Shown here: piece after piece, positions 1 to 64,000 of the stretch
How positions within the stretch are numbered: the first letter of the stretch is position 1
Layout of the letters: each line of letters opens with the position of its first letter
NCBI GenBank assembly: GCA_002104905.1
Contig: MCFE01000252.1
Coordinates: 1-64,000, forward strand
DNA length: 64,000 nt
Direction of reading: 5' to 3'
From: Basidiobolus meristosporus CBS 931.73
Taxonomy: Eukaryota > Fungi > Basidiobolomycota
Position numbers and translations under genes: made by a program
Notes under the pieces: model-generated
What the model saw: only the letters and a program-made list of their open reading frames with translations
Told to the model about the DNA's origin: nothing
Database searches by the model: none

Positions 1-1342
1 AACAAAAGGACTTGACTGTACTGAGACATTTGCACCGGTAGCCAAGTTTATTCCCTCAGATTAATATTGGCTATTGCAGCCAAATATAAGTTTTTTATTC
101 ATAAAATGGATGTAAAACTACATTTTTGAATGGAGAACTTTATGAGGACATGTATATGAACCAGCCTGATGGGCTTATTGACCAGGATTACCCCTATTTG
201 GTCTGCAAGCTTAAAAAGTCACTATATGGTCTCAAACAATCACTAAGAGCCTGGAACTGCAAGATAGATTCTTATTTGGAATCTTTGAGTTTCAAAAGGA
301 GTAATGCTGACTATAGTGTATACTACAAGCCAGATAGAGCAAGTCCAGCTCTATTAGCTCTATATGTGGATGATCTTATTATAGCCACCAATAACCTAGA
401 AACACAGAAAGAGACTAAATCCAGCCTATTTAAGGAGTTCAAGATGTCTAATCTAGGAGAGCTCAATTACTACTTAGGGATTAAGCTCTCATAGACAGAA
501 GTGCACAAACTATTACCCTAAGCCTACTCAGGTATATTCAAGATATACTAAAGAAGTACCAAATGGAAGACTGTAAACCGGCAGCTACCCCAATGGAGAC
601 AAACCTTAACTTGGTCAAAACACCACCAAATCAAGAGAGCTTGGTGCCATTTGAAAGCCCTTACTTTCCTTATCAATCTATGATTGGCAGTCTGATGTAT
701 ACTATGCTTGGAACATGTCCAGATATCTCATATTCAGTGGGAGCTGTCAGCTAGCATAATCAGAATTATGGATCTGATCATATTGCAGCAGTTAAGCAGA
801 TTTTTAGATACCAAAAAGGAACTGCTGATATCTGCTCAAGATACTCTTATAAGAATTCAGAATGGGATCTTGTGGGATACTCCAATGCTGATTGGGGACA
901 AAGCTTGGAAGACAGAAGATCCACTACAGGATACACCTTTCTTTACTGTAAAGGAGCACCTTCATGGAATTTAAGAAAGCAACCAACTGTAGCACTTTCT
1001 ACTACAGAGGCAGAGTATAAGGCAGCCTGTGAAGCTACAAAAGAAGCAATGTGGCTAAGAAAGCTTTTTACAGATTTGGGCCTATGTCGAAAAATGCTTA
1101 TTACTTTATCTCAATATAGTCAAGGAAGTGTACAATTAGGTAGAAATCCATCTTTTCATACTAGCACCAAGCACATAGATATTAGACATCATTTCATATG
1201 TGAAGCTATAGAGAATAGCTTAGTTAGCTTTGTTTTCTGTCCTACAGCTGAAATGATTGCAGATATATTTACCAAACCATTAGCTAGAGACAAGTTTGAA
1301 TATCTTATGTCAAAGTTAGGACCAGTCAGTATGAGCATTTAG
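1..1342 (+). pseudogene. Ty1/copia pol remnant (RT + RNase H), frameshifted and stop-disrupted
   Basis: Copia RT motifs 'LKKSLYGLKQS..AWN' and 'LYVDDLII'; RNase H motifs 'GYSNADWG', 'RKQPTVALSTTEAEY', 'KHIDIRHHF', 'ADIFTKPL'. Homologous to 54500-55995. Confidence 0.95.
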
Positions 1343-1353
1343 CTGAGTGGGAG

Positions 1354-1701
1354 TGTTGTAAAAATTTGTAATTCCACCTAAGTATTCACCTAGCTTAGTC
1401 ACTTAGATCATTACCTTCAAATCCTGGAGAATACTGACCAAGCTCCTTGTTGGGATGTACTTTGAGTATTTTCACCAAAATAACAGGTGCCCAGAACATG
1501 AAAATTCTCTAAGTTGTCCAAACAGCCCCAAACTTTGCACACATGCTCTTGGGACCTTCCTTAACCTATTCTACGTGCTTATAATGCTAAAACCATGTAA
1601 ATGTATATATACTACTTTTACATACAATAAATCATTAAGTGAAAATCACATAATCTACTTGTTCCCCCAAACCACTTCCAATATCTCCAAGACTCTTACA
1701 A
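1354..1701 (+). repeat. Copia LTR family A, 3' LTR (348 bp)
   Basis: Follows purine tract GAGTGGGAG; termini TGTTGTAA...TTACAACA; same family at 52021-52369 and ~56803-57147. Confidence 0.92.
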
Positions 1702-1902
1702 CACCAAGAACATGTGTGCAAAGCTTGGGGCTGTTTGGTCAACTTTGAGCATTTTCATGTTCTGGGTACCTGGTATTTTGGTGAAAATATTCCAAGTAAA
1801 TCCCAACAAGGAACTTGGTCTGTATTCTTTAGGGTTTGAAGGTAATGATCTAAGTAACTAAGTTAGGTGAATATTTAGGTGGAATTACAAATTTTTACAA
1901 CA
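1702..1902 (-). repeat. Inverted partial LTR-A (first ~200 bp of the LTR on the minus strand)
   Basis: Ends ...ttaggtggaattacaaatttttacaaca, the reverse complement of the LTR-A start at 1354. Confidence 0.9.
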
Positions 1903-3345
1903 ATACCATCCTTGTTCACATACTGTGCCTTAACTCTCCTCGGTCCCAACTCTACAGGATGATCAAGATTTTGCAATAAAAAAGCATCCTTGCCTAGACC
2001 CATTGTTGGTGTTCACATTTAAGATATCTTTATATCTATTAGCAATGAATATAACTTGTCATTTGTAAACATTGTTTTTCCTTTTAACAATATTACTGGC
2101 TCATAAGTGATTTTTGTTTTGTGATACAACTTAGTCTGATTCCTAAATATTAGTATACCATATTAAACTTCTGTTTCCAGAGATACTTACCATCCTTGGG
2201 TACATGAATGTTATATCCTTTGTTTTTTGTAACATCCTCTAAAATAATATCTATACCAAACATTTCCTCATAATACCTATAATAGTACTTACCATCCAAA
2301 TGCTTTTTGGAATTATTAAACATCCCCACTACCATATTGAAAGGAATGTTACATGTTTCCGGTTTTGCTACCTCTAACCCTTCTGTATCTAAACTCATTC
2401 TTATAACATCTATCTGTTTGTTGAAATTCTTAAACAAAGTTGGATTTAAAGCATACAACATAACTTCCAAAAAAGACAATGCACCGTGTTTGACTCCAAC
2501 TCTAAAATAAGTATTCTTGATACGCAAGTTTCCAATTAATACACCTGGCAAAGGTCCCATTTTTTCTTCCTCCAAAGGTCTTAACAACCCAGTTGTTTTT
2601 GGTTTGTTCTCCCCTTTTGCTTTTTTTCATTGTTTTGCCCAAAATAATATTTATAAGTTTTGCTACCAGGAAAATTCAGATGATCTGTTGCATAACAAGT
2701 TACCAAGTGCAAAAATATATCTCTATTAGATAACCTGTTTTTCTTCAAATCAACAAAAAATTTCTCAGGTGAAGTATAATATCTAGAATAAGTTGTAGGA
2801 GGATAAGGATAGCATATAACTTGCCCACCCATGATTATTAGCTTTCTAGCTTTGCCTTCAGATACCATTATAAGTAATATTGGACACTCACAAGAATAAT
2901 TATTTATAAATAGTTCTGGCAACTCTTGTTGAAGAACTGTTACATTATTAACTCTTGTTGAAGTTTTGGGAGAGAAAACTTTAACATCATTGGGAACATC
3001 ATCAAACTTATTTGCAGTTGGTATTCTGCAATCATTGTAGAAAGACTTGGTTTTGTAATACTTTTGTTTGTGTACAGCTAAGGTATAAGATAAAAAAACA
3101 GAAACTATAAAAATATTGGAAATGGATTGGGATCCTCAACATTGATTAAATGAGAATCTTTAACATATCAAACAATCCCTTGGATATACTCTTTGCTTTT
3201 AATTGGATCTTATTTACTGGACCTAATAGCAATAGGCATACCACAAACATATTACATGGTGCTGTTTGTTTCTGGAATAGCAGTATGATAACTTAGTTTT
3301 GCATTTGATATAGTAATATCTATAGATATATTTTTGTCCCAGGGT
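1903..3345 (-). pseudogene. Endogenous NCLDV-like fragment: putative early transcription factor large subunit (vaccinia A7L / VETF-L-like), frameshifted
   Basis: Stitched minus-strand translation: ELPELFINNYS.ECP..., LKKNRLSNRDIF.HLVTCYATDH, MGPLPGVL...YFRVGVKHGALSFLEVML, LIFRNQ...TYEPVI, KAQYVNKDGI. This motif order matches my recollection of iridovirus/marseillevirus/pithovirus VETF-L. No introns; AT-rich; about 3-4 frameshifts and several stops. Confidence 0.65.
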
Positions 3346-6300
3346 CTGTATTCACAAGTTCCTCTGGGTCCAGATCTTCAGCTGGCACTGCAAGGTCTAG
3401 CACCTCATCTGCCAGTCTTTACAATAAATCCTTGCAATAGTCAAGTACATTTTCTTAAGGACTGCTCTTGAAGAAGTGCTGCAACCACTTGGTATGCCTA
3501 TTAATGTTCCAAAATTCTGTTGTAGGCATCATGATAGTCTTTTGAGTTCTTAACATAGTTGCTTTGTCTGACAGTGGGATCTCCACCCTGTCTACAATGG
3601 AGGACATGGAGGCAGTGGTAGGCAAATTACTTGTCTCTGCAAGCTCATCTACCTCACTGGAGTGTAGCTCAACAGGTTGCACTTCCAACTCTTTTGAAAG
3701 CACCTGTTTCTGTGTTGGTGATTTTTCTTAGCTATTATGGGATTCAATCTGTTCCAGGCTTACAGCATTATTTAACAAGAACTGCAGCTTTTTTCTCATG
3801 CATCCTGGTCTCTGGCTTGGGTGAACTTTTTTCCCTATACCTTTTCCTTTATCACTTCCAGGTCTTTGACTGCTACTTAATCTGAGTATTTCTTGTATTG
3901 AACTGTATTTTCTCCTTGACATATGCTGCTCTGATGCATCTACTTTGGCCTGCTTATCACTTGCTGGCACTCTGCAGGCAACCTGATGCTTCTTTTCCGC
4001 TTGTTTTGAGCTTTCAGCCCATGCTGTGACAGGCTCTGGAGGCAGCCACTTGTTTTTATCACTGCCAGGTCATTTAATGCTACTTTCACCAAGTGCTTCT
4101 TGAGTAGGACTATGATTGTTCCTTTGTACATGTCATGCTGGTGCATCTGTGTCTACCTGCTTTTCCCTAATTGGCACTCTTCCGGCAACCTCATGTCTCT
4201 TTGATGCTTGTTTGGAGTTTTTGGCCCTGCTTGTAATGGGTTTGTCAGGAAGCTGCAGCTTTTTAGCTATTGCACACTTGTTCTTTGGTCCTTAATAGTT
4301 TTTGCCATTCTTGAGATACTTTCTTAGCATACCAATGCTGGCCCAGAATCTGGTTGCTTGTTGAATCCAGGATAACACTCATGGAGCAGTCAAGCACATT
4401 CCCTATGAGAAATAATTTGGTCCCATGGGTAGATCCAATCCAGATCAGCTGTCAGGATCCTGCTTGGAGACCACCATAATACTGGCAGCTTCAATTTAGT
4501 GACCCTCTTGACAATCCTCCTGCTTACTAATGTCTACAAACATGCACACCTGCCACAATTGACATACTTACATCACCTCAACTTTACAGCTTTTTAGTGT
4601 GATACTTACAAAGTTGCTATATACCTTGTACTGCTGGTAACATATACACCTTGCAAACATATGCTTAGTTGTTGCCACTTCTGCCATGAATACTTCCTGA
4701 GTATCTGCAAATAACTTCTTAGTACTTAGCCAATGTATTCCTTCTCCCTGCTGGATTCCACACCCCTTATAGGTGTTCTTGGGCTCTTGTTTGTGTGAAT
4801 TTCATACTGAATGATATAGAAGTTGGCTTGTGACCATGAGTAATCCAGCATACCTTGGTAGAGTTTTCCTGATCCAAATTAGTTGCTGGTTGCACCCAAC
4901 TCAACTTTACATTACTTCACCAATTATCCACACATTGGGGCTGCTTGGCTTCTTAATGCCATAGGCATAAGTGTCTCCATGTGCACATCTGTTGGTGTTT
5001 GGGTATTGATAATGTGTGTGAGTTATGGAGTAAATCCCACAGATTACGCACATTTGACAGCAATACCATCCATTGGGCCCAGAAAAACTTGCTGTTTTGC
5101 TGATGGCTGGGGTATCTCCAATGCAGATAATAATATGTGCTTTATATGACAGCCATTTACTGTTATCCTGCTGGAAAGCATACCAAATTCATGTAGCAAT
5201 GGATACAGGTAGCTATCCAGGTTGGACTGTGATTTGGGCCCAGATAGCTGTGAGACTACCATCAGATTATTGCACTGATACTGTAAGATGGGCAGCAGAT
5301 TCAAATGATGAGAATCAGTGGCCAGCAGGATTTGCTCCAATAGTACTTGTTAAATGTGAATCCATCAAGTGCTGAGACAAAGGCATAGTCATACATACCT
5401 TCAGAGTAGCACTTGCTTCTTAGCTGGTTGTAATGTTTGCCATCTAAGAAATTGGATATGTTTGCGCTTGATTGATGCTGGGTGTGGTACTTTATAGCTT
5501 TGAAATATTTGTTGGACTGCATCAGCCTCTTTAGACAGGGTATTAGTGGAATATATCCAGAGTGTTAACAATGTTTTCCCTCAATGGTGGTGGGTTCCTG
5601 ACAATTTGGACATGTTGAAATGGTAGCATTTTTGGACATGAATGCCACACAATTATTAACACATGCTGGAATCAGGGCAGTCTCTGGGGCATACGCTACC
5701 AGCTACATGATAGTTGTCCACTTGTACAATGTACATTGTATGTTGCATCCTGGAATGATTTTGGCAAGAAGTAGTAATAAATCCTCAAAGCCCTTACTAC
5801 TGATATCAGTGGAAATGGGCCACTTCTCTAGCCACAACATTACATCATTTACCAGTAGATGAATTACTGGGCTAACTTGACTCCATAAAGTATTGTTGGC
5901 ATTTGTTTCAACGGGTGTTATCTCATTGCATATTGGGACTTGACTATACTCATGCATGGCACAGTTGTTAGGGGAGATAGGCTCACAATCCGCCAGTGAA
6001 CCTTCTTTGTTAGAGCTATCACTCTGCATGCCATATTCAGAAGGCTGAGGTGAGCTTAAAGGTGTAACAAATTCACCTGACTCAGTTTGTGTAAGGTGAC
6101 AAAGGCAGCCAGGTGCCAATATAGAAGTATCAACTGGCCAGCAAGATAATGTTGGTACAGTAATGACTGATGAATGGTCAAATATGACTTATGTGGCAAA
6201 ACACTGGCCATGATTCTTGTAACACCTCCTTTGCTGTCTGCGTGCTTCATGGCTGAGAGGCTTGCCACAATAGCCACATGGTCTTTTTCCTCTTCTCTTA

Positions 6301-8410
6301 CAGCATTGAATCAAAGTAGTCTTATCCATGGGGCAAGCAGTTTGACCTTCAACAACATAACACTATTATATCACCTTTTGGTCAATACTCATGTGAATTT
6401 AAGACAGTCTTGTATTTGAGGCAATTCACCTACATGAATATATGATTTGATGGTGACCTGCCATAGTAAGCATTATATATAGAGTTGTGGCACCACATAC
6501 ACATGCAAATGTAACACTATTTCCCCTTTGGCTTGACTCACTTCCATCTATATGCTGCCAAAAAATAAAGCAAAGTTGTCTGGTTCCGAACCAAACCCCA
6601 CCACTGATGGCAGCAAAAGAACAATTGAACAACAGCTTGCCTTGATATTCAGTGCAACAAGCGGGACTACATCCAAAAAGACCATTTTGACAGAGTGCCC
6701 ACCAAAGGCAATAATGCAGACTCCTCTGGCTCTCAGTCAAGTAGGCAATTGAGAACATATTTAGAGCCACAAGCTCACTGGTATGCTTAAGCAGATGAGA
6801 ATGTAGCAAGTGTAGTATCCTCAGTTGAAGACCAGCAAGTAGCCATCATAACATCACCACTACACATATTAGTAAGTATGTTGTCAGCTCATACCAAAGC
6901 ATTAATGAGCAATTAGGTGTAGTGGCTTATAGCATAGATGCAATGGCTCAGAGAAGTCAGGAAATAGTCCAGAAACAGTGGATAATAGATTTAGAGCAAT
7001 CAATATCCCAGGTAGAGAAAGCAATATCTTTGCTGCAAAGAAAGAACTCAAGTATCCCTATGTCACAGCCAAGAATTGAGCCACTTCCCAATGAAACAGC
7101 AGAGGAATACCCCAAAGTCTTTGAAGTGCAACAACAATGCCCAAAGATAAAGCCCACAGAAAAACCTATCACAGCATAGGAGGGAGACAATGTGGTGTTT
7201 ATGCCAAAGCCTAAAAATCAAAAGACATTGAAGATCTTTAAAGTCATTGAGTGCTATAATGAAGAGTGGGCTGATATTCAAGAGGCTGTTAGAAGTCTAG
7301 CATGCCATCACCTTAAGGCTAGCATACCATGGGACCATCAGGAACTCAAGGCCAAGCAAAATGCACTTGACTTGTTCCATGAGCATTATCCTGGATTGGA
7401 ACAGGCAACAGATTTTGGGCCAGCATTGGTATACTAAGAAAGTATCTTAAGTACAGCAGAAGCTATCAAAGGCAGAAGTACAAGGGTGCCATATCTAAAA
7501 ACCAGCAGCTTCCTCAAGAGACTGTTGCAAGCAGGGCCAAAAGCTTGAGACAAGCATCAAAGAGATGTCAAGTAGCTGGAAGAGTGCCAATCAGGGGCAA
7601 GCAGGCAGAAATGGATGCAACAGCACAACAGTTATCAAGGAAAAAGCTTAGTACCACTCAAGAAGCACTCAAAGTAGCAGTGAGGACCTGGCAGTGATAA
7701 AAACCAGTGGCTTTTACATGAGCCTGTCACAACCATAGCTGAGAGCTCAAAACAAGCAGAAAAGAAATGTTGTGTTGCCAGATGACTGCCAGCAAGGGAC
7801 AAGAAGGCCAAGACAGATGTGTTAGAGCAGAATTTATCAAGCACAAATTGTAGTTCATTACAAGAAGCACTCAGAAAAGGTAGCAGTGAAAGACCTGGCA
7901 GTGATAAAGGAAAAGGTACAAGGCAAAGTGTCTACCCAAGCCTGAGACAGGGAAGCATGCAAAAAAACTGCAGTTCTTGCCAATTAATGCTGCAGGCCTG
8001 GAACAGACTGAATCCCATCAAAACTAAGAAGATTTACCAACAAGAAAACAGATGCTTTCACAAGAGTTGGAGGTGCAGCCAGTTGAGCTACAATCCAGCA
8101 AGGTAGATGGGTTTACAGAAAAAGACAATTTGTCTACCATAGCCTCCACATTCTCCATTGTTGACAGAGTGGAGTGCCCACTGACAGACAAGGCTACAAC
8201 ATCAAGTACTCAAGAGACTATTATGATGCCTTCAGTGGAGTTTTGAAACATTAACAGGCACACCTACAGGTTGCAGCATCACTTCACAAGCAGTGCTCAA
8301 GAAAATGCACTTGAATATTGCAAGGATTTACTGTAAAGACTGGCAGATGAGATGCTAGACCTTGCAGTGCTTGCTGAAGACCAGGATGTGTGGGAACCAG
8401 TGAATGCACA
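3345..8410. mobile_element. CACTA/EnSpm-type (Tnp2, PF02992-like) DNA transposon copy A: transposase on minus (~4500-6500) flanked by two related accessory ORFs
   Basis: 'SN.LDGKHYNQLRSK...ALDGF...SKSCWPLILI' and 'SGPKSQSNLDSYLYPLLHE' are Tnp2 motifs. 3345-4330 is an inverted homolog of ~7430-8410. Confidence 0.8.
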
Positions 8411-8779
8411 GTAGCATAAAGCTGTAGGGTTCCCACCAAAGTTGTGGAACCCAAGTGTTACAGCAGAAATACTTATTGAGTGGTGGATTTTAATGGAGTT
8501 ACTTGTTGAGTATAGGGTTAGGCTTAATATTAGTGTATGGTATAGGGATTGTATAGGTCAATACATTTGGCAATTGAGGTTCAACTGAACTTTCAACGGA
8601 AATAAATCAATTTGTACCTATAAAAGTAGGAGAAATGGTTGAGTCAGGAAGTAAGGGGCGTGAAAAAGAGGCAATAGTCAATCAATGTGCACAAACACAG
8701 GAGGTGATAGAGTATCCGGAATCAGAAAGTGAGTAAATTGGCAGGGTACCAATCAAAAGCCACTTATATATTGTTGAGA

Positions 8780-10640
8780 TGAAATATTTGTACAAGTTTT
8801 TTGTGAAATTTGGGGCTCAATTATTTTTGAACAGTTCTGTGAGCTTGATCTTTGGGCACTGTTGTTGTGCTTCAAAGACTGTACAGTGTTCCTCTGCTGT
8901 TTCATTGGGAAATGGCTCAATTCTTGGCTGTGACATTGTACAACTTGAATTACTTCTTTGCAGCAAAGATACTGCTTTCTTTACATAGGATATTGATTGC
9001 TCTGCACCATTTATCCACTGTTTCTGGACTATTTCCTGATTTCTCCGGTCCATTGCATCTATTCAATCAGCCACTGCACCTAATTGCCTCATCAATGCTT
9101 TGGTATAAGCTGACTGCATTTTTGCTAGTTCAAGTGGTGGTGATGTTATGATGGCCACTAGGTTGGCTACAAGATAAGAAAAAGATCATGTGGCTGATGT
9201 AACAAGCCTCCCATGCATCAAACATGCAGACCACATAAGAGGTACTACAAGGATCACTGGCAGTGTTTAGCCACACAAGAGATATATAACCATTCATCAG
9301 TTACTATTACACCCACAATATCTTGCTAGCCCCTTGATACCTCTAAAACAGGGCCTAGCTGTACTTGTCACCCTGTGCAAGCAGAGTCAGGTGAGTTTAT
9401 GATGCCTCTGGGCTCACCTCTACCTTCTAAATATGACAAGCAGAGTGATAGCTCTGAAGCAGAAGGCTCACTGATGAATTTTGAGCCTATATTCTTCAAC
9501 ATCAGTGCCATGCATGGGCTTGGCAAAGTTCCAATGTGCAATGAGACAACACCCATGGAAAAAATGCAAAGGATCCTTTTTAGAGGTAAGTGAGCCCAGT
9601 AATCCATCTGCTGGTGAATGAAGTAATATGGTGGCTAGAGCAATAGCATGTATCCACAAATATCAGTAATGGGAGCTTTAAAATATTACTACTTCTCTGC
9701 GCTAAAATCATTCCAGGTTGCAATTAATCATGTACATGATGCCAGTGGACAACTGTCCTAAAGCTGGCAACATATGACCTAGACACTCTCCTGATACCCA
9801 TATGTGCTAACAGTTGCATGGCATTCACATCAGAAAATGCCACCATTGCAAGGTGTCCAACTTGCCAGGAGTCTGCCACCATAGGAGGAAAGCATTGTTC
9901 ACACTCCAGAGAAATTTCAGTAATACCCCACTTGATGAGGCTGATGCAGTCCAGCACATCCTGTGAAGCTATGAAGTACTGCGCTTGGTATCAGTTAAAT
10001 GCAAGTATTTCTGATATATTTAATGGCAAACATTGCAAATAGCTAAGAATCAAGGGCAACTTTGAAGGTATGTAGGGCCATGCCTTTGCCTTAGCACTTG
10101 ATGGATTCTGATCAAACATATACTCTACCAGCAAATCCTGCTGGCCACTGATTGCGCAGATGAGTTGGGAGATTGAAAGACAAGTTAAGTGGCAGGACTA
10201 CCATATCCCAATCTCACCAAGAATAAAACCTCCATGTCTACCATGGATATGGCAAGTTGCCACATGGAGGTCAGCCAGGAAGAGTTGGAGAATGCTCAGG
10301 GCAAATGTGCTAATGGAGAAACCTAGGCCTTTGCCATTAAGAAGATAAGCAGCCCCAATATATTGGTAATCAGGTAATTAATGCATAGTTGGCAGCAATT
10401 AGCAACTCATTTTTATTAGGACAACTTGACCAAAGTATTCATGGTTACTCTTGGTCACAAGCCAGTTTCTACACCATTCAATACAGAATTCACACAAACA
10501 AGAGCCAGAGTACACCTTGAGGGGGACTAAGATCCAGCAGGGAGAAGGAATATATTAGACTTGCTCCATTATACCATGCCAGGGCATGTGACACAATCAG
10601 TGGTTGAAAAGAACAATTGGCCACAGTATTTAGCTACCAG
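8780..10640 (+). mobile_element. CACTA copy B, internally deleted, inverted relative to copy A
   Basis: Reverse-complement homology to ~4700-7170; 'ISDIFNGKHCK', 'SKSCWPLI'. Confidence 0.8.
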
Positions 10641-11879
10641 TAGGCAGGGTTGCTCTTGGACTATTTTGCACTATGTGGGACAATTTTACACACTATGGCA
10701 CAATCTGACACAATGGGGTTGGCATGGATGATTGAGCCAACTTGTAATGTTTGCATCATATGTACAATCAAATGCCACTATTGTGGAAGGTAAATCCAGT
10801 ATTTGGATATGTTTCTTTAATGTAAATGTAAATAAATGCATATTGCACTTTAAACTACAATAATACTTACCATTTGGGGCACCATCACTCCAATTGGACA
10901 GTATGTTAATGGCTGATTGGTCTAGAAGTATCCTGAAGCTGTTTGCTCCCAATTGGCCCAATACTCAAGCTACCTGATTTGCCATGAAATATCCCATTTT
11001 GCACATTGGGCAAGTAAATCCCTGACCTTAGTGATTGGACAAAGTGTCATAGCATGCACAAGACCAATTGTGTAGGTGCAAATCAGATCAAATAGCTGCA
11101 CTAGTGTAACAGATGATGTATGCATATGCAGGGTGTCTATTATAGGGGCTCTATCTCAAATGTGAGACATCTTGATATTAATTATATCAGAAATTCAGTA
11201 ATCACTGATTTGCAATGGCTCAATTTTGATTGCAAAAAAAACAAGTTGTATAAGTCATGACAAATGGTAATAATTCAATGCAATTGCATCATCTTCTGCA
11301 ACACTTTTTCTCACAGGGACTACTACTTAGCCAATTTTGACAATACTACACTCATATATTTAAATGTTCTGGACCAACAATGTCATGAGGCCTTCTATGC
11401 TCAAGCACACCAAGTTATCACCAGTAAGAAACTCCAGGACCTTTGAATTTATTTTTGATGCAGGGAAAACCAGATAAATAAAGATAATTGTACCAAATTG
11501 ATTCATATCACCACTGCCCAATCTTGTATCAGTTTTGTCATGACCCATTCATTGGAATAAGCTTATCTCATCAATCCCATCACTACCACTGGATTTTCTT
11601 TTGACCCATTAGAGGAGGTCTATACCAAGCACTATGGACCCTCTACCCAGTTTACTCAAGAAGGTCCCTTGTTAAGCTTCTCTGCTATTACAAGAACTAT
11701 TGCCCTACAAGGTTTCATTCCATTGTGCATGGCAACTAAAGTCCCAGAAGCTTTCATTCCCAGCTGAAGCAATGCAGAACCACCTTGCAGAGGGCATCAA
11801 CAACTTAAAATACCAAATTCAGCAAGACATCAAACAAAATTTAAGCCAAGCAAATATACAAAAAATGGACAAAAAATTA

Positions 11880-12560
11880 AAAAAAAGCAAACAAGACTGG
11901 CAAATTTAAATAGTGTTATACAACAAATTAAACCTGAATTAAAAAAGTGCAAACAAGATTTTGGTTTTTTTTCTTACAAATGTATTCAACATTTATCTAT
12001 AGATGAACTAGAAGAATTTCAGACCATTTTTATAAACAATAACTCTTTTGGAAAAGTACAATGTGAGTTATAAAAAATTTTTTGCAAGTTAAAAAAATTA
12101 AATTTGATATGAACTTTTATTCTGGCAAATACAAGGCACACTGTGTGAAGTATTGAGCACTGTCTGACATTGAGGATAACATCATCTGGTTCAGTGGGCT
12201 ACTTACTGGAAGTAGGCATGACAAAGCATCCTGGGTAGAGAATTATTCAAAATTCAGTAGAGGGGAGAAATGTATGGCAGACTTAGCCTATACAGGAAAG
12301 GATTGCCAGAGATTGGAATGACCACAGCTCATAGGAAGCCAAGGAGTGGTGTGCTTGGCAGGAAGTAGATGCTCCACAATGAGATATTTAATCAATATAG
12401 ATTGAGAGTAGAGCATACATTTGGATTCCTAAAGACATTCAGCATATTGGCAGGTAAATACACAGGAAAGTCATATATAGGAGAAAACAGCAGAATAAGC
12501 AAGTTAGTTAAGTTACTTTTATTAATGCACAGCATATCCGTACAAGAAGACATCCACCAA
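11880..12560 (+). pseudogene. PIF/Harbinger (DDE_Tnp_4, ISL2EU-like) transposase remnant
   Basis: Translation 'NFYSGKYKAHCVKY...GSRHD...CMADLAYTG...FNQYRLRVEHTFGFLKTFSILAGKY' contains the YSGK, GS.HD, AD..Y.G and R..VEH.FG.LK motifs. Confidence 0.75.
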
Positions 12561-12739
12561 GAGAAATGTGTCTGGACAATTATGAAGAGTAAATGAAGCA
12601 AGAAAAACATTTTTCTGAGCAACATAAATATGATGGAGTAAAAATAACAGTAACTTAATACTACCACTAGCAGTGTGTTAGAAATTAGAGTGCCAGATAG
12701 TGCTGTAGAGTGTAGTATCAATCCAGCACTATAAACAGG

Positions 12740-15700
12740 CAGGAACCATATGGTACTCCTCAGCAGAACAAGTCTATTTAACAAATATCAAGACATTCTT
12801 TGCAGATATTCAGCAGGTATTCATGACAGAAGCAGTGACAACCAATTAAATGTTTGCAACATGTATATGTACCAGCAATACAAGGTATAGGGCAACTTTG
12901 CAAGTATTACACTAAAAAGCCATAAGCTTGAGGTAATAGAAGTGTATCAATTGTGGCATGTGTGCACATGTTACAAGTCTTAGTGCAAGAGTTGTAGAGG
13001 AATAGGGAGTTTAGCTAGTATTGTATTCACTAAAACTTGTACTGATTTTAATTGAGGTTCCAGCAACTCCTTATATACATTTTGCCAGATCAGTTGCTGA
13101 CTAATTGTATTTCCTAATGTAGGTTGTGGCCAATGACTGATCGGATTGCATCCTCAACACCCAGTAAGATTCTACTTATTATATCTCTTTCAGTCTGATA
13201 AGGATCTGCGGAATTATTTGCTGACTAATGCTAATGATTTGACAGCTAATACTGATGTACTTATAGACTGAGCCTATAACTAATTGATCTGACTAATACC
13301 TGATCTAACTTCACATGCAAGCAATAGATCATAACACACACAACAGCAATTCTGTCTATTGTGTTCAGAAGAGCTTACTATCCTGCTGATGGCAGCAGTA
13401 TCCCCAACTCAGGCAATAACATGTGCTTTGACATGATGGCCATTTACTAGTACACTACTGGAAAGTATATAGATATAATCTGATAATTGATACAGGTAAG
13501 TATCTATGCAAGAGGGTGATCTGTGCTAACATAACTTTGGCCGGTGCCTCTTGTTGTCTTTTTTCCAATTGCTGGTGTCTACTGGGCTGACTAAGTTCAT
13601 CTTCTAAGGCATCTGTAAGCTTGGGTTGTGTGAGATCTCCCGGAATTGTTGGTTCAAATCCATACACTAAGTAAAATGGTGATTATTGGGTAGTAATGTG
13701 CACTCTAACTTGGCAGGCAAAAAGTGCTTAATCTATATACTCATCCCATCTACTGACAGCTCCATTTGCATGCTTGGTCAGCATTTTTCAAATAATCCAT
13801 TAAAGCATTCAGTGACTCCATTAGTTCTGGGGTGATATGGCAAGGTTTTCAAGTGTTTAATCTGCTGCATTTCCAGGTAAGCCTCTAATGTCTTTGACAT
13901 GAAGTTTGCTCCTCTATCAGATAAGATCTCCACAGGGCATCCAAACTTCATAAGGATCTCATGGTAGATGAAGCTTGCAACTTCTTGTTTGCTAGCTATA
14001 GGTATAGCTTTAGTCACTGGCCATTTTGTAGCATGGTCAATTGCTACTAGGATCCAACGGTTGCATTTCCTGGTAGATGGCAGTCTTCCAATAGAGTCAA
14101 TTCCCCATCTTTCAAATGATCTTACAGGCTCCAAGGGAAAGAGTTCAGCAATTCCCTGTGATTGGCCTTGGTTGATTTGGCAATTTGAGCATGTTTTCAC
14201 TAGCTTCTCAATATCTTGTTTCATTCTGGGCCACCATGCTCTGGCTTTCACAAGACTATAGGTTCCTTCAATTCCAAGATGCCCATATCCATTGTGTAGT
14301 GTATGTATTAAATCCAGGCAAGAAACATATGGGCAATAGGCAATAGGGTTTCCATCAACAACTTGGTAGAGTGTTTCATCCTGTACTACAAACTTGATGG
14401 CTTCATCATGGATTATCTTCTTTATATCTTCATCCGCCTCATTAGGAATGGCTTGGTCCTCTAAGTACTTTGGTAATAGGCTAGGCCAATCGGATTCATG
14501 CACCAAGTTGAGTTGTGCAACTTGATCTAATCTTGATAAGGCATCAGCAACCGTGTTGTTTTTTCCAGGGCAGTAGACAATCTCCAAATGAAATTGCTGA
14601 ATGTATTCACTCCATCTTGTCATTCTTCTAGAGAGTACTTTCTGAATAAATATATACTTGAGGGAGGCATGATCAGTCTTCACAGTGCATTTGACTCCTC
14701 CAATATAGCATCTCCATGTCTTCAAACAGTGTATTATAGCAAGCATCTCCTTCTCATGGACTGGATAGTTTTGTTCTGCTGAGTTCAGTTTCTTGGATTC
14801 AAAGGCAATAGAGTAGTCCTTTCCCTTGTGTTCTTGGCTCAACACTCCACCAATTGCATATTCTGAAGCATCTGTGCACAGAGTGAACTCTTTTCTGATG
14901 TCTGGTATTCTTAAGCTTGGCAGCTTAGCAAGATCATTCTTGAGCATCTGGAAGGCAGTCTCACAAGCTATGTCCCACTTGTAGGTATTGTCTTTCTTGA
15001 GGATATCAGTTAAAGGGGCTGCAATACTTGCAAAAGACTTGACAAATATCCGCTAATAGGAAACCATTCAGAGGAATGATCTGAGCTCTGATATGCTATG
15101 GGGCTGCCTCAGATTCTTGATTACTTCCACCTTCTTAGGGTCTAAGGTTACTCCTGTGCTAGTCACTATGTGTTCCAGATATTCAAAGTGATCCTTCAAG
15201 AGTTCACACTTGGCTAGCTTTCCATTTAGCTTGTTCTCTCTTAGCTTCTTTAAGACCTTTTCAATGTGTACCAAGTGATCCTCTTCTGTCTTGCTGTATA
15301 TCAATATGTCATCTGGGTAGATTATCACAAACTTGTCTAAGTACTCCTGGAAGACACTCTGCATCAGCATCATGAATGTTGCAGGGGCATTAGTGAGGCC
15401 AAAACTCATGACTAAGTACTTGTAATGTCCATATCTGGTCCTGAATGCTGTCTTAGGGATATCTTCTGGCTTCACCCTAATCCGGTTGTATCCTGACATG
15501 AGGTCAATCTTGCTGAAAATAGTGGCTCCATTGAGTTGGTCCAAAAGCTCATCAATACAAGGTATGGGGTACTTATTCTTCAAGGTGACTGAGTTGAGGG
15601 CTCTGTAGTCAATGCACATCCTAAGAGTTCCATCCTTCTTTTTGACAAAAAGCACTGGTGCTCCCCAAGGTGACTTGCTGGGTCTGATTTATCCTTGCTC

Positions 15701-18330
15701 CAGTAGCTGATCAATTTGTTGATTCATTTCCTCCAATTCCAGTGGACTCATTCTGTAAGGTGTCTTGCTCACTGGAGGGCTATGTATTGTGTCAGTGGCA
15801 TGATCCACATCTCTGACTGGTGGTAGGCTTACAAGCTCATCTGGAAACATGTCTGAATATTTCTTCAAGAGAGTCTGGACCTGCTGGGGTGCTGGGGTAG
15901 AGGAATCCTCCTGTAATACCACCATGAGGAACATCTGGGTACCTTTTCTATGCACTCTACAGTACTGGGTCTTGCTAAGTTCACTTGTCTCACACATACT
16001 GGAATTGACCAAGATGAAATCCAGCCTGGCAGGTAATAGCTCATAGGTCCTGTTGTCTTTTTGGATCTGAGTAGCATGGGTTCTCCAGTTGATTGATGGA
16101 TTACAACAAAATAGCCAGGTTTTTCCAGGTACAAGGTCAAACTTGCAGTTCCCAAATATATTAGCCTGTAGGCCTTCTTCATAGTCATTGATCTTCATTC
16201 TTACAGGCTGGGTAATATGGTTGATTATGTGAGAGTTCCCATCAGCTGTGGAGACTGAAGTTGATTTTGTAGGTTCCAAGTTGATTCCAGCTTTCAAGGC
16301 AAATTCTTCTGGCATATATTCATGTGATGCTCCTGAGTTAATCATGATTTTGGCAGGTACTCCATTGATTACTCCATTTAAGTACAATAACTTCCCTGAG
16401 TTTGAGGTCATTTGGGACAAGTACTCTTCTGTCATATGGAAGGTGAGTTCTGAGTCATCTTCAAGCTTATCCTCCACATTACTGTGTTCATGGGACTCAA
16501 TATGGTTGAGGGTTCTTGTTGGCTGATGTCTGTATCTTCTCTGAGGGCAGTACTTTGCAATATGTCCTTGCTGGTGGCAATTGAAGCAAAGTCCTTTCTT
16601 CTTACATTCTTCTGAGGGAGGATTCTTCTGCATAGCATCTATTTCCATTGGCACTGCTTCTGATTGTCTTTTTTCATAGTGATTGTAGCCTCTCTGATTA
16701 GTTGTTGTGCGCTTCCCAACTCCAAACATAGCTGAGTCATAGTCAATGGCAATCTTGATGGCTTCTTCAATAGTCTGAGGTCTTCAATAATTCACTTCCT
16801 TGCAAATACTTTCTTTCAACCCATCAATAAAGTATTCAACTTGATCCAGGGGGTCCATTCTTTCAATTTGTCCAAGTAGACATCTGTACTCATAGATGTA
16901 TTCCTGAACCATTTCTTTCTGTCTGAGTGTCTTTAACTTCCTTCTTAGTAGTGTCTGCTGGTGTGGAGGTTTAGAAGCATCCTGAATTTCCAACACAAAC
17001 TCATCCCAGGTAGAGATTGTAGAGCATCCCATCACAGTGGCTGACCTGATCTTGTTGTGGTACCACTGTAAAGCTGCATCTGCCAGGTAAGAAGCTGCAT
17101 AATGCAACTTGCTTTCTGGAGCAATTCCTTTAGCCCTAAAAGCTTCTTCAATCTGAAAGAGCCAAGTTCCCAGGTTTTCATTGACTCTGCCATGGTACCA
17201 GTTGACCTTCACACTAAAGTTGCTCTTGACAGGGCTTTGCTGGCTCTGAGCCATGGTAGTCATTCCTTGTTGCTGTTGGGCCAGGATTTGCTGCATGGCA
17301 TTCTTCCATTCTTGTTTGTCCTATATCTTGAGGGTGGATTCTTGTTTTTTCAGGAGGGAGGTTTCTGGTTACTGCTGCTACCAATGTTACAAGTCTTGGT
17401 ATAAGAGTTGTAGAGGAATAGGGAGTTTAGCTAGTATTGTATTCACTAAAACCTGAACTGATTTTTATTAAGGTTCCAGCAGCTCCTTATATACAATTTG
17501 TCAGATCAGTTGCTGACTAATTGTATTTCCAAATGTAGGCTGTGGCTGATGACTCATTTGATTACATCAACATCACTTAATTAGATCCTACTTAACATAA
17601 CTATATCTGTCTGATAAGGATCTGCTGATTCATCTGCTGACTAATACTACTGCTTTGATAGATAACACTGATGTACTGATAGGCTAAACATAAAACTAAT
17701 TGATTTAACTAAAAACTGATCTAACTTAAACATTCAAGCGGTAGGTCATAACACACATATGTAGAGGTCAGTAGGCAGGAGGCCATAGTTTTTTTGATTC
17801 ATACCATAGGTGGAATACCCAAGTAGAAGTGTGTATGTCAATAAAGAGGGATGGTTATACAGTGGAATATATGAATTGTGCAAGGGGAGGTAGAAACAGA
17901 AAATACCATTTGGTAAGTTGTTATGGTAGCATTACACTGCACTGAATTTTTATGGTAGCATTACACTGCACTAGCTGTAGGCTGCTGTATTGCCATTACA
18001 AAGCCAGCAGAGATTTGCAATGAGGTGATCAGTACACCATTGCATTTCTTGCCATATAGCATAATGGATGTATTGGCCAGTTAGGTATGCTCTAATAGAT
18101 GTAGAGTGCATCAAGACTTTTAGAATGCTATGCAGTTCTTGTAGAAAGACTGCCTAACCACCATTATGTTTATTACTATATTTGGCAGTGAAATCAGCAA
18201 AATACTGCCTGAATTCCATATAAGATTGTGTGGAAAGACAATAATTCTAAGCTGCTGGCATTATTACAGACTCATTGCTGGACCTTGATGCCTGATCTGG
18301 ATTAGAAGACACATCTGCATCTGATAGAAT
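12740..18330 (+). mobile_element. CACTA copy C (transposase C-terminus + downstream ORF), split by gypsy copy 1
   Basis: Flanks ...tgtggcatgtgtgcaca | cacatatgtagaggtcagtaggcaggagg... rejoin into sequence colinear with the reverse complement of ~53850-53920. Confidence 0.75.
12969..17753 (-). mobile_element. Ty3/gypsy retrotransposon copy 1 (gag, PR, RT, RNase H, IN), degenerate, 4-bp TSD CACA
   Basis: LTRs 12969-13337 and ~17385-17753 (TGTTACAAG...CATAACA); PBS TGGTAGC; gag 16784-17296; CFNCHQQGHIAKYC zinc knuckle; RT 'MCIDYRALN...[10 protein letters not shown]...Y.DDILIYS'; RNase H 'LCTDASEYAIGGVL'; integrase 'ERWGIDSIG...SDRGANF'. Confidence 0.95.
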
Positions 18331-18740
18331 TTTAGTTGATTGGTGGCTTGGCAAAGTCCTAAGTATGATTTTTCATCAGGGCTTAATACTCCTCAGTCAT
18401 TGCAGATCACCTAAACTTTGTCTGAAGGCTAGGTAGGATCTCTTTTGCAGTCTGGGTTTCATTGATATGGACTGAATAGACATAGGCTATGTTTGTACTG
18501 TAATTGGTATTTATTTGGGCTATTCCTAGTCTGGTTGGATCTCCTGGTTTATAATATTGAAATGATCTTCACAGGGATATTCCTTGGCACTGATTCAGGC
18601 TCAGGCTGAACCATGGTTGCAAAGCTGTCTGGAGTAATATATTTGCAGTATTTTGCTCTGATTCAATCCTGACTATTGGTAGACTTGAGGTCAGATTTTC
18701 TCATTGCCTGATGCAATTTTTTGACAAAATTTTGAGCTTT
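18330..18740 (-). pseudogene. Copia IN-RT linker / RT N-terminal fragment
   Basis: Reverse complement homologous to ~54430-54640. Confidence 0.7.
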
Positions 18741-18830
18741 CATTGAACAAACATCTGCAATCTGATCAGCTTCTTTGGCATGGTATTGTAGAGTCTGTAT
18801 GCTTTACTCTCATTGTAATAGCCCATATAT

Positions 18831-19415
18831 AGACTTGTTCTATTGGATGATGCCACATTGAGCTATGAATACCAAATGATGCCATATTGTGCCAGGGAAG
18901 CCAAGTGAGCCTATATTTGGCCACAGAGTGTGAGTCATAGCTCTTCATCTTCATGCAAAGTAGCTCCTGTATTTCACTCACCATGTTGAAGAAATTTCAT
19001 TTTTGACCTTTTTTTGGATCATTGTTGTTAGGATGTGTAATAACACATATGGATTGAAGACATGCAGCTGGTTCTCAATACCTATGGCACTGTGAATCTA
19101 GCTCCTGTAGCTTGTATCATGACACAAAAATGTATGCACTATCTTGGTCCACTAGTACTATATGGTTCTATAGTTAACTATTTGCCCTGAAGTAAAACCT
19201 ATACAAAGCACTCAGAGCCAGATAGTACCAGTGGACCAAGATAGTGCCATGCATTGTTGTGATATGATGCAAGCCATAGGAGCTAGATTCACAGTGCCAT
19301 GGGTATTGAGAACCAGATACATGTCTTCAGTCCATCTGTTCTCTCACACATTCTGTGCAACATTGATCCAAACAAAAGGTCAATAAATGGATTCTCTCCA
19401 ACATGGTGGGTGATC
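18831..19415. mobile_element. Foldback/MITE family copy, right arm truncated
   Basis: Starts AGACTTGTTC; palindromic about a ~40-bp spacer near 19175-19215 that is the reverse complement of the spacer at 32916-32955. Confidence 0.8.
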
Positions 19416-19419
19416 ATTG

Positions 19420-19780
19420 TAGAAGTGAATGTAGAGCCTTAAGGTATCTTCTCCACCATTGTCAGAGTTTATATTCCTGATTATTCAGCAGTTTCTCTCT
19501 CCAACATTATTTCATACTCCCTGAGCTTGAACCAAGCTTCTTCCCTTATCTCTGTGAAGAAGGCTCACTTGTAATTGGTATCATTATCAATATAAGCAAT
19601 AAATACTGCATCCCACCTAAAGATTAATTTTTAATAGGTCCATGCCAACCTGAGTGAGTTGGAACTAACTGATTCTTGGTTTTGTTTACCCCAGAGCTCA
19701 TATGTGGCTGTCTGGCTTGTTTGCCATAATTGCAGACTTTGCAGAGCGCCTGTTGTGCATCAACATTTAAAACTTTGCCA
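19420..19780 (-). pseudogene. Copia integrase fragment
   Basis: Minus-strand 'CKVCNYGKQARQP' (GAG-pre-integrase) and 'SDNGGE' motifs. Confidence 0.75.
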
Positions 19781-20559
19781 ATTTTACTCCGTTTGAAAAT
19801 CTAGTACCCTAACTGATTTTCCCTAACCCAAACATAACAAATCCCAGTTACAGTTTATTTGATCCCACCTCAGAATCTATTTTTAGCTATCACACCTGAT
19901 CTATTTTCAAATGGTCATCACGTTATCAACCTATCTGCCAAGCCTTCCCAGGAGATTAGTCATCTGAGATCTATCCAACCACTGTGCAGTTGCCAAGACA
20001 TCAGTTGATTGATGATGTAATTTTCATTTATCTTATGCACCCATGAACACCCAAATTGATTTCAATCAATCCAGTCCCTTGGCGCTTACTAATTCAACTT
20101 GATCAGAAAAGTATAAATAAAGTGTACTGAACCTTTTGGTTTAGTGTGTGTCTCAACGAAATTAAGATTCTGTCTCAGCAAAAATAAGAATCCAACAATT
20201 CCGTTCTAGTTTCTATCCAAGCCTAGTATATCTAGCACTCCAAAGAACACCAAGCCTAGCCTGCCTAGCAAACAAATATCATTGCCTTTATAGCCAACCC
20301 AGCTATATCCAAGACCAATATTAGATCAGAATCTTTCTGCTAATATTTCCGCCACTCTCTGACAATTCTAAGATTCTGCACTTAATTGTCCCTTTGGTTC
20401 AGTTAAACCATTCAAGAGTTTTATTACACTTTCTCTTGGATACAACAGCGCCAAATTAGCTGGAAGGTCAACTTTTACTCCGGAAAGTGGTTAGTTATTG
20501 ACCATTTTGTGTAGATAATCTATAATATATGTCTTGGACTCTTATACCAACACATTGGT

Positions 20560-21560
20560 GCTTATTTACTCAAGTTACTTATTTTGGCTTCCAGGTATGA
20601 TAGAAAAGAGGTTAGCTGGCATAGATCTTGATCTCAAATACCCAAGAGGATATATGCTTCATTTTGATCAGTGTTCCTGCATCCTGAGTTGTCAAAGCTG
20701 AAACATAGCCCTTCTACTGTGTCTGTGCTTACAGATAGTAGGTACTTTGCTCTTCTGGAACATAGAGTATCTTTTTAAAGGTAAGTGTATGGCTTCCCTC
20801 ACTTCTTCTAGAGTTTACTGCAATAGGTTCTTCTCCAGCTGCATCAAGTGTTCTATCTTCACCCATGAAAACTTTCCTAACTGGACTTTCTTGATAGTGG
20901 TAAAAATTCCTATTAGTGTGTAAGGTGCTGAGATGTGCAGAGCCAATAAACCAGATCTGGGAATCCTCTTTGTAGTTATACTTGGTGCAAATTTGTATAG
21001 TCTATCTTCAGCTGTGACAGCAAATCCACATTCAGGCCTTTACTGCTGACTATCCCTCCTTTTAAGGCACTGGTCTTCTATACATACTTTCCCTTTGCCG
21101 TAGTTGCAAATTGCTTTAATTCATCTCAAAGGGTCTTGGGTATCTCCTTTGTTGCTTATCATTGCTTATTAAAGCAATTTCTTATCTATATGTCCTTTCC
21201 TTTTGTGGTAGTTGCACAACAGGTTGCTTTTGCCTTTAAAAGGATTGGTATCTTCTTGTTGGCTGTCATTACTTGTTGAAAAATTTTCTTTTTGCTTCTT
21301 GTTGGCACCTGATTCTCTTAATTCTTCATCCTGGAGCCTTCTTTGTGTGCAATTTAAGGTCAAATCTTCAGTTCTAGACTCTAGGGATGATACAAGGCCT
21401 TGAAACCTCTCTGTTAGATTATTCTGGATGGTAGCTTTCATGTCCCCATCAGTAGTTGGAACTTCCACAAATTTCATCTCATCCACCAGCAGGGTAATTC
21501 TGTTGATGAAATTCTTTATTTCTTCTTCTGGCAGCATCTTTGTGGTTTAGAATATTGGTC
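20560..21560 (-). pseudogene. Copia gag (UBN2-type) / protease fragment
   Basis: ORF 21169-21537 'INRITLLVDEMKFV...LESRTEDLTL', zinc-knuckle remnant; homologous to 52750-53240. Confidence 0.75.
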
Positions 21561-22299
21561 TGAGATACATTTAAAGTACTATCACTCAGCTAAATATGAC
21601 CCAACTTATTACCTAACTAGCACTAATTGCAATATGAGATACTTACATTAATATCTCACTAATGGCATGGTAACTCTGTTGACAATCATTTCATCTGAGG
21701 GCAGCAAGTTAGCTTAACCAAGTTACTCTTTATAGATGAAATGATGTCTAATATATGTGCTTAGTTCTAGTATAAATAGTTAGACTTCTACTTGATCATA
21801 GACTCCTGACTATATAAAAATAATGTGGTGGGTATGTACCTCAAGCAGATATTGGCGGTTCCTCTTATGTGTCCAGATGTCCACCTAACTGTTGCAATAT
21901 GCTCAGATTCATAGTGCTTTGCACTAAATATGAGATGTCTTTACAAGTTCCTAGCAGAGTTCCTACAAAAAAATTAAGAAAAGGACAGCAAAATAGCATC
22001 ATAAAATCAGCTTAATTTCAAGTTACTCAAAATTGAAAACTCTAAATATCTCATTTATTAGCTGATGGGCAGGTAAGCAAACAAACTCTCTGGGAGAAGA
22101 CTAGGCCAACTAGCCTCCATACCAAATTTGGTAATTAGATGACAATATCTTCCACCAAAAATTGCATTTGAAAATTTGAACCAGAAACACCAGCTGAATA
22201 CCAGCAAAGTATCATTAGAGCACAAGTAGAATTCTAGCTGAAATTCAAATGAATTCCAAGTTTCAGAGTCTTCGTAGGGAATGTACATCTGGATTTCAA

Positions 22300-23950
22300 T
22301 CATACTTTAGTAAGGGAACTGTGGGCTTTCATATTGTACCAATCTCACTTGATTTTGTTATGTTTTGGCCAAGGAAAGGTTTGTCTCCATTGAGGTAGCT
22401 GCCAACCTACATTCTTCCATTTGATACTTCTTTAGGACATCTTGAATGTACTAGAATTGACTTAGGGGAAGAGTCTTGGTTCTTGTGTCTATGGAGAGAT
22501 TTATGCCAAAATATTGATAGAGCTCTTCTGATTTTGGACTTCTTGAGCGCCTTAGATGGGTTAAATTCAGTTTCTTCCAGGGTGTCTTGGTTATTATTGG
22601 CTACACAAGTTCATCCACATAGAGTGCTTGTTGCAATTTAAGAAGTGATTTGAATATAAGGAACTTATCAAGAAAAAGTGATAATAGTTGAACTCTTGTT
22701 TATTCATAAAGAAGCTCAGTATTTATACCGTTGTAGAAGTAATACAGCTGTAACACTAAGTAGGGAGGGTTTCTCAATATTCAGGAGCATCCTGTAACAG
22801 TTTCAGGGCTAGTACATAATGTTTGGTAATAGTGCTATTTTGATCCTGACTATAGGGGGATAATCATATGATCATATATCTGGAGAAATTGGCAAAGTTA
22901 AAGCAGTAAATGAGTCCTACAGTAATAAGACTAGTCTAGAATTGTTAAGTAAGTTTTTAGCTGCTGAATGATACCAAATAGTCCAATATTTCAACAGTGC
23001 TTACAGAGCTCAGTTTCCTCTATCAGGCTTATAATAAATACTATAGTCAGCAACACCTCTACAGACACTCAGAGATTCCAACAAGCTTCTATCTTGCAAA
23101 TCCAGGCTCTCAGTGTTTGTTGAGACCTTACAGAGATTTTGTAAGCTTGCAGATCCAACAGTGGTCATTTTGGTCAGCTAGCCTGTTTGACTGGCTCATG
23201 TTCACATCCTCATTATGCTCCCCATCCAAATGCAGCTTGTACATGCATTTGACAAGTAGAGGCTTCATTTAACTCCAACACCCACTATGAATCTGAAGGA
23301 CTTAAGCTGAGTTACCAGTCCAAGACCTTCATTGAGTCAGGTAATTTTCTTTGTAAATATATTTGGTGTCAAGTCTTGCTGTGTATACTCCAACTGTACC
23401 AATAGCGCTATATTTTGTGTTGAAGACATATCTGCATCTAGTCAATTTCTAGTTGAATGAAAATTGGACCAAGTCTAAGGTTTGATTTTCCATCAGAGCC
23501 TGATATTCCTGAGTCATTGCCAATATCCAAAGCTTTGTCTCAGGGCTATTTATTGACTCTCCCACAGTCCAGGGCACACTGATATGAGCTGAATACGCAT
23601 AGGCTATGTTTGTAACCTCATTTATGTAGTTGTTTGGCATATTACTGATCTAATTAGACCTGTTGCCTTGTTGTGTCAGAATGTTCACTTCTGGGATATT
23701 CCTGAGCAATGGTTCCAGCTGAACCATAGCTGTAGAGTCCTCCAGAGTCATAACTATCATAGCTTTCCTCTGATTCCAAAGCATTGGTGTCTGTTCATTT
23801 AAGCTACTTATGTCGGCTTCTGGATAAGATAGAATATAAGTCAATTTGTATAGATTTTGATATCTGATACTCAAGGTATATGAGCACAGTTTTGATTTGT
23901 GATCCTGCATCCAGAATTAACAAAACTGATACTGAGTCCTTCTGTTGTGG
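22300..23950 (-). pseudogene. Copia RT remnant interrupted by a solo LTR
   Basis: Reverse complement homologous to the RT at 1-620 and 54430-55330. Confidence 0.8.
22629..22996 (-). repeat. Solo LTR, copia family B (368 bp), 5-bp TSD GTGCT
   Basis: gtgct|TGTTGC...TTCAACA|gtgct; same family at ~33305-33672 and ~36581-36947. Confidence 0.9.
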
Positions 23951-26194
23951 CCTTACTTACAGTTAGTGGATTCTTGGCTATTTGTGTATATAGTGAGTAT
24001 ATTTAAAGGTAAATATGTGGCAATCATCACAGCTTCCAAGGTTGACTTGGATAGTTCCTTCTCTAACTGCATCTGGTGAGCTATTATCACCCATGAAAAC
24101 CTTTTCAATTGTGATTTCTCAACACTATTGCTTTGTGAAACAATTTGGACCTGCAGGTGGATCAAATCCAGATCAGCCATCAGGATACTGCAACATGGCT
24201 GTCATAATGCCCAAAGCTTGGAATTATTGGCCCCTATGCAATTTTGTGACATTATTATGATGGTGCTTTGCGGAACTTACTGCTCAATATCACTAAAGCA
24301 TGAGGGTTGAAGCAGTTGTTTGACAAGAATTGCATAGCATTCTCATGGTCTAAACTCACTCTACATATATTAGAGCTGACCTAACCAGCCAATACATCCT
24401 ATTGCCTTAAATAGCACAACACTCAACTGTGCTCAAATGGCCTCATTGCAGATGGCTGCTGGCATCCTAATGGTAGTATTGTGGGTTACAGCTAGCTCTG
24501 TATAATGCAACCATTTCAGTTTACCATATGTCATCTCCTTTTTCTACCTCCCTTTGTGCCATTCACAAGTGGCACTGTAGAGTCACCAATCTTTATTTGC
24601 TTACCCACTGCTTCATTGGGTATTCCACATACAGGTCAAAACAAATAAAACTATGACCTCCTGAACATCTGCAATGAAATTTTTGGGTATTTTGCCAATG
24701 AATTCCTTCTCCTTGCTAGATTCTAGTCTCCCTTTGAGGTACACTCTGGCACTTAGTTGTGTGAGCTCTATACTGAATGATATAGAAGTTGGTTTGTGAC
24801 CAACACAAACATGGCATACTTTAGTAAAGTTATTATAACAAAAGTTTGCTGCTTGTTGTTTCCAGCCCAACCAAACATAACTTAACTGGTTACGCATATA
24901 TTGGGGCTGCTTAGCTTTGTATTGCCAAAGATATAGGTGTCTTCATATGCGCATCTGCCCTGAGTATTTTCCAACTCTTTGTGGCTGACCTCCTTGTGGC
25001 AACTCATCACATCCATTACAGACTTGAAGGTAATATTATTGATGAGATTGGGATATAGTAGAACCTACAACTTGACTTGTCTTCCTATCTCCCCATGCAT
25101 CTGCTCTATAGGAGACTCCAAATGGGAAGTCAGGCACAAATTCCCTACTCACCATGCTAGATCAAACAGTGAATGGATGCAGAGGCACAGAGATCTACAA
25201 ATTCAGCGTTATGCATGCAGAAATGGCTGCTAAAATCCTATTACAAGCTTCTTGCATAAAAGTAGTATATGCAATAAGTTATCATTGGTGATCTGCATCA
25301 GGATATTTATTTGTACAATGTCAACATATGACTTCTAATGCTTCCAGTGTACTCTTGGTAGAAATGGCCTCAGAAGGTCACTTGAGTCAACACATATTCA
25401 GTTCATCCAGTCCTTGCACTTGTAAAATTGCATGTGCAAATGAATATTAATTGGAGTCCATGATGGGTACTTGGGGTAAGATATACTTAGTAATATCCTG
25501 CCATTTTTTTTGAATTTCTCTGGTATCTTCAAGGGTACATTTAGCTTGAAATGCCCTTTATACAGCTTTGTCATTAGTATAGATATATTGCTTCAAAGTA
25601 AATGCACTGCTCCTAGCAGAGATCATTGGCTACTCAGATACCCTATAACTTAAGTATCTTTGGTTTCTAATTTATTCCATATTCTGTTCAATGGTTTATA
25701 GTTTGCCATCCTTGCTGCAATTGCCAGCCAACTTCTGTATGTTCTTACAGCAGGAAGGTGATGTGCTAATTCTGGTGTTTAGATATTACCAATAAGCATG
25801 AGCTATGGATAAAATCCCCTGGATTGTACACACATGTTCCAAGTTTTGATATAACAGTTGTGGAGGTATAGAGAGTTTTGCCAGTATTGTATTCACTAAA
25901 ACTTGAACTTATTTCTATTGAGGTTCAAGCAGCCCCTTTTATGCATTTTCCAGATCAATTGCTGGCTGAATGCATTTCCTAATGTAGGATGTAGCTGATG
26001 ACTCATTTGATTGCATCATCAACATCCAACAAGATCCTACTTAACATATGTATTTCTGTCAGATAAGGAATTGCTGATTCATTTGCATACTATTGATGCT
26101 GATATAATAGAAATACTGATACACTGATAGGCTGAGCATATAACTAACTGATTTGACTAAAAGCTGATCCAACTTGAACATTTAACAGTAGATC

Positions 26195-27288
26195 TGTGGT
26201 AATGGAAAGTATTCCATTACTACAATATCTCTAAACCAATATTGCACTCATTTCTTTATTTTGCTTTTTGCTATCATAACACACAAGTGAAAGATCAAGA
26301 ATTTCCAACTTTGATGAACAAATGCTCCAGACCCTGACAAGCAATCCACCCAAGAATATTATGTCATACAGAACACGTAGTAGCCAACACATGTTTCAAA
26401 TTACAGCTCATTTGAAGCAGTACTTAAGGAGTTATGACCAAAAGAGTCCAACTATTATATATGCTATGCCTTATTGCTAGGATTACTATGGTGACTTTGA
26501 TCGCGTGTAACTTTCAAACCAGCTGAAAAATAAAGAGGGAGCCTCTCTTTCCAGAATCTGCACACTACAATTACAAGTTTAAAGGTTATAAGACTTCCCC
26601 TGCATCACTTGCACTGTTGAGTATTCTGACTTTGATTGGTACTACATCAGTAAAGAGACTGCAAAGCTCACAAGAACCCAATCTAAGTTCTACAAGAAAC
26701 TACCACTTTTCTGTCGGAAAAGTCCCCTCTAAAAAGCCCCTTTACACTAAAGACACCCCTTTAGACACCCCTTTAGTCTAAAGACCCCTTTAGAGACCCC
26801 TTTAAGAAACCCCTTTACTCTAAAGAAGCCCCTTTAGGCACCCCTTTAGTGTAAAGTCCACTTTAGAGACCACTACAAGAAGCCCCTTTACTCTAAAGAC
26901 ACCCCTTTAGACACCCCTTTAGGTCTAAAGACCCCTTTAGAGACTTCTACAACACACCCCTTTAGGTTAAAGGGGAGTTCAGAATTTCCATATTAGGAAA
27001 TATTTTCTCAGAAAGGAAAGTGACTTCCAAATAAGGAAAAGTTACTATAAAAGTAAATAAGCCCATTAGTTGACAGAAGGTCAGAACACTGCTGTAGAAG
27101 TGATAAACACTGCCTACAGTATATTTTGAGCCCAAGATTGAGGAAATTAGTGAAAGTTATATCTTCTATTGGTATATCAAACTCCCAATAAACTATTTCA
27201 GTATTGGCATACTGGAAGTTGTTGTATATTGTTGATTAGCCTCTACATTGTAGAACAAGCCCCAAACTAATTATAATACAACACAACA
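26195..27288. mobile_element. 1094-bp TG...CA insertion (probable solo LTR), 4-bp TSD GATC, inside the gypsy-2 3' LTR
   Basis: cagta-GATC|TGTGG...CAACA|GATC-ataaca; removing it restores the LTR end seen at ~13325-13337. Confidence 0.75.
26720..26975. repeat. CCCCTTTA(G/C) minisatellite with interspersed CTAAAG inverted units
   Basis: Many CCCCTTTA units at ~11-20 bp spacing; a ~60-bp block recurs ~144 bp later; ends in the hairpin ccccttta-ggt-taaagggg. Confidence 0.9.
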
Positions 27289-30200
27289 GATCATAACATT
27301 CTCCCCTACTAAAGCTGAGAGGGTTCTCCTCACTCACTTTTCTTGTGATACCAATATCTTGATGGTTCAGTATGGTTAGCAAGTCTTGCAAGCTTGAGTC
27401 TGTCTTTATGAACTAAATCTCATCAGATATTCCCTTGTTTGTCCACTAGTTGGTAAGTTGCAAATGGACATTCTCTGAAAATCTTAGAAGGTCCCATCCA
27501 TTGTGGCACAATCTACTTCCAAGTGTGGTTTCTCAGCAATGCAAAGTTCCCAACTGTCAATGCTTCTGGTGACTTAGTCTTATCAAATCTCTGCTTCATA
27601 TTTTCTACACTTTGAGGCACTTTGGCCTGTGCCTCTTGATGTCTTTGTTTGAGCTGCTGATGTCTACTTAGCTGATTGAGCTCATCTTCTAAGGTGTCTG
27701 TAAGCTTTTGTTGTGTGAGATATTCTGGAATCCTTAGTTCACTTCCTTACACTAAGTAAAATGGTGGTTTTGGGTGGTGTTGTTTACTTTAGCTCTGCAT
27801 GCAAAAAATGCTTCCAAACTTCACAAGGACCTAATGGTAGATGAAACTTACAACTTCATGTTCACTGGCTAAAGGTACTGCTTTAGCCACTGGCCATTAA
27901 CTAGAATGGTCAATCACTACCACAATCCAGTGGTTGCATTTCCTGGTAGTTGGCAGTCTTCCAACAAAGTCACTACCCCATCTTTCAAATGGTCTTACAG
28001 GCTCTAAGGGAAAGAGTTTGCCAATTCTCTGTAATTGGCCTTGGTTGATTTGGCATTTAGGTCATATTCTCACTAGCTTCTCAATATCTTGCTTCATTCA
28101 GTGCCACCATGCTCTAGCTATCACCAGGCTATAGTTCCTTCAATTTCAAGATGTCCATATCCATTGTGTAGCTTATGTATTTAATCCACACAAGCAACAT
28201 CAGCATAAAAAGCAATGGGACTTCCATCAACAGTTTGGTAGAGTGTTTCATCTTGTACCACAAGTTTGCTGGCTTAAGCCTGGATTATCTTCTTGATTGC
28301 TTCATCCACCTCATTAGCAGTGGCTTGGTCCACCAAGTACTTAGTAATAGGCTAGGCCAATCTGATTGATGCACTAAGTTGAGTTGTGCAACTTGTTCTA
28401 ATCTTTATAAGGCATCAGCATCCATGTTGTTTTTCTCAGGGCAGTAGACAATCTCCAAATGAAATTGCTGAGTATATTCACACCATCTTGTCATTCTTGT
28501 GGAGAGTACCTTTTGAAAAATATATACTTGAGGGAGGCATCATTGGTCTTCACAGGGCACTTGACTCCTCCAATATAGCATCTCCATGTCTTCAAACAGT
28601 GTATTATAGCAAGCATCTCCTTCTCATGGACTGGATAGTTTTGTTCTGCTGAGTTCAGTTTCTTGGATTCAAAGGCAATAGAGTAGTCCTTTCCCTTGTG
28701 TTCTTGGCTCAACACTCCACCAAATGCATAATCTGAAGCATCTGTGCACAGAGTGAACTCTTTTCTGAAGTCTGGTATTCTTAAGCTTGGCAGCTTAGCA
28801 AGATCATTCTTGAACGTCTGGAAGGCAGTCTCACAAGCTATGTCCCACTTGTAGGTATTGTCTTTCTTGAGGATATCAGTTAAAGGGGCTGCAATACTTG
28901 CAAAAGACTTGACAAATATCCAATAATAGGAAACCATACAGATTCCCCTTGTCTTCAAGCAGTTTGTTGTAGCAAGTATCTCCTTCTCATACACTGGATA
29001 GTTTTGTTCTGCTGAGTTCAGTTTCTTGAATTCAAACACAAATGGGTAATCCTTCCCCTTGTGTTCTTGGCTCAATGCCCCAGCAATTACATATCTTGAA
29101 GCATCTGTGCACAGGGTAAACTCTTTTCAGAAGTCAGGTATTCATAAACTTTGCAGTTTGGCAAGCTCATTTTTGAACATATGAAAGGCAGTCTTGCAGG
29201 CTATATCCCACTTGAAGGTGTTGTCATTCTTCAGGATATCAGCTAAAGAGGCTGCAATACTTGCAAAGGATTGGACAAATCTCTAAAAATAGGAAACCAT
29301 TCCAAGGAATGATCTGAGTTCTGATATGCTATGGGACTGCCTCAGATACTTGATAGCTTCAACCTTCTTGGGGTCTAAGGTCACTCCTGTGCTAGTCACA
29401 ATGTGTCCCAGATATTCAATGTGTTACTTGAAGAATTCACACTTGGCTGGCTTTCTACATAGCTTGTTTTCACTTAGCTTCTTCAAGACCATTGTGCACC
29501 AAATGACCCACTTCTGTCTTGCTATATATCAATATGTCATCTAGATATATTATCACAAGCCTGTCTAAGTACTCCTGGAAGACTGTCTGCAGTGGGGTCA
29601 TGAATGTTCCAGAGGCATTGGTGAGGCCAAAACACATGACTATGTACTTGTAATGTCCATATCTGGTCCTGTATGCTGTCTTAGGGATGTCTTCTGGCTT
29701 CACTCCACTCTGATTGTCTCCTGACATAAGGTCAATCTTGCTGAATATGGTAGTTCCATTCAGTTGGTCCAAAAGCTCATCAATCCAAGGTATAGGGTAC
29801 ATATTCCTCACAGTAACCAAGTTGAGGGCTCTGTAGTCAAGGTGCATCTTAAGTATTCCATCCTTCTTTGTCACAAAGAAGTACTGGTGCTCCCCAAGGT
29901 GACTTGCTGAGTCTGATATATTGTTGCTCCAATAACTGGTCTATTTGTCTTTTCATCTCCTCCAACTCTAGTGAAATCATTCTTTCAGGTGTTTTACTCA
30001 CAGGAGGGCTGTCTCCTGTGTAAATGGCTTGATCCACATCTCTGACCAGTGGTAGGTTTGCAAGTGCTTCTGGAAATACGTCTGAATATTCCTTCAACAG
30101 AGTCTGGGCCTTGTGGGATGCTGGGGTCAAGGGATCCTCCTGTAATAACACCGTGAGGAATATCTGGGTGCCTTTTCTAAGTGCTCTACAGAGCTATGTC

Positions 30201-30842
30201 TTGCTAAGTTCACTTGTTTCACACACACTGGAATTGACCAAGTTAAAATCCGGTCAGGCAGGTAATAGCCCATAGGTCTTTTTTCCTTCTGGATCTGAGT
30301 TGCTATGGTTCTCTTTATAGCCATTGATATTCATCCTTATTGGATGAGTAATACTGTTAATTACATGAGAGTTTCCATATGCTATTGAGACTGAAGTTGA
30401 TTTGGTAGGTTTGAAGTTGATTCTAGCCTTCAAAGCAAATTGCTCTGACATGTACTCATGTGATGCTCCCAAGTTGATCATGATCTTAACAGGTACTCCA
30501 TTGATTAATGCACTCAAGTATAATAGCTTTCCTGAGTTTGAGGTCATCTGGGATTGGTACACTTCTGTCATATGGAAGGTGAGTTCTGAGTCTTCATCAA
30601 GTTCATCATCCATGTTACTATGCTCAAGGGCCTCAATATGGTTGAAGGTTATTGATGGCTGGTGTCCATTTCTTCTCTGAGGGAAATGCTTTGCAATATG
30701 TCCCTGCTGGTGGCAATTAAAGCAAAGTCCTTTCTTCTTACTTTCTTCTGATGTGGGATTCTTCTGCGTAGCACCTATTTTCATTGGTACTGCTTCTGAT
30801 GGTCTTCTTTCATAGTGATTGTAGTCTCTCCGATTAGTCATT

Positions 30843-31083
30843 ATACTTGTTCCATCATTCCAGCTAATCATAGTGCCCAATAGCGCCATATCAGGCCAGA
30901 TGGTGCCTGATCATGTCACAGAGTGCCAGATGGTGCCTGATCATTTCACAGAGTGCCAGATGGTGCCATACAGTGCCAACTTGGGATCAAAATTGACATA
31001 CATATGACCCTAAAATATCAAATTATTAACAAAATATACAGCACTTTCTGGCACTATGATCTATGACACAATGGAACAAGTCT
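30843..31083. mobile_element. Short MITE (241 bp) sharing the foldback TIR, 3-bp TSD ATT
   Basis: att|ATACTTGTTCC...GGAACAAGTCT|att; removing it with one ATT gives ungapped alignment to gypsy copy 1 near 16695-16712; internal GTGCCAGATGGTGCC repeats. Confidence 0.8.
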
Positions 31084-32568
31084 ATTGTAGGCTTTCCAGC
31101 TCCAAACATAGTTGAGTCATAGTCAATGGCAATCTTGATGGCTTCTTCAATAGTCAGAGGTCTCAATAATTCACCTCCTTGCAAGTTCTTTCTTTTAATC
31201 CATCAATAAAGTATTTCACTTGATTCAGGGGGTCCTTTCTTTCAGTTTGTCAGAGTAGACATCTGTACCCATAGATGTACTCTTCAACCATTCCTTTCTG
31301 TCTAAGTGTCATCAACTCTCTACTTGGTAGTGTCTGCTGGTGTGGAGATTCAAAAACATCTTGAACTTCCAACACAAACTCATCCCAGGTAGAGATTGTA
31401 GACCATCCCATCATTGTGGCTGACCTGGTCTTGTTGTGGCACCACTGTAAAGCTGCATCTGCCAGGTAAGAGGCTGCATAGTGTAACTTGCTCTCTGGAG
31501 CAATTCCCTTAGCCTTGAAAGCTTCTTCAATCTGAAAGAGCCAAGTTCCCAGGTTTTCATTGACTCTACCATGATACCAGTTGACCTTCACACTAATGTT
31601 GCCCTTGACAGTGTTTTGCTGGCTTTGGGCCACAGTAATCATTCCTTGTTGCTTCTGGCTGAGGATCTGGAGTAACTGTTGCTGCTAGACCAGGATTTGC
31701 TGCATAGGATTCCTGCATTCTTGCTTTTCAAACATCTTGAGGGAGGCTTCTTCTTTCTTCAGGAGGGAGGCTTTTGATTATCACTGCTAACAATGTTACA
31801 AGTCTTGGCATAAGAGTTGTAGAGGAACAGGGAGTTTTGCTAGTATTGTAATCACTAAAACTTGAACTGATTTTTACTCAGGTTCCAGCAGCTCCTCATG
31901 TACATTTTGCCAGTTCAATTGCTGACTAATTATATTTCCTAATGTAGGTTGTGGCCAATGACTGATCTGATTGCATCCTCAACACCCAGTAAGATTCTAC
32001 TTATTATATCTCTTTCAGTCTGATAAGGATCTGCGGAATTATTTGCTGACTAATGCTAATGATTTGACAGCTAATACTGATGTACTTATAGACTGAGCCT
32101 ATAACTAATTGATCTGACTAATACCTGATCTAACTTCACATGCAAGCAATAGATCATAACACACACAACAGCAATTCTGTCTATTGTGTTCAGAAGAGCT
32201 TACTATCCTGCTGATGGCAGCAGTATCCCCAACTCAGGCAATAACATGTGCTTTGACATGATGGCCATTTACTAATACACTACTGGAAAGTATATAGATA
32301 TAATCTGATAATAGATACAGGTAAGTATCCATGCAAGAGGGTGATCTCTGCTAACATTCCAGTGAGACTAAATTTGGATCTCTGCTCTGATACTGTAGAT
32401 ATGCAGCAGATTAAGCTAAAGAAGTAACTCAAGAATAACAGAAGCTATTTAAGGCAGGAATACAACCCTATGACAAATTACTTTGACGATTCATGTCAAA
32501 AGGCTGTCACAGATTTAAAATCCAGTGACTAAGGGCTATTGATCCCACCCTAGGTTTCACTAGATGTT

Positions 32569-33302
32569 ATACTTGTTCTGTTGGATAGTGCCACATTGAG
32601 CCATGAGTGCCAAATGATGCCATAGTATGCCAGAGAGGTCAAGTGAGCCTATACTTGGCCGCAGAGTGTGAAACATAGCTCTGCATCTTCATATAAAGCA
32701 GCCCCTGTGTTTCACCCATTGTGTAGGAGAAGATCCATTTTTTGACCTTTTTTTGTGGATCAATGTAGCTCAGGATGTGTAAGAGCACAGGACAACTGAA
32801 GATATCCATCTGGTACTCAATACCCATGGCACTCTGAATCTAGCTCCTGTAGCTTGTATCATGTCACAAAAATGAATGGCACTATCTTGGTCCACTGGTA
32901 CTATCTGGCACTATAAGCGCTTTGTATAGATCTTACTTTAGGGCTAATACTTAAATATAGTGCCAGATAGTACCAGTGGACCAAGATAGTGCCATTCATT
33001 TTTGTGACATGATACAAGCTACAGGAGCTAGATTCAGAGTGCCATGGGTATTGAGTACCAGATGCATATCTTCAATCTGCTTGTGCTCTAACACATCCTG
33101 CATAACATTGATCCAAAAAAAAAGGTCAAAAAATGGATTTTCTCCAACACAATTGGTGAAACACAGGGGCTGCTTTGCATGAAGATGTGGAGCTATGTTT
33201 CACTCTCTGTGGCCAGGTAGAGGCTCACTTGGCCTCTCTGGCACACTATGGCATCATTTGGCACTCATGGCTCAATGTGGCACTATCCAATGGAACAAGT
33301 CT
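32569..33302. mobile_element. Foldback element: ~347-bp inverted arms, 40-bp spacer
   Basis: Arms 32569-32915 and 32956-33302; TIR A(G/T)ACTTGTTC; flanks gtt/att. Confidence 0.88.
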
Positions 33303-33304
33303 AT

Positions 33305-33672
33305 TATTGCAAATCAAGAAGTGATTTGGATGTAAGAGACTTATCAATAAATAGTGATAACAGTTGAACTGTTTTTATTTATAAGGAGGATCAGTGTTTA
33401 TACCTTTGTAGAAGTAATATGGTTGTAACACTAAGTAAGCAGGGTTTCCTCACATTCTGGAGCATTCTGTAATAGTTTTCAGGTTTGTACATAATGTTTG
33501 GTAAAAAGTGTCAATTTGAACTTGACTACAGGGGAATAATCATAGGAGCATAGATTAAAAGAAACTGGCAGAGTTGGGACTGCAAAATAGTCCTACAGTG
33601 ACCAACACTAGTCTAAAGCTGATTGGTGATTTTTTAGCTGCTGAATGATACCAAATTGTCCAATATTTTGAC
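33305..33672 (-). repeat. Copia LTR family B copy
   Basis: Homologous along its length to 22629-22996. Confidence 0.85.
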
Positions 33673-34542
33673 AAATACTTGGTCCAAATTTTATTACAAC
33701 ATTACAAAAGTGGTTTGATTAGCTCTCTGCCAATTTTCTCACTTTCTGGCCCCTGACACTCTATCACCCCCTACATTTGTGTTTGTTAATTTGCTGTTGC
33801 CTCTATTTCACACTCCTTACCTTCTGACTCATCCATTTCTCTTATTGCTCATGCACACTGATTGATTTATATTTGTTGAAACTTTAGATGTACTTAAATT
33901 GCCAATTGTATTGACCTGTTCAAGTCCCTATAGCTTACACTGGCATTGAACTCAACCCCAAGCCCAACAAGTAACTCCATTTAAACTCACCATTCAGTAG
34001 GTATTTCTGCTGCAATGTTCCATTTCCATGACTTGTCATGATCACATGACATCCTTGGTCTCTGATTATTTACCCAAATCAAGTCATTGAAGATATCCCT
34101 GTGCCTTCTAGAATGTTCTACATTCTTGCAACTTCTTGAAAGCTTCAAGTCAACATTAAACAATTGAACATTCTATGGAAGCTTCCCATTAGAATTTATG
34201 CAGTCCCATACTATATATGATAACTGCATGTCACATGACCTAGTCACATGATCAGCTAGCCCCTGACATATCTCCATGTCAAATTACAATCTGTTTTTTA
34301 GTAAATTCTATCATGGCACACTTACTGTGCCTCACCCCCAAACCCCATCAGTATTAGCCAATATCTCTTGGCATCCATAATAGCAAAAAGTATATATAGT
34401 CCTATCCCCCCTCATGTATTATGCAGTTTAATAAACACAGGTTTAGAATAAACAGCCTTGCCTTAGAAACATGTCTAGCCTTGTTGATCCACACCTAAGT
34501 CCTTTCCTGGTCCTGCCTTGCCTAGCTCTACTCTCCTGCCAT

Positions 34543-35614
34543 TGTAATGGGGTGACAGTGACACCCACTGACAGATGTGCTCATTCCCATAATTTCTACT
34601 TCCCTATATCTCTACTACACTTATTTTAGTTTTATCACATTTGTCTTACCTGATCAGTACTATCCCATAAGCCGGTTGACTATCACACCTGCTTACCTTA
34701 TAGCATAAGTTATCCCTCACTTTATGTAATATTACTAGATGTAAGTGCTTCTATATTAGGCAAGTACCCGTGCCAGTACCCAAGACACATGGTCAATCCA
34801 TGTCACCATCCCTGCCATTTTCATACCACATGTGGTATCCCTATGTTACACAGGTTTCAGAGTACTAATTCCTGATTGGTTGGATGTGCTGTACCTCTTA
34901 GAAACTTCCAGCACCTACTTAAAACATTCTTAGGTCATTCTAAAGTCATTAAGACTTCTATTGACATCTGGAACCTTCTGGAACACCCTGATTAGTAATC
35001 ACTGAGCCAGTAAGAAAAGTATATAAGTGAGGCTATCCCTCAACAATAAATCATCATCCCTTTTATCAATATACCACTTGTTGATTAGTGTGATCACTGC
35101 TGCCTGCTGCTACCTGAACTTCTAACCGCAGACCACAGGACATTCCCAGGAAACCATGCTGGCAGCCAGCTGACCTTGGAGGCACTACTTGTGTGGAATA
35201 CTCAGAGTAGGTATATTTTATTATATTTGATTGGTTTCCAAAGTTTGTTCTTGTACAGGCAAAGATACTTTTCTGTCTTAGTGACTATTGACCACAGCTG
35301 CATTCTTATCAAGTCCCTGCTGGTGGAGTTTACAGTTGTTTTGACTTTGGAAGCTTTTGTACACTCTGATCTCAAAGGACATTGAAGCCAGTAAAAGCTT
35401 TTGTTAAGATGCCAACTAAGTTGGAGATTGCAGCTCAATAGTTTTCCATTGACAAGCTTGAGGCTTTATCCCCCTTCACATTAGATTAGATAAAAGACCC
35501 AGTATTCCTAGCAAGCTTTTGCCAGAGGTTATTGCACCCAGTGAACTCCCCATACACATACACACTTCAGAAGTGTTGGCCGTATTTTGCCCTTGGCACT
35601 TATACACCACTACA
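34543..35614 (+). repeat. Gypsy-type LTR family C, long (~1.07 kb) decayed copy
   Basis: TGTAATGG...CCACTACA; shares 'ggcaagtacccg..cagtaccc', 'agaggttattgc.ccc' and 'tacacca' blocks with 48049-48852 and 39064-39785. Confidence 0.75.
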
Positions 35615-35799
35615 CTGTATGGCAGCCTACAGCTGATTCTGTATAATGCTACTGTACCTATTCACAAAATGGTATTTCCTTTTTCTACCTCCCCTTGTGC
35701 AATTCATATATTCCACTGTAGAGTCACCATTCAATACTTGGATTACTTGCACTCTCTTGTGCAGTTACAAGTAACTCTTCATCAGTATTTATATTATTT

Positions 35800-36947
35800 G
35801 CCTGCTCTAGTATCTGTTTTTTACCTGCTTGTTTCTCCATACATTCTCTTGCCCAGTGTCCTGATTCTGACAGTAGTTGTAGCAGCCAGGTTGTCCATGG
35901 TTTTGTTGCTTTCCTTTCTTTTCTGTGTGCCTTTCTGAGCCAAATAAAGCATTATCTTCAATTTTCTCTGCTTGCTGATTATATCTGAGATCTTCATGGA
36001 GAAGTCTTCTTTTGACATATTCTAAAGTCAGATTGTCTTCTAGGCTTTCAAATAATAGTATGAGTGGCTCAAAGCAGACAGATTATCTTTTTCTCATCAT
36101 ATACACCAGCATTAATAATGTTAGTTCTTCAGCAAGTGTCTCCATTCCAGCAATAAGTTGTAGCACGTCATCATCTGGCTTCTTTCACATGTTGAGGAAA
36201 TTTTGCTTAAGTAAAGCCTGCTTGATACTGCCTGTACTCTAAAGATCTTGTCTCAGGAATCCTGTGCTGCTTTGGCAGTATTAGAAGCATGAATTTGTTT
36301 GATGGAGGAATCTTGCACACTACCACTTATGGCATTAAAGGCTTTTCTCTCCATCTCTTGAGACTTTTCAACTTCTTCCGCTGCTCCTTTGTGCTCAACC
36401 TCCCTTCCTGTTCCTATATTCTAGAGCATTTTTTCCTCAAGGTGGATCTGCATCTGGATTCTCCAAAGTCTGTAGTTCTTTCAATCAGTCCTCTCCTTTA
36501 CAGGGAAGATGTTTGTATTGATTAGTTTGCTGTAAGATGCTATTCTTTGATTAGATTAAGGCAACTGGGGCTCATTACCTGTTGTAATTTAAGAATTGAT
36601 TTGGATATAAGAAACTTATAAGAAATAGTGATAATACTTGAGCTGTTGTTTATGCAGAAATAAGTACAGTATTAATACCATTGTAGAAGTAATATAACTG
36701 TAACACTAAGTATGGAGGGTTTTTCAACATTCAGGAGCATTCTGTGGCAGTTTCAGGGCCAGTACATAATGCCTGGTAAAAGTGCTATTATGATCTTGAC
36801 TATAAGGGAATAATCATAGGATCATAGATGAGAAGAGAGTGGCAAAGTTAGGGCTGTAATTTAGTCCTACAGTGACCAAGACTAGTCCGGACTTGTTAAG
36901 TAAGCTTTTAGCTGCTGAATGATACCAAATAGTCCAATATTTCAACA
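35800..36947 (-). mobile_element. 5' end of a copia family B element (LTR ~36581-36947, PBS, gag remnant)
   Basis: Minus strand LTR followed by GGTAATGAGCCCC (copia-type PBS) and a degenerate gag. Confidence 0.8.
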
Positions 36948-36949
36948 AG

Positions 36950-39785
36950 CTCTGGGACACTACTGAGGTTAGGCCAGGAGTAAGGAAGTTTGTCAATTAC
37001 TACATCTTGGACAAAGATTCAACACTTATGGTTGCTTGCCTGGAGACTCCAAGACACAAATGATATGCTACTGGCCCACTCCTACAAACCTAACACAATC
37101 CCAGAGCTTTGTAGTAGCTTGTATTATCTCTAGGATCTGGATACCCAAATTTTCCAAAATTGCAGAATCAATTTGCTGACTGCAAAGAAAGAACACCCCA
37201 TTTGACTGGGGAGAGTACAAGAAGATGCAATGCAACCACTAAAAGAGACCCTAGAGGCTGCAGCAGCTCTATGACCCTTTCACTAACAGAACACTGAATG
37301 CCCACCTATATTGATGGCTGATGGAAGCCCCATAAAAGCTGGGGCTCTACTGGGCCACGACAATCAAGATAGCATCTGCTATGCCTGCAGGTATGAGAGT
37401 TACCTATTCTCTCCCAGAGATCAAAGGTACTCTCAGATTTAGAGAGAACTGCTGGGAGTTGTGAAGATGCTGGGGAAACTCAAGTAACAGCTCTACAGGA
37501 AACATGTTATCCTGGAGACAGTAACCCAGTCACTTATATAAGTGATAAATATGCCTAACCTATCTGATGATGCTACTAAGCAATGGATGGCATGGTTGAA
37601 GATGTTTGACTTTGAGATCAGATGTATCCCTGGCAAGAAAAATGTTGTAGCTGATGCACTATACAAAAGTTTTCCACAATTACTTGAGGACTTGGACCCC
37701 CACTTTCACAAGGTGATTGATGCAGAGGTATGACATATTGTCATAAAAGAACAAGAGAGAGCTACCTGGAGGCTGATCATTGAGTATCTAAGGACACTCA
37801 AGAGATATCGATGGATGGAACCTCATGAGCTCAGAAAACTCAGAAAGAAGGCACACTCTACAATCTCAAGGGTGACCTCCTCTACAAGCAAGTGATGCTT
37901 GGACTTACATCAAGAAGAGTTGTCACTACTCCACAAGAGCAGCTGAGCATCATGACAAACATCCCCCAAGGAGAGCCAGGGGGACATAGTGGCTGAGAGG
38001 CTACCTACAATGCCACAGCTCAGAGGTACTAGTGGAATAACATGTACTATGATATTCAACACTTTGTTGAGTCATGTGTAGCCTGCCAGAAGAGATCCTC
38101 CAAGTGTTATGAAGAACCACTGCATCCTACTTACACAATCTGTCAATGGCAAAAGGTTGGCATTGGCCTTATTCACTAGCCAACAGCTGGGTCAAAGATG
38201 TACCTGATTGTTGCTAAGTGTTTAGGAGAGCCACTGCATCCTACTTACACAATCTGCCTATGGCAAAAGGTTGGCATTGGACTTATTCACTTGCCAACAG
38301 CTGGGTCAAAGATGTACCTGATTGTTGCTAGTGGTTACCTTATTGGGTGGGCAAAGGCTTGAGCCTTGCCCAACAGCAAGAGTTATATCATATGGAGATT
38401 TATAATTGAAGATGTTTTCTGTAGATTTGCCTGTATCCAGCATGATCCAAGAGTTGTGCTCAAAGTATAAGACACTCATTGCTGTTACTACAACTTTCCA
38501 CCCTCATGCCAATGGAGTGACAGATAGAGGACATAGGTCACTGGTGAATTTTCTAGCCCAGAGCTGTGAGAATGATACTTTACAATGGCCACAAAAGTTA
38601 CATCTTGCACTTTGCGCATATAGAGTTACTACCAAGAGAACAACTGGACAATGCCATTTACACTACTATAGACACTGTCATGTGGGACTCACTTGAATGG
38701 ACATTCAATATGCAAACTGAAGACCACTTTACAACATGCATAGAGCAACTTGATCACCATGATTTAATTATTAACTAATCTGCTGAACAATTTAAGGAGA
38801 TGTGACCAAGAACAAGGCACCCTTTGACAAGGGGCACTCAACAAGACCCATCCAACTTTCACTAGGAGACCCAATACTCTGCTATGATTCAACTATGAAC
38901 AAACAATGTGATTGGAAATGCAAGCTACTACACACCCAAGCTTAACAACACCCAACTAAGAGCTCAAGTTGCAGGTAACCAACTTATGTTATCAATGCAT
39001 AGGAATTATGAACATCTAGATTAGAGTACTTTGACCCAAGCTCAAAGCTGACAGGGGGGTGGATGAAGAGAGGTTACAATGACACCCACTGACAGATGTG
39101 CTCCTTCTCATATTTTCTACTTCCTTACTCCTCTACTACCCAAGTTTTGGATTTATCCCATTTGTCTTATTGAATCAATAATATCCCATAAGCTGGCTAA
39201 CTATAGTACCTGACTACTTATTGTACAGGCTGCACCTCACTATATGTAAGGTTTCTAGATGTAAATGCTTCTTTATCCAGCAAGAACCTGCACCAGTATG
39301 CATGACATATGATCAAGCCATGTAACCATCCCTACATATTCATTCCATTTAGGGTATCCCTATGTTATACTGGTCTCAAAATACTGATCCCTTATTGTTT
39401 AAATCTGCTGTGCCACTTAGAACCTCCCAGTGTCTACTTTGAACATTCTTTGCTCATTCTGATGTTGCTAAGATCTCCATTGATCTCCACAACCTTCTGG
39501 AGCACCATGATCAGTAATCACTTAGCCAGCTAGTACATTGTCATCTCAACAAATGCTGAGCTCAGCACATACTTTTGTTAAGATGCCAACTAAGTTGAGG
39601 ACTGTAGCTCAATAGTATTCACTTGAAAAGCTTGTGGCTATATTCCCTCTCACATCCAAGTAGATACAGGACCCAAGTATTCCCAGCAAGCTTTTGCCAG
39701 AGGTTATTGCCCCCAGTAAGCACCCTACAAACATAACACTCAAGAAGTGCTGGACATATCTCCCTTGAACCTATACACCATCACA
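36950..39785 (+). mobile_element. Decayed gypsy pol (RT C-terminus, RNase H, integrase) + PPT + LTR-C; likely relative of the autonomous partner of the Gag-PR element
   Basis: 'WMAWLKMFDFEIRCIPGKKNVVADAL', 'TTFHPHANGVTDRGH'; PPT GGGGGGTGGA at ~39054-39063; LTR-C 39064-39785. Confidence 0.8.
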
Positions 39786-39849
39786 GCAATGGCACACATC
39801 AATCTAATCAACACCAACATACTTCACAGGAGTGCCATGTGTCAAGTCA

Positions 39850-42800
39850 ACATGCATTGGGGCAATGCCTGTGGTTGAGAGCAAAATACAAAAACCTGAC
39901 AGCCTGTGCAATTGGACCTCTATGAAAAATAATTTGATCCTGCAGGTGGATCAGATCTGGATAAGCCATCAGGATCCCATTTAGAGACCATCATAACACC
40001 AGCAGCTTGGAATCAGTGATCCTCTTAACAATCTTATGACAGGATTACAATGGTGTTTTGCTAATTTTACTTCCAAATGAAGTTATAAAACTTGACAAGA
40101 CTTGATTGGAGATGTGGCAATAATTGCATGGTATTGTTGTGGTTTTGTTGTGCTCTACAACTATTTTAAATGGATGCAACTAGCCAGGACATCAAGTGGC
40201 CTTATAAGGCAAAATATTTGACAGTATTTCTACAGCCTCACAGCAAGATTCTGATGGCATTATAATGCCAGTATGGTAGCCAACAGCTAGTTCTGTATAA
40301 TGCTACAATACCAATTTACCAAGTAGTATTTCCTTTTTCTACCTACCCTGGAGCAATTCATATAGTGCTCTGTAGAATCACCCCTCTTTATTTGCTTATC
40401 CACTACTACCTGAGGTAATTCTTGTTTGTGTGAATTCTTTATTGAATAGTGTAGAAATTGGCTTGTGACCAAGAGAAGTCAGGCATAACTTGGTAAAGCT
40501 CTCCTAATAAATATTTGTTGCTTGTTGCACTCAACCCAACTTTGCATTACTGGACTGAATATCTATGCATTGGGGCTGCTTAGCTTCCTAATGCCATAGG
40601 CATAGGTGTCTCCATGTGCACATTTGTCCTCAGTATTTTCCAACTCTTCCAGGCTGTCCTCCATATGCCAACTCATCACATCCATGATGGACTTTAGGGA
40701 AAAATTCTTGAAGAGATTGGGATATGGTAGTACCTGCAACTTGACTGATCTTCCTATCTCCCCACACTTCCAATCCATAGGAAACTCCTAGAAGGTGAAG
40801 TAAGGCCCAATATTCTCCACACACTGTACAAGATAGAATAGTGAATAGATACAGTAGTGGCAGAGATTTACATGCTCAGCTTTATGTTTGTAGTATAGCC
40901 ACTCAAATCCCAACACAAACTCCTTGCACAACAGCTGAAGATGTGTTAAGTTGGCATTGGAGATCCACCTCTGGACAAATACTCCTATAATGTCCACATA
41001 TAGCTCCCAATACTTCCAGTGTACTCTTGGTAGGAATGGCTTCAGAAAGCCACTTGAATAAACACACATCCTGCTGATCCAGTCTTTGCAGTTGCATTGC
41101 CACATATGCATATGAATATTGATTGGAGCCCATGAGAAGTACTTAGCAAAGTGGATACTCTACAATATCTTGCCAATTATTTCAAATTTCTCTGGTATCT
41201 CAAAGGGCTCATTTTGCTTCAGATGCTCCATGTACAACTTGGTGATCACTAGAGGGATATTGTTGAAAAGCAAACACATCACTCCCAGTGCAAAGCTCTT
41301 GCTCCAACAGATACCCTCCATCTTAAGTATCTCTGATTTCCAATTTCCTCTATATTCTGGCCAATGGCTTATAGCTTGCCAGCTTTGCTGCAACTGCATG
41401 CTGACTTCTGTACATTCTCTCTGTGTGAAGATGATGTTCTTAGTGTATTGGTGATCCACTTCTGGAAAGTATTCCTTCAATGTCCACATATGACACAAGT
41501 TCTTCCTATGTACTCTTGGTAGAAATGGCTTCAGAAAGCCTCTTGAATAGACACATATCTAGCTAATCCAGTTCTTGTGCTTGTATTGTTAGATATGCAT
41601 ATGAATGTTGATTGGAGCCTATGAGAAATACTTAGGGTAGCAGATACTTTGTATTACCTTGCCAATTCATTCAAATATCTCCAGTATCTCTAAGGGTGCA
41701 TTCAGCTTGGAATGCATGATGTACAACTTGGTCATCAGCATAGGGAAATTGTTGAAGTGGAGATGCATTGTTCCAGTGGAAAGCTTTTGCTCTTACAGAT
41801 ACCCTATTTCTTAAGTATCTCTGGTTTCTGATTCACTCCATAGTCCAGCTAATAGCTTATAGCTTGCCAACTTTTTTGCAATTGCATGCTGACTTTTATG
41901 GTCACTTTGCAGGAAGATGATGCTCTGAGTGTTAGTGTTAGGGTATTGATAATGTGTGTGAGTTATGGAGTAAATCCCCTGGATCTCACACATTCAACAG
42001 CAATACTGTTGATTGTGCCCCAAAAAACCTGCTATCTTGCTGATGGCTGTGATATCTCCAATGTAGATAGTAATATGAGCTTTTACATGTTAGCCATTTA
42101 CTGTAATCCTGCTCAAAAGCATACAAAATTCATCCAGAAATGGATACAGGTGGCTATCCAGGTTAGATGGTGATTTAGGCCCAGAAACCAGTGAGATTAC
42201 TGTCAGATTATTGCTCTGATTCTGTAAGATGGGTGGCACATTCCAATTGATGAGAATCAGTGGCTAGCAGGATTTGCTGGTAGAGTACTTCTTTGATGAG
42301 AATCCATCAAGTGCTAAGGCAAAGGCATGGTCATGCATACCTTCAAAGTTGCCCTTGCTGCTTAGCTGCTTGTACTGTTTGCCATCAAATATATTGAATA
42401 TGTATGTGCTTGATTGATACTGAGTGTGGTACCATATAGCTTTGCAATATTTGTTGGACTGCATTAGCTTCCTCAGACAGGGTATGCTTGGGAATATATC
42501 TGGAGTGTGAATGATGTTTTCCCTCAATGGTGGTGGATTCCTACAATTTAGACATGTTGCAATGGTAGCATTTTTGGATGTGAATGCCATGCGGTTGTTG
42601 ACACATGCTGGAATCAGGACAGTCTCTGAATCTTATGTTGCCTGCTGCATGATAGTCGTTTGCTTGTACCATATACATGGTAAGTTACATCCTGGAATGA
42701 TCTTGGCAAGAAGTAGTAAAAGTCCTTAAAGCCCCCATTACTGATATCAGTGGAAATGCACCACTTCTCTAGCCACATCATTACATCATTCACCAGCAGA

Positions 42801-44740
42801 TAGGTTACTGGGCTCACTTGGCTCCACAAAGTATCCTTGGGATTTGTTTCAACAGGTGCTGTCTCATTGCATATTGGGATTTGACTGGGCTTATACATGG
42901 TACTGCTGATAGGAGAGATAAGCTCACAATCCATTATTAAACCTTCTTTGTTTGTGCTATCACTCTGCATGCCATATTCAGAAGTCTGAGGTGAGCCTAA
43001 AGGTGTCACAAACTTACCTGACTCAGTTTGCATATAGTGGCAAAGATGGCCAGGTGCTGATATAGAAGTATCAACTGGCTTGCAAGATAATATTGGAACA
43101 GTAGTGACTGATATATGGTGAACTATGACTTGTGTGGCAAAACACTGGCCATGATCCTTGTAATACTTCCTATGCTGTCTGCATGCTTCACAACTGAGAG
43201 GCTTGCTACAATAGCCACATGATCTTTTTTCTCTTCTCTTATGGTGTTGAACCAAAGTAGACTTGTTGATGGGGCAAACAGATTGACATTCAACAGTGCA
43301 ATGCTATCATATCACTTTTTAGTCAATACTCATGTGAATTCATGACAGTCTTGTACTTATGATGTTGCACCTACATGAATATACAATTCAATGATGACCT
43401 GCCATAGTAAGCAATAACACAGTTGTGGCACCACATACACACATATGTGTAAACTATTTCCCCTTTGGTTTGACTCACTCCAGTATATATGCCACCAAAA
43501 AATAAAGTAAAGTCTTCTGGTTCCCAACTAAACCCTACTGCTGATGGCAGCAGAAGTATGGTTGGACAACAGCTTGCTTTGACATTCAGTGCAACCAGCA
43601 GGGCTACATCCAAAAAGGCCATGTTAACTGTGTGCTCACTGAAGGTAATAATGTGGACTCCTCAGGCTCTCAGTCAAGTAGGCAATTGATAACATCAGCT
43701 GAGCCCCTAGCTGACCATTATGCTCATGTAGATGAGAATGTAGCAAAGGCAGTACCCACAGTTGAAGACCAGCCAGTAGCCATAATAGCATCAGCACAGC
43801 CCATATTTGCAAGTATGCTGTCAGCTCACACCAAAGCATTAATGAAGCAATTAGGTGCAGTGGCTTTTAGGATAGATGCAATGGTCCAGAAAAATTAGGA
43901 AATAGTCCAGAAACAGGTTGAACAAATAATATGTGTAGAGCAATCAATATCCCAGGTAGAGAAAGCAGTATCTTTGCTGCAAAGAAAGGACTTAAGTAGC
44001 TCAATGTCACAGCCAAGAACTGCAACATTTCCCAATGTAACAGCAGAAGAACACTGTACAGTCTCTGAAGCACAACAATGGTGCCTAAAGATAAAGCCCA
44101 CAGAAATATCTATCACAGTATGGGAGGGAGACAATGTGGTGCTTATACCGAAGCCTAATAATCAAAAGACATTGAAGATCTGTGAAGCCATTGAGTGCAA
44201 TAGTGATTAGTGGACTATTATTCAAGAGGCTGTCAGAAGTCTGGCACACCATCACCTTAAGGCCAGCATACCATTGCACCATCAGGAACTCAAGGCCAAG
44301 CAGAATGCACTTGACGTGTTCCATGAGCATTATCCTGAACTCAGATGGGCAAATAGATTTTGGGCTAGCATTGGAATGCTAAGAAAGTATTTTAAGAACA
44401 GCAGAAACTATCAAAGGCAGAAGAACAAGGATGCCATGGCTGAAAAACAGTGGCTTCCTCAAGAGCCCATTGCAACTACAGTTGAGGGCTCAAAATACAT
44501 AGAAAAGCAATGTCAGGTTGCCAGGAGAGTGCCAGCAAGTGACATGCAGGCCAAAACAGATGTGTCAGTGCTGAATGTAGCAAGGAGAAAGTGCAGTTCA
44601 TCACAAGAAGCACTCAGACAAGGTAGCAGTGAAAGACCTGGCAGTGATAAAGGAAAAGAAAAGGGAAAAATGTCTACCCAAGCCAGAGACAGGGAGGCAT
44701 GCAATAAAACTGCAGTTCTTGCCAATTAACACTGCAAGCA
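39850..44740. mobile_element. CACTA copy E, the most complete: transposase on minus (~40400-43400) and divergent accessory ORF on plus (~43490-44740)
   Basis: 'FNIFDGKQYKQL...LALDGF', 'HWKYWELYVDIIGVFVQRWIS', 'LVQCVENIGPYFTF', 'MDWKCGEIGRSVK'. Confidence 0.82.
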
Positions 44741-44749
44741 AAAAAGTAT

Positions 44750-46250
44750 TTTACCTCTTGAAGTTCACATTTCAATTCCTCAAGGTATTCACTTATACTC
44801 TGTCTGATACTTTGGAATTGTTGCCTTGTTGGGTCCAGTATACACTACTTGTGGAAGCCACTTAGCACCACCAATATATTACTTAGTACATGAGTCACTT
44901 GAGGCACAAACTCATTCAGAAACTCTTTGGTTCCCAGTGTTGAGGCACAAACAGACACATCCAGCCCATACTGTGTGAATTGCATGCATGTGGTTTCCAC
45001 ATTATATCCTCACACTCTCAGCTCATTCTTGATTTCAATACCTGTCTTTTCTGTTTCTTTGCACATACATCTGCTGTCATCTTGACATACAACTCATGCC
45101 ACATCTTTCTACTCCAGTTCTTCCATCTCTGCTGACTCTCTGAGGCATCCAGTTTTGCTAGACTAATGAGTAATGGCCAAATATTTGTATGAAGGCCCAT
45201 CATAGACACTTGGGCCATACTAAAATCATTTGAAAGAACTCAAATGGATGCAACATCAACTTCTTTAGTCTGGACCACTTGTGTGCACTGGAGGAAGGAT
45301 TTTGTCTGGGTTGTACTAAGTATGAGTTGAGACTTGGTATTGAGATTAAGTTACATAAATTATCCTCAGACAATGACTTGGTGACTTTATTAGTGATTTA
45401 ATCACAACTCTATAATCAATTAGAGAATATGCAACTGATGTGATCTGATCCATGTTAATATAATCTAAGATAAATTATGCATAATGTATGGAAAAATCAA
45501 CAATCACATTTGCTTTTATATATATTTCAAAGACCAAGCAGATGCCAGTATTATACTATATAAGTATCCAAATCCTTCATCATGGTCCCTATATCAAGTT
45601 TCAACTCATCTTTGGTACAACCCAGACAAAATACATCCGCTGGTGCACATAAGTGGTCCAGACTAAAGAAGTCAATGTTGGATCCATTTGAGTGCTTGCT
45701 CACAGGCATGGTCTGGATCAGAAAAGTCAATATTGGGTTTGTTGGGGCTGTTACCAAATGGTTTTAGTATGGCCTAACTGTCTATGATGAGCATTCATAC
45801 AGATATTTGGGCACTACTCATTAATCAAGTACAACTGGATAACTCAGAGTGCTGACATAGATGGAAGAATCAGAATAGAAAGCTGCAGCATGAGTTCTAC
45901 ATTGAGATGCCAGCATATGTATGTAAGAACATATATAACAAGACAAGTACTGAAATCAAGAATCAGCCAAGAGTGTGGGGATTTAATGAGGAAACTGTGC
46001 AAAAAATATACGCACAATTTGCACAGTTTGGGTCAGACATTTCTGTTTGTGCCTCAACTTTGGGAATCAAAGAGATTTTGCATGAGTTTATTCCTCAAAT
46101 GACTGACATACCACATGATATATTAGTGGAGCTAAGTGGCTTCCACAGGCAGTATATACAGGACTCATCAAGGCAACAGTTCAAAGTATCAGACAGAGGG
46201 TAAGTGAATACCTTGAGGAATCAGAAGGTAAGCTTCAAGAGGAAATATAC
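44750..46250. repeat. Inverted pair (~600-bp arms, ~245-bp spacer) of a degenerate unknown ORF
   Basis: 44750-45345 is the reverse complement of ~45590-46250; both arms translate to homologous peptides (EIKN..RV.G.N.ET...VCASTLG.KE.L.EF.PQ.T). Confidence 0.8.
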
Positions 46251-48856
46251 AGACTGCTAGCAACTGCATCTAGATTGTGCCAGCCTGCCTTGCTAAATTC
46301 CCTACAGTCACTTGCAATGCCAGTGCACCAGCGCATGTCAGTTTGACTTACATAAACACCTTTCACAAGAGCACCCTGCATTGAGTCAACAACTGTGCTT
46401 CAAAGCAAGACTACCATAACTTGTCATACTGCTCATTAGACATGAGTCCATTGGAGCAGGCCAAGTTGCGTCAACATGTAGCATTCCATTAAGCTCAGCC
46501 AAGGGCCTTACCAACACATCAAGTTGCACCTGCACCTGGCATTACACCTGATCATCAGCAAGAGACTTCTGTTAACTGACTGGCAATGTCCTACTTGAAG
46601 TGACTCCACCACTAGGACCTTTGGCAAGTGGAAGAACAAATCAGGATGTGGCATTTTAGGCTGGTTCTGTAACATCATCTTGAACAATTCAGCATTGCCA
46701 AGCTCCAGCACTGCACTCATCAACTAGGAGGCAAAATACTGACTACAAGTACACAAGTGGCCAAGATGATAGTCAATCAGGAATTAGTTCAGGTGTGCAA
46801 AGTGATTCATTACCAAATGCTTCAGTATTAATCCCTGTGAGAAAAAAACATAGGAGAAAACAATTTCATTGAATTGCTATCATTTGTTGTGATCTGAACA
46901 ACTCATTTGTTTTTGCAATCCAAATCAAGCCATCCTAAATCAGTTATCATTTAGTTTTTGATATGAGTAATATCAAGATTGTCTCCCACTTGGACTAAAC
47001 CCCTATAAATAAACACCCTGCATAAATATACACTATCTGTAGCACCAGTGCAGCTATTTCATCTGTCTTGCACTTACTCAATTGGTTGTGTGCTGGCTAT
47101 GATACCTAGGCAATCACTAAATTCAGGCATTTACTTGCATAATGGGTAAAGTGGGATATCTGATAATAAATCAGGTAGCTTGTGTATTAGTCAATGAGTC
47201 AATTGGGGTCTTGTAGCTTCAGGATACTTTAGGACCAACTAATCACTGACATACTGTCTAATTAGAGTGATGGTAGCCAAAATGGTAAGTATCAGTGTAG
47301 TTTACAGTGTGGTACACATTTATTTCCATTTACATTAAAGAAACATATCCAAATACCAGATTTTACTTACCATAGTAGTGGCATCCAATTACACATGTGA
47401 GGCAAACATTACATGTTGGTGCAATCATTGGTGCCAAACATTTGTATCAGATTCTGCCATAGTATGCAGAACTGCCCCACATGCAATGTGTTGTGGTAGT
47501 GCAGAGTCAATGTGTCACGTCTGTTCATCCTTGCTTGTAGTCATATTTAGTCAAGATATAAATAGTATGTTTTTGGTGGTTGCTGCATTTCTGCTGATTT
47601 TCTCTCTTTTTGAAGCACTGGCTAGATGTGTCCTCACCATTAGCAGTATTGGCAAGAAAGGTTGTTATTACACTTAACAGGTTGTGAGTATCCTTTTGGT
47701 GGTGATCAATGCTTATTAAAGAATTTTTTTCCCTCTCATTGGTGCTTGATTTTCTCATTACAAATCCAGGGGCCTTCCATATGTGTATTATAGTGTTGAA
47801 TCTTCAGCTCTGGACACTATGACTTATAAAAGACAATGAGACCTGTCTATTAAGCTATTCAGGAGGACAACTAATGTGTATTCAGCACTATTTTGTATGC
47901 CCATAATCAACAAAGTATTTCAGTTGATTAGATCTTATATGTTCTCATGTGAGCAACTTTACTAGTAGAGAAGCTTTGTCTAAGGTACATATTCCTAGCT
48001 GCTGAGCCCAATTGGTAGGTGTCCTCTAGTACCTGTCAGGCATTGCGTTGTGGTAGGGTAAACATACCTCCCACAGACAAGTTTATTCATATAGTCATTA
48101 TGATATACTTATCCATATTTTATCTTATCAGTATTATCCCATTCTTCTTCTGCCCATATTATCAGTATTATCCCCATATGATGTTTACCCTGATTAGTTA
48201 TTAGCATTAGTTATCCCAGATGTTATTCAGCTTTGTGATCAGTAGATGTATCTATATAAGGCAAGTACCCGCGTCAGTACCCGTGACACATGACCTAGGT
48301 CTGTGTTACCATCCCTACCATTTCAATACCATATATGGTATTTCTATGTTGCACAGGTTTCAGATTACTGATTCCTGATTGGTTGAGAGTGCTGTGCCTT
48401 TTAGAACCTTCCAGGACATTCTTGGCATATTTTTAGCTCATAGTGATGTCATCAAGAATTCCACTGATACCTAGAATCTTCTAGAACCTTGTCATTAGTA
48501 ATCACTTGGCAATCAGGAAAAGTATTTAAGGGAAAGCAATCCCTCATCAATAAATCATCCCTTCTATCAGTAACACTTCTACCTTATTGATTAGCAGCTG
48601 ATCACTGCACCTGCCTTCAACAGTACATCTCAGACCTGCCATCAAGGAGCTTTTCAGGGTAGTGCACAAGACACACAGAGGCCTTTGGAGACACTTGGAG
48701 CACCTAGGAAGCTAGAGAAGCAGGAGCTTTTACCATAGTGACATATTGACAAAGACACCAGCAGTTTAGACACAGAGGTTATTGCACCCATCAGACACCT
48801 CACACACCTTGAGTTGTGTAGCTTCTCCCTGGAGTACCTCTACACCACCACATATT

Positions 48857-48873
48857 TGGCACCCAACGTGGGG
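48857..48873 (+). promoter_or_regulatory. Primer-binding site, tRNA-Lys(CUU)-type
   Basis: TGGCACCCAACGTGGGG differs by one CpG transition from the retroviral tRNA-Lys1,2 PBS TGGCGCCCAACGTGGGG. Confidence 0.8.
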
Positions 48874-48926
48874 GGTTTGACTGAACTGCCCCTAGAAGAC
48901 TTAAGAAAGAACAAATTATCAAGACC

Positions 48927-50783
48927 ATGGATCTACCTTTACCAGGAATGCAAGGAACCCCTTTCTTTGATGGAACTAAAGTTAAAGCTTTCATCAAGAG
49001 GTGGGAGCTTTTCTGCAGAGCCCACAAAATACCTGAGGCCATTATGGCTGAAGAGATGCCCCCCTACAGCACTGATGAGATCATGCTCTCATTATATGAA
49101 AGAAATGATCTGCTGACAAATTGGACCCTCTTGAAGAGCTACTTGATTGATGAATATGGAGAGAGACAAGTTGACTACACACTTCAAGACTTGGAGAACT
49201 TTGCTTATAGCAAGTTTAAGCTGCTACCATTGAAAGAATACTTGAGTGGCCTTGAGCAAATTGGAGAGTCACTGAAAGCCCAAGGAGTTATAACTGATCT
49301 CACTTTATCTGCCTATCTTCTCAGAGCACTACCAGAAGACCTGGTGAGAAGGATTGAAAACAATCCTACTGTGAAAGCTATGAGTTCACTGCCTGCATTT
49401 CAGTTAGCTAAGCAGATTCTACTTGCCCCTGAAGAAACCTCACCAATCAGAAAGCTTCTTTCAAGCTCAGCACAAAACCAAGATAGCCAAGACTTACTTC
49501 ATCCCAGTAATCAAAGCACTCAAATTCAGGAGCTGACACAGCAAATAGAGAAACTCTCTTTGCTACTCACCAGCAAAGCATATGGGCAGAAGCCAGTAGA
49601 GAAAGAAGTCAAATATACATGCATGTGGTGTGACTCTGCCAACCATTCCAAGAGAAATTGCCAAGAGCTTCAGTCATTACTATCCACAGGTGATGTCCTA
49701 TATAGTCCTCAGGGATACATAGTCAGTAAGCATGGTGACAAATTATCCACAGCATTTGGACAAGGAGGAATGAGAGTTCACTACAAGCAAGTCACCTCTC
49801 ATACAAGAAAGGTTCAACTCCATGAAGAAGAAGATCCTGACTACTTTGATCCAGCTGAAGTTCTGAACTTTGACTATGAGGACCCCAGAGAGGCCCAAGA
49901 TCATATAGCTTCAATTTATGCTTCAAAGAGACACCATCCTGAAAAAATGGCTAATCCAGGCCCAGCAACAAAAGTACCAAGATGTGAGCCAGAAGTTGTG
50001 ATTGAGAAGAAAGCATCACCCCCATTAATTTTACAAGAGTCTGCCAAGGCCAACAACTACCACATGCAGCCTAGAGTCAAGCAAAATGGTACCCCAGAGG
50101 CTCTGACAAGTCATATACTAGGAAGCAACATATCAATCAAGGTTGGAGAGCTACTCAGTGTATCACCATCTGTAAGAAAGACTCTGGATGAGCATATCAG
50201 AATAAGAAAGCATCCAATTGAATCAACTCAAGGCAACCAGGTCAGGACAGTTCAAGGAAGCCAAAATATCAGTAAGCTGCATCAAAGCCAGAAACACTAC
50301 TACTCAGTGGCAACTGCAACAACTACAGGAACTGTGCATAATCAAGAAATCCTATGTCATATAGACAGTGGATCTGAGATATGTGTGATGCCTTTGGAGG
50401 CTTGGAAACAACTACCATGCAAAGACTTATTGCCCATAGACACCAATATCAATTGGAGCATGAAGGATGCCAACTCAGGGCAATCAAAGCTTTTAGGAAT
50501 TATTCACAGCTTCCCTTTCATCATTGAAGGAATACCCCATGAGATCCCAGTATTCATATGTGCAAAGGCTAACTTTGAATTACTTCTTGGAAGACCATGG
50601 GAGGTAAAAGCAAGAGCAACTGCAGTGAACTACCCTGATAGTTCAGCATGGTATACTATATACTCAGAGAGCCCAGGACTAACAGCAACCTTCTGTGGTG
50701 TGGACTCAAACAATATCCGATCAATGACATCATGTAGATTTCTATCTCAAGAAAGGACAGGTGGCTTCATTGAGGAAGACTGA
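48927..50783 (+). CDS. Intact 618-aa retrotransposon Gag-aspartic protease polyprotein
   Basis: N-terminal 'PFFDGTKVKAFIKRWELFC', CCHC knuckle 'CMWCDSANHSKRNC', protease 'ILCHIDSGSEICVM' with 'LLLGRPW'. Confidence 0.93.
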   Translation: MDLPLPGMQGTPFFDGTKVKAFIKRWELFCRAHKIPEAIMAEEMPPYSTDEIMLSLYERNDLLTNWTLLKSYLIDEYGERQVDYTLQDLENFAYSKFKLLPLKEYLSGLEQIGESLKAQGVITDLTLSAYLLRALPEDLVRRIENNPTVKAMSSLPAFQLAKQILLAPEETSPIRKLLSSSAQNQDSQDLLHPSNQSTQIQELTQQIEKLSLLLTSKAYGQKPVEKEVKYTCMWCDSANHSKRNCQELQSLLSTGDVLYSPQGYIVSKHGDKLSTAFGQGGMRVHYKQVTSHTRKVQLHEEEDPDYFDPAEVLNFDYEDPREAQDHIASIYASKRHHPEKMANPGPATKVPRCEPEVVIEKKASPPLILQESAKANNYHMQPRVKQNGTPEALTSHILGSNISIKVGELLSVSPSVRKTLDEHIRIRKHPIESTQGNQVRTVQGSQNISKLHQSQKHYYSVATATTTGTVHNQEILCHIDSGSEICVMPLEAWKQLPCKDLLPIDTNINWSMKDANSGQSKLLGIIHSFPFIIEGIPHEIPVFICAKANFELLLGRPWEVKARATAVNYPDSSAWYTIYSESPGLTATFCGVDSNNIRSMTSCRFLSQERTGGFIEED

Positions 50784-52020
50784 GAGAGCACTTTGTTCTC
50801 CAAACTTACAGTGGTTAGCTAAAAAGTTTCAGGGAACTTTTTAGCTCAAGTGGGGGGTGGATGTGGTAGGGTAAACATACCTCCCACAGACAAGTTTATT
50901 CATATAGTCATTATGATATACTTATCCATATTTTATCTTATCAGTATTATCCCATTCTTCTTCTGCCCATATTATCAGTATTATCCCCATATGATGTTTA
51001 CCCTGATTAGTTATTAGCATTAGTTATCCCAGATGTTATTCAGCTTTGTGATCAGTAGATGTATCTATATAAGGCAAGTACCCGCGTCAGTACCCGTGAC
51101 ACATGACCTAGGTCTGTGTTACCATCCCTACCATTTCAATACCATATATGGTATTTCTATGTTGCACAGGTTTCAGATTACTGATTCCTGATTGGTTGAG
51201 AGTGCTGTGCCTTTTAGAACCTTCCAGGACATTCTTGGCATATTTTTAGCTCATAGTGATGTCATCAAGAATTCCACTGATACCTAGAATCTTCTAGAAC
51301 CTTGTCATTAGTAATCACTTGGCAATCAGGAAAAGTATTTAAGGGAAAGCAATCCCTCATCAATAAATCATCCCTTCTATCAGTAACACTTCTACCTTAT
51401 TGATTAGCAGCTGATCACTGCACCTGCCTTCAACAGTACATCTCAGACCTGCCATCAAGGAGCTTTTCAGGGTAGTGCACAAGACACACAGAGGCCTTTG
51501 GAGACACTTGGAGCACCTAGGAAGCTAGAGAAGCAGGAGCTTTTACCATAGTGACATATTGACAAAGACACCAGCAGTTTAGACACAGAGGTTATTGCAC
51601 CCATCAGACACCTCACACACCTTGAGTTGTGTAGCTTCTCCCTGGAGTACCTCTACACCACCACAGCGTTCCAATTTTTTTCTTGAGCAATGCATTGGCA
51701 ACTTGTCTTTTGCTTTAAGGTAAATGTAGCTGAACTCTCTGTGTTCTTTCTTCTGATACTTTGAGGCTTCTTCTCCTACACCTTTAGGATTGCATTCATT
51801 TCCCATAATAATATGCCAAAGGCCACTTTCCTGTAATATCATCTCAGCTTCATTTTCCAGCCTTGGTAGTTAGATTCATCCAACTACTCAGCAGAGGTAA
51901 AAATTCCAACTATAACAGTAGCAGACATTCCAGAGAGTGGCAGATTGGGGCTCATTACTGGCTTTAGGAGCTTTGGAGAAATTGAATGTGATTGGGAGAG
52001 CAAATAGATTATGTGGTCTT

Positions 52021-55000
52021 TGTTGTAAAAATTTGTAATTTCACCTAAATACTCACCTAACTTAGTTACTTGGATCATTACTGTCAAATCCTAGAGAATA
52101 CTGACCAAATGCCTTGTTGGAATCTACTTAGAATATTTTCACCAAAACATCTGGTGCCAAGAACATGAAATTTCCCTAAGTTGTCCAAACAGCCCCAAAC
52201 TTTGCACAAATGCTCTTGGGATCTTCCTACACCTGTTCTGTGTGCTTTTTATGGCAATATCATGTAAAAGTATAGATACTACTTATACATTCAATAGATT
52301 ACTAAGTGAAACCCCCATAATATACTTGTTCCCCTAATCACTTCCAATATCTCCAAGACTCTTACAACAGGTTATGAGCCCCAAGCTATCACTCTCTGCA
52401 ATGTCTACTGCAGCAATGACTGAAACTTTACCTCTGCAGAAAAGTTGGATGGATACAGCTACAATGTGTGGAAGTTGCAGATGATGATGCTGCTATAAGA
52501 AAGAGGTCTTTGTATATTGTCATGGGAGAACATTAGCCTCCTAAAAATGTGGGAGAGGGATTTTTAAAGTACCAGAAGAATGAACAAAGTGCCTTTAACT
52601 TTGTTTGCCTTGATATCAAGGACAATTTGCTAATTCATTGCTTAAGGGCAAAAACAGCAAAGAATGCCTGGAGGGCATTAGTTGACACCTACCAGTCATG
52701 TTCTGCTGCCAAGAAAATGTGTCTTAAATAAGAGTTCTATACAACAAAAATGCTGCCAGGAGAAGTCATGAATAATCTAATGAACAAAATTACCCTGCAG
52801 GTGGATGAGATGGAGTCTGTGGGTGAACCAGCTACTGATGAGGATGTAATAGTCAGCATCCTGAATAGCCTGACAGACAAGCTTCAGGGCTTTTTAGCTG
52901 CCCAAGAGTCCAAAACTGAAGATTTGACTTTAAATTATGTATATGGAAGGCTCCTGGATAAAGAATTAAGAAAATCAGGTGCCAAGAAGAAGGAAGAATA
53001 AAATGCTTAAATAGCCAGTAATAACCAACAAAGGAGATACCCAAGACCTTTTCAAGGAAATAGCAATTGTTTTGCAACTACTGCAAAAGGAAAGGGCACA
53101 CATCAGACCAGTGCTGGAAAAAGAGAGATAGTTAGCAGAAAAAGCCTGTATATGGAGATGTGGCAACAACTGAAGATAGAATACTCACATTTGCACTCAA
53201 TATGACCCTAAACAAGAATTCTCAGATGTGTCTAATTGACTCTGGCACATCTTAAAACTTTACCCACCAAGAAGAACTTTGTACCCAATATCAAGCAATC
53301 CCAATCAAGAAGGTTTTCATGGGTGACAATACCCTATGAAAAATAATTTGGTCCAGCAGGTGGATCCAATCCAGATCAGCTGTCAAGATCCCATCAGGAG
53401 ACTGCTATAATGCCAGTAGCTTGATATTAATGATCATCTACGCAATCTTATGATGGGATCATGACAGAGTTTTGCTAATTTTACAGCCAAGTAATGTTGA
53501 TAAAGTATAACAGTGTTTTTACAGTGTTTTGCCAAGAGTGGCATGACATTATTGCGGTCTTAGTGCACTTCTTGACTATTTAATTGGATCTAACTAGCCA
53601 GCACATCCAATTGCCTTCTATGGCAAATAACCTGACAGCATTTTGATGGCCTCTTTGCCAGCCTCTAATGGTATTTTCACAGCAGTATGGCAGCCTACTA
53701 CTAGCTCTGTATAATGCTATCATGCCAATTTACCAAATGTATGTTCTTTTTCAAGCCCCCCTTGCCAAATTCATATATTTCACTGTAGAATCACCCCTCT
53801 GTATTTGCTTTCCCACTACTACCTTGGGTATTCCACATATAGCTTGAATCAAAAGATACTTTGGCCTCCTGTTTACTAACCTCTACACACAGGCACATCT
53901 GCCGTAAATGACATAGTTCTATCACCTTAACTTTACAGCTCTTAAGTGTGAAGCATGCAAAGTTGCCATCTACCTTCTATTGCTGGTAACATATACATCT
54001 TGCAAAAATATGCTTGGTTGTTGCCACTTCTGCCACATATACCTCCTCAATATCTGCATAGAGCTTTTTGGTGTTTAGCCAATATATTCCTTCTCCCTCT
54101 TGGATTCTAGTCCCCCTTATAGGTGTGCTCTGGCACACATTTGTGTGAATTTGTGTTAAATGGTGTAGAAGTTGGCTTGTGACCAAGAGAAATCCAGCAT
54201 ACCTTGGTAGAGTTTTCTAATAAAAATTAGTTACTTGTTGTACCCAACCCAACTTTGCATTACTTAACAGATTACCCATGCAATGGGGCTCCTTAGCTAC
54301 TTAATGCCATAGGCATAGGTGTCTCCATGGGCACATCTGTCCTTGGTATTTTCCAACTCTTCCTGGCTGTCCTCCATGCACCACCTCATCACATCCATGA
54401 CAGACTTGAAGATGATATTCTAAGAAATAGCCCAAATTACTATATTAGTAAGGGTACAAATCTAGCCTATGCCTATTCAGTCCATATTGATGGGTCCCAG
54501 ATTGTAAAGAGGCCCTAAATAGCCCTCTGACAAAGTTTGAGATCTGCAATGACTGAGCAATATCAGGGCCTAATGGAAAATCAAACTTAGAACTTGGTCA
54601 AATTACCAACCAACCAAAAATCAATTGGATGCAGATAGGTCTTTAAGACAGAGTACAAGGCCAATGGTACAACTGAAAGATACAAACCAAAACTTGTGGC
54701 CAAAGGATACTCTCAAACAAAAGGACTTGACTATACTGAGACCTTTACACCAGTAGCCAAGTTTAATTCCATCAGATTAATATTGGCTATTGCAACCAAA
54801 TGTAAGTTTTCTATATATATCAAATGGATATCAGAAATGCATTTTTAAATGCCAAACTTGATGAGGATGTGTATATGCACCAGCCTGATGGGTTTGTTGA
54901 CCAAGATAACCTCCATTTGGTCTGCAAGCTTAAAAATTCTCTATATGAACTCAATCAATGACCAAGTGCCTGGAATTGCAAAATAGATTCCTATATGGAA

Positions 55001-56248
55001 TCTTTGAGTTTCAAAGGAGTAATGCTGAATATAGTATATACTTTGAGACAGATAGAGCAAATTCAGCTCTATTAGCTCTATATGTCAATGGTCTTATTTT
55101 AGCTGCCAATAACCTAGAAACATTGGAAGAGACTAAATCCAGCCTATCTAAAGAGTTCAAGATGTCCAATCTAAGAGAGCCCAGTTGCTACCTAGGGATA
55201 AAGTTCTCCATAGACAGAAGTACCCTGACTGCCATCCTAAGCCAATCCAGATATATTCAAGATATACTAAAGAAGTACCAAATGGAAGACTGTAAGCCAG
55301 CAGCTACCCCAATGGTGACAAACCTTAACTTGGTCAAAACTCATGCAAATCAAGAGAGCTTGGTTCCATCTGAAAGCCCTGACTTTCCTTATCAATCTAT
55401 GGTTGGCAGTCTGATATATATCAGGCCTGGAGCATGTCTAGATATCTCATATTCAGTGGGAGTTGTTAGCCAGCATAATCAATACTATGGATCTGATCAT
55501 ATTGCGGCATTTAAGCAGATTTTTAGATACCTAAAAGGAACTGCTGATATCTGCTTAAGATACACTTATAAGGTTTCAAAACAGGTACATGTGGGATACT
55601 GTGATGCTGATTGGGGATGAAATTTGGAAGACAGAAGATCAACCACAGTATGCACCTTTCTTTACAGCAAAGGAGCAATTTCATGGAATTCAAGAAAGCA
55701 ACCAACCATTACACTTTCTACCACAGAGGCAGAGTACATAGCAGCCTGTGAAGCTACAGCAGAAGCAATGAGGCTAAGAGAGCATTTCAAAGATTTAGGT
55801 TTATGTCAAAAAATGCCTATTACTTTATTTCTAGGTTATCAAGCATGTATACAATTAGGTAGAAATCCAGCTTTTCATGCTAGAGCCAAGCACATAGATA
55901 TTAGACATCATTTCATACATGAAGCTATAGAGAACAATTTAGTCAACTTAGATTACTATCCTGCAGATGAAATGATTGCAGACATATTTACCAAACCAGG
56001 ATTTATTTGGAATATTTTCACCAAAATATCCTGTACCCAAAACATAAGAATTCTCAAAGTTATCCAAAAAGCCCCAATCTTTACACACATGTTCTTGGGA
56101 CATTCCTAAACCCATTTCTTGAGCTTGTTATGCCAAGATTATGTAAATGTATAAATACTACTTTTACATTCAATAAATCATTAAGTAAAAACCACATTAT
56201 CTACTTGTTCTCCCAATCACTTCCAATATTTCTAAGACTCTTACAACA
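52021..56248 (+). mobile_element. Copia family A element: 5' LTR 52021-52369, PBS, gag, PR remnant, RT, RNase H, partial 3' LTR ~56000-56248; integrase region replaced by a CACTA fragment
   Basis: PBS GGTTATGAGCCC at 52370-52381; RT ORF 54958-55620; RNase H 'RKQPTITLSTTEAEY...KHIDIRHHF'. Confidence 0.9.
53300..54420 (-). mobile_element. CACTA copy F (transposase C-terminus + start of downstream ORF)
   Basis: Colinear with 39900-40690 and 24050-25050. Confidence 0.75.
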
Positions 56249-56802
56249 ATATTCACTTAAGGCTCTACTGACTGTGAGAGTAGTATTTATACTTTTGTAT
56301 GGTCTTGGAAAGACAAACATGTAATCCATGTTTAGAAAGATCCCAAAAATATGTGTGCAGAGTTTGGGGCTGTTTGGACAACTTTGAGAATTTCATGTTG
56401 TGAATATCTGATGTTTTGGTGAAAATATTCTGAGTAAATCCTGACATGGAATTTGCCTAGAATTCTCCAAGAATTGCAATCAATTATCTATGTGACTAAG
56501 CTAGGTGGACACTAAGTTGCAATTACCAGCTTTTACAACAAAACTATATAATCTACCTGTTCTCCCAATCACCTCCCATATCTTCAAACCATTTACAACA
56601 GCATACAGTCTATCTGGCAAAACAGGTGCAGATATAGTTGCAAAATCATCAGCTACAACATTGTTGTGATCTTGCAAGCACTTTGAGTATCTAAGACTCT
56701 TGCAATACAGGCAACCAAGTGACCATAGATAATAATGTGTATATGCATATCTTATAACTAAGAGGGAGGTGACTATTACATCTTAATCAGTACCTTCTAC
56801 TG

Positions 56803-57147
56803 ATGTAAGCTTTGTAATTACACCCAAATATTCACCTAACTTGGTCACTAAGATCACAGTCTACAAATCTTAGAGAATTCCAGCCAAATTCTTTGTCAGG
56901 ATTTACTTAAAATATTTTCACCATAGCATCAGGTACCCAGTACATGTAATGTTGATAGGTTGGCTAAGTAGCCCCAAACTTTGCATACATACTCTTGGGA
57001 CCTTTCTAGACATATCATATGTGTTTGTTTTGCTAAGATCTTATCAAAGTATAACTCAACCCTTACATTCAATAAATCATTAAGTGAAAACCACATAATC
57101 TACTTGTTCTCCCAATCACTTCCAGCATCTCCAAAGCTCTTACAACA
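56803..57147 (+). repeat. Decayed LTR-A copy at the edge of the TE block
   Basis: Homologous to 1354-1701; ends ctcttacaaca. Confidence 0.8.
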
Positions 57148-57562
57148 TGCACTCCAATTGATATCATCTCACCACCAACGTAGTGATATTACTAGCATTT
57201 CAATCTTTTTTTTTCTGCCAAAATAACTGCCATCGTTTTATAAGTAATTATGAAATCCTATACCCCATGCACATATGCATTTGTAGAACATCGATCACGG
57301 AAATATAATAGTATCCATCAGATTTTGGTTTGTTGATTTGTACACTTCCCTTTACTTGCAGATTCTCAAGCATATGGACTTACCCGTTGGAACAATTTTG
57401 ATGTGGACTTGACTGTATTTAAGCTTGATGGGCAGAGGAAAAGCTCGGTCAAGTACTAAGTTGCTTCATTAAATTATTTTCATATTCAAATTGCGTATTT
57501 TATTCAAGATTCAATCAAATTCCGGTTGGCCTTCTGACATCCATTTTGGTGCGAGTGGCAAT

Positions 57563-59290
57563 CTACGAGCTGAAACCGCAGTATATAGCCCCAGCACCTG
57601 ACTCTCTGCAAACTGTTCCTGTTCCGCACTGACGGGGAACCCATGCTCCGTAAACACATTCTAAGTACTCGGCGTTAGCACCCTCGACAACACATTTACT
57701 GGTATTCTCCGTACATTCAGATCCGTTGGAGCTGGTTGAGTGGGCAGGCTCGTCAACTACTGAGGATTCCGGTGTATATTGAGCAGTCTCAGTAGAACTG
57801 GAGCTTGCAACGGAATCACTCGTCTCGGACACAGTGAGTGCACTTGATGACCCCGCCTCCACAGACTGGGATATATCCGATGTAGCGCTGGAGCTTTCTG
57901 GGCTTGGTACGCTAGAGGGCAGCCCGGCAGAGGTGGTTGGGACTTGAGGCTTGGGGATGGAGTTCCCGTGAATAAGCTGCAGCACATCCAATAGTTCGTC
58001 ATTGTTATCCTGGGTAACATCCCAATACATGACTCCCTTCAATCCTTTCTCTCTTGAGAAATCCACCTTCACTTGCAGAGAGGTAGGATCATCATAAGAA
58101 ATAAAGCGTTGATCCGAGGCACGAAACAGCCAAGGGGTTTGAGTAACATTGTCGTAATACCTTGACCAGCCCTCCACCGGCGTATATGGATCTTGCTTCA
58201 GAATCTCCTCTCTTATAAACTTCCACTTCCATACCCCGGAGTAGACGCTACCCTCGTTACAGAATAGATTTGGCTCATTGGAATCCGAATTATCTCCCTT
58301 GGGTGTGACAGCGTTTTTGGCGGCATACATGCTTATCGGCTTATTGTTCATATCGGTGTCGGCAGTAAGCGAGCGTCCATAGAAAGGTAGCCCCATAACC
58401 AGCTTCTCAGCAGGGAACTTGGCTGCTGTCCAATCATTGAATGCTTGCGTGACTGAGAATGGATCGCCGTTACCGGGGGAATAGTTGAAGGGTGCGTTGG
58501 GTCCAGTGGTGCTGGACCAAGCACCGTTGATATCATAGGCCATGATATTCACATAATCCAGGTATTGTGCGAATTCGGAAACATCAGTCAGAGGGATCCC
58601 ATCAGGCCCGTCAAAGGGCTTGACTCGAACAGCAGCAGACATTAATTTACGATCATTAGGGAACTCCTTGTCCATGGCTTCCCTCAACTCCTGGAGCAAC
58701 ACCAGGTAGTTGGCTGTATCGTTTTTGTCAACAACGTTGCATTTTCCGGCCTCGCGAGCAGGATACTCCCAGTCAATGTCGATCCCGTCCAGGTCCCACC
58801 CATCTGGGTTTTCATCGTATTCTGGCTTGGTGTTCTTACGAACAAACACAAGAGCATTCTCGATGAATTTCTGGCGCAGCTGAGGGTCTTTGGCTACCGA
58901 TGAGAATGTCTGGCCTCCCGTCCACCCGCCAAGGGAAATCAGGACCTTGACTCCTTTGGGCTTTGCAAGCGACACGATCTGGCGGATCTTGTTACCATCG
59001 TAGTAGCGGTCTATAGAAATGTTGGCGGGGTCGTCTTTCTTGGTCAATATTCCGAAGCCTGGGGTACTGCAATTAGTGAGGTAGAAACGGCCAATACTAT
59101 GCAGGAATCACTTACCGTAGTTGATATGCGTCAGCTTATCGTAATTTATCGCGCTTGGATCTAATTTCCCCCACGGAACATAATAGCCAACTACGATTTT
59201 GTCAGACGCTTCACCCGATTGTGCATATGCTAACGAGCTAAGCACGGCGACAGCAGAGAGTGCGGAAATTAAATACTGGCTTAGCTTCAT
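57563..59290 (-). CDS. Secreted GH18 chitinase (556 aa, 2 exons): signal peptide, catalytic domain, Ser/Thr linker, C-terminal Cys-rich (CBM19-like) module
   Basis: Exon 1 59290-59116, 57-bp GTAAGT...CAG intron (59115-59059), exon 2 59058-57563. Motifs 'KVLISLGGW', intact catalytic 'DGIDIDWEYP', 'IMAYD', 'KLVMGLPFYG', 'GVMYWD'. Confidence 0.95.
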
Positions 59291-59667
59291 TGTTTGTTGG
59301 CTATCTCAAACAGACCCCACGCCTTATATACCCAGCTTGTGTTTATTTTTCGGAATAGCTAGTCATACAATAGCCATATTTTTAGGCTTCTAGTAGTTAT
59401 CGTTGTTTATTTTTATATGGTATTTCATAGTAGTTGATCAATTTTTTAATATGCATACACCAATCAATGGACTGCACATTCATCGGGCCATATAAACTCA
59501 TTATACTAGCAATTAACCAAAGTTCCAAGTGTAGTTCAACAAGAGCATACAGTATCCCTATCCTAGTCAAAACCCAATTCCCTAGAGTTCTTTGATGAGT
59601 GTTTAGTTTTTGAAGTTGACTCAACAACACTTTAAAACCACCACAGCTTTTTCGTATACCGACTATC
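59291..59667. promoter_or_regulatory. 377-bp divergent intergenic region (putative bidirectional promoter)
   Basis: Lies between two head-to-head ATGs; TATATAA on minus near 59322-59330 and TATAAA on plus near 59491. Confidence 0.5.
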
Positions 59668-62600
59668 ATGTCGCATAACTTCATTTTTTGGGAACGCTCG
59701 ACGATAGCCGAGTTCAGTAGAAGATATAAGTTTGAAATCACCCGGGAATTAATTGAGCTTGAAGGCTTCCAGATATATATTGTGGAACAATGGTGAGTTT
59801 GAGCATTCTGAAGACTGAAAACTTGGCTGCTTGACTTGTTCATTTCTCAAACCTTCTGGTAAACGATTAACTGCATTTCTTGTTTCATTCCGAACTTCAG
59901 GATCACCAACCGTAAGCACATACACAATTCAATAGCCATCTTCACCGGTGCTCCTACACATACGGTAATAATACCATTCATCATCTGCAACTTTTAAGCT
60001 GTCCTCACGGTGGGCCACTCATTCTTTACAACTATGTTATATGCGTCTAGATTACTGCTTGTGTACTTACGGTACCGCTCGAGTTGACCGACGAACAAAG
60101 AAAGGCACTTTCTCGATTGTACGACGAATTAGGGCAAAATGGAGCCCGAGAAATCAACGTAAATTTCTTGTCAATTACCGATAAGCGCGAAGAGATATGT
60201 TAATTCGTTTCCAGACTAAATTAGGCTCAATCATGGCGACCAACCTTGACCAGGTCCCCACCTCGTTGAATTTAGTGTCAGTGCCTGACGGAAAATATGA
60301 CGAGCATATCATAGACTTCTGTGTCAACATCAACCTTAAACGACTTGGATGCAGTGGAAGGAGTGCGTTAACATTGAAACCACCCAGGTTAGCCATTGGG
60401 TTGCCACTTCTATAATCCGCCATGTAGCTCATAAAGCATAGTCAAGTACAACAGGATAAATTCCATCAAGTTTACAAGACTTCGGACTTTCATTCATTTC
60501 GAAGCACCGTTCTGGAAGTCGTAATTTTAGCACAGAAAGGGTTGGCTCTTCTAGGCCTTTACCATCATTCTGACGTCGATGGCTTGCTTTGCGACTCAAC
60601 TCTGAATGCACTTCAGCAATACTATTTGGACTTTGGTCCCTTCGACTTCGAAGTATGAAACTTAAATCCTCACTACTTTTTGAACCATTCCTCACCTATT
60701 CCGTAATTAGATGGGCGATGTCAAACTTGGACCCCAGCTATTTGCCTCGCTATTGAGCAAAATTATCACTGCGCGGAACAAGTTACATTCACTTGGCTAT
60801 CAGGTAAGAATATCTGTCTAATGGCTTAAACGGTTGCCGCGTCAAAAACTGGTCGTTGACTGCTTTTCCTGAAGGTCGGAAAAGACCCATTCTTTGACGG
60901 AGAACAATTCATTGCTGGGCTAAGCGCTTTTCAGGTTGGTTTATTTTATGTAGTAGTACCTCGAAATCCGGGCTAACCGTAGCTCTTCAGGAGAGAAAGA
61001 AGCTAAATCAACTGAAATACCTCGATAATCAAACCTTGAAAGTTATCGATGATGTGTACGATTCTAGTAGTCAACAAAGTCTCAACTTTCCAAAGGTATA
61101 TCTCCTTTGGACTACATATGCTCTGGTGTATAGGCGTTAATCACCTTTTTTAACGTAAGGCCATCAAAACCAAATTAGGGGACCTTTCAGGTAAACAAGC
61201 GTATCTCTAGTGCTTTCGTCATCGTTACTAAACGTTATACATAGGCTATGTACAAAATGAAATCGATGTAGCTACTACTGATTTGGAATATCTTGTCAAA
61301 AATGCCAATTTTGATCGCTTCAAGTACCTTTGGCGCGGTAAAAGTAAATCAGCAGCTTCCGAAAACGGCAGTGACTTATTATTCTCTAGTGACTGGATAT
61401 CTGGTGGGAAGAGTTTCTTTAAAGGAGTTACGAGTCGATTGACTGTGTGTTTCTATTTCGAATATAACTTTTGATGCGCTCGAATCTAAACTAATATTCG
61501 ATTTAAGGTAAAGTCAAGCGAACCCTACAAAGACAACTTTTCTCTCCGAAAGCCCCTCAAGGATCTAAGTCTAGGTATGTTGCCAAGGAATCTTATTTTG
61601 TGATCGACATTCAGTTCTAATCGCTTTTCTCCATTGATAGACCTATCTGATAAAGGGAAAGATATTGAGATTACTAAGCACTTGTCCCCAACTCGTAAGC
61701 CACTTGCCACCCTATCCCACGAATCCAAGGATGCCCAACAATTGACAAGGATTGATTCGTAAGTTATCACTACACCCCTTTCGACAAAAGACCGAACCTT
61801 ACTGTCTTCCCTACAAACTAGCAATGCTTCATTTGATAAGACATTGGATCAGCCTGGGTTGACAAGTATTGATTCAGTAGCTAACACGGAGAAAGGTAGG
61901 AGTTTACTAGTGTGAATGATTTTCAAATGCCCGCATATTTATTTCGAGGAAAAGAATCGCCAGAGAATACCCGAACTCTGCGTCTTGATAGCTCCAAGTC
62001 AACTGAGGAGGTGAAGAAACCATTTTGGCGGAGTAGATCAAGCTCAATGACGGCATTTGATCGTATACTTGACATGAGAGAGAATGTCTCTCGTCGCCGA
62101 ATCGTACGAACCAATTCGGTCATACACCTTCCCTCAGCCTCCTCAGGCTTAAGCAGGTAGCATCCGGCTTTCTATACACTCAGTATCAACTATATTCAAA
62201 CTCAACTAACTCTTATCTGCCAACCAGACAAGCAATTTATTCAGATCTGCAAACATTCGTGATGTACAATGAACTGATCGAAAAAGAGGCAACTCTAAAA
62301 GAGTTAAGCCAAAAGCTAGAGGTACTAACTAACCTTAGGATACCCCCATGCGCCTTAACACTAATATTTGAGCAACCACAGATGATTCACCAAACATATG
62401 AAGAGAAGTTAGAACGGCTAAATAGATTGTACACTGAACGACATGGTCGCATTGAGGTAAGTGCAGCGCGCCTAAAATACATTACATTTTATTGATATAT
62501 TTCAAGTCGGCTGAGGATGAACTGAAGGAGCTATTGGCACGTCAAGAGAAAGTATCGAAATCTATTGAACAAGTAGAGGTCGAGAATGCAAAGTTAAAAT

Positions 62601-62883
62601 ATAAGGCCACCGTCTTGGAAGATAAATTGGATGAAATTGAAGAATTTACCGGAGGATTTATATCGAAAGTAATGGCCGAACATCACTCTACCGATCTACA
62701 TATTCACTTAACACAGTCCCTTAGGTTCATAATTTTGCCGCGAAAATCCCGATTTCCGAGAACACATACGAGATCCTATATTCCTGGTGGGTCTTTTGTC
62801 AAAGAATCGTAATCCGCTTGGGTCATAAGCTTAGCGGATTAGAAATGAAGGAAGATCGTGAGATTCGCCAGCCTTTCGATTAG
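59668..62883 (+). CDS. STB6: STB6/STB2-like (Sin3-binding protein family) gene, intron-rich
   Basis: Exons 59668-59792, 59901-59964, 60051-60158, 60215-60387, 60442-60652, 60711-60803 and later ones splice in frame at GT-AG sites. Peptides 'GFQIYIVEQW', 'FCVNINLKRLGCSGRSALTLKPP', 'DGLLCD', 'KDPF', 'YLWRGK' and a C-terminal coiled coil. Exons in the 3' half are less certain. Confidence 0.75.
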
Positions 62884-63399
62884 AGCCTATACCCATCAAA
62901 TCCAAGCGCCCTTGCCGAAGCCATATAGGAGCACTGGGACTTGTTTCCAAAATTGCTTAAAAATGATTTCATTCTGGTGATTGAATTAATAAGTATCTAA
63001 GCTTCACACAGCTCTGCTGCCAGGATCATTATTTGCGAGGGGGGGGGGATAGTGGATCTCCATTCACACATATTTTTAGATACGATATATAATAAATTTA
63101 GTACGCCACATCCGTGCATAATCCAACGAGCTTACCACTAAATTAAGCAGGACTGGGAACGTGGCCTCCGGACGCAACTACGCTTAGCGAAGATGAATCT
63201 GAATCTTATTAATTTCAAGTGTGGATGGATCCTATTTTTGGGATCTCATTCTCTGGAATCAATACGTCACTATCAATGAGGGGAGGATGAGTGGCTTGGG
63301 GGATCTCAACCCCGAGATCGAGATACAGAGGAATGCTTTTGTACATATTTACATAATCAACATACGGAGCCTAATTTTACGGCATCATCCCTGTCCATG

Positions 63400-64000
63400 A
63401 GACATTGATGAGTAATAGCTGAACATTGGTTCACGTGAAAGGACGGCGGCCGATGGGATGATTCAGCTCGAGTCACTCCGTATATCTATATTGATCACGA
63501 AGTCTTGGAATGGAGCAAACCAGTTGCTGCATCCGATACTACAGTTGGGTAAGAGGGGCATGACAAATAATGCGGGATAGCTCATTCCGCCTATTGAGCT
63601 CGGATCCAGTTGACATGGCGGGTTGATAAGGCCAGGAAATCCGTCCGAGTTTCATGATGCAATCATCGACAGCCAAAACGCATTCCAGTGGTGGTGGGAT
63701 ACACGGTCATCAAAGATGATGTGGCCGTTGGCTCCAAGATGACTTGATTGATGGCCAATATTTGCTGGATCAGCCTGATTCCTATAATATGTGTTGCAGC
63801 ACCTTCTCTGGGAATCTAGAAAGTGCTGGTGGGAAGATGTCAGGAACGAACGGACTATGGTTACTTGATAAAGGCAATCCAGATGTCACAGTTCCGTGTG
63901 GTGAAGTATTTCAACCCAAGTGGGTACGAATGTCAAAGCCGTGAATACAGTATCTTACGGATACTCCACAGTTGCTCATATGTGCACTTTCCAGATTTCC
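63400..64000. other. Possible further coding sequence (unidentified)
   Basis: Normal CpG content, balanced GC, short open frames and gtaag-like donor sites on both strands; I could not build a consistent gene model. Confidence 0.25.

Follow-up and report, generated by a model that had tools for sequence, protein, structure and literature searches.

The lineage described closest to the gene relic reported here is that of the fundsalphaviruses. Pithovirus-related DNA polymerases were reported by Gong 2020 (PMC7017919) in Basidiobolus meristosporus, B. heterosporus and twelve other fungi, accompanied by genes for D5, helicase, methyltransferase, RPB2, RPB5, RP1n and RP1c. According to the accessible parts of that paper, the lineage is defined by its DNA polymerase and treated as a set of virus fossils, whereas the relic is known from the large subunit of the early transcription factor (VETF-L); the host species and the burial of fragments in retrotransposons are common to both. 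The accessible part of the supplement gave 0 matches for 'VETF' or 'early transcription', and closed genomes, capsid loss or a high-depth form were not found in the accessible text.

NCLDV-like regions are also present in the moss Physcomitrella patens, for which the available sections of Maumus 2014 (PMC4083422) describe a split RPB1 and no capsid or packaging genes. The split RPB1, SSB, TFIIS, the lack of capsid and packaging ATPase, and the methylated, silenced state with invasion by LTR elements are points of likeness to the lineage considered here; the plant host is a difference. In the same sections, the choice between a small dependent virus and pieces of a larger one was left undecided, and a plasmid origin was judged unlikely. 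Mycodnaviridae (Myers 2026, PMC13533422) are likewise giant-virus DNA in fungi, found integrated and at excess coverage. They differ, as far as the consulted portion of that paper goes, in a size of up to 350 kb, possession of MCP, an Algavirales/Imitervirales affinity and mostly zoosporic hosts; Basidiobolus is unmentioned there, and MCP is given for one non-zoosporic fungus only, Dimargaris. Membership of the relic in this family was rejected, since its best fold matches are to Pimascovirales and its closed relatives measure 35 and 52 kb. Fungal VLEs or killer plasmids, reported also in Zoopagomycota in the part of PMC13348850 at hand, resemble the relatives of the relic as capsid-less cytosolic DNA with NCLDV-derived RNA polymerase, helicase, capping enzyme and secreted cargo. 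By the same source, VLEs are linear, around 9-13 kb long and have a protein-primed polymerase, whereas the relatives are apparent circles of 35-52 kb with delta-like PolB, D5 and VETF-L. Assignment to the VLEs was rejected because this PolB is closest to Pol delta and both relatives end in direct repeats.

The relic is endogenous in a listed fundsalphavirus host, B. meristosporus, with Copia and CACTA flanks, and the loci of its relatives carry the split RPB1 and the core gene set of that lineage. PolB, RP1n/RP1c, RPB2, RPB5, D5, UDG, helicase and methyltransferase are shared with the fundsalphaviruses, as are HET, B-lectin and MutS neighbours, in the gene maps available from Gong 2020 (PMC7017919). 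The relic very probably belongs to the fundsalphaviruses. An initial sequence-only reading had proposed a poorly known virus lineage of early-diverging fungi; this was supported, but the available text of Gong 2020 had already named the lineage from the same species. The fossil alone extends a lineage that was already known from B. meristosporus by a single gene, VETF-L. What is new is two closed contigs of the same VETF-L clade with a 15-gene core, capsid-negative. In searches of openly accessible papers, neither closed genomes lacking a capsid nor a replicating form were found described for this lineage.

The VETF-L relic and its surroundings

The window, which is the whole stretch of 64,000 nt that was analysed, contains a VETF-L pseudogene fragment with three frameshifts and six stops at 1903-3344 on the minus strand. 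It corresponds to residues ~277-759 of P0001, an intact relative of 841 aa from a Logan contig that was used as the reference for alignments of the relic. In a frameshift-aware alignment over P0001 residues 277-763, 327 of 486 positions (67%) are identical, and P0001 aligns to the window in four frames with 57-68% identity. The last four aligned residues fall inside an LTR, so that the relic proper is confined to 1903-3344; residues 1-276 of P0001 and roughly its last 80 have no counterpart, and both ends of the gene are absent. Since 483 residues occupy 1,442 nt, there is no space for introns, as the sequence-only reading had stated. The two overlapping minus-strand ORFs which it had described were also recovered, extending from stop to stop over 2581-3135 (184 aa) and 2150-2626 (158 aa), and a frameshift near 2618 indeed joins them. 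It had placed two more shifts downstream of this one, but only one was found there, near 2160, and the last of the three lies upstream, near 3142. Three TAA and three TGA codons make up the six in-frame stops, and the TAG that had been listed among them is not present.

Contigs of run X1, from the host, match the window with zero differences at 2123-2268, 2241-2427, 2494-2625 and 2792-3401. Four of the stops are confirmed in this way, as are the right junction and the two breaks near 3142 and 2160. An origin of the frameshifts from long-read errors is ruled out by these contigs for these two of the three, and the shift near 2618 sits in a T run at the end of a matching contig, which does not bridge it. 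Among the contigs listed, from which a filter drops some records, none matches the window's own copy over 1903-2122 or spans the left junction. Run X3 gave almost no coverage. A total of 291 ORF queries from related loci produced 39 matches in the window, and all 39 fall on the relic, which is its only match of viral type; with the same queries no DNA polymerase was detected within the 64 kb. The phage collection searched returned no match. The fragment in the window is without function.

Identification of the gene as VETF-L was upheld by a profile match and by fold comparison. The DUF5757 domain (PF19061) lies at 2644-2919 on the minus strand, inside the ORF 2581-3135, and covers the full profile (1-96) with an E value of 9e-15; Foldseek matches to annotated VETF-L proteins agree with it. 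For the AlphaFold model of P0001 (pLDDT 81, 50-row alignment), the top 31 named Foldseek matches in BFVD are VETF-L or unnamed homologues from Pithovirus, Marseillevirus, irido-, Orpheo- and Soli/Solumvirus and one asfa-like virus, the best being VETF-L of Pithovirus sibericum (E 6e-34). The 82-kDa subunits of poxviruses are weaker BFVD matches (E 4e-9 and 9e-8), and the vaccinia A7 chain is not among the PDB matches listed for this model. The likeness to VETF-L of Pimascovirales (Pithovirus, Orpheovirus, Marseillevirus, iridoviruses) and to vaccinia A7 consists of the predicted fold order, the DUF5757 motifs and a TBP-like domain. Identity between P0001 and the Pimascovirales proteins is 12-16% in Foldseek alignments, and relatives of the relic measure about 530-880 aa, in contrast to 975-1,500 aa in the full-length Pimascovirales matches. 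A PDB sequence search with the family profile yielded no match (best E 1.2), and the ESM Atlas no usable match for P0001 or a 208-aa orphan.

Two further domains were delimited on the P0001 model. Residues ~124-373 superpose on TBP (1ais) with a VIA-align Z of 8.7 and an rmsd of 4.2 over 172 aligned residues, and residues ~543-715 on OTUD2 with a Z of 11.1 and an rmsd of 3.2 over 135. The second half of the TBP-like domain is preserved in the relic at 3055-3344 (minus strand; mapped via the P0001 alignment) and contains the shift near 3142 and four stops, and the equivalent of the OTU-like domain lies at 2034-2548, also on the minus strand. In vaccinia VETF-L, the TBP-like domain acts on early promoters. 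VETF-L of the P0001 type bears an OTU-protease-like fold at residues 543-715. The alignment columns that we take to be those of its catalytic Cys and His were placed by motif and not by superposition. At the presumed Cys column, 63 of 93 short forms and 88 of 93 long forms have Ser, and His is nearly missing from the presumed His column. Judged from these residues, the OTU-like domain is likely to be catalytically dead across the family.

The relic is cut on its left by an LTR, in accordance with the sequence-only reading. This Copia 3' LTR, with TG..CA ends and a purine tract before it, occupies 1354-1902 on the plus strand, behind a Copia pol remnant at 1-1342 (plus strand; RVT_2, PF07727, E 1.5e-33), and interrupts the gene. 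Other copies of the gene in public runs extend beyond 1902 without the LTR, so the Copia insertion is likely later than the arrival of the viral DNA. On the right, a decayed DNA transposon of CACTA/En-Spm type was recognized at 3346-7701 (minus strand) via its similarity to a Transposase_21 copy: 4990-7701 is 82% identical to 41930-44651, and the latter matches Transposase_21 with an E value of 2e-10. Other CACTA copies continue beyond 3375, which makes the 3345/3346 junction internal to the element and not its terminus, and the right end of the relic is therefore likely a deletion or rearrangement break. A 610-nt contig of run X1 spans this junction by 56 bases with 0 differences. The Copia LTR is internally palindromic, being largely its own inverted repeat (arms 1348-1552 and 1704-1908, 90% complementary), and related copies are found at about 52020-52370, 55900-56550 and 56800-57150.

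The C-to-T decay that the relic had been said to share with the surrounding transposons was verified and is specific to CpG. Host genes have an observed/expected CpG ratio of 0.75-0.90, against 0.11 for the relic and 0.01-0.06 for five stretches of transposon. Measured against P0001, a C stands before 15 of the 27 G>A-type changes at first codon positions, compared with 14 of 116 background codons (p 5e-6), and a G comes after 9 of the 14 C>T-type changes at second positions. Only one of 83 retained E/D/V/A/G codons follows a C, and none of the 12 retained Arg codons is of the CGN type. This pattern fits deamination of CpG sites that were presumably methylated. RIP of the ascomycete (CpA) type is not supported, because CpA/TpG is enriched while CpG is depleted. 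The CpG boundary in the window is sharp, with ratios of 0.00-0.12 in 2-kb bins over 1-56000 versus 0.82-0.96 beyond 58 kb. At 47700-51400, a 300-nt reference stretch found 100% identical at 48049 and 50862 flanks a 632-aa ORF (48885-50783), which suggests a young LTR element, nonetheless almost CpG-free (0.01).

Outside the relic, a GH18 chitinase gene at 57563-59107 (minus strand) anchors the window in its host, since over 53% of the query its product matches a B. meristosporus protein with 100% identity; the early-diverging fungal host proposed earlier is thereby established. At least two further copies of the VETF-L gene, about 88-93% alike, were found in the same sample (run X1). Gene models from another B. 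meristosporus locus and from B. ranarum group with the relic, and a search for short fungal fragments retained 2 of 1,338 candidates, both of them these Basidiobolus gene models.

Closed relatives and deep contigs

Phylogenetic trees of VETF-L were constructed by FastTree from 199 of 203 rows, with four short rows dropped and proteins below 200 aa excluded, and by an IQ-TREE quick search from 52 hand-picked rows. A clade of short forms (rows up to about 880 aa) is separate from the long forms with support of 1.0 (FastTree) and 99 (IQ-TREE). The relic, the B. meristosporus model, the B. ranarum model and P0001 form a Basidiobolus clade (SH-aLRT 100), which is nested in a 30-row group (support 87) that includes both closed contigs. 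In the IQ-TREE tree, the Basidiobolus group and two circle-bearing groups form an open three-way fork (87); FastTree places Basidiobolus as sister to the group of the 35-kb circle with support of 0.84 only. The trees contain no named reference virus, so that the term pithovirus-like rests on the fold matches and on the DNA polymerase tree of Gong 2020.

An alignment query located 23 loci each in viral and metagenome contigs, and P0001 alone none. The loci of the clade are gene-dense and encode RPB2, split RPB1, RPB5, D5, UDG, capping enzyme, helicase and PolB, the split RPB1 consisting of an N-part (610-780 aa) and a separate C-part (317-416 aa). One to three HET-domain genes stand beside core genes in loci L029, L031 and L033. 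Such neighbours, which the accessible gene maps of Gong 2020 also place in Mortierella verticillata, point to fungal hosts.

Two of the three IMG/VR contigs of the clade were read end to end; both are environmental, and their VETF-L is about 30% identical to that of Basidiobolus. The smaller contig has 35,106 nt and an exact terminal direct repeat of 116 nt, and the larger has 51,666 nt and a terminal direct repeat of 151 nt (99.3%) that passes through an ORF. From these ends, both contigs are apparently circular, although the closure of the 35-kb contig sits within an array of ~126-nt repeats and could be a repeat-caused contig end. None of ten complete metagenome contigs of the clade, all shorter than 13 kb, carries terminal repeats. 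At the closure of the 35-kb contig (L049:16730-18112), units of ~126 nt are repeated in both orientations over 1.4 kb of non-coding DNA; this array is a candidate origin or terminal structure.

Fifteen of the 20 ORFs of at least 90 aa in the 35-kb contig are common to the 51.7-kb contig. The named members of this core are PolB, D5, UDG, FEN1/XPG, RPB1-N, RPB1-C, RPB2, RPB5, VETF-L, an SNF2-type helicase and a capping enzyme. The remaining four have no Pfam name and measure 166-288 aa, none being longer; one of these nameless ORFs folds like the SSB CP312R of ASFV (E 7e-6), one has a weak match to the D5 primase domain of poxviruses (E 0.013), and one is SWIB-like by eye. Capsid, A32 and VLTF3 gave no Pfam or NCBIfam match in profile searches of ORFs of at least 90 aa in both contigs, and there is no capsid-sized ORF common to the two, in both of which a capsid gene, if any, would be expected. 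Pithovirus capsid proteins are divergent (Rigou 2022, in the part available), and profile searches may miss such capsids. Among the unshared ORFs of at least 380 aa, MutS, a second helicase, lectins and a low-complexity protein were recognized, and three others measure 493, 705 and 837 aa. In the PDB, the nearest match to the PolB of the 52-kb relative is Pol delta (E 3e-77).

Runs X4 and X5 come from one sample of a second study, which is labelled as the same species. In X5, a related gene is represented by four contigs of 556, 536, 99 and 395 nt, with depths of 5,403, 5,972, 6,051 and 5,834, respectively. They are colinear with the relic and share about 83% DNA identity with it in the longer aligned parts, and their loose ends, by eye, continue like P0001 across two of the breaks and beyond the LTR site. 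In X4, depth reaches 4,212 in the bin 2591-2697, and listed contigs with the host LTR stand at 11-25. Diverged copies are present at low depth, one of 699 nt at 5-7 in both runs and a second in X5 at 7.8. In a comparison of 28 rows drawn from 40 of 201, CpG accounts for 8 of the 14 listed C/G-versus-T/A differences of the deep contigs (background 0.19, p 0.002). The depth excess is of the order of hundreds-fold, with one figure per contig and contig depth being distinct from copy number.

Origin of the relic

The relic is probably an insert, since decayed at CpG sites, that derives from a compact cytoplasmic DNA replicon without a capsid ('fundsalphavirus') of pithovirus-like giant-virus descent. 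The common core of the closed relatives of 35 and 52 kb suggests that these are complete as they stand and that the donors would have been plasmid-like, and we favour a capsid-less, plasmid-like donor of the relic. Because no capsid gene was detected in the two contigs, the large DNA virus of the sequence-only reading is probably wrong in the literal sense; support for capsid absence is limited to these two relatives, about 30% identical in VETF-L to Basidiobolus. That an extant extrachromosomal form exists in Basidiobolus and has lost the capsid as well is a conjecture we hold tentatively. In the widest form of this proposal, which is attractive but falls somewhat short of an even chance, fundsalphaviruses would be widespread circular, capsid-less cytoplasmic replicons of 35-50+ kb with a 15-gene chassis and secreted lectin, lysozyme, toxin-like and HET cargo, one of them at hundreds of copies per host genome in the Basidiobolus culture, and the donors of both the fungal and the moss fossils.

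By analogy with poxviruses, an intact VETF-L would recognize the early promoters of such an element through its TBP-like domain, in concert with the SNF2-type helicase of the element, acting as the VETF small subunit, and with the RNA polymerase that the element encodes. For replication, the element would rely on a PolB, D5, primase, SSB, UDG and FEN1 of its own, and its capping enzyme would cap its transcripts. It would live on in hyphae as particle-free DNA with variable, secreted-looking cargo such as lectins, lysozyme and HET domains. Pieces of it would occasionally enter the nucleus and be methylated like transposons; deamination at CpG would then erode them, and they would be cut by subsequent deletions and transposon insertions.

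The main competitor, which we consider unlikely but by no means negligible, is a particle-forming pithovirus-like fungal virus as the source, the circles being partial, one segment, of divergent capsid or helper-reliant, and the deep contigs an active infection as with Mycodnaviridae in Allomyces. The fold matches are indeed to true virion-forming viruses; the available part of Myers 2026 (PMC13533422) read a 50-fold coverage excess as active giant-virus infection, and the excess of the deep contigs is larger; the consulted sections of Maumus 2014 (PMC4083422) raised reliance on a helper, or a single piece of a larger genome being inserted repeatedly, and some fungal MCP/A32 matches appear in those of Gong 2020 (PMC7017919). 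Yet two unrelated contigs close on one 15-gene core with no shared ORF of capsid size, the fundsalphavirus rows in the accessible gene maps of Gong bear no capsid label, and the part of Myers at hand reports no MCP in non-zoosporic fungi bar Dimargaris.

A more modest account, to which we give a small chance, takes the relic as an ordinary fundsalphavirus fossil and derives the deep contigs from a chromosomal array that was amplified, or from contamination by another organism or library, with nothing replicating in Basidiobolus. It draws on short repeat-derived contigs in the same runs that also reach depths in the thousands, and on the deep signal being restricted to one sample. Such an array or contaminant sits poorly with the four deep contigs (three of them of 395-556 nt), which are even in depth across distant, colinear parts of the gene, keep CpG at the listed differences and carry a gene of Basidiobolus type next to decayed low-depth copies in the same run. 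That the stretch arose by contamination or chimeric assembly, or represents a gene of cellular or transposon origin, is very improbable. The left junction is bridged by none of the contigs listed, and the fold has cellular relatives in TBP and OTU; but the right junction is spanned without differences, the decay of the relic matches that of the flanking transposons, copies occur in two Basidiobolus species, and intact homologues stand among viral core genes.

If the capsid-less replicon is real, it represents a second independent route from a giant virus to a capsid-less fungal element, beside the yeast killer plasmids, and explains why capsid-based surveys miss terrestrial fungi. The closed relatives also bear on the question, posed in the accessible text of Maumus 2014 (PMC4083422), why the moss relics are without capsid and packaging genes. 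The culture with the very deep copy makes the question testable from public reads and at the bench.

The two circles differ in cargo. The 35-kb circle encodes a 1,257-aa protein with bulb-type lectin domains (L047:8444-12214), in which a signal peptide, KR sites and a Ser/Thr-rich stretch like that of pore-formers were noted by eye, and a 705-aa orphan with a signal-peptide-like start (L002:7478-9592). The cargo of the 52-kb circle (L051:5942-8878, L001:1687-7466, L052:1639-4389) comprises a lysozyme with a peptidoglycan-binding domain, a beta-propeller lectin, a MutS-HNH fusion, a DNA ligase, a GNAT protein, an 837-aa orphan and a 493-aa protein which, by eye, we presume to resemble the Cyt/volvatoxin pore-formers. 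Many further relatives were found on single ENA contigs of 39-92 kb (P0006-P0023), which are possibly further complete units.

Follow-up and report, generated by a model that had tools for sequence, protein, structure and literature searches.

A 3,617-bp LTR element with all its structural parts, occupying positions 48049 to 51665 of a 64-kb stretch of Basidiobolus meristosporus CBS 931.73 DNA (hereafter the window), carries an intact Gag-protease reading frame between two identical LTRs and has no reverse transcriptase (RT), RNase H or integrase. The element is best explained, with a probability of roughly two in three, as a non-autonomous, pol-less derivative of a Basidiobolus Ty3/gypsy-type lineage whose integration relied on RT and integrase from another element, acting in trans. 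LTR elements from which pol has been deleted are an already known kind. All features described below lie on the + strand of the window unless stated otherwise.

The two 804-bp LTRs (48049..48852 and 50862..51665) are identical at 804/804 positions in a base-by-base comparison, and the identity ends exactly at both borders. Each has the termini TGTGGT...ACCACA, which provide TG..CA ends and a 6-bp terminal inverted repeat, and the pair is flanked by a target site duplication (TSD) of GCGT on the left (48045..48048) and on the right (51666..51669). Within the 5′ LTR a TATA box (TATATAAGG, 48253-48261) is followed at a short distance by three CpG dinucleotides (48270-48283) and further downstream by an AATAAA poly(A) signal (48549-48554). 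The putative primer binding site (PBS; TGGCACCCAACGTGGGGGG, 48857..48875) lies 4 nt (TATT) past the 5′ LTR and has one CpG inside it. This TGG-initiated 19-mer resembles a tRNA-Lys(CUU) site and equals in 16/17 bases the tRNA-Lys1,2 PBS quoted in PMC4261875, which is a mammalian reference and not the host tRNA; neither the window nor the Basidiobolus loci yielded a tRNA gene in an ARAGORN search. At the other end of the interior, a G-rich polypurine tract (PPT; AAGTGGGGGGTGGA, 50848..50861) abuts the 3′ LTR, and immediately 5′ of it is a perfect 13-bp stem-loop (50815..50846). The element keeps all of the cis signals for the retrotransposition cycle, namely an LTR with TATA box and poly(A) signal, the putative tRNA-Lys-type PBS, the PPT and the TG..CA ends. 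The identical LTRs, the 4-bp TSD and the PPT had been read from the letters in a preliminary description of this DNA and are confirmed here, and its assignment of the PBS to tRNA-Lys is indirectly supported by the match to the mammalian site.

The insertion is real because a paralogue of its flanks, an older inverted copy at 52450-52950 (reverse complement), can be aligned without interruption to the two flanks once they are joined, and it contains the target site only once. The insertion is also recent, as the preliminary description had proposed. Zero differences in 804 bp are compatible with an age of up to roughly 10^5-10^6 years, an estimate based on generic fungal substitution rates. The remaining LTR pairs that were compared in the window have identities of 77-85% (15-23% divergence), and the element is therefore the only young one in the window, which agrees with its earlier portrayal as the sole undamaged element among decayed transposable elements (TEs). 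The surrounding TE field forms the start of contig MCFE01000252.1 and consists of ancient, almost CpG-free transposons that are presumably silenced. The element itself contains 8 CpG dinucleotides where 156 are expected, and seven of the eight are found just past the TATA box (three per LTR) or in the PBS (one). Because CpG is nearly gone from an element whose LTRs are still identical, the loss predates the insertion; the insertion is young, and the lineage is ancient and nearly CpG-free. The lineage has kept its ORF and its cis sites through the long mutational pressure of CpG erosion.

Repeat-rich contig ends are error-prone, and the position of the TE field at the start of its contig raises the possibility that a collapse during assembly deleted pol from a full-length element. 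The source assembly was, however, built from PacBio reads that exceed the length of the element (PMC7466969), the junction contains no collapse-prone repeat apart from the short hairpin, and the structure is internally coherent, so that an artefact of this kind is extremely improbable.

The interior is filled by a single uninterrupted ORF of 618 aa (48927..50783), whose stop codon lies 78 bp before the 3′ LTR and which encodes a Gag region with a capsid-like helical domain and a CCHC zinc knuckle, then a linker resembling DUF4100, and finally a retropepsin. The N-terminal domain (residues 1-~180; 48927..49466) is predicted to be all-helical with pLDDT values of 85-97 in a structure model built from the alignment, the single-sequence AlphaFold model having been unusable (pLDDT 34). 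This domain may correspond to a Gag capsid, as suggested by the model and by a weak match of the family profile to the Copia VLP capsid 8vvw (E 1.2e-3). The zinc knuckle, C232-x2-C235-x4-H240-x4-C245 (49620..49661), falls in columns that are invariant or near-invariant in the family alignment. It is followed by the DUF4100-like segment (residues 371-428; 50037..50210), which was detected with an E-value of 7e-5, below Pfam's cut-off; among 50 relatives, DUF4100 was detected in 31 and Retrotrans_gag in 4. The C-terminal part of the ORF is a retroviral-type aspartic protease (PR; residues ~460-600, 50304..50726) with the motifs D480-S-G482 and L554-G555-R-P557-W. The best PDB match of the family profile is the Ty3 protease 7q5b (E 7.8e-11), with DDI1 also matched, and a Foldseek search returned TM scores of 0.73-0.79 to the DDI1 RVP domain and to HIV-1 PR. 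The DSG motif, the LLGRPW motif and the predicted fold are those of a retropepsin of peptidase family A2. The catalytic and zinc-binding residues of the ORF are conserved in the family alignment, and the protease is apparently functional. Homology, conserved motifs and the predicted retropepsin fold all bear out the single Gag-zinc knuckle-PR frame that had been described earlier.

Residues 5-599 of the ORF align to the Gag-PR region with which certain polyproteins begin; in these proteins RVT_1, RNase H and integrase come next. This homology to PR-RT-RNase H (RH)-integrase (INT) polyproteins, together with the match to the Ty3 protease profile, is the basis for the putative assignment to Ty3/gypsy. 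The earlier claim that pol is absent is upheld, in that gag-pol queries match the element in its Gag-PR part only and find no RT, RNase H or integrase in it, and the same queries do detect pol remnants elsewhere in the window. Past the end of the ORF no pol coding was found in the other frames; the -1 frame is closed by stops, and the +1 frame runs open for no more than ~40 codons, stopping short of the PPT. The missing segment amounts to ~3.5 kb for RT, RNase H and integrase; it would begin directly behind the protease and reach almost to the PPT. Lacking these enzymes, the element must have been mobilized in trans, if it integrated in its present form. In the proposed sequence of events the RNA of the element would be packaged, its reverse transcription would be primed by tRNA-Lys, and integration would generate the 4-bp duplication, with an autonomous relative providing RT and integrase in trans. 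The deletion would have preceded integration, arising either in an earlier cycle, as in a propagating ORF1-only family, or during the reverse transcription that made the present copy.

The anatomy alone fits either a deletion before integration or a later deletion in place. In the second case a full-length autonomous element would have inserted recently and lost pol by illegitimate recombination or replication slippage, and the short form would never have moved. An internal loss of this type leaves the LTR identity and the TSD untouched, the time span permitted by that identity is long enough to accommodate it, and the perfect 13-bp inverted repeat beside the PPT could be a rearrangement scar. 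Such a deletion would nevertheless have required both breakpoints to fall within the 78-bp gap between ORF and LTR or in the few codons upstream of the stop, which is improbable at random, and not one fragment of pol remains. A one-off deletion at this locus is accordingly considered unlikely. The stem-loop, whose 3′ arm shares homology with the block preceding the PPT in an older relative in the window (34543..39785), is a possible signature of a deletion junction.

The point at which the ORF ends is relevant to the origin of the short form. The ORF terminates 6-20 residues beyond the last conserved protease block, which corresponds to the PR/RT boundary, and in relatives this boundary is occupied by a frameshift, a stop or a read-through. 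A -1 frameshift lies between ORF1 (Gag-PR) and ORF2 (RT-RH-INT) in elements L006-L008, an in-frame stop is present at the boundary in L011, and RT-RH-INT is in the same ORF as Gag-PR in L001 and L005; 79 of 134 relatives terminate within 40 residues of the protease. That the stop codon is necessarily the natural stop of ORF1 was considered and then reduced to a possibility, and in the tree the early-ending relatives do not cluster. The tree places the query beside Harpellales elements (SH-aLRT 84). Since gag and pol form one continuous ORF in these nearest relatives, the deletion itself may have created the stop codon, which would then not be a natural ORF1 stop.

A retrotransposed messenger would also account for a junction at this point. 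According to this explanation the template was a spliced or subgenomic Gag-PR RNA that retained the PBS and the PPT, and the deletion junction would be an exon-exon junction. The lost segment is the entire RT-RH-INT unit, and its boundary is the PR/RT point where relatives switch ORFs. A precedent is the splicing of a pol-covering intron in Drosophila copia, which yields a subgenomic RNA without the pol region (Yoshioka 1990, as cited in PMC5580714). The copia RNA is similar to the present element in its pol-less coding content and in the removal of pol as one block, but it arises by processing of the transcript of a full-length Ty1/copia element, whereas the sequence described here is a genomic copy. 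For Arabidopsis Ty3/Gypsy elements no conserved splicing features are reported (PMC5580714), and the argument for a spliced template is purely inferential; this origin is improbable.

With regard to the lineage, the earlier suggestion of a fungal origin is correct, the contig being that of B. meristosporus CBS 931.73. The closest homologues of the ORF are found in the Harpellales gut fungi Smittium and Furculomyces and in soil metagenome elements, at only 24-28% identity, and a relative in B. ranarum has the same PBS and a gag that is 38% identical. The Harpellales Ty3/gypsy elements and the two-ORF soil-metagenome elements (L001, L004-L008) are collinear with the present element through Gag, CCHC knuckle, DUF4100-like segment and PR, but in addition they encode RT-RH-INT, some of them within the one ORF and others in an ORF2 in the -1 frame. 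Going by these similarities, the lineage belongs to a 'DUF4100-type' Gag-PR clade of Zoopagomycota fungi and soil metagenomes.

An old, decayed relative that formerly bore pol lies 9 kb upstream (34543..39785). Its LTR A (34543-35614) holds an inserted stretch and is followed by the PBS-like sequence TGGCAGCC; remnants of RT, RNase H and integrase are recognizable at 36932-38985, and the PPT (GGGGGGTGGA, 39054-39063) leads into LTR B (39064-39785). The LTRs of this relative are 77-81% identical to each other and 71-75% identical to the young LTR, and the PPT-LTR junction, GGGGGGTGGA followed directly by TG, is common to both elements. Searches with blastn and tblastx found no significant gag-PR similarity in the old element, which cannot locate the deletion breakpoints because its gag-PR is no longer recognizable. 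The preliminary description had called for the autonomous partner to be found; the only pol-bearing relative seen in the window, with its similar LTR and shared PPT, is long dead. Against the preferred explanation it must be said that no intact autonomous partner was found and that a single copy is seen in the 64 kb.

Searches for sibling copies were negative within their respective scopes. The 64 kb contain no second copy and no solo LTR of the young type. Among ~15 billion predicted proteins there is no sibling, and none is related above ~50% identity; a word-index protein search with the full ORF gave no match, and the same search with residues 370-618 retrieved two metagenome fragments only. 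Exact-sequence look-up of the ORF returned no record, no relative came out of scans with back-translated patterns in JGI metagenomes and IMG/VR, and an exact pattern combining LTR end and PBS had 0 matches in metagenome contigs. Two protease fragments (P0117 and P0283) that were entertained as Basidiobolus siblings both proved to be GC-rich metagenome elements and were rejected.

These results bear on whether the element is a member of a replicating Gag-PR-only family comparable to the plant TR-GAGs, with many copies that have the same PR-to-PPT junction and different TSDs, and that make their own capsid and protease and parasitize the RT and integrase of a partner. Several observations are in keeping with such a family: pol has been excised cleanly with the whole Gag-PR ORF and every cis signal retained, the insertion is fresh among far more diverged elements, and the lineage plainly remained functional while CpG eroded. 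Existing annotation leaves both the 618-aa ORF and the entire TE field free of gene models, which would fit repeat masking and is a weak hint in the same direction. On the other side stand the lack of a second copy in the window and of a sibling in the protein and DNA collections searched; moreover, a copy this young would be expected to have an intact ORF in any event, and the ORF does not testify to selection on the short form. A replicating family is a tenable explanation, though one with less than even odds. Somewhat more doubtful still is its most elaborate version, an actively propagating ORF1-only (Gag-NC-protease) parasite family, the first of TR-GAG type in fungi with its own protease, perhaps founded by a pol-less subgenomic or spliced RNA and competing with or exploiting a still-active autonomous partner in a CpG-erasing genome.

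TR-GAGs are defined as elements of <4 kb with LTRs, PBS, PPT and TSD and a single GAG-only ORF (Chaparro et al. 2015, PMC4350172), and they form multi-copy, transcribed plant families with 5-bp TSDs that are presumed to be trans-mobilized (PMC4350172). The present element was likened to them in the preliminary description, and the likeness extends to its length, to its LTRs, PBS, PPT and TSD, and to the possession of one ORF derived from the 5′ part of the parent without RT or integrase. It does not extend to the GAG-only ORF, since a complete retropepsin is encoded here as well; the TSD is 4 bp instead of 5 bp, and the plant families have many transcribed copies, as opposed to the one known here from a fungus of an early-diverging group. 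Should the element prove to be alone, it would count as an ordinary deletion derivative and be mainly of annotation interest. Further copies sharing its junction would extend the life-style of a 'capsid-carrying parasite of a parasite' from plants to early-diverging fungi, with a protease added. In either case the young copy shows very recent activity of at least one LTR retrotransposon lineage in B. meristosporus, and a recent insertion amid ancient, almost CpG-free TEs implies that a working source of RT and integrase should persist in the genome.

Ty1 p22 and Fv1 are Gag-derived restriction factors, and the Gag-PR protein could likewise have been kept for poisoning the particle assembly of the autonomous family. 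The intact Gag-NC-PR ORF and the established concept of such interference in Ty1 (PMC4551931) are compatible with this function, and in all of these cases a Gag-derived protein occurs without pol. Ty1 p22 and Fv1, however, are truncated or domesticated Gags without mobility signals of their own, whereas the full Gag-PR described here lies between identical LTRs with every signal for mobility, an architecture that a mobile copy would have and a domesticated gene would not. The element also resides in a CpG-erased, presumably silenced TE field and not among genes, and it has no orthologue that is maintained at one constant position. A restriction-type Gag is thus very improbable.

As a probable non-autonomous, pol-less derivative, the element is similar to BARE-2/BARE-1, LARDs and TRIMs, non-autonomous LTR elements that need the help of an autonomous partner with common cis signals. 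BARE-2 has no working gag and has kept pol, and so is the mirror image of the element described here. LARDs and TRIMs have a non-coding internal region and zero coding capacity, in contrast to the intact 618-aa Gag-PR ORF that fills the interior of the Basidiobolus element.

On the evidence as it stands, the young element (48049-51665, 3,617 bp) is a well-preserved, recently inserted, pol-deleted and non-autonomous derivative of a Ty3/gypsy retrotransposon. Its 5′ LTR (48049-48852, + strand) and 3′ LTR (50862-51665, + strand) are each 804 bp in length, begin with TGTGGT and end with ACCACA. The preliminary description reported identical LTRs and called for a base-by-base alignment, in which 804/804 bp agree and the match ends at the outer edge on either side; the 4-bp target site duplication it named, GCGT, lies directly outside the element on the left and right. 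The PBS TGGCACCCAACGTGGGGGG (48857-48875, + strand) begins 4 bases past the 5′ LTR, and the PPT AAGTGGGGGGTGGA occupies the 14 bases abutting the 3′ LTR. Within the 5′ LTR are a TATA box, TATATAAGG (48253-48261), and an AATAAA motif (48549-48554). The interior holds, as described, a single ORF of 618 codons (48927-50783, + strand) with its stop codon 78 bp short of the 3′ LTR.

The young element is flanked by DNA that itself consists of old repeats. Over the joined flanks, an inverted paralogue (~52450-52950) aligns without a break and with the target site in single copy, and it provides an 'empty site' control, internal to the window, for a clean insertion. Of the two arms of an old inverted duplication (47588-48048 plus 51670-52017 versus 52313-53141), which are ~68% identical, one contains the element. 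Identity is 77-85% within the remaining LTR pairs checked in the window, and the young element is therefore the only young one there, as had been proposed. An assembly artefact, in which pol was lost by collapse inside the 3.6-kb element, is unlikely because PacBio sequencing was used for strain CBS 931.73 (PMC7466969). The window makes up roughly the first 64 kb of the 113,696-bp contig MCFE01000252.1 (GCA_002104905.1), which also bears the annotated chitinase gene described below. No gene model lies on the young element, or elsewhere in the portion of the transposon field covered by the contig record excerpt.

Pfam searches with the ORF returned only a sub-threshold DUF4100 match and a weak Asp_protease match. 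An exhaustive HMMER search recovered 618 relatives, the best of which are merely 24-28% identical; the top matches are from Smittium, with one more on a Harpellales contig that we take to be Furculomyces. Several relatives are Gag-PR-RT-RNase H(-integrase) polyproteins, and query residues 5-599 align to their N-terminal 600-650 residues, upstream of RVT_1. In an alignment of 50 relatives the CCHC knuckle (C232, C235, H240, C245), the protease active site (D480-S-G482) and an L554-G555-R-P557-W motif are conserved. The family profile matches the Ty3 protease (7q5b, E 7.8e-11) and DDI1 retropepsin domains, and its match to the Copia VLP capsid is weak (8vvw, E 1.2e-3). An alignment-based AlphaFold model (mean pLDDT 77) is confident for a helical N-terminal domain (residues 1-170), the knuckle region and a beta-rich C-terminal domain (460-600). 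Foldseek places the C-terminal domain with DDI1 RVP domains and HIV-1 protease (TM 0.73-0.79), and against viral models the whole chain is collinear with retroviral Gag, Gag-Pro and badnavirus polyproteins. The conserved motifs, profile matches and fold matches thus bear out the Gag-knuckle-protease identity first assigned to the ORF; of its parts, the capsid is the one assigned least firmly. Comparison with gag-pol queries likewise agreed with the reported lack of pol, as nothing like RT, RNase H or integrase was found within the young element.

The ORF stops 6-20 residues beyond the last conserved protease block, and its relatives treat this PR/RT boundary in different ways. In the Smittium elements L001 and L005, PR continues into RT in one uninterrupted frame, and in the soil-metagenome elements L006, L007 and L008, ORF1 (Gag-PR) ends at the boundary and RT-RH-INT follows in an overlapping -1 ORF2. 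A third treatment would be that of the metagenome contig L011, where an in-frame stop separates PR from RT. In this sequence (L011:18-1448, JGI Ga0494388_0219973) PR and RT share a frame split into ORFs 18-593 and 606-1448, which suggests either stop-codon readthrough or a decayed copy. L008:1-6407 (JGI metagenome contig Ga0596944_0015476) has the order pol end, ~660 bp, gag-PR, pol start, and represents a two-ORF relative assembled in tandem or in circularly permuted form. Because the ORF ends where the relatives show these three arrangements, the missing block corresponds to the whole RT-RH-INT unit, which by analogy with L006 would measure about 3.5 kb. A tree of the DUF4100-PR region places the query beside single-ORF Harpellales elements with weak support (SH-aLRT 84), and elements that end after PR do not cluster in it. 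The -1 frame of the young element is closed at the ORF end, and its stop codon is no more than a possible natural terminus of ORF1. The 203-aa protein P0110 (read set SRR5579859), which matches the query both at the N-terminus of Gag and at the C-terminus of the protease, may be a further internally deleted derivative elsewhere.

The window contains two diverged relatives of the young LTR: copies A (34543-35614) and B (39064-39785) are 71-75% identical to it and 77-81% identical to one another. RT, RNase H and integrase remnants lie between them (36932-38985, + strand). Directly before copy B is GGGGGGTGGA/TG with AGCTCAAAG ahead, a PPT-LTR junction common to the young element, and copy A is followed by the PBS-like motif TGGCAGCC. 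The A-B relative is an ancient, formerly pol-carrying member of a related lineage; gag-PR similarity is not detectable in it, as it is too decayed, and deletion breakpoints cannot be located from it. Copy B looks like a 3′ LTR, with a PPT ahead, yet is followed by GCAA and TGGCACACATC, a PBS-like motif as found after a 5′ LTR (39786-39800); this context could be what remains of a tandem LTR-internal-LTR-internal arrangement, or could be coincidental. The tetranucleotides on either side of the A-B pair, CCAT and GCAA, differ from each other.

In B. ranarum, the 2-kb contig L009 (JASJQH010010687.1) reads ACA, TT and TGGCACCCAACATGGGGG and then has a gag that shares 38% identity with ORF residues 3-180, and the LTR-PBS-gag arrangement is therefore conserved at the genus level. 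This related element (L009:1461-2052) carries the PBS of the young element with its CpG changed to CpA; the contig has a CpG observed/expected ratio of 0.07 and ends too soon to show what succeeds gag. Neither a sibling copy nor an intact partner was found in protein collections, metagenome and viral contig scans, or cluster look-ups.

The young element contains 8 CpGs versus 156 expected (observed/expected 0.05). Three of these lie in each LTR, six in all, 9-30 bp downstream of the TATA box; the remaining two fall one each in the PBS, which must pair with tRNA, and in the ORF. The transposon field (1-56 kb) has a similar ratio of ~0.05, and genes from 58 kb on have 0.8-0.96. The field also shows a TpG/CpA excess of 1.3-1.4, with a sharp switch to gene values at ~56-57 kb. 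This looks like long-term 5mC deamination, or CpG-directed repeat mutation, confined to transposons in B. meristosporus. Since the two LTRs are still identical, CpG was lost in the ancestors of the young element and not at its present locus. This pattern suggests that the lineage has long been replicating under mutational pressure from CpG to TpG, probably through 5mC deamination, with its ORF and cis sites maintained by selection. Such selection may have acted on a full-length ancestor, and selection on the short form is therefore not proven.

The young element itself cannot carry out reverse transcription or integration. Our favoured reading, to which we give a probability of about 0.65, is that it already had its present short form when RT and integrase, provided in trans, integrated it. 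The element carries all the features required for transcription from its own LTR, translation into Gag-NC-PR, packaging, priming by a putative tRNA-Lys primer and integration by enzymes of another element. Trans-integration takes in two cases: membership in a propagating ORF1-only family, possible but less likely than not, and a defective genome from one reverse-transcription cycle, also possible. Deletion of pol in place, after insertion, is improbable. Further rivals are retrotransposition of a spliced RNA, for which Drosophila copia would be the model, and an interfering Gag. A perfect 13-bp hairpin directly 5′ of the PPT (50815-50846; folding z-score only -1.9) has a 3′ arm that matches the pre-PPT block of the A-B relative, and could be the scar of a junction or function as a cis element.

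The nearest described kind of element is the plant TR-GAG (PMC4350172), with which the likeness first proposed holds for size class and cis features, and in that both have a single 5′ ORF and lack pol. Unlike TR-GAG, the young element has an ORF that includes a protease, a 4-bp target site duplication and one known copy, in a zoopagomycete fungus. It probably works like TR-GAG, and is not filed as one because the protease departs from the strict 'GAG only' definition.

Elsewhere in the window, an unclassified repeat family has at least four + strand copies (4398-7281, 24126-25595, 39915-44225 and 53329-54433) that are mutually 62-85% identical. No gypsy pol similarity was found in this family, and two ORFs tested (42614-43255 and 44274-44729) had no Pfam match. 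Adjoining the edge of the transposon field is a GH18 chitinase gene (57563-59047, - strand) with a Ser-rich linker and a Cys-rich C-terminal tail. Its ORF matches a partial B. meristosporus CBS 931.73 protein at 100% identity, and this public model (331 aa) spans only 54% of the 494-aa open frame.
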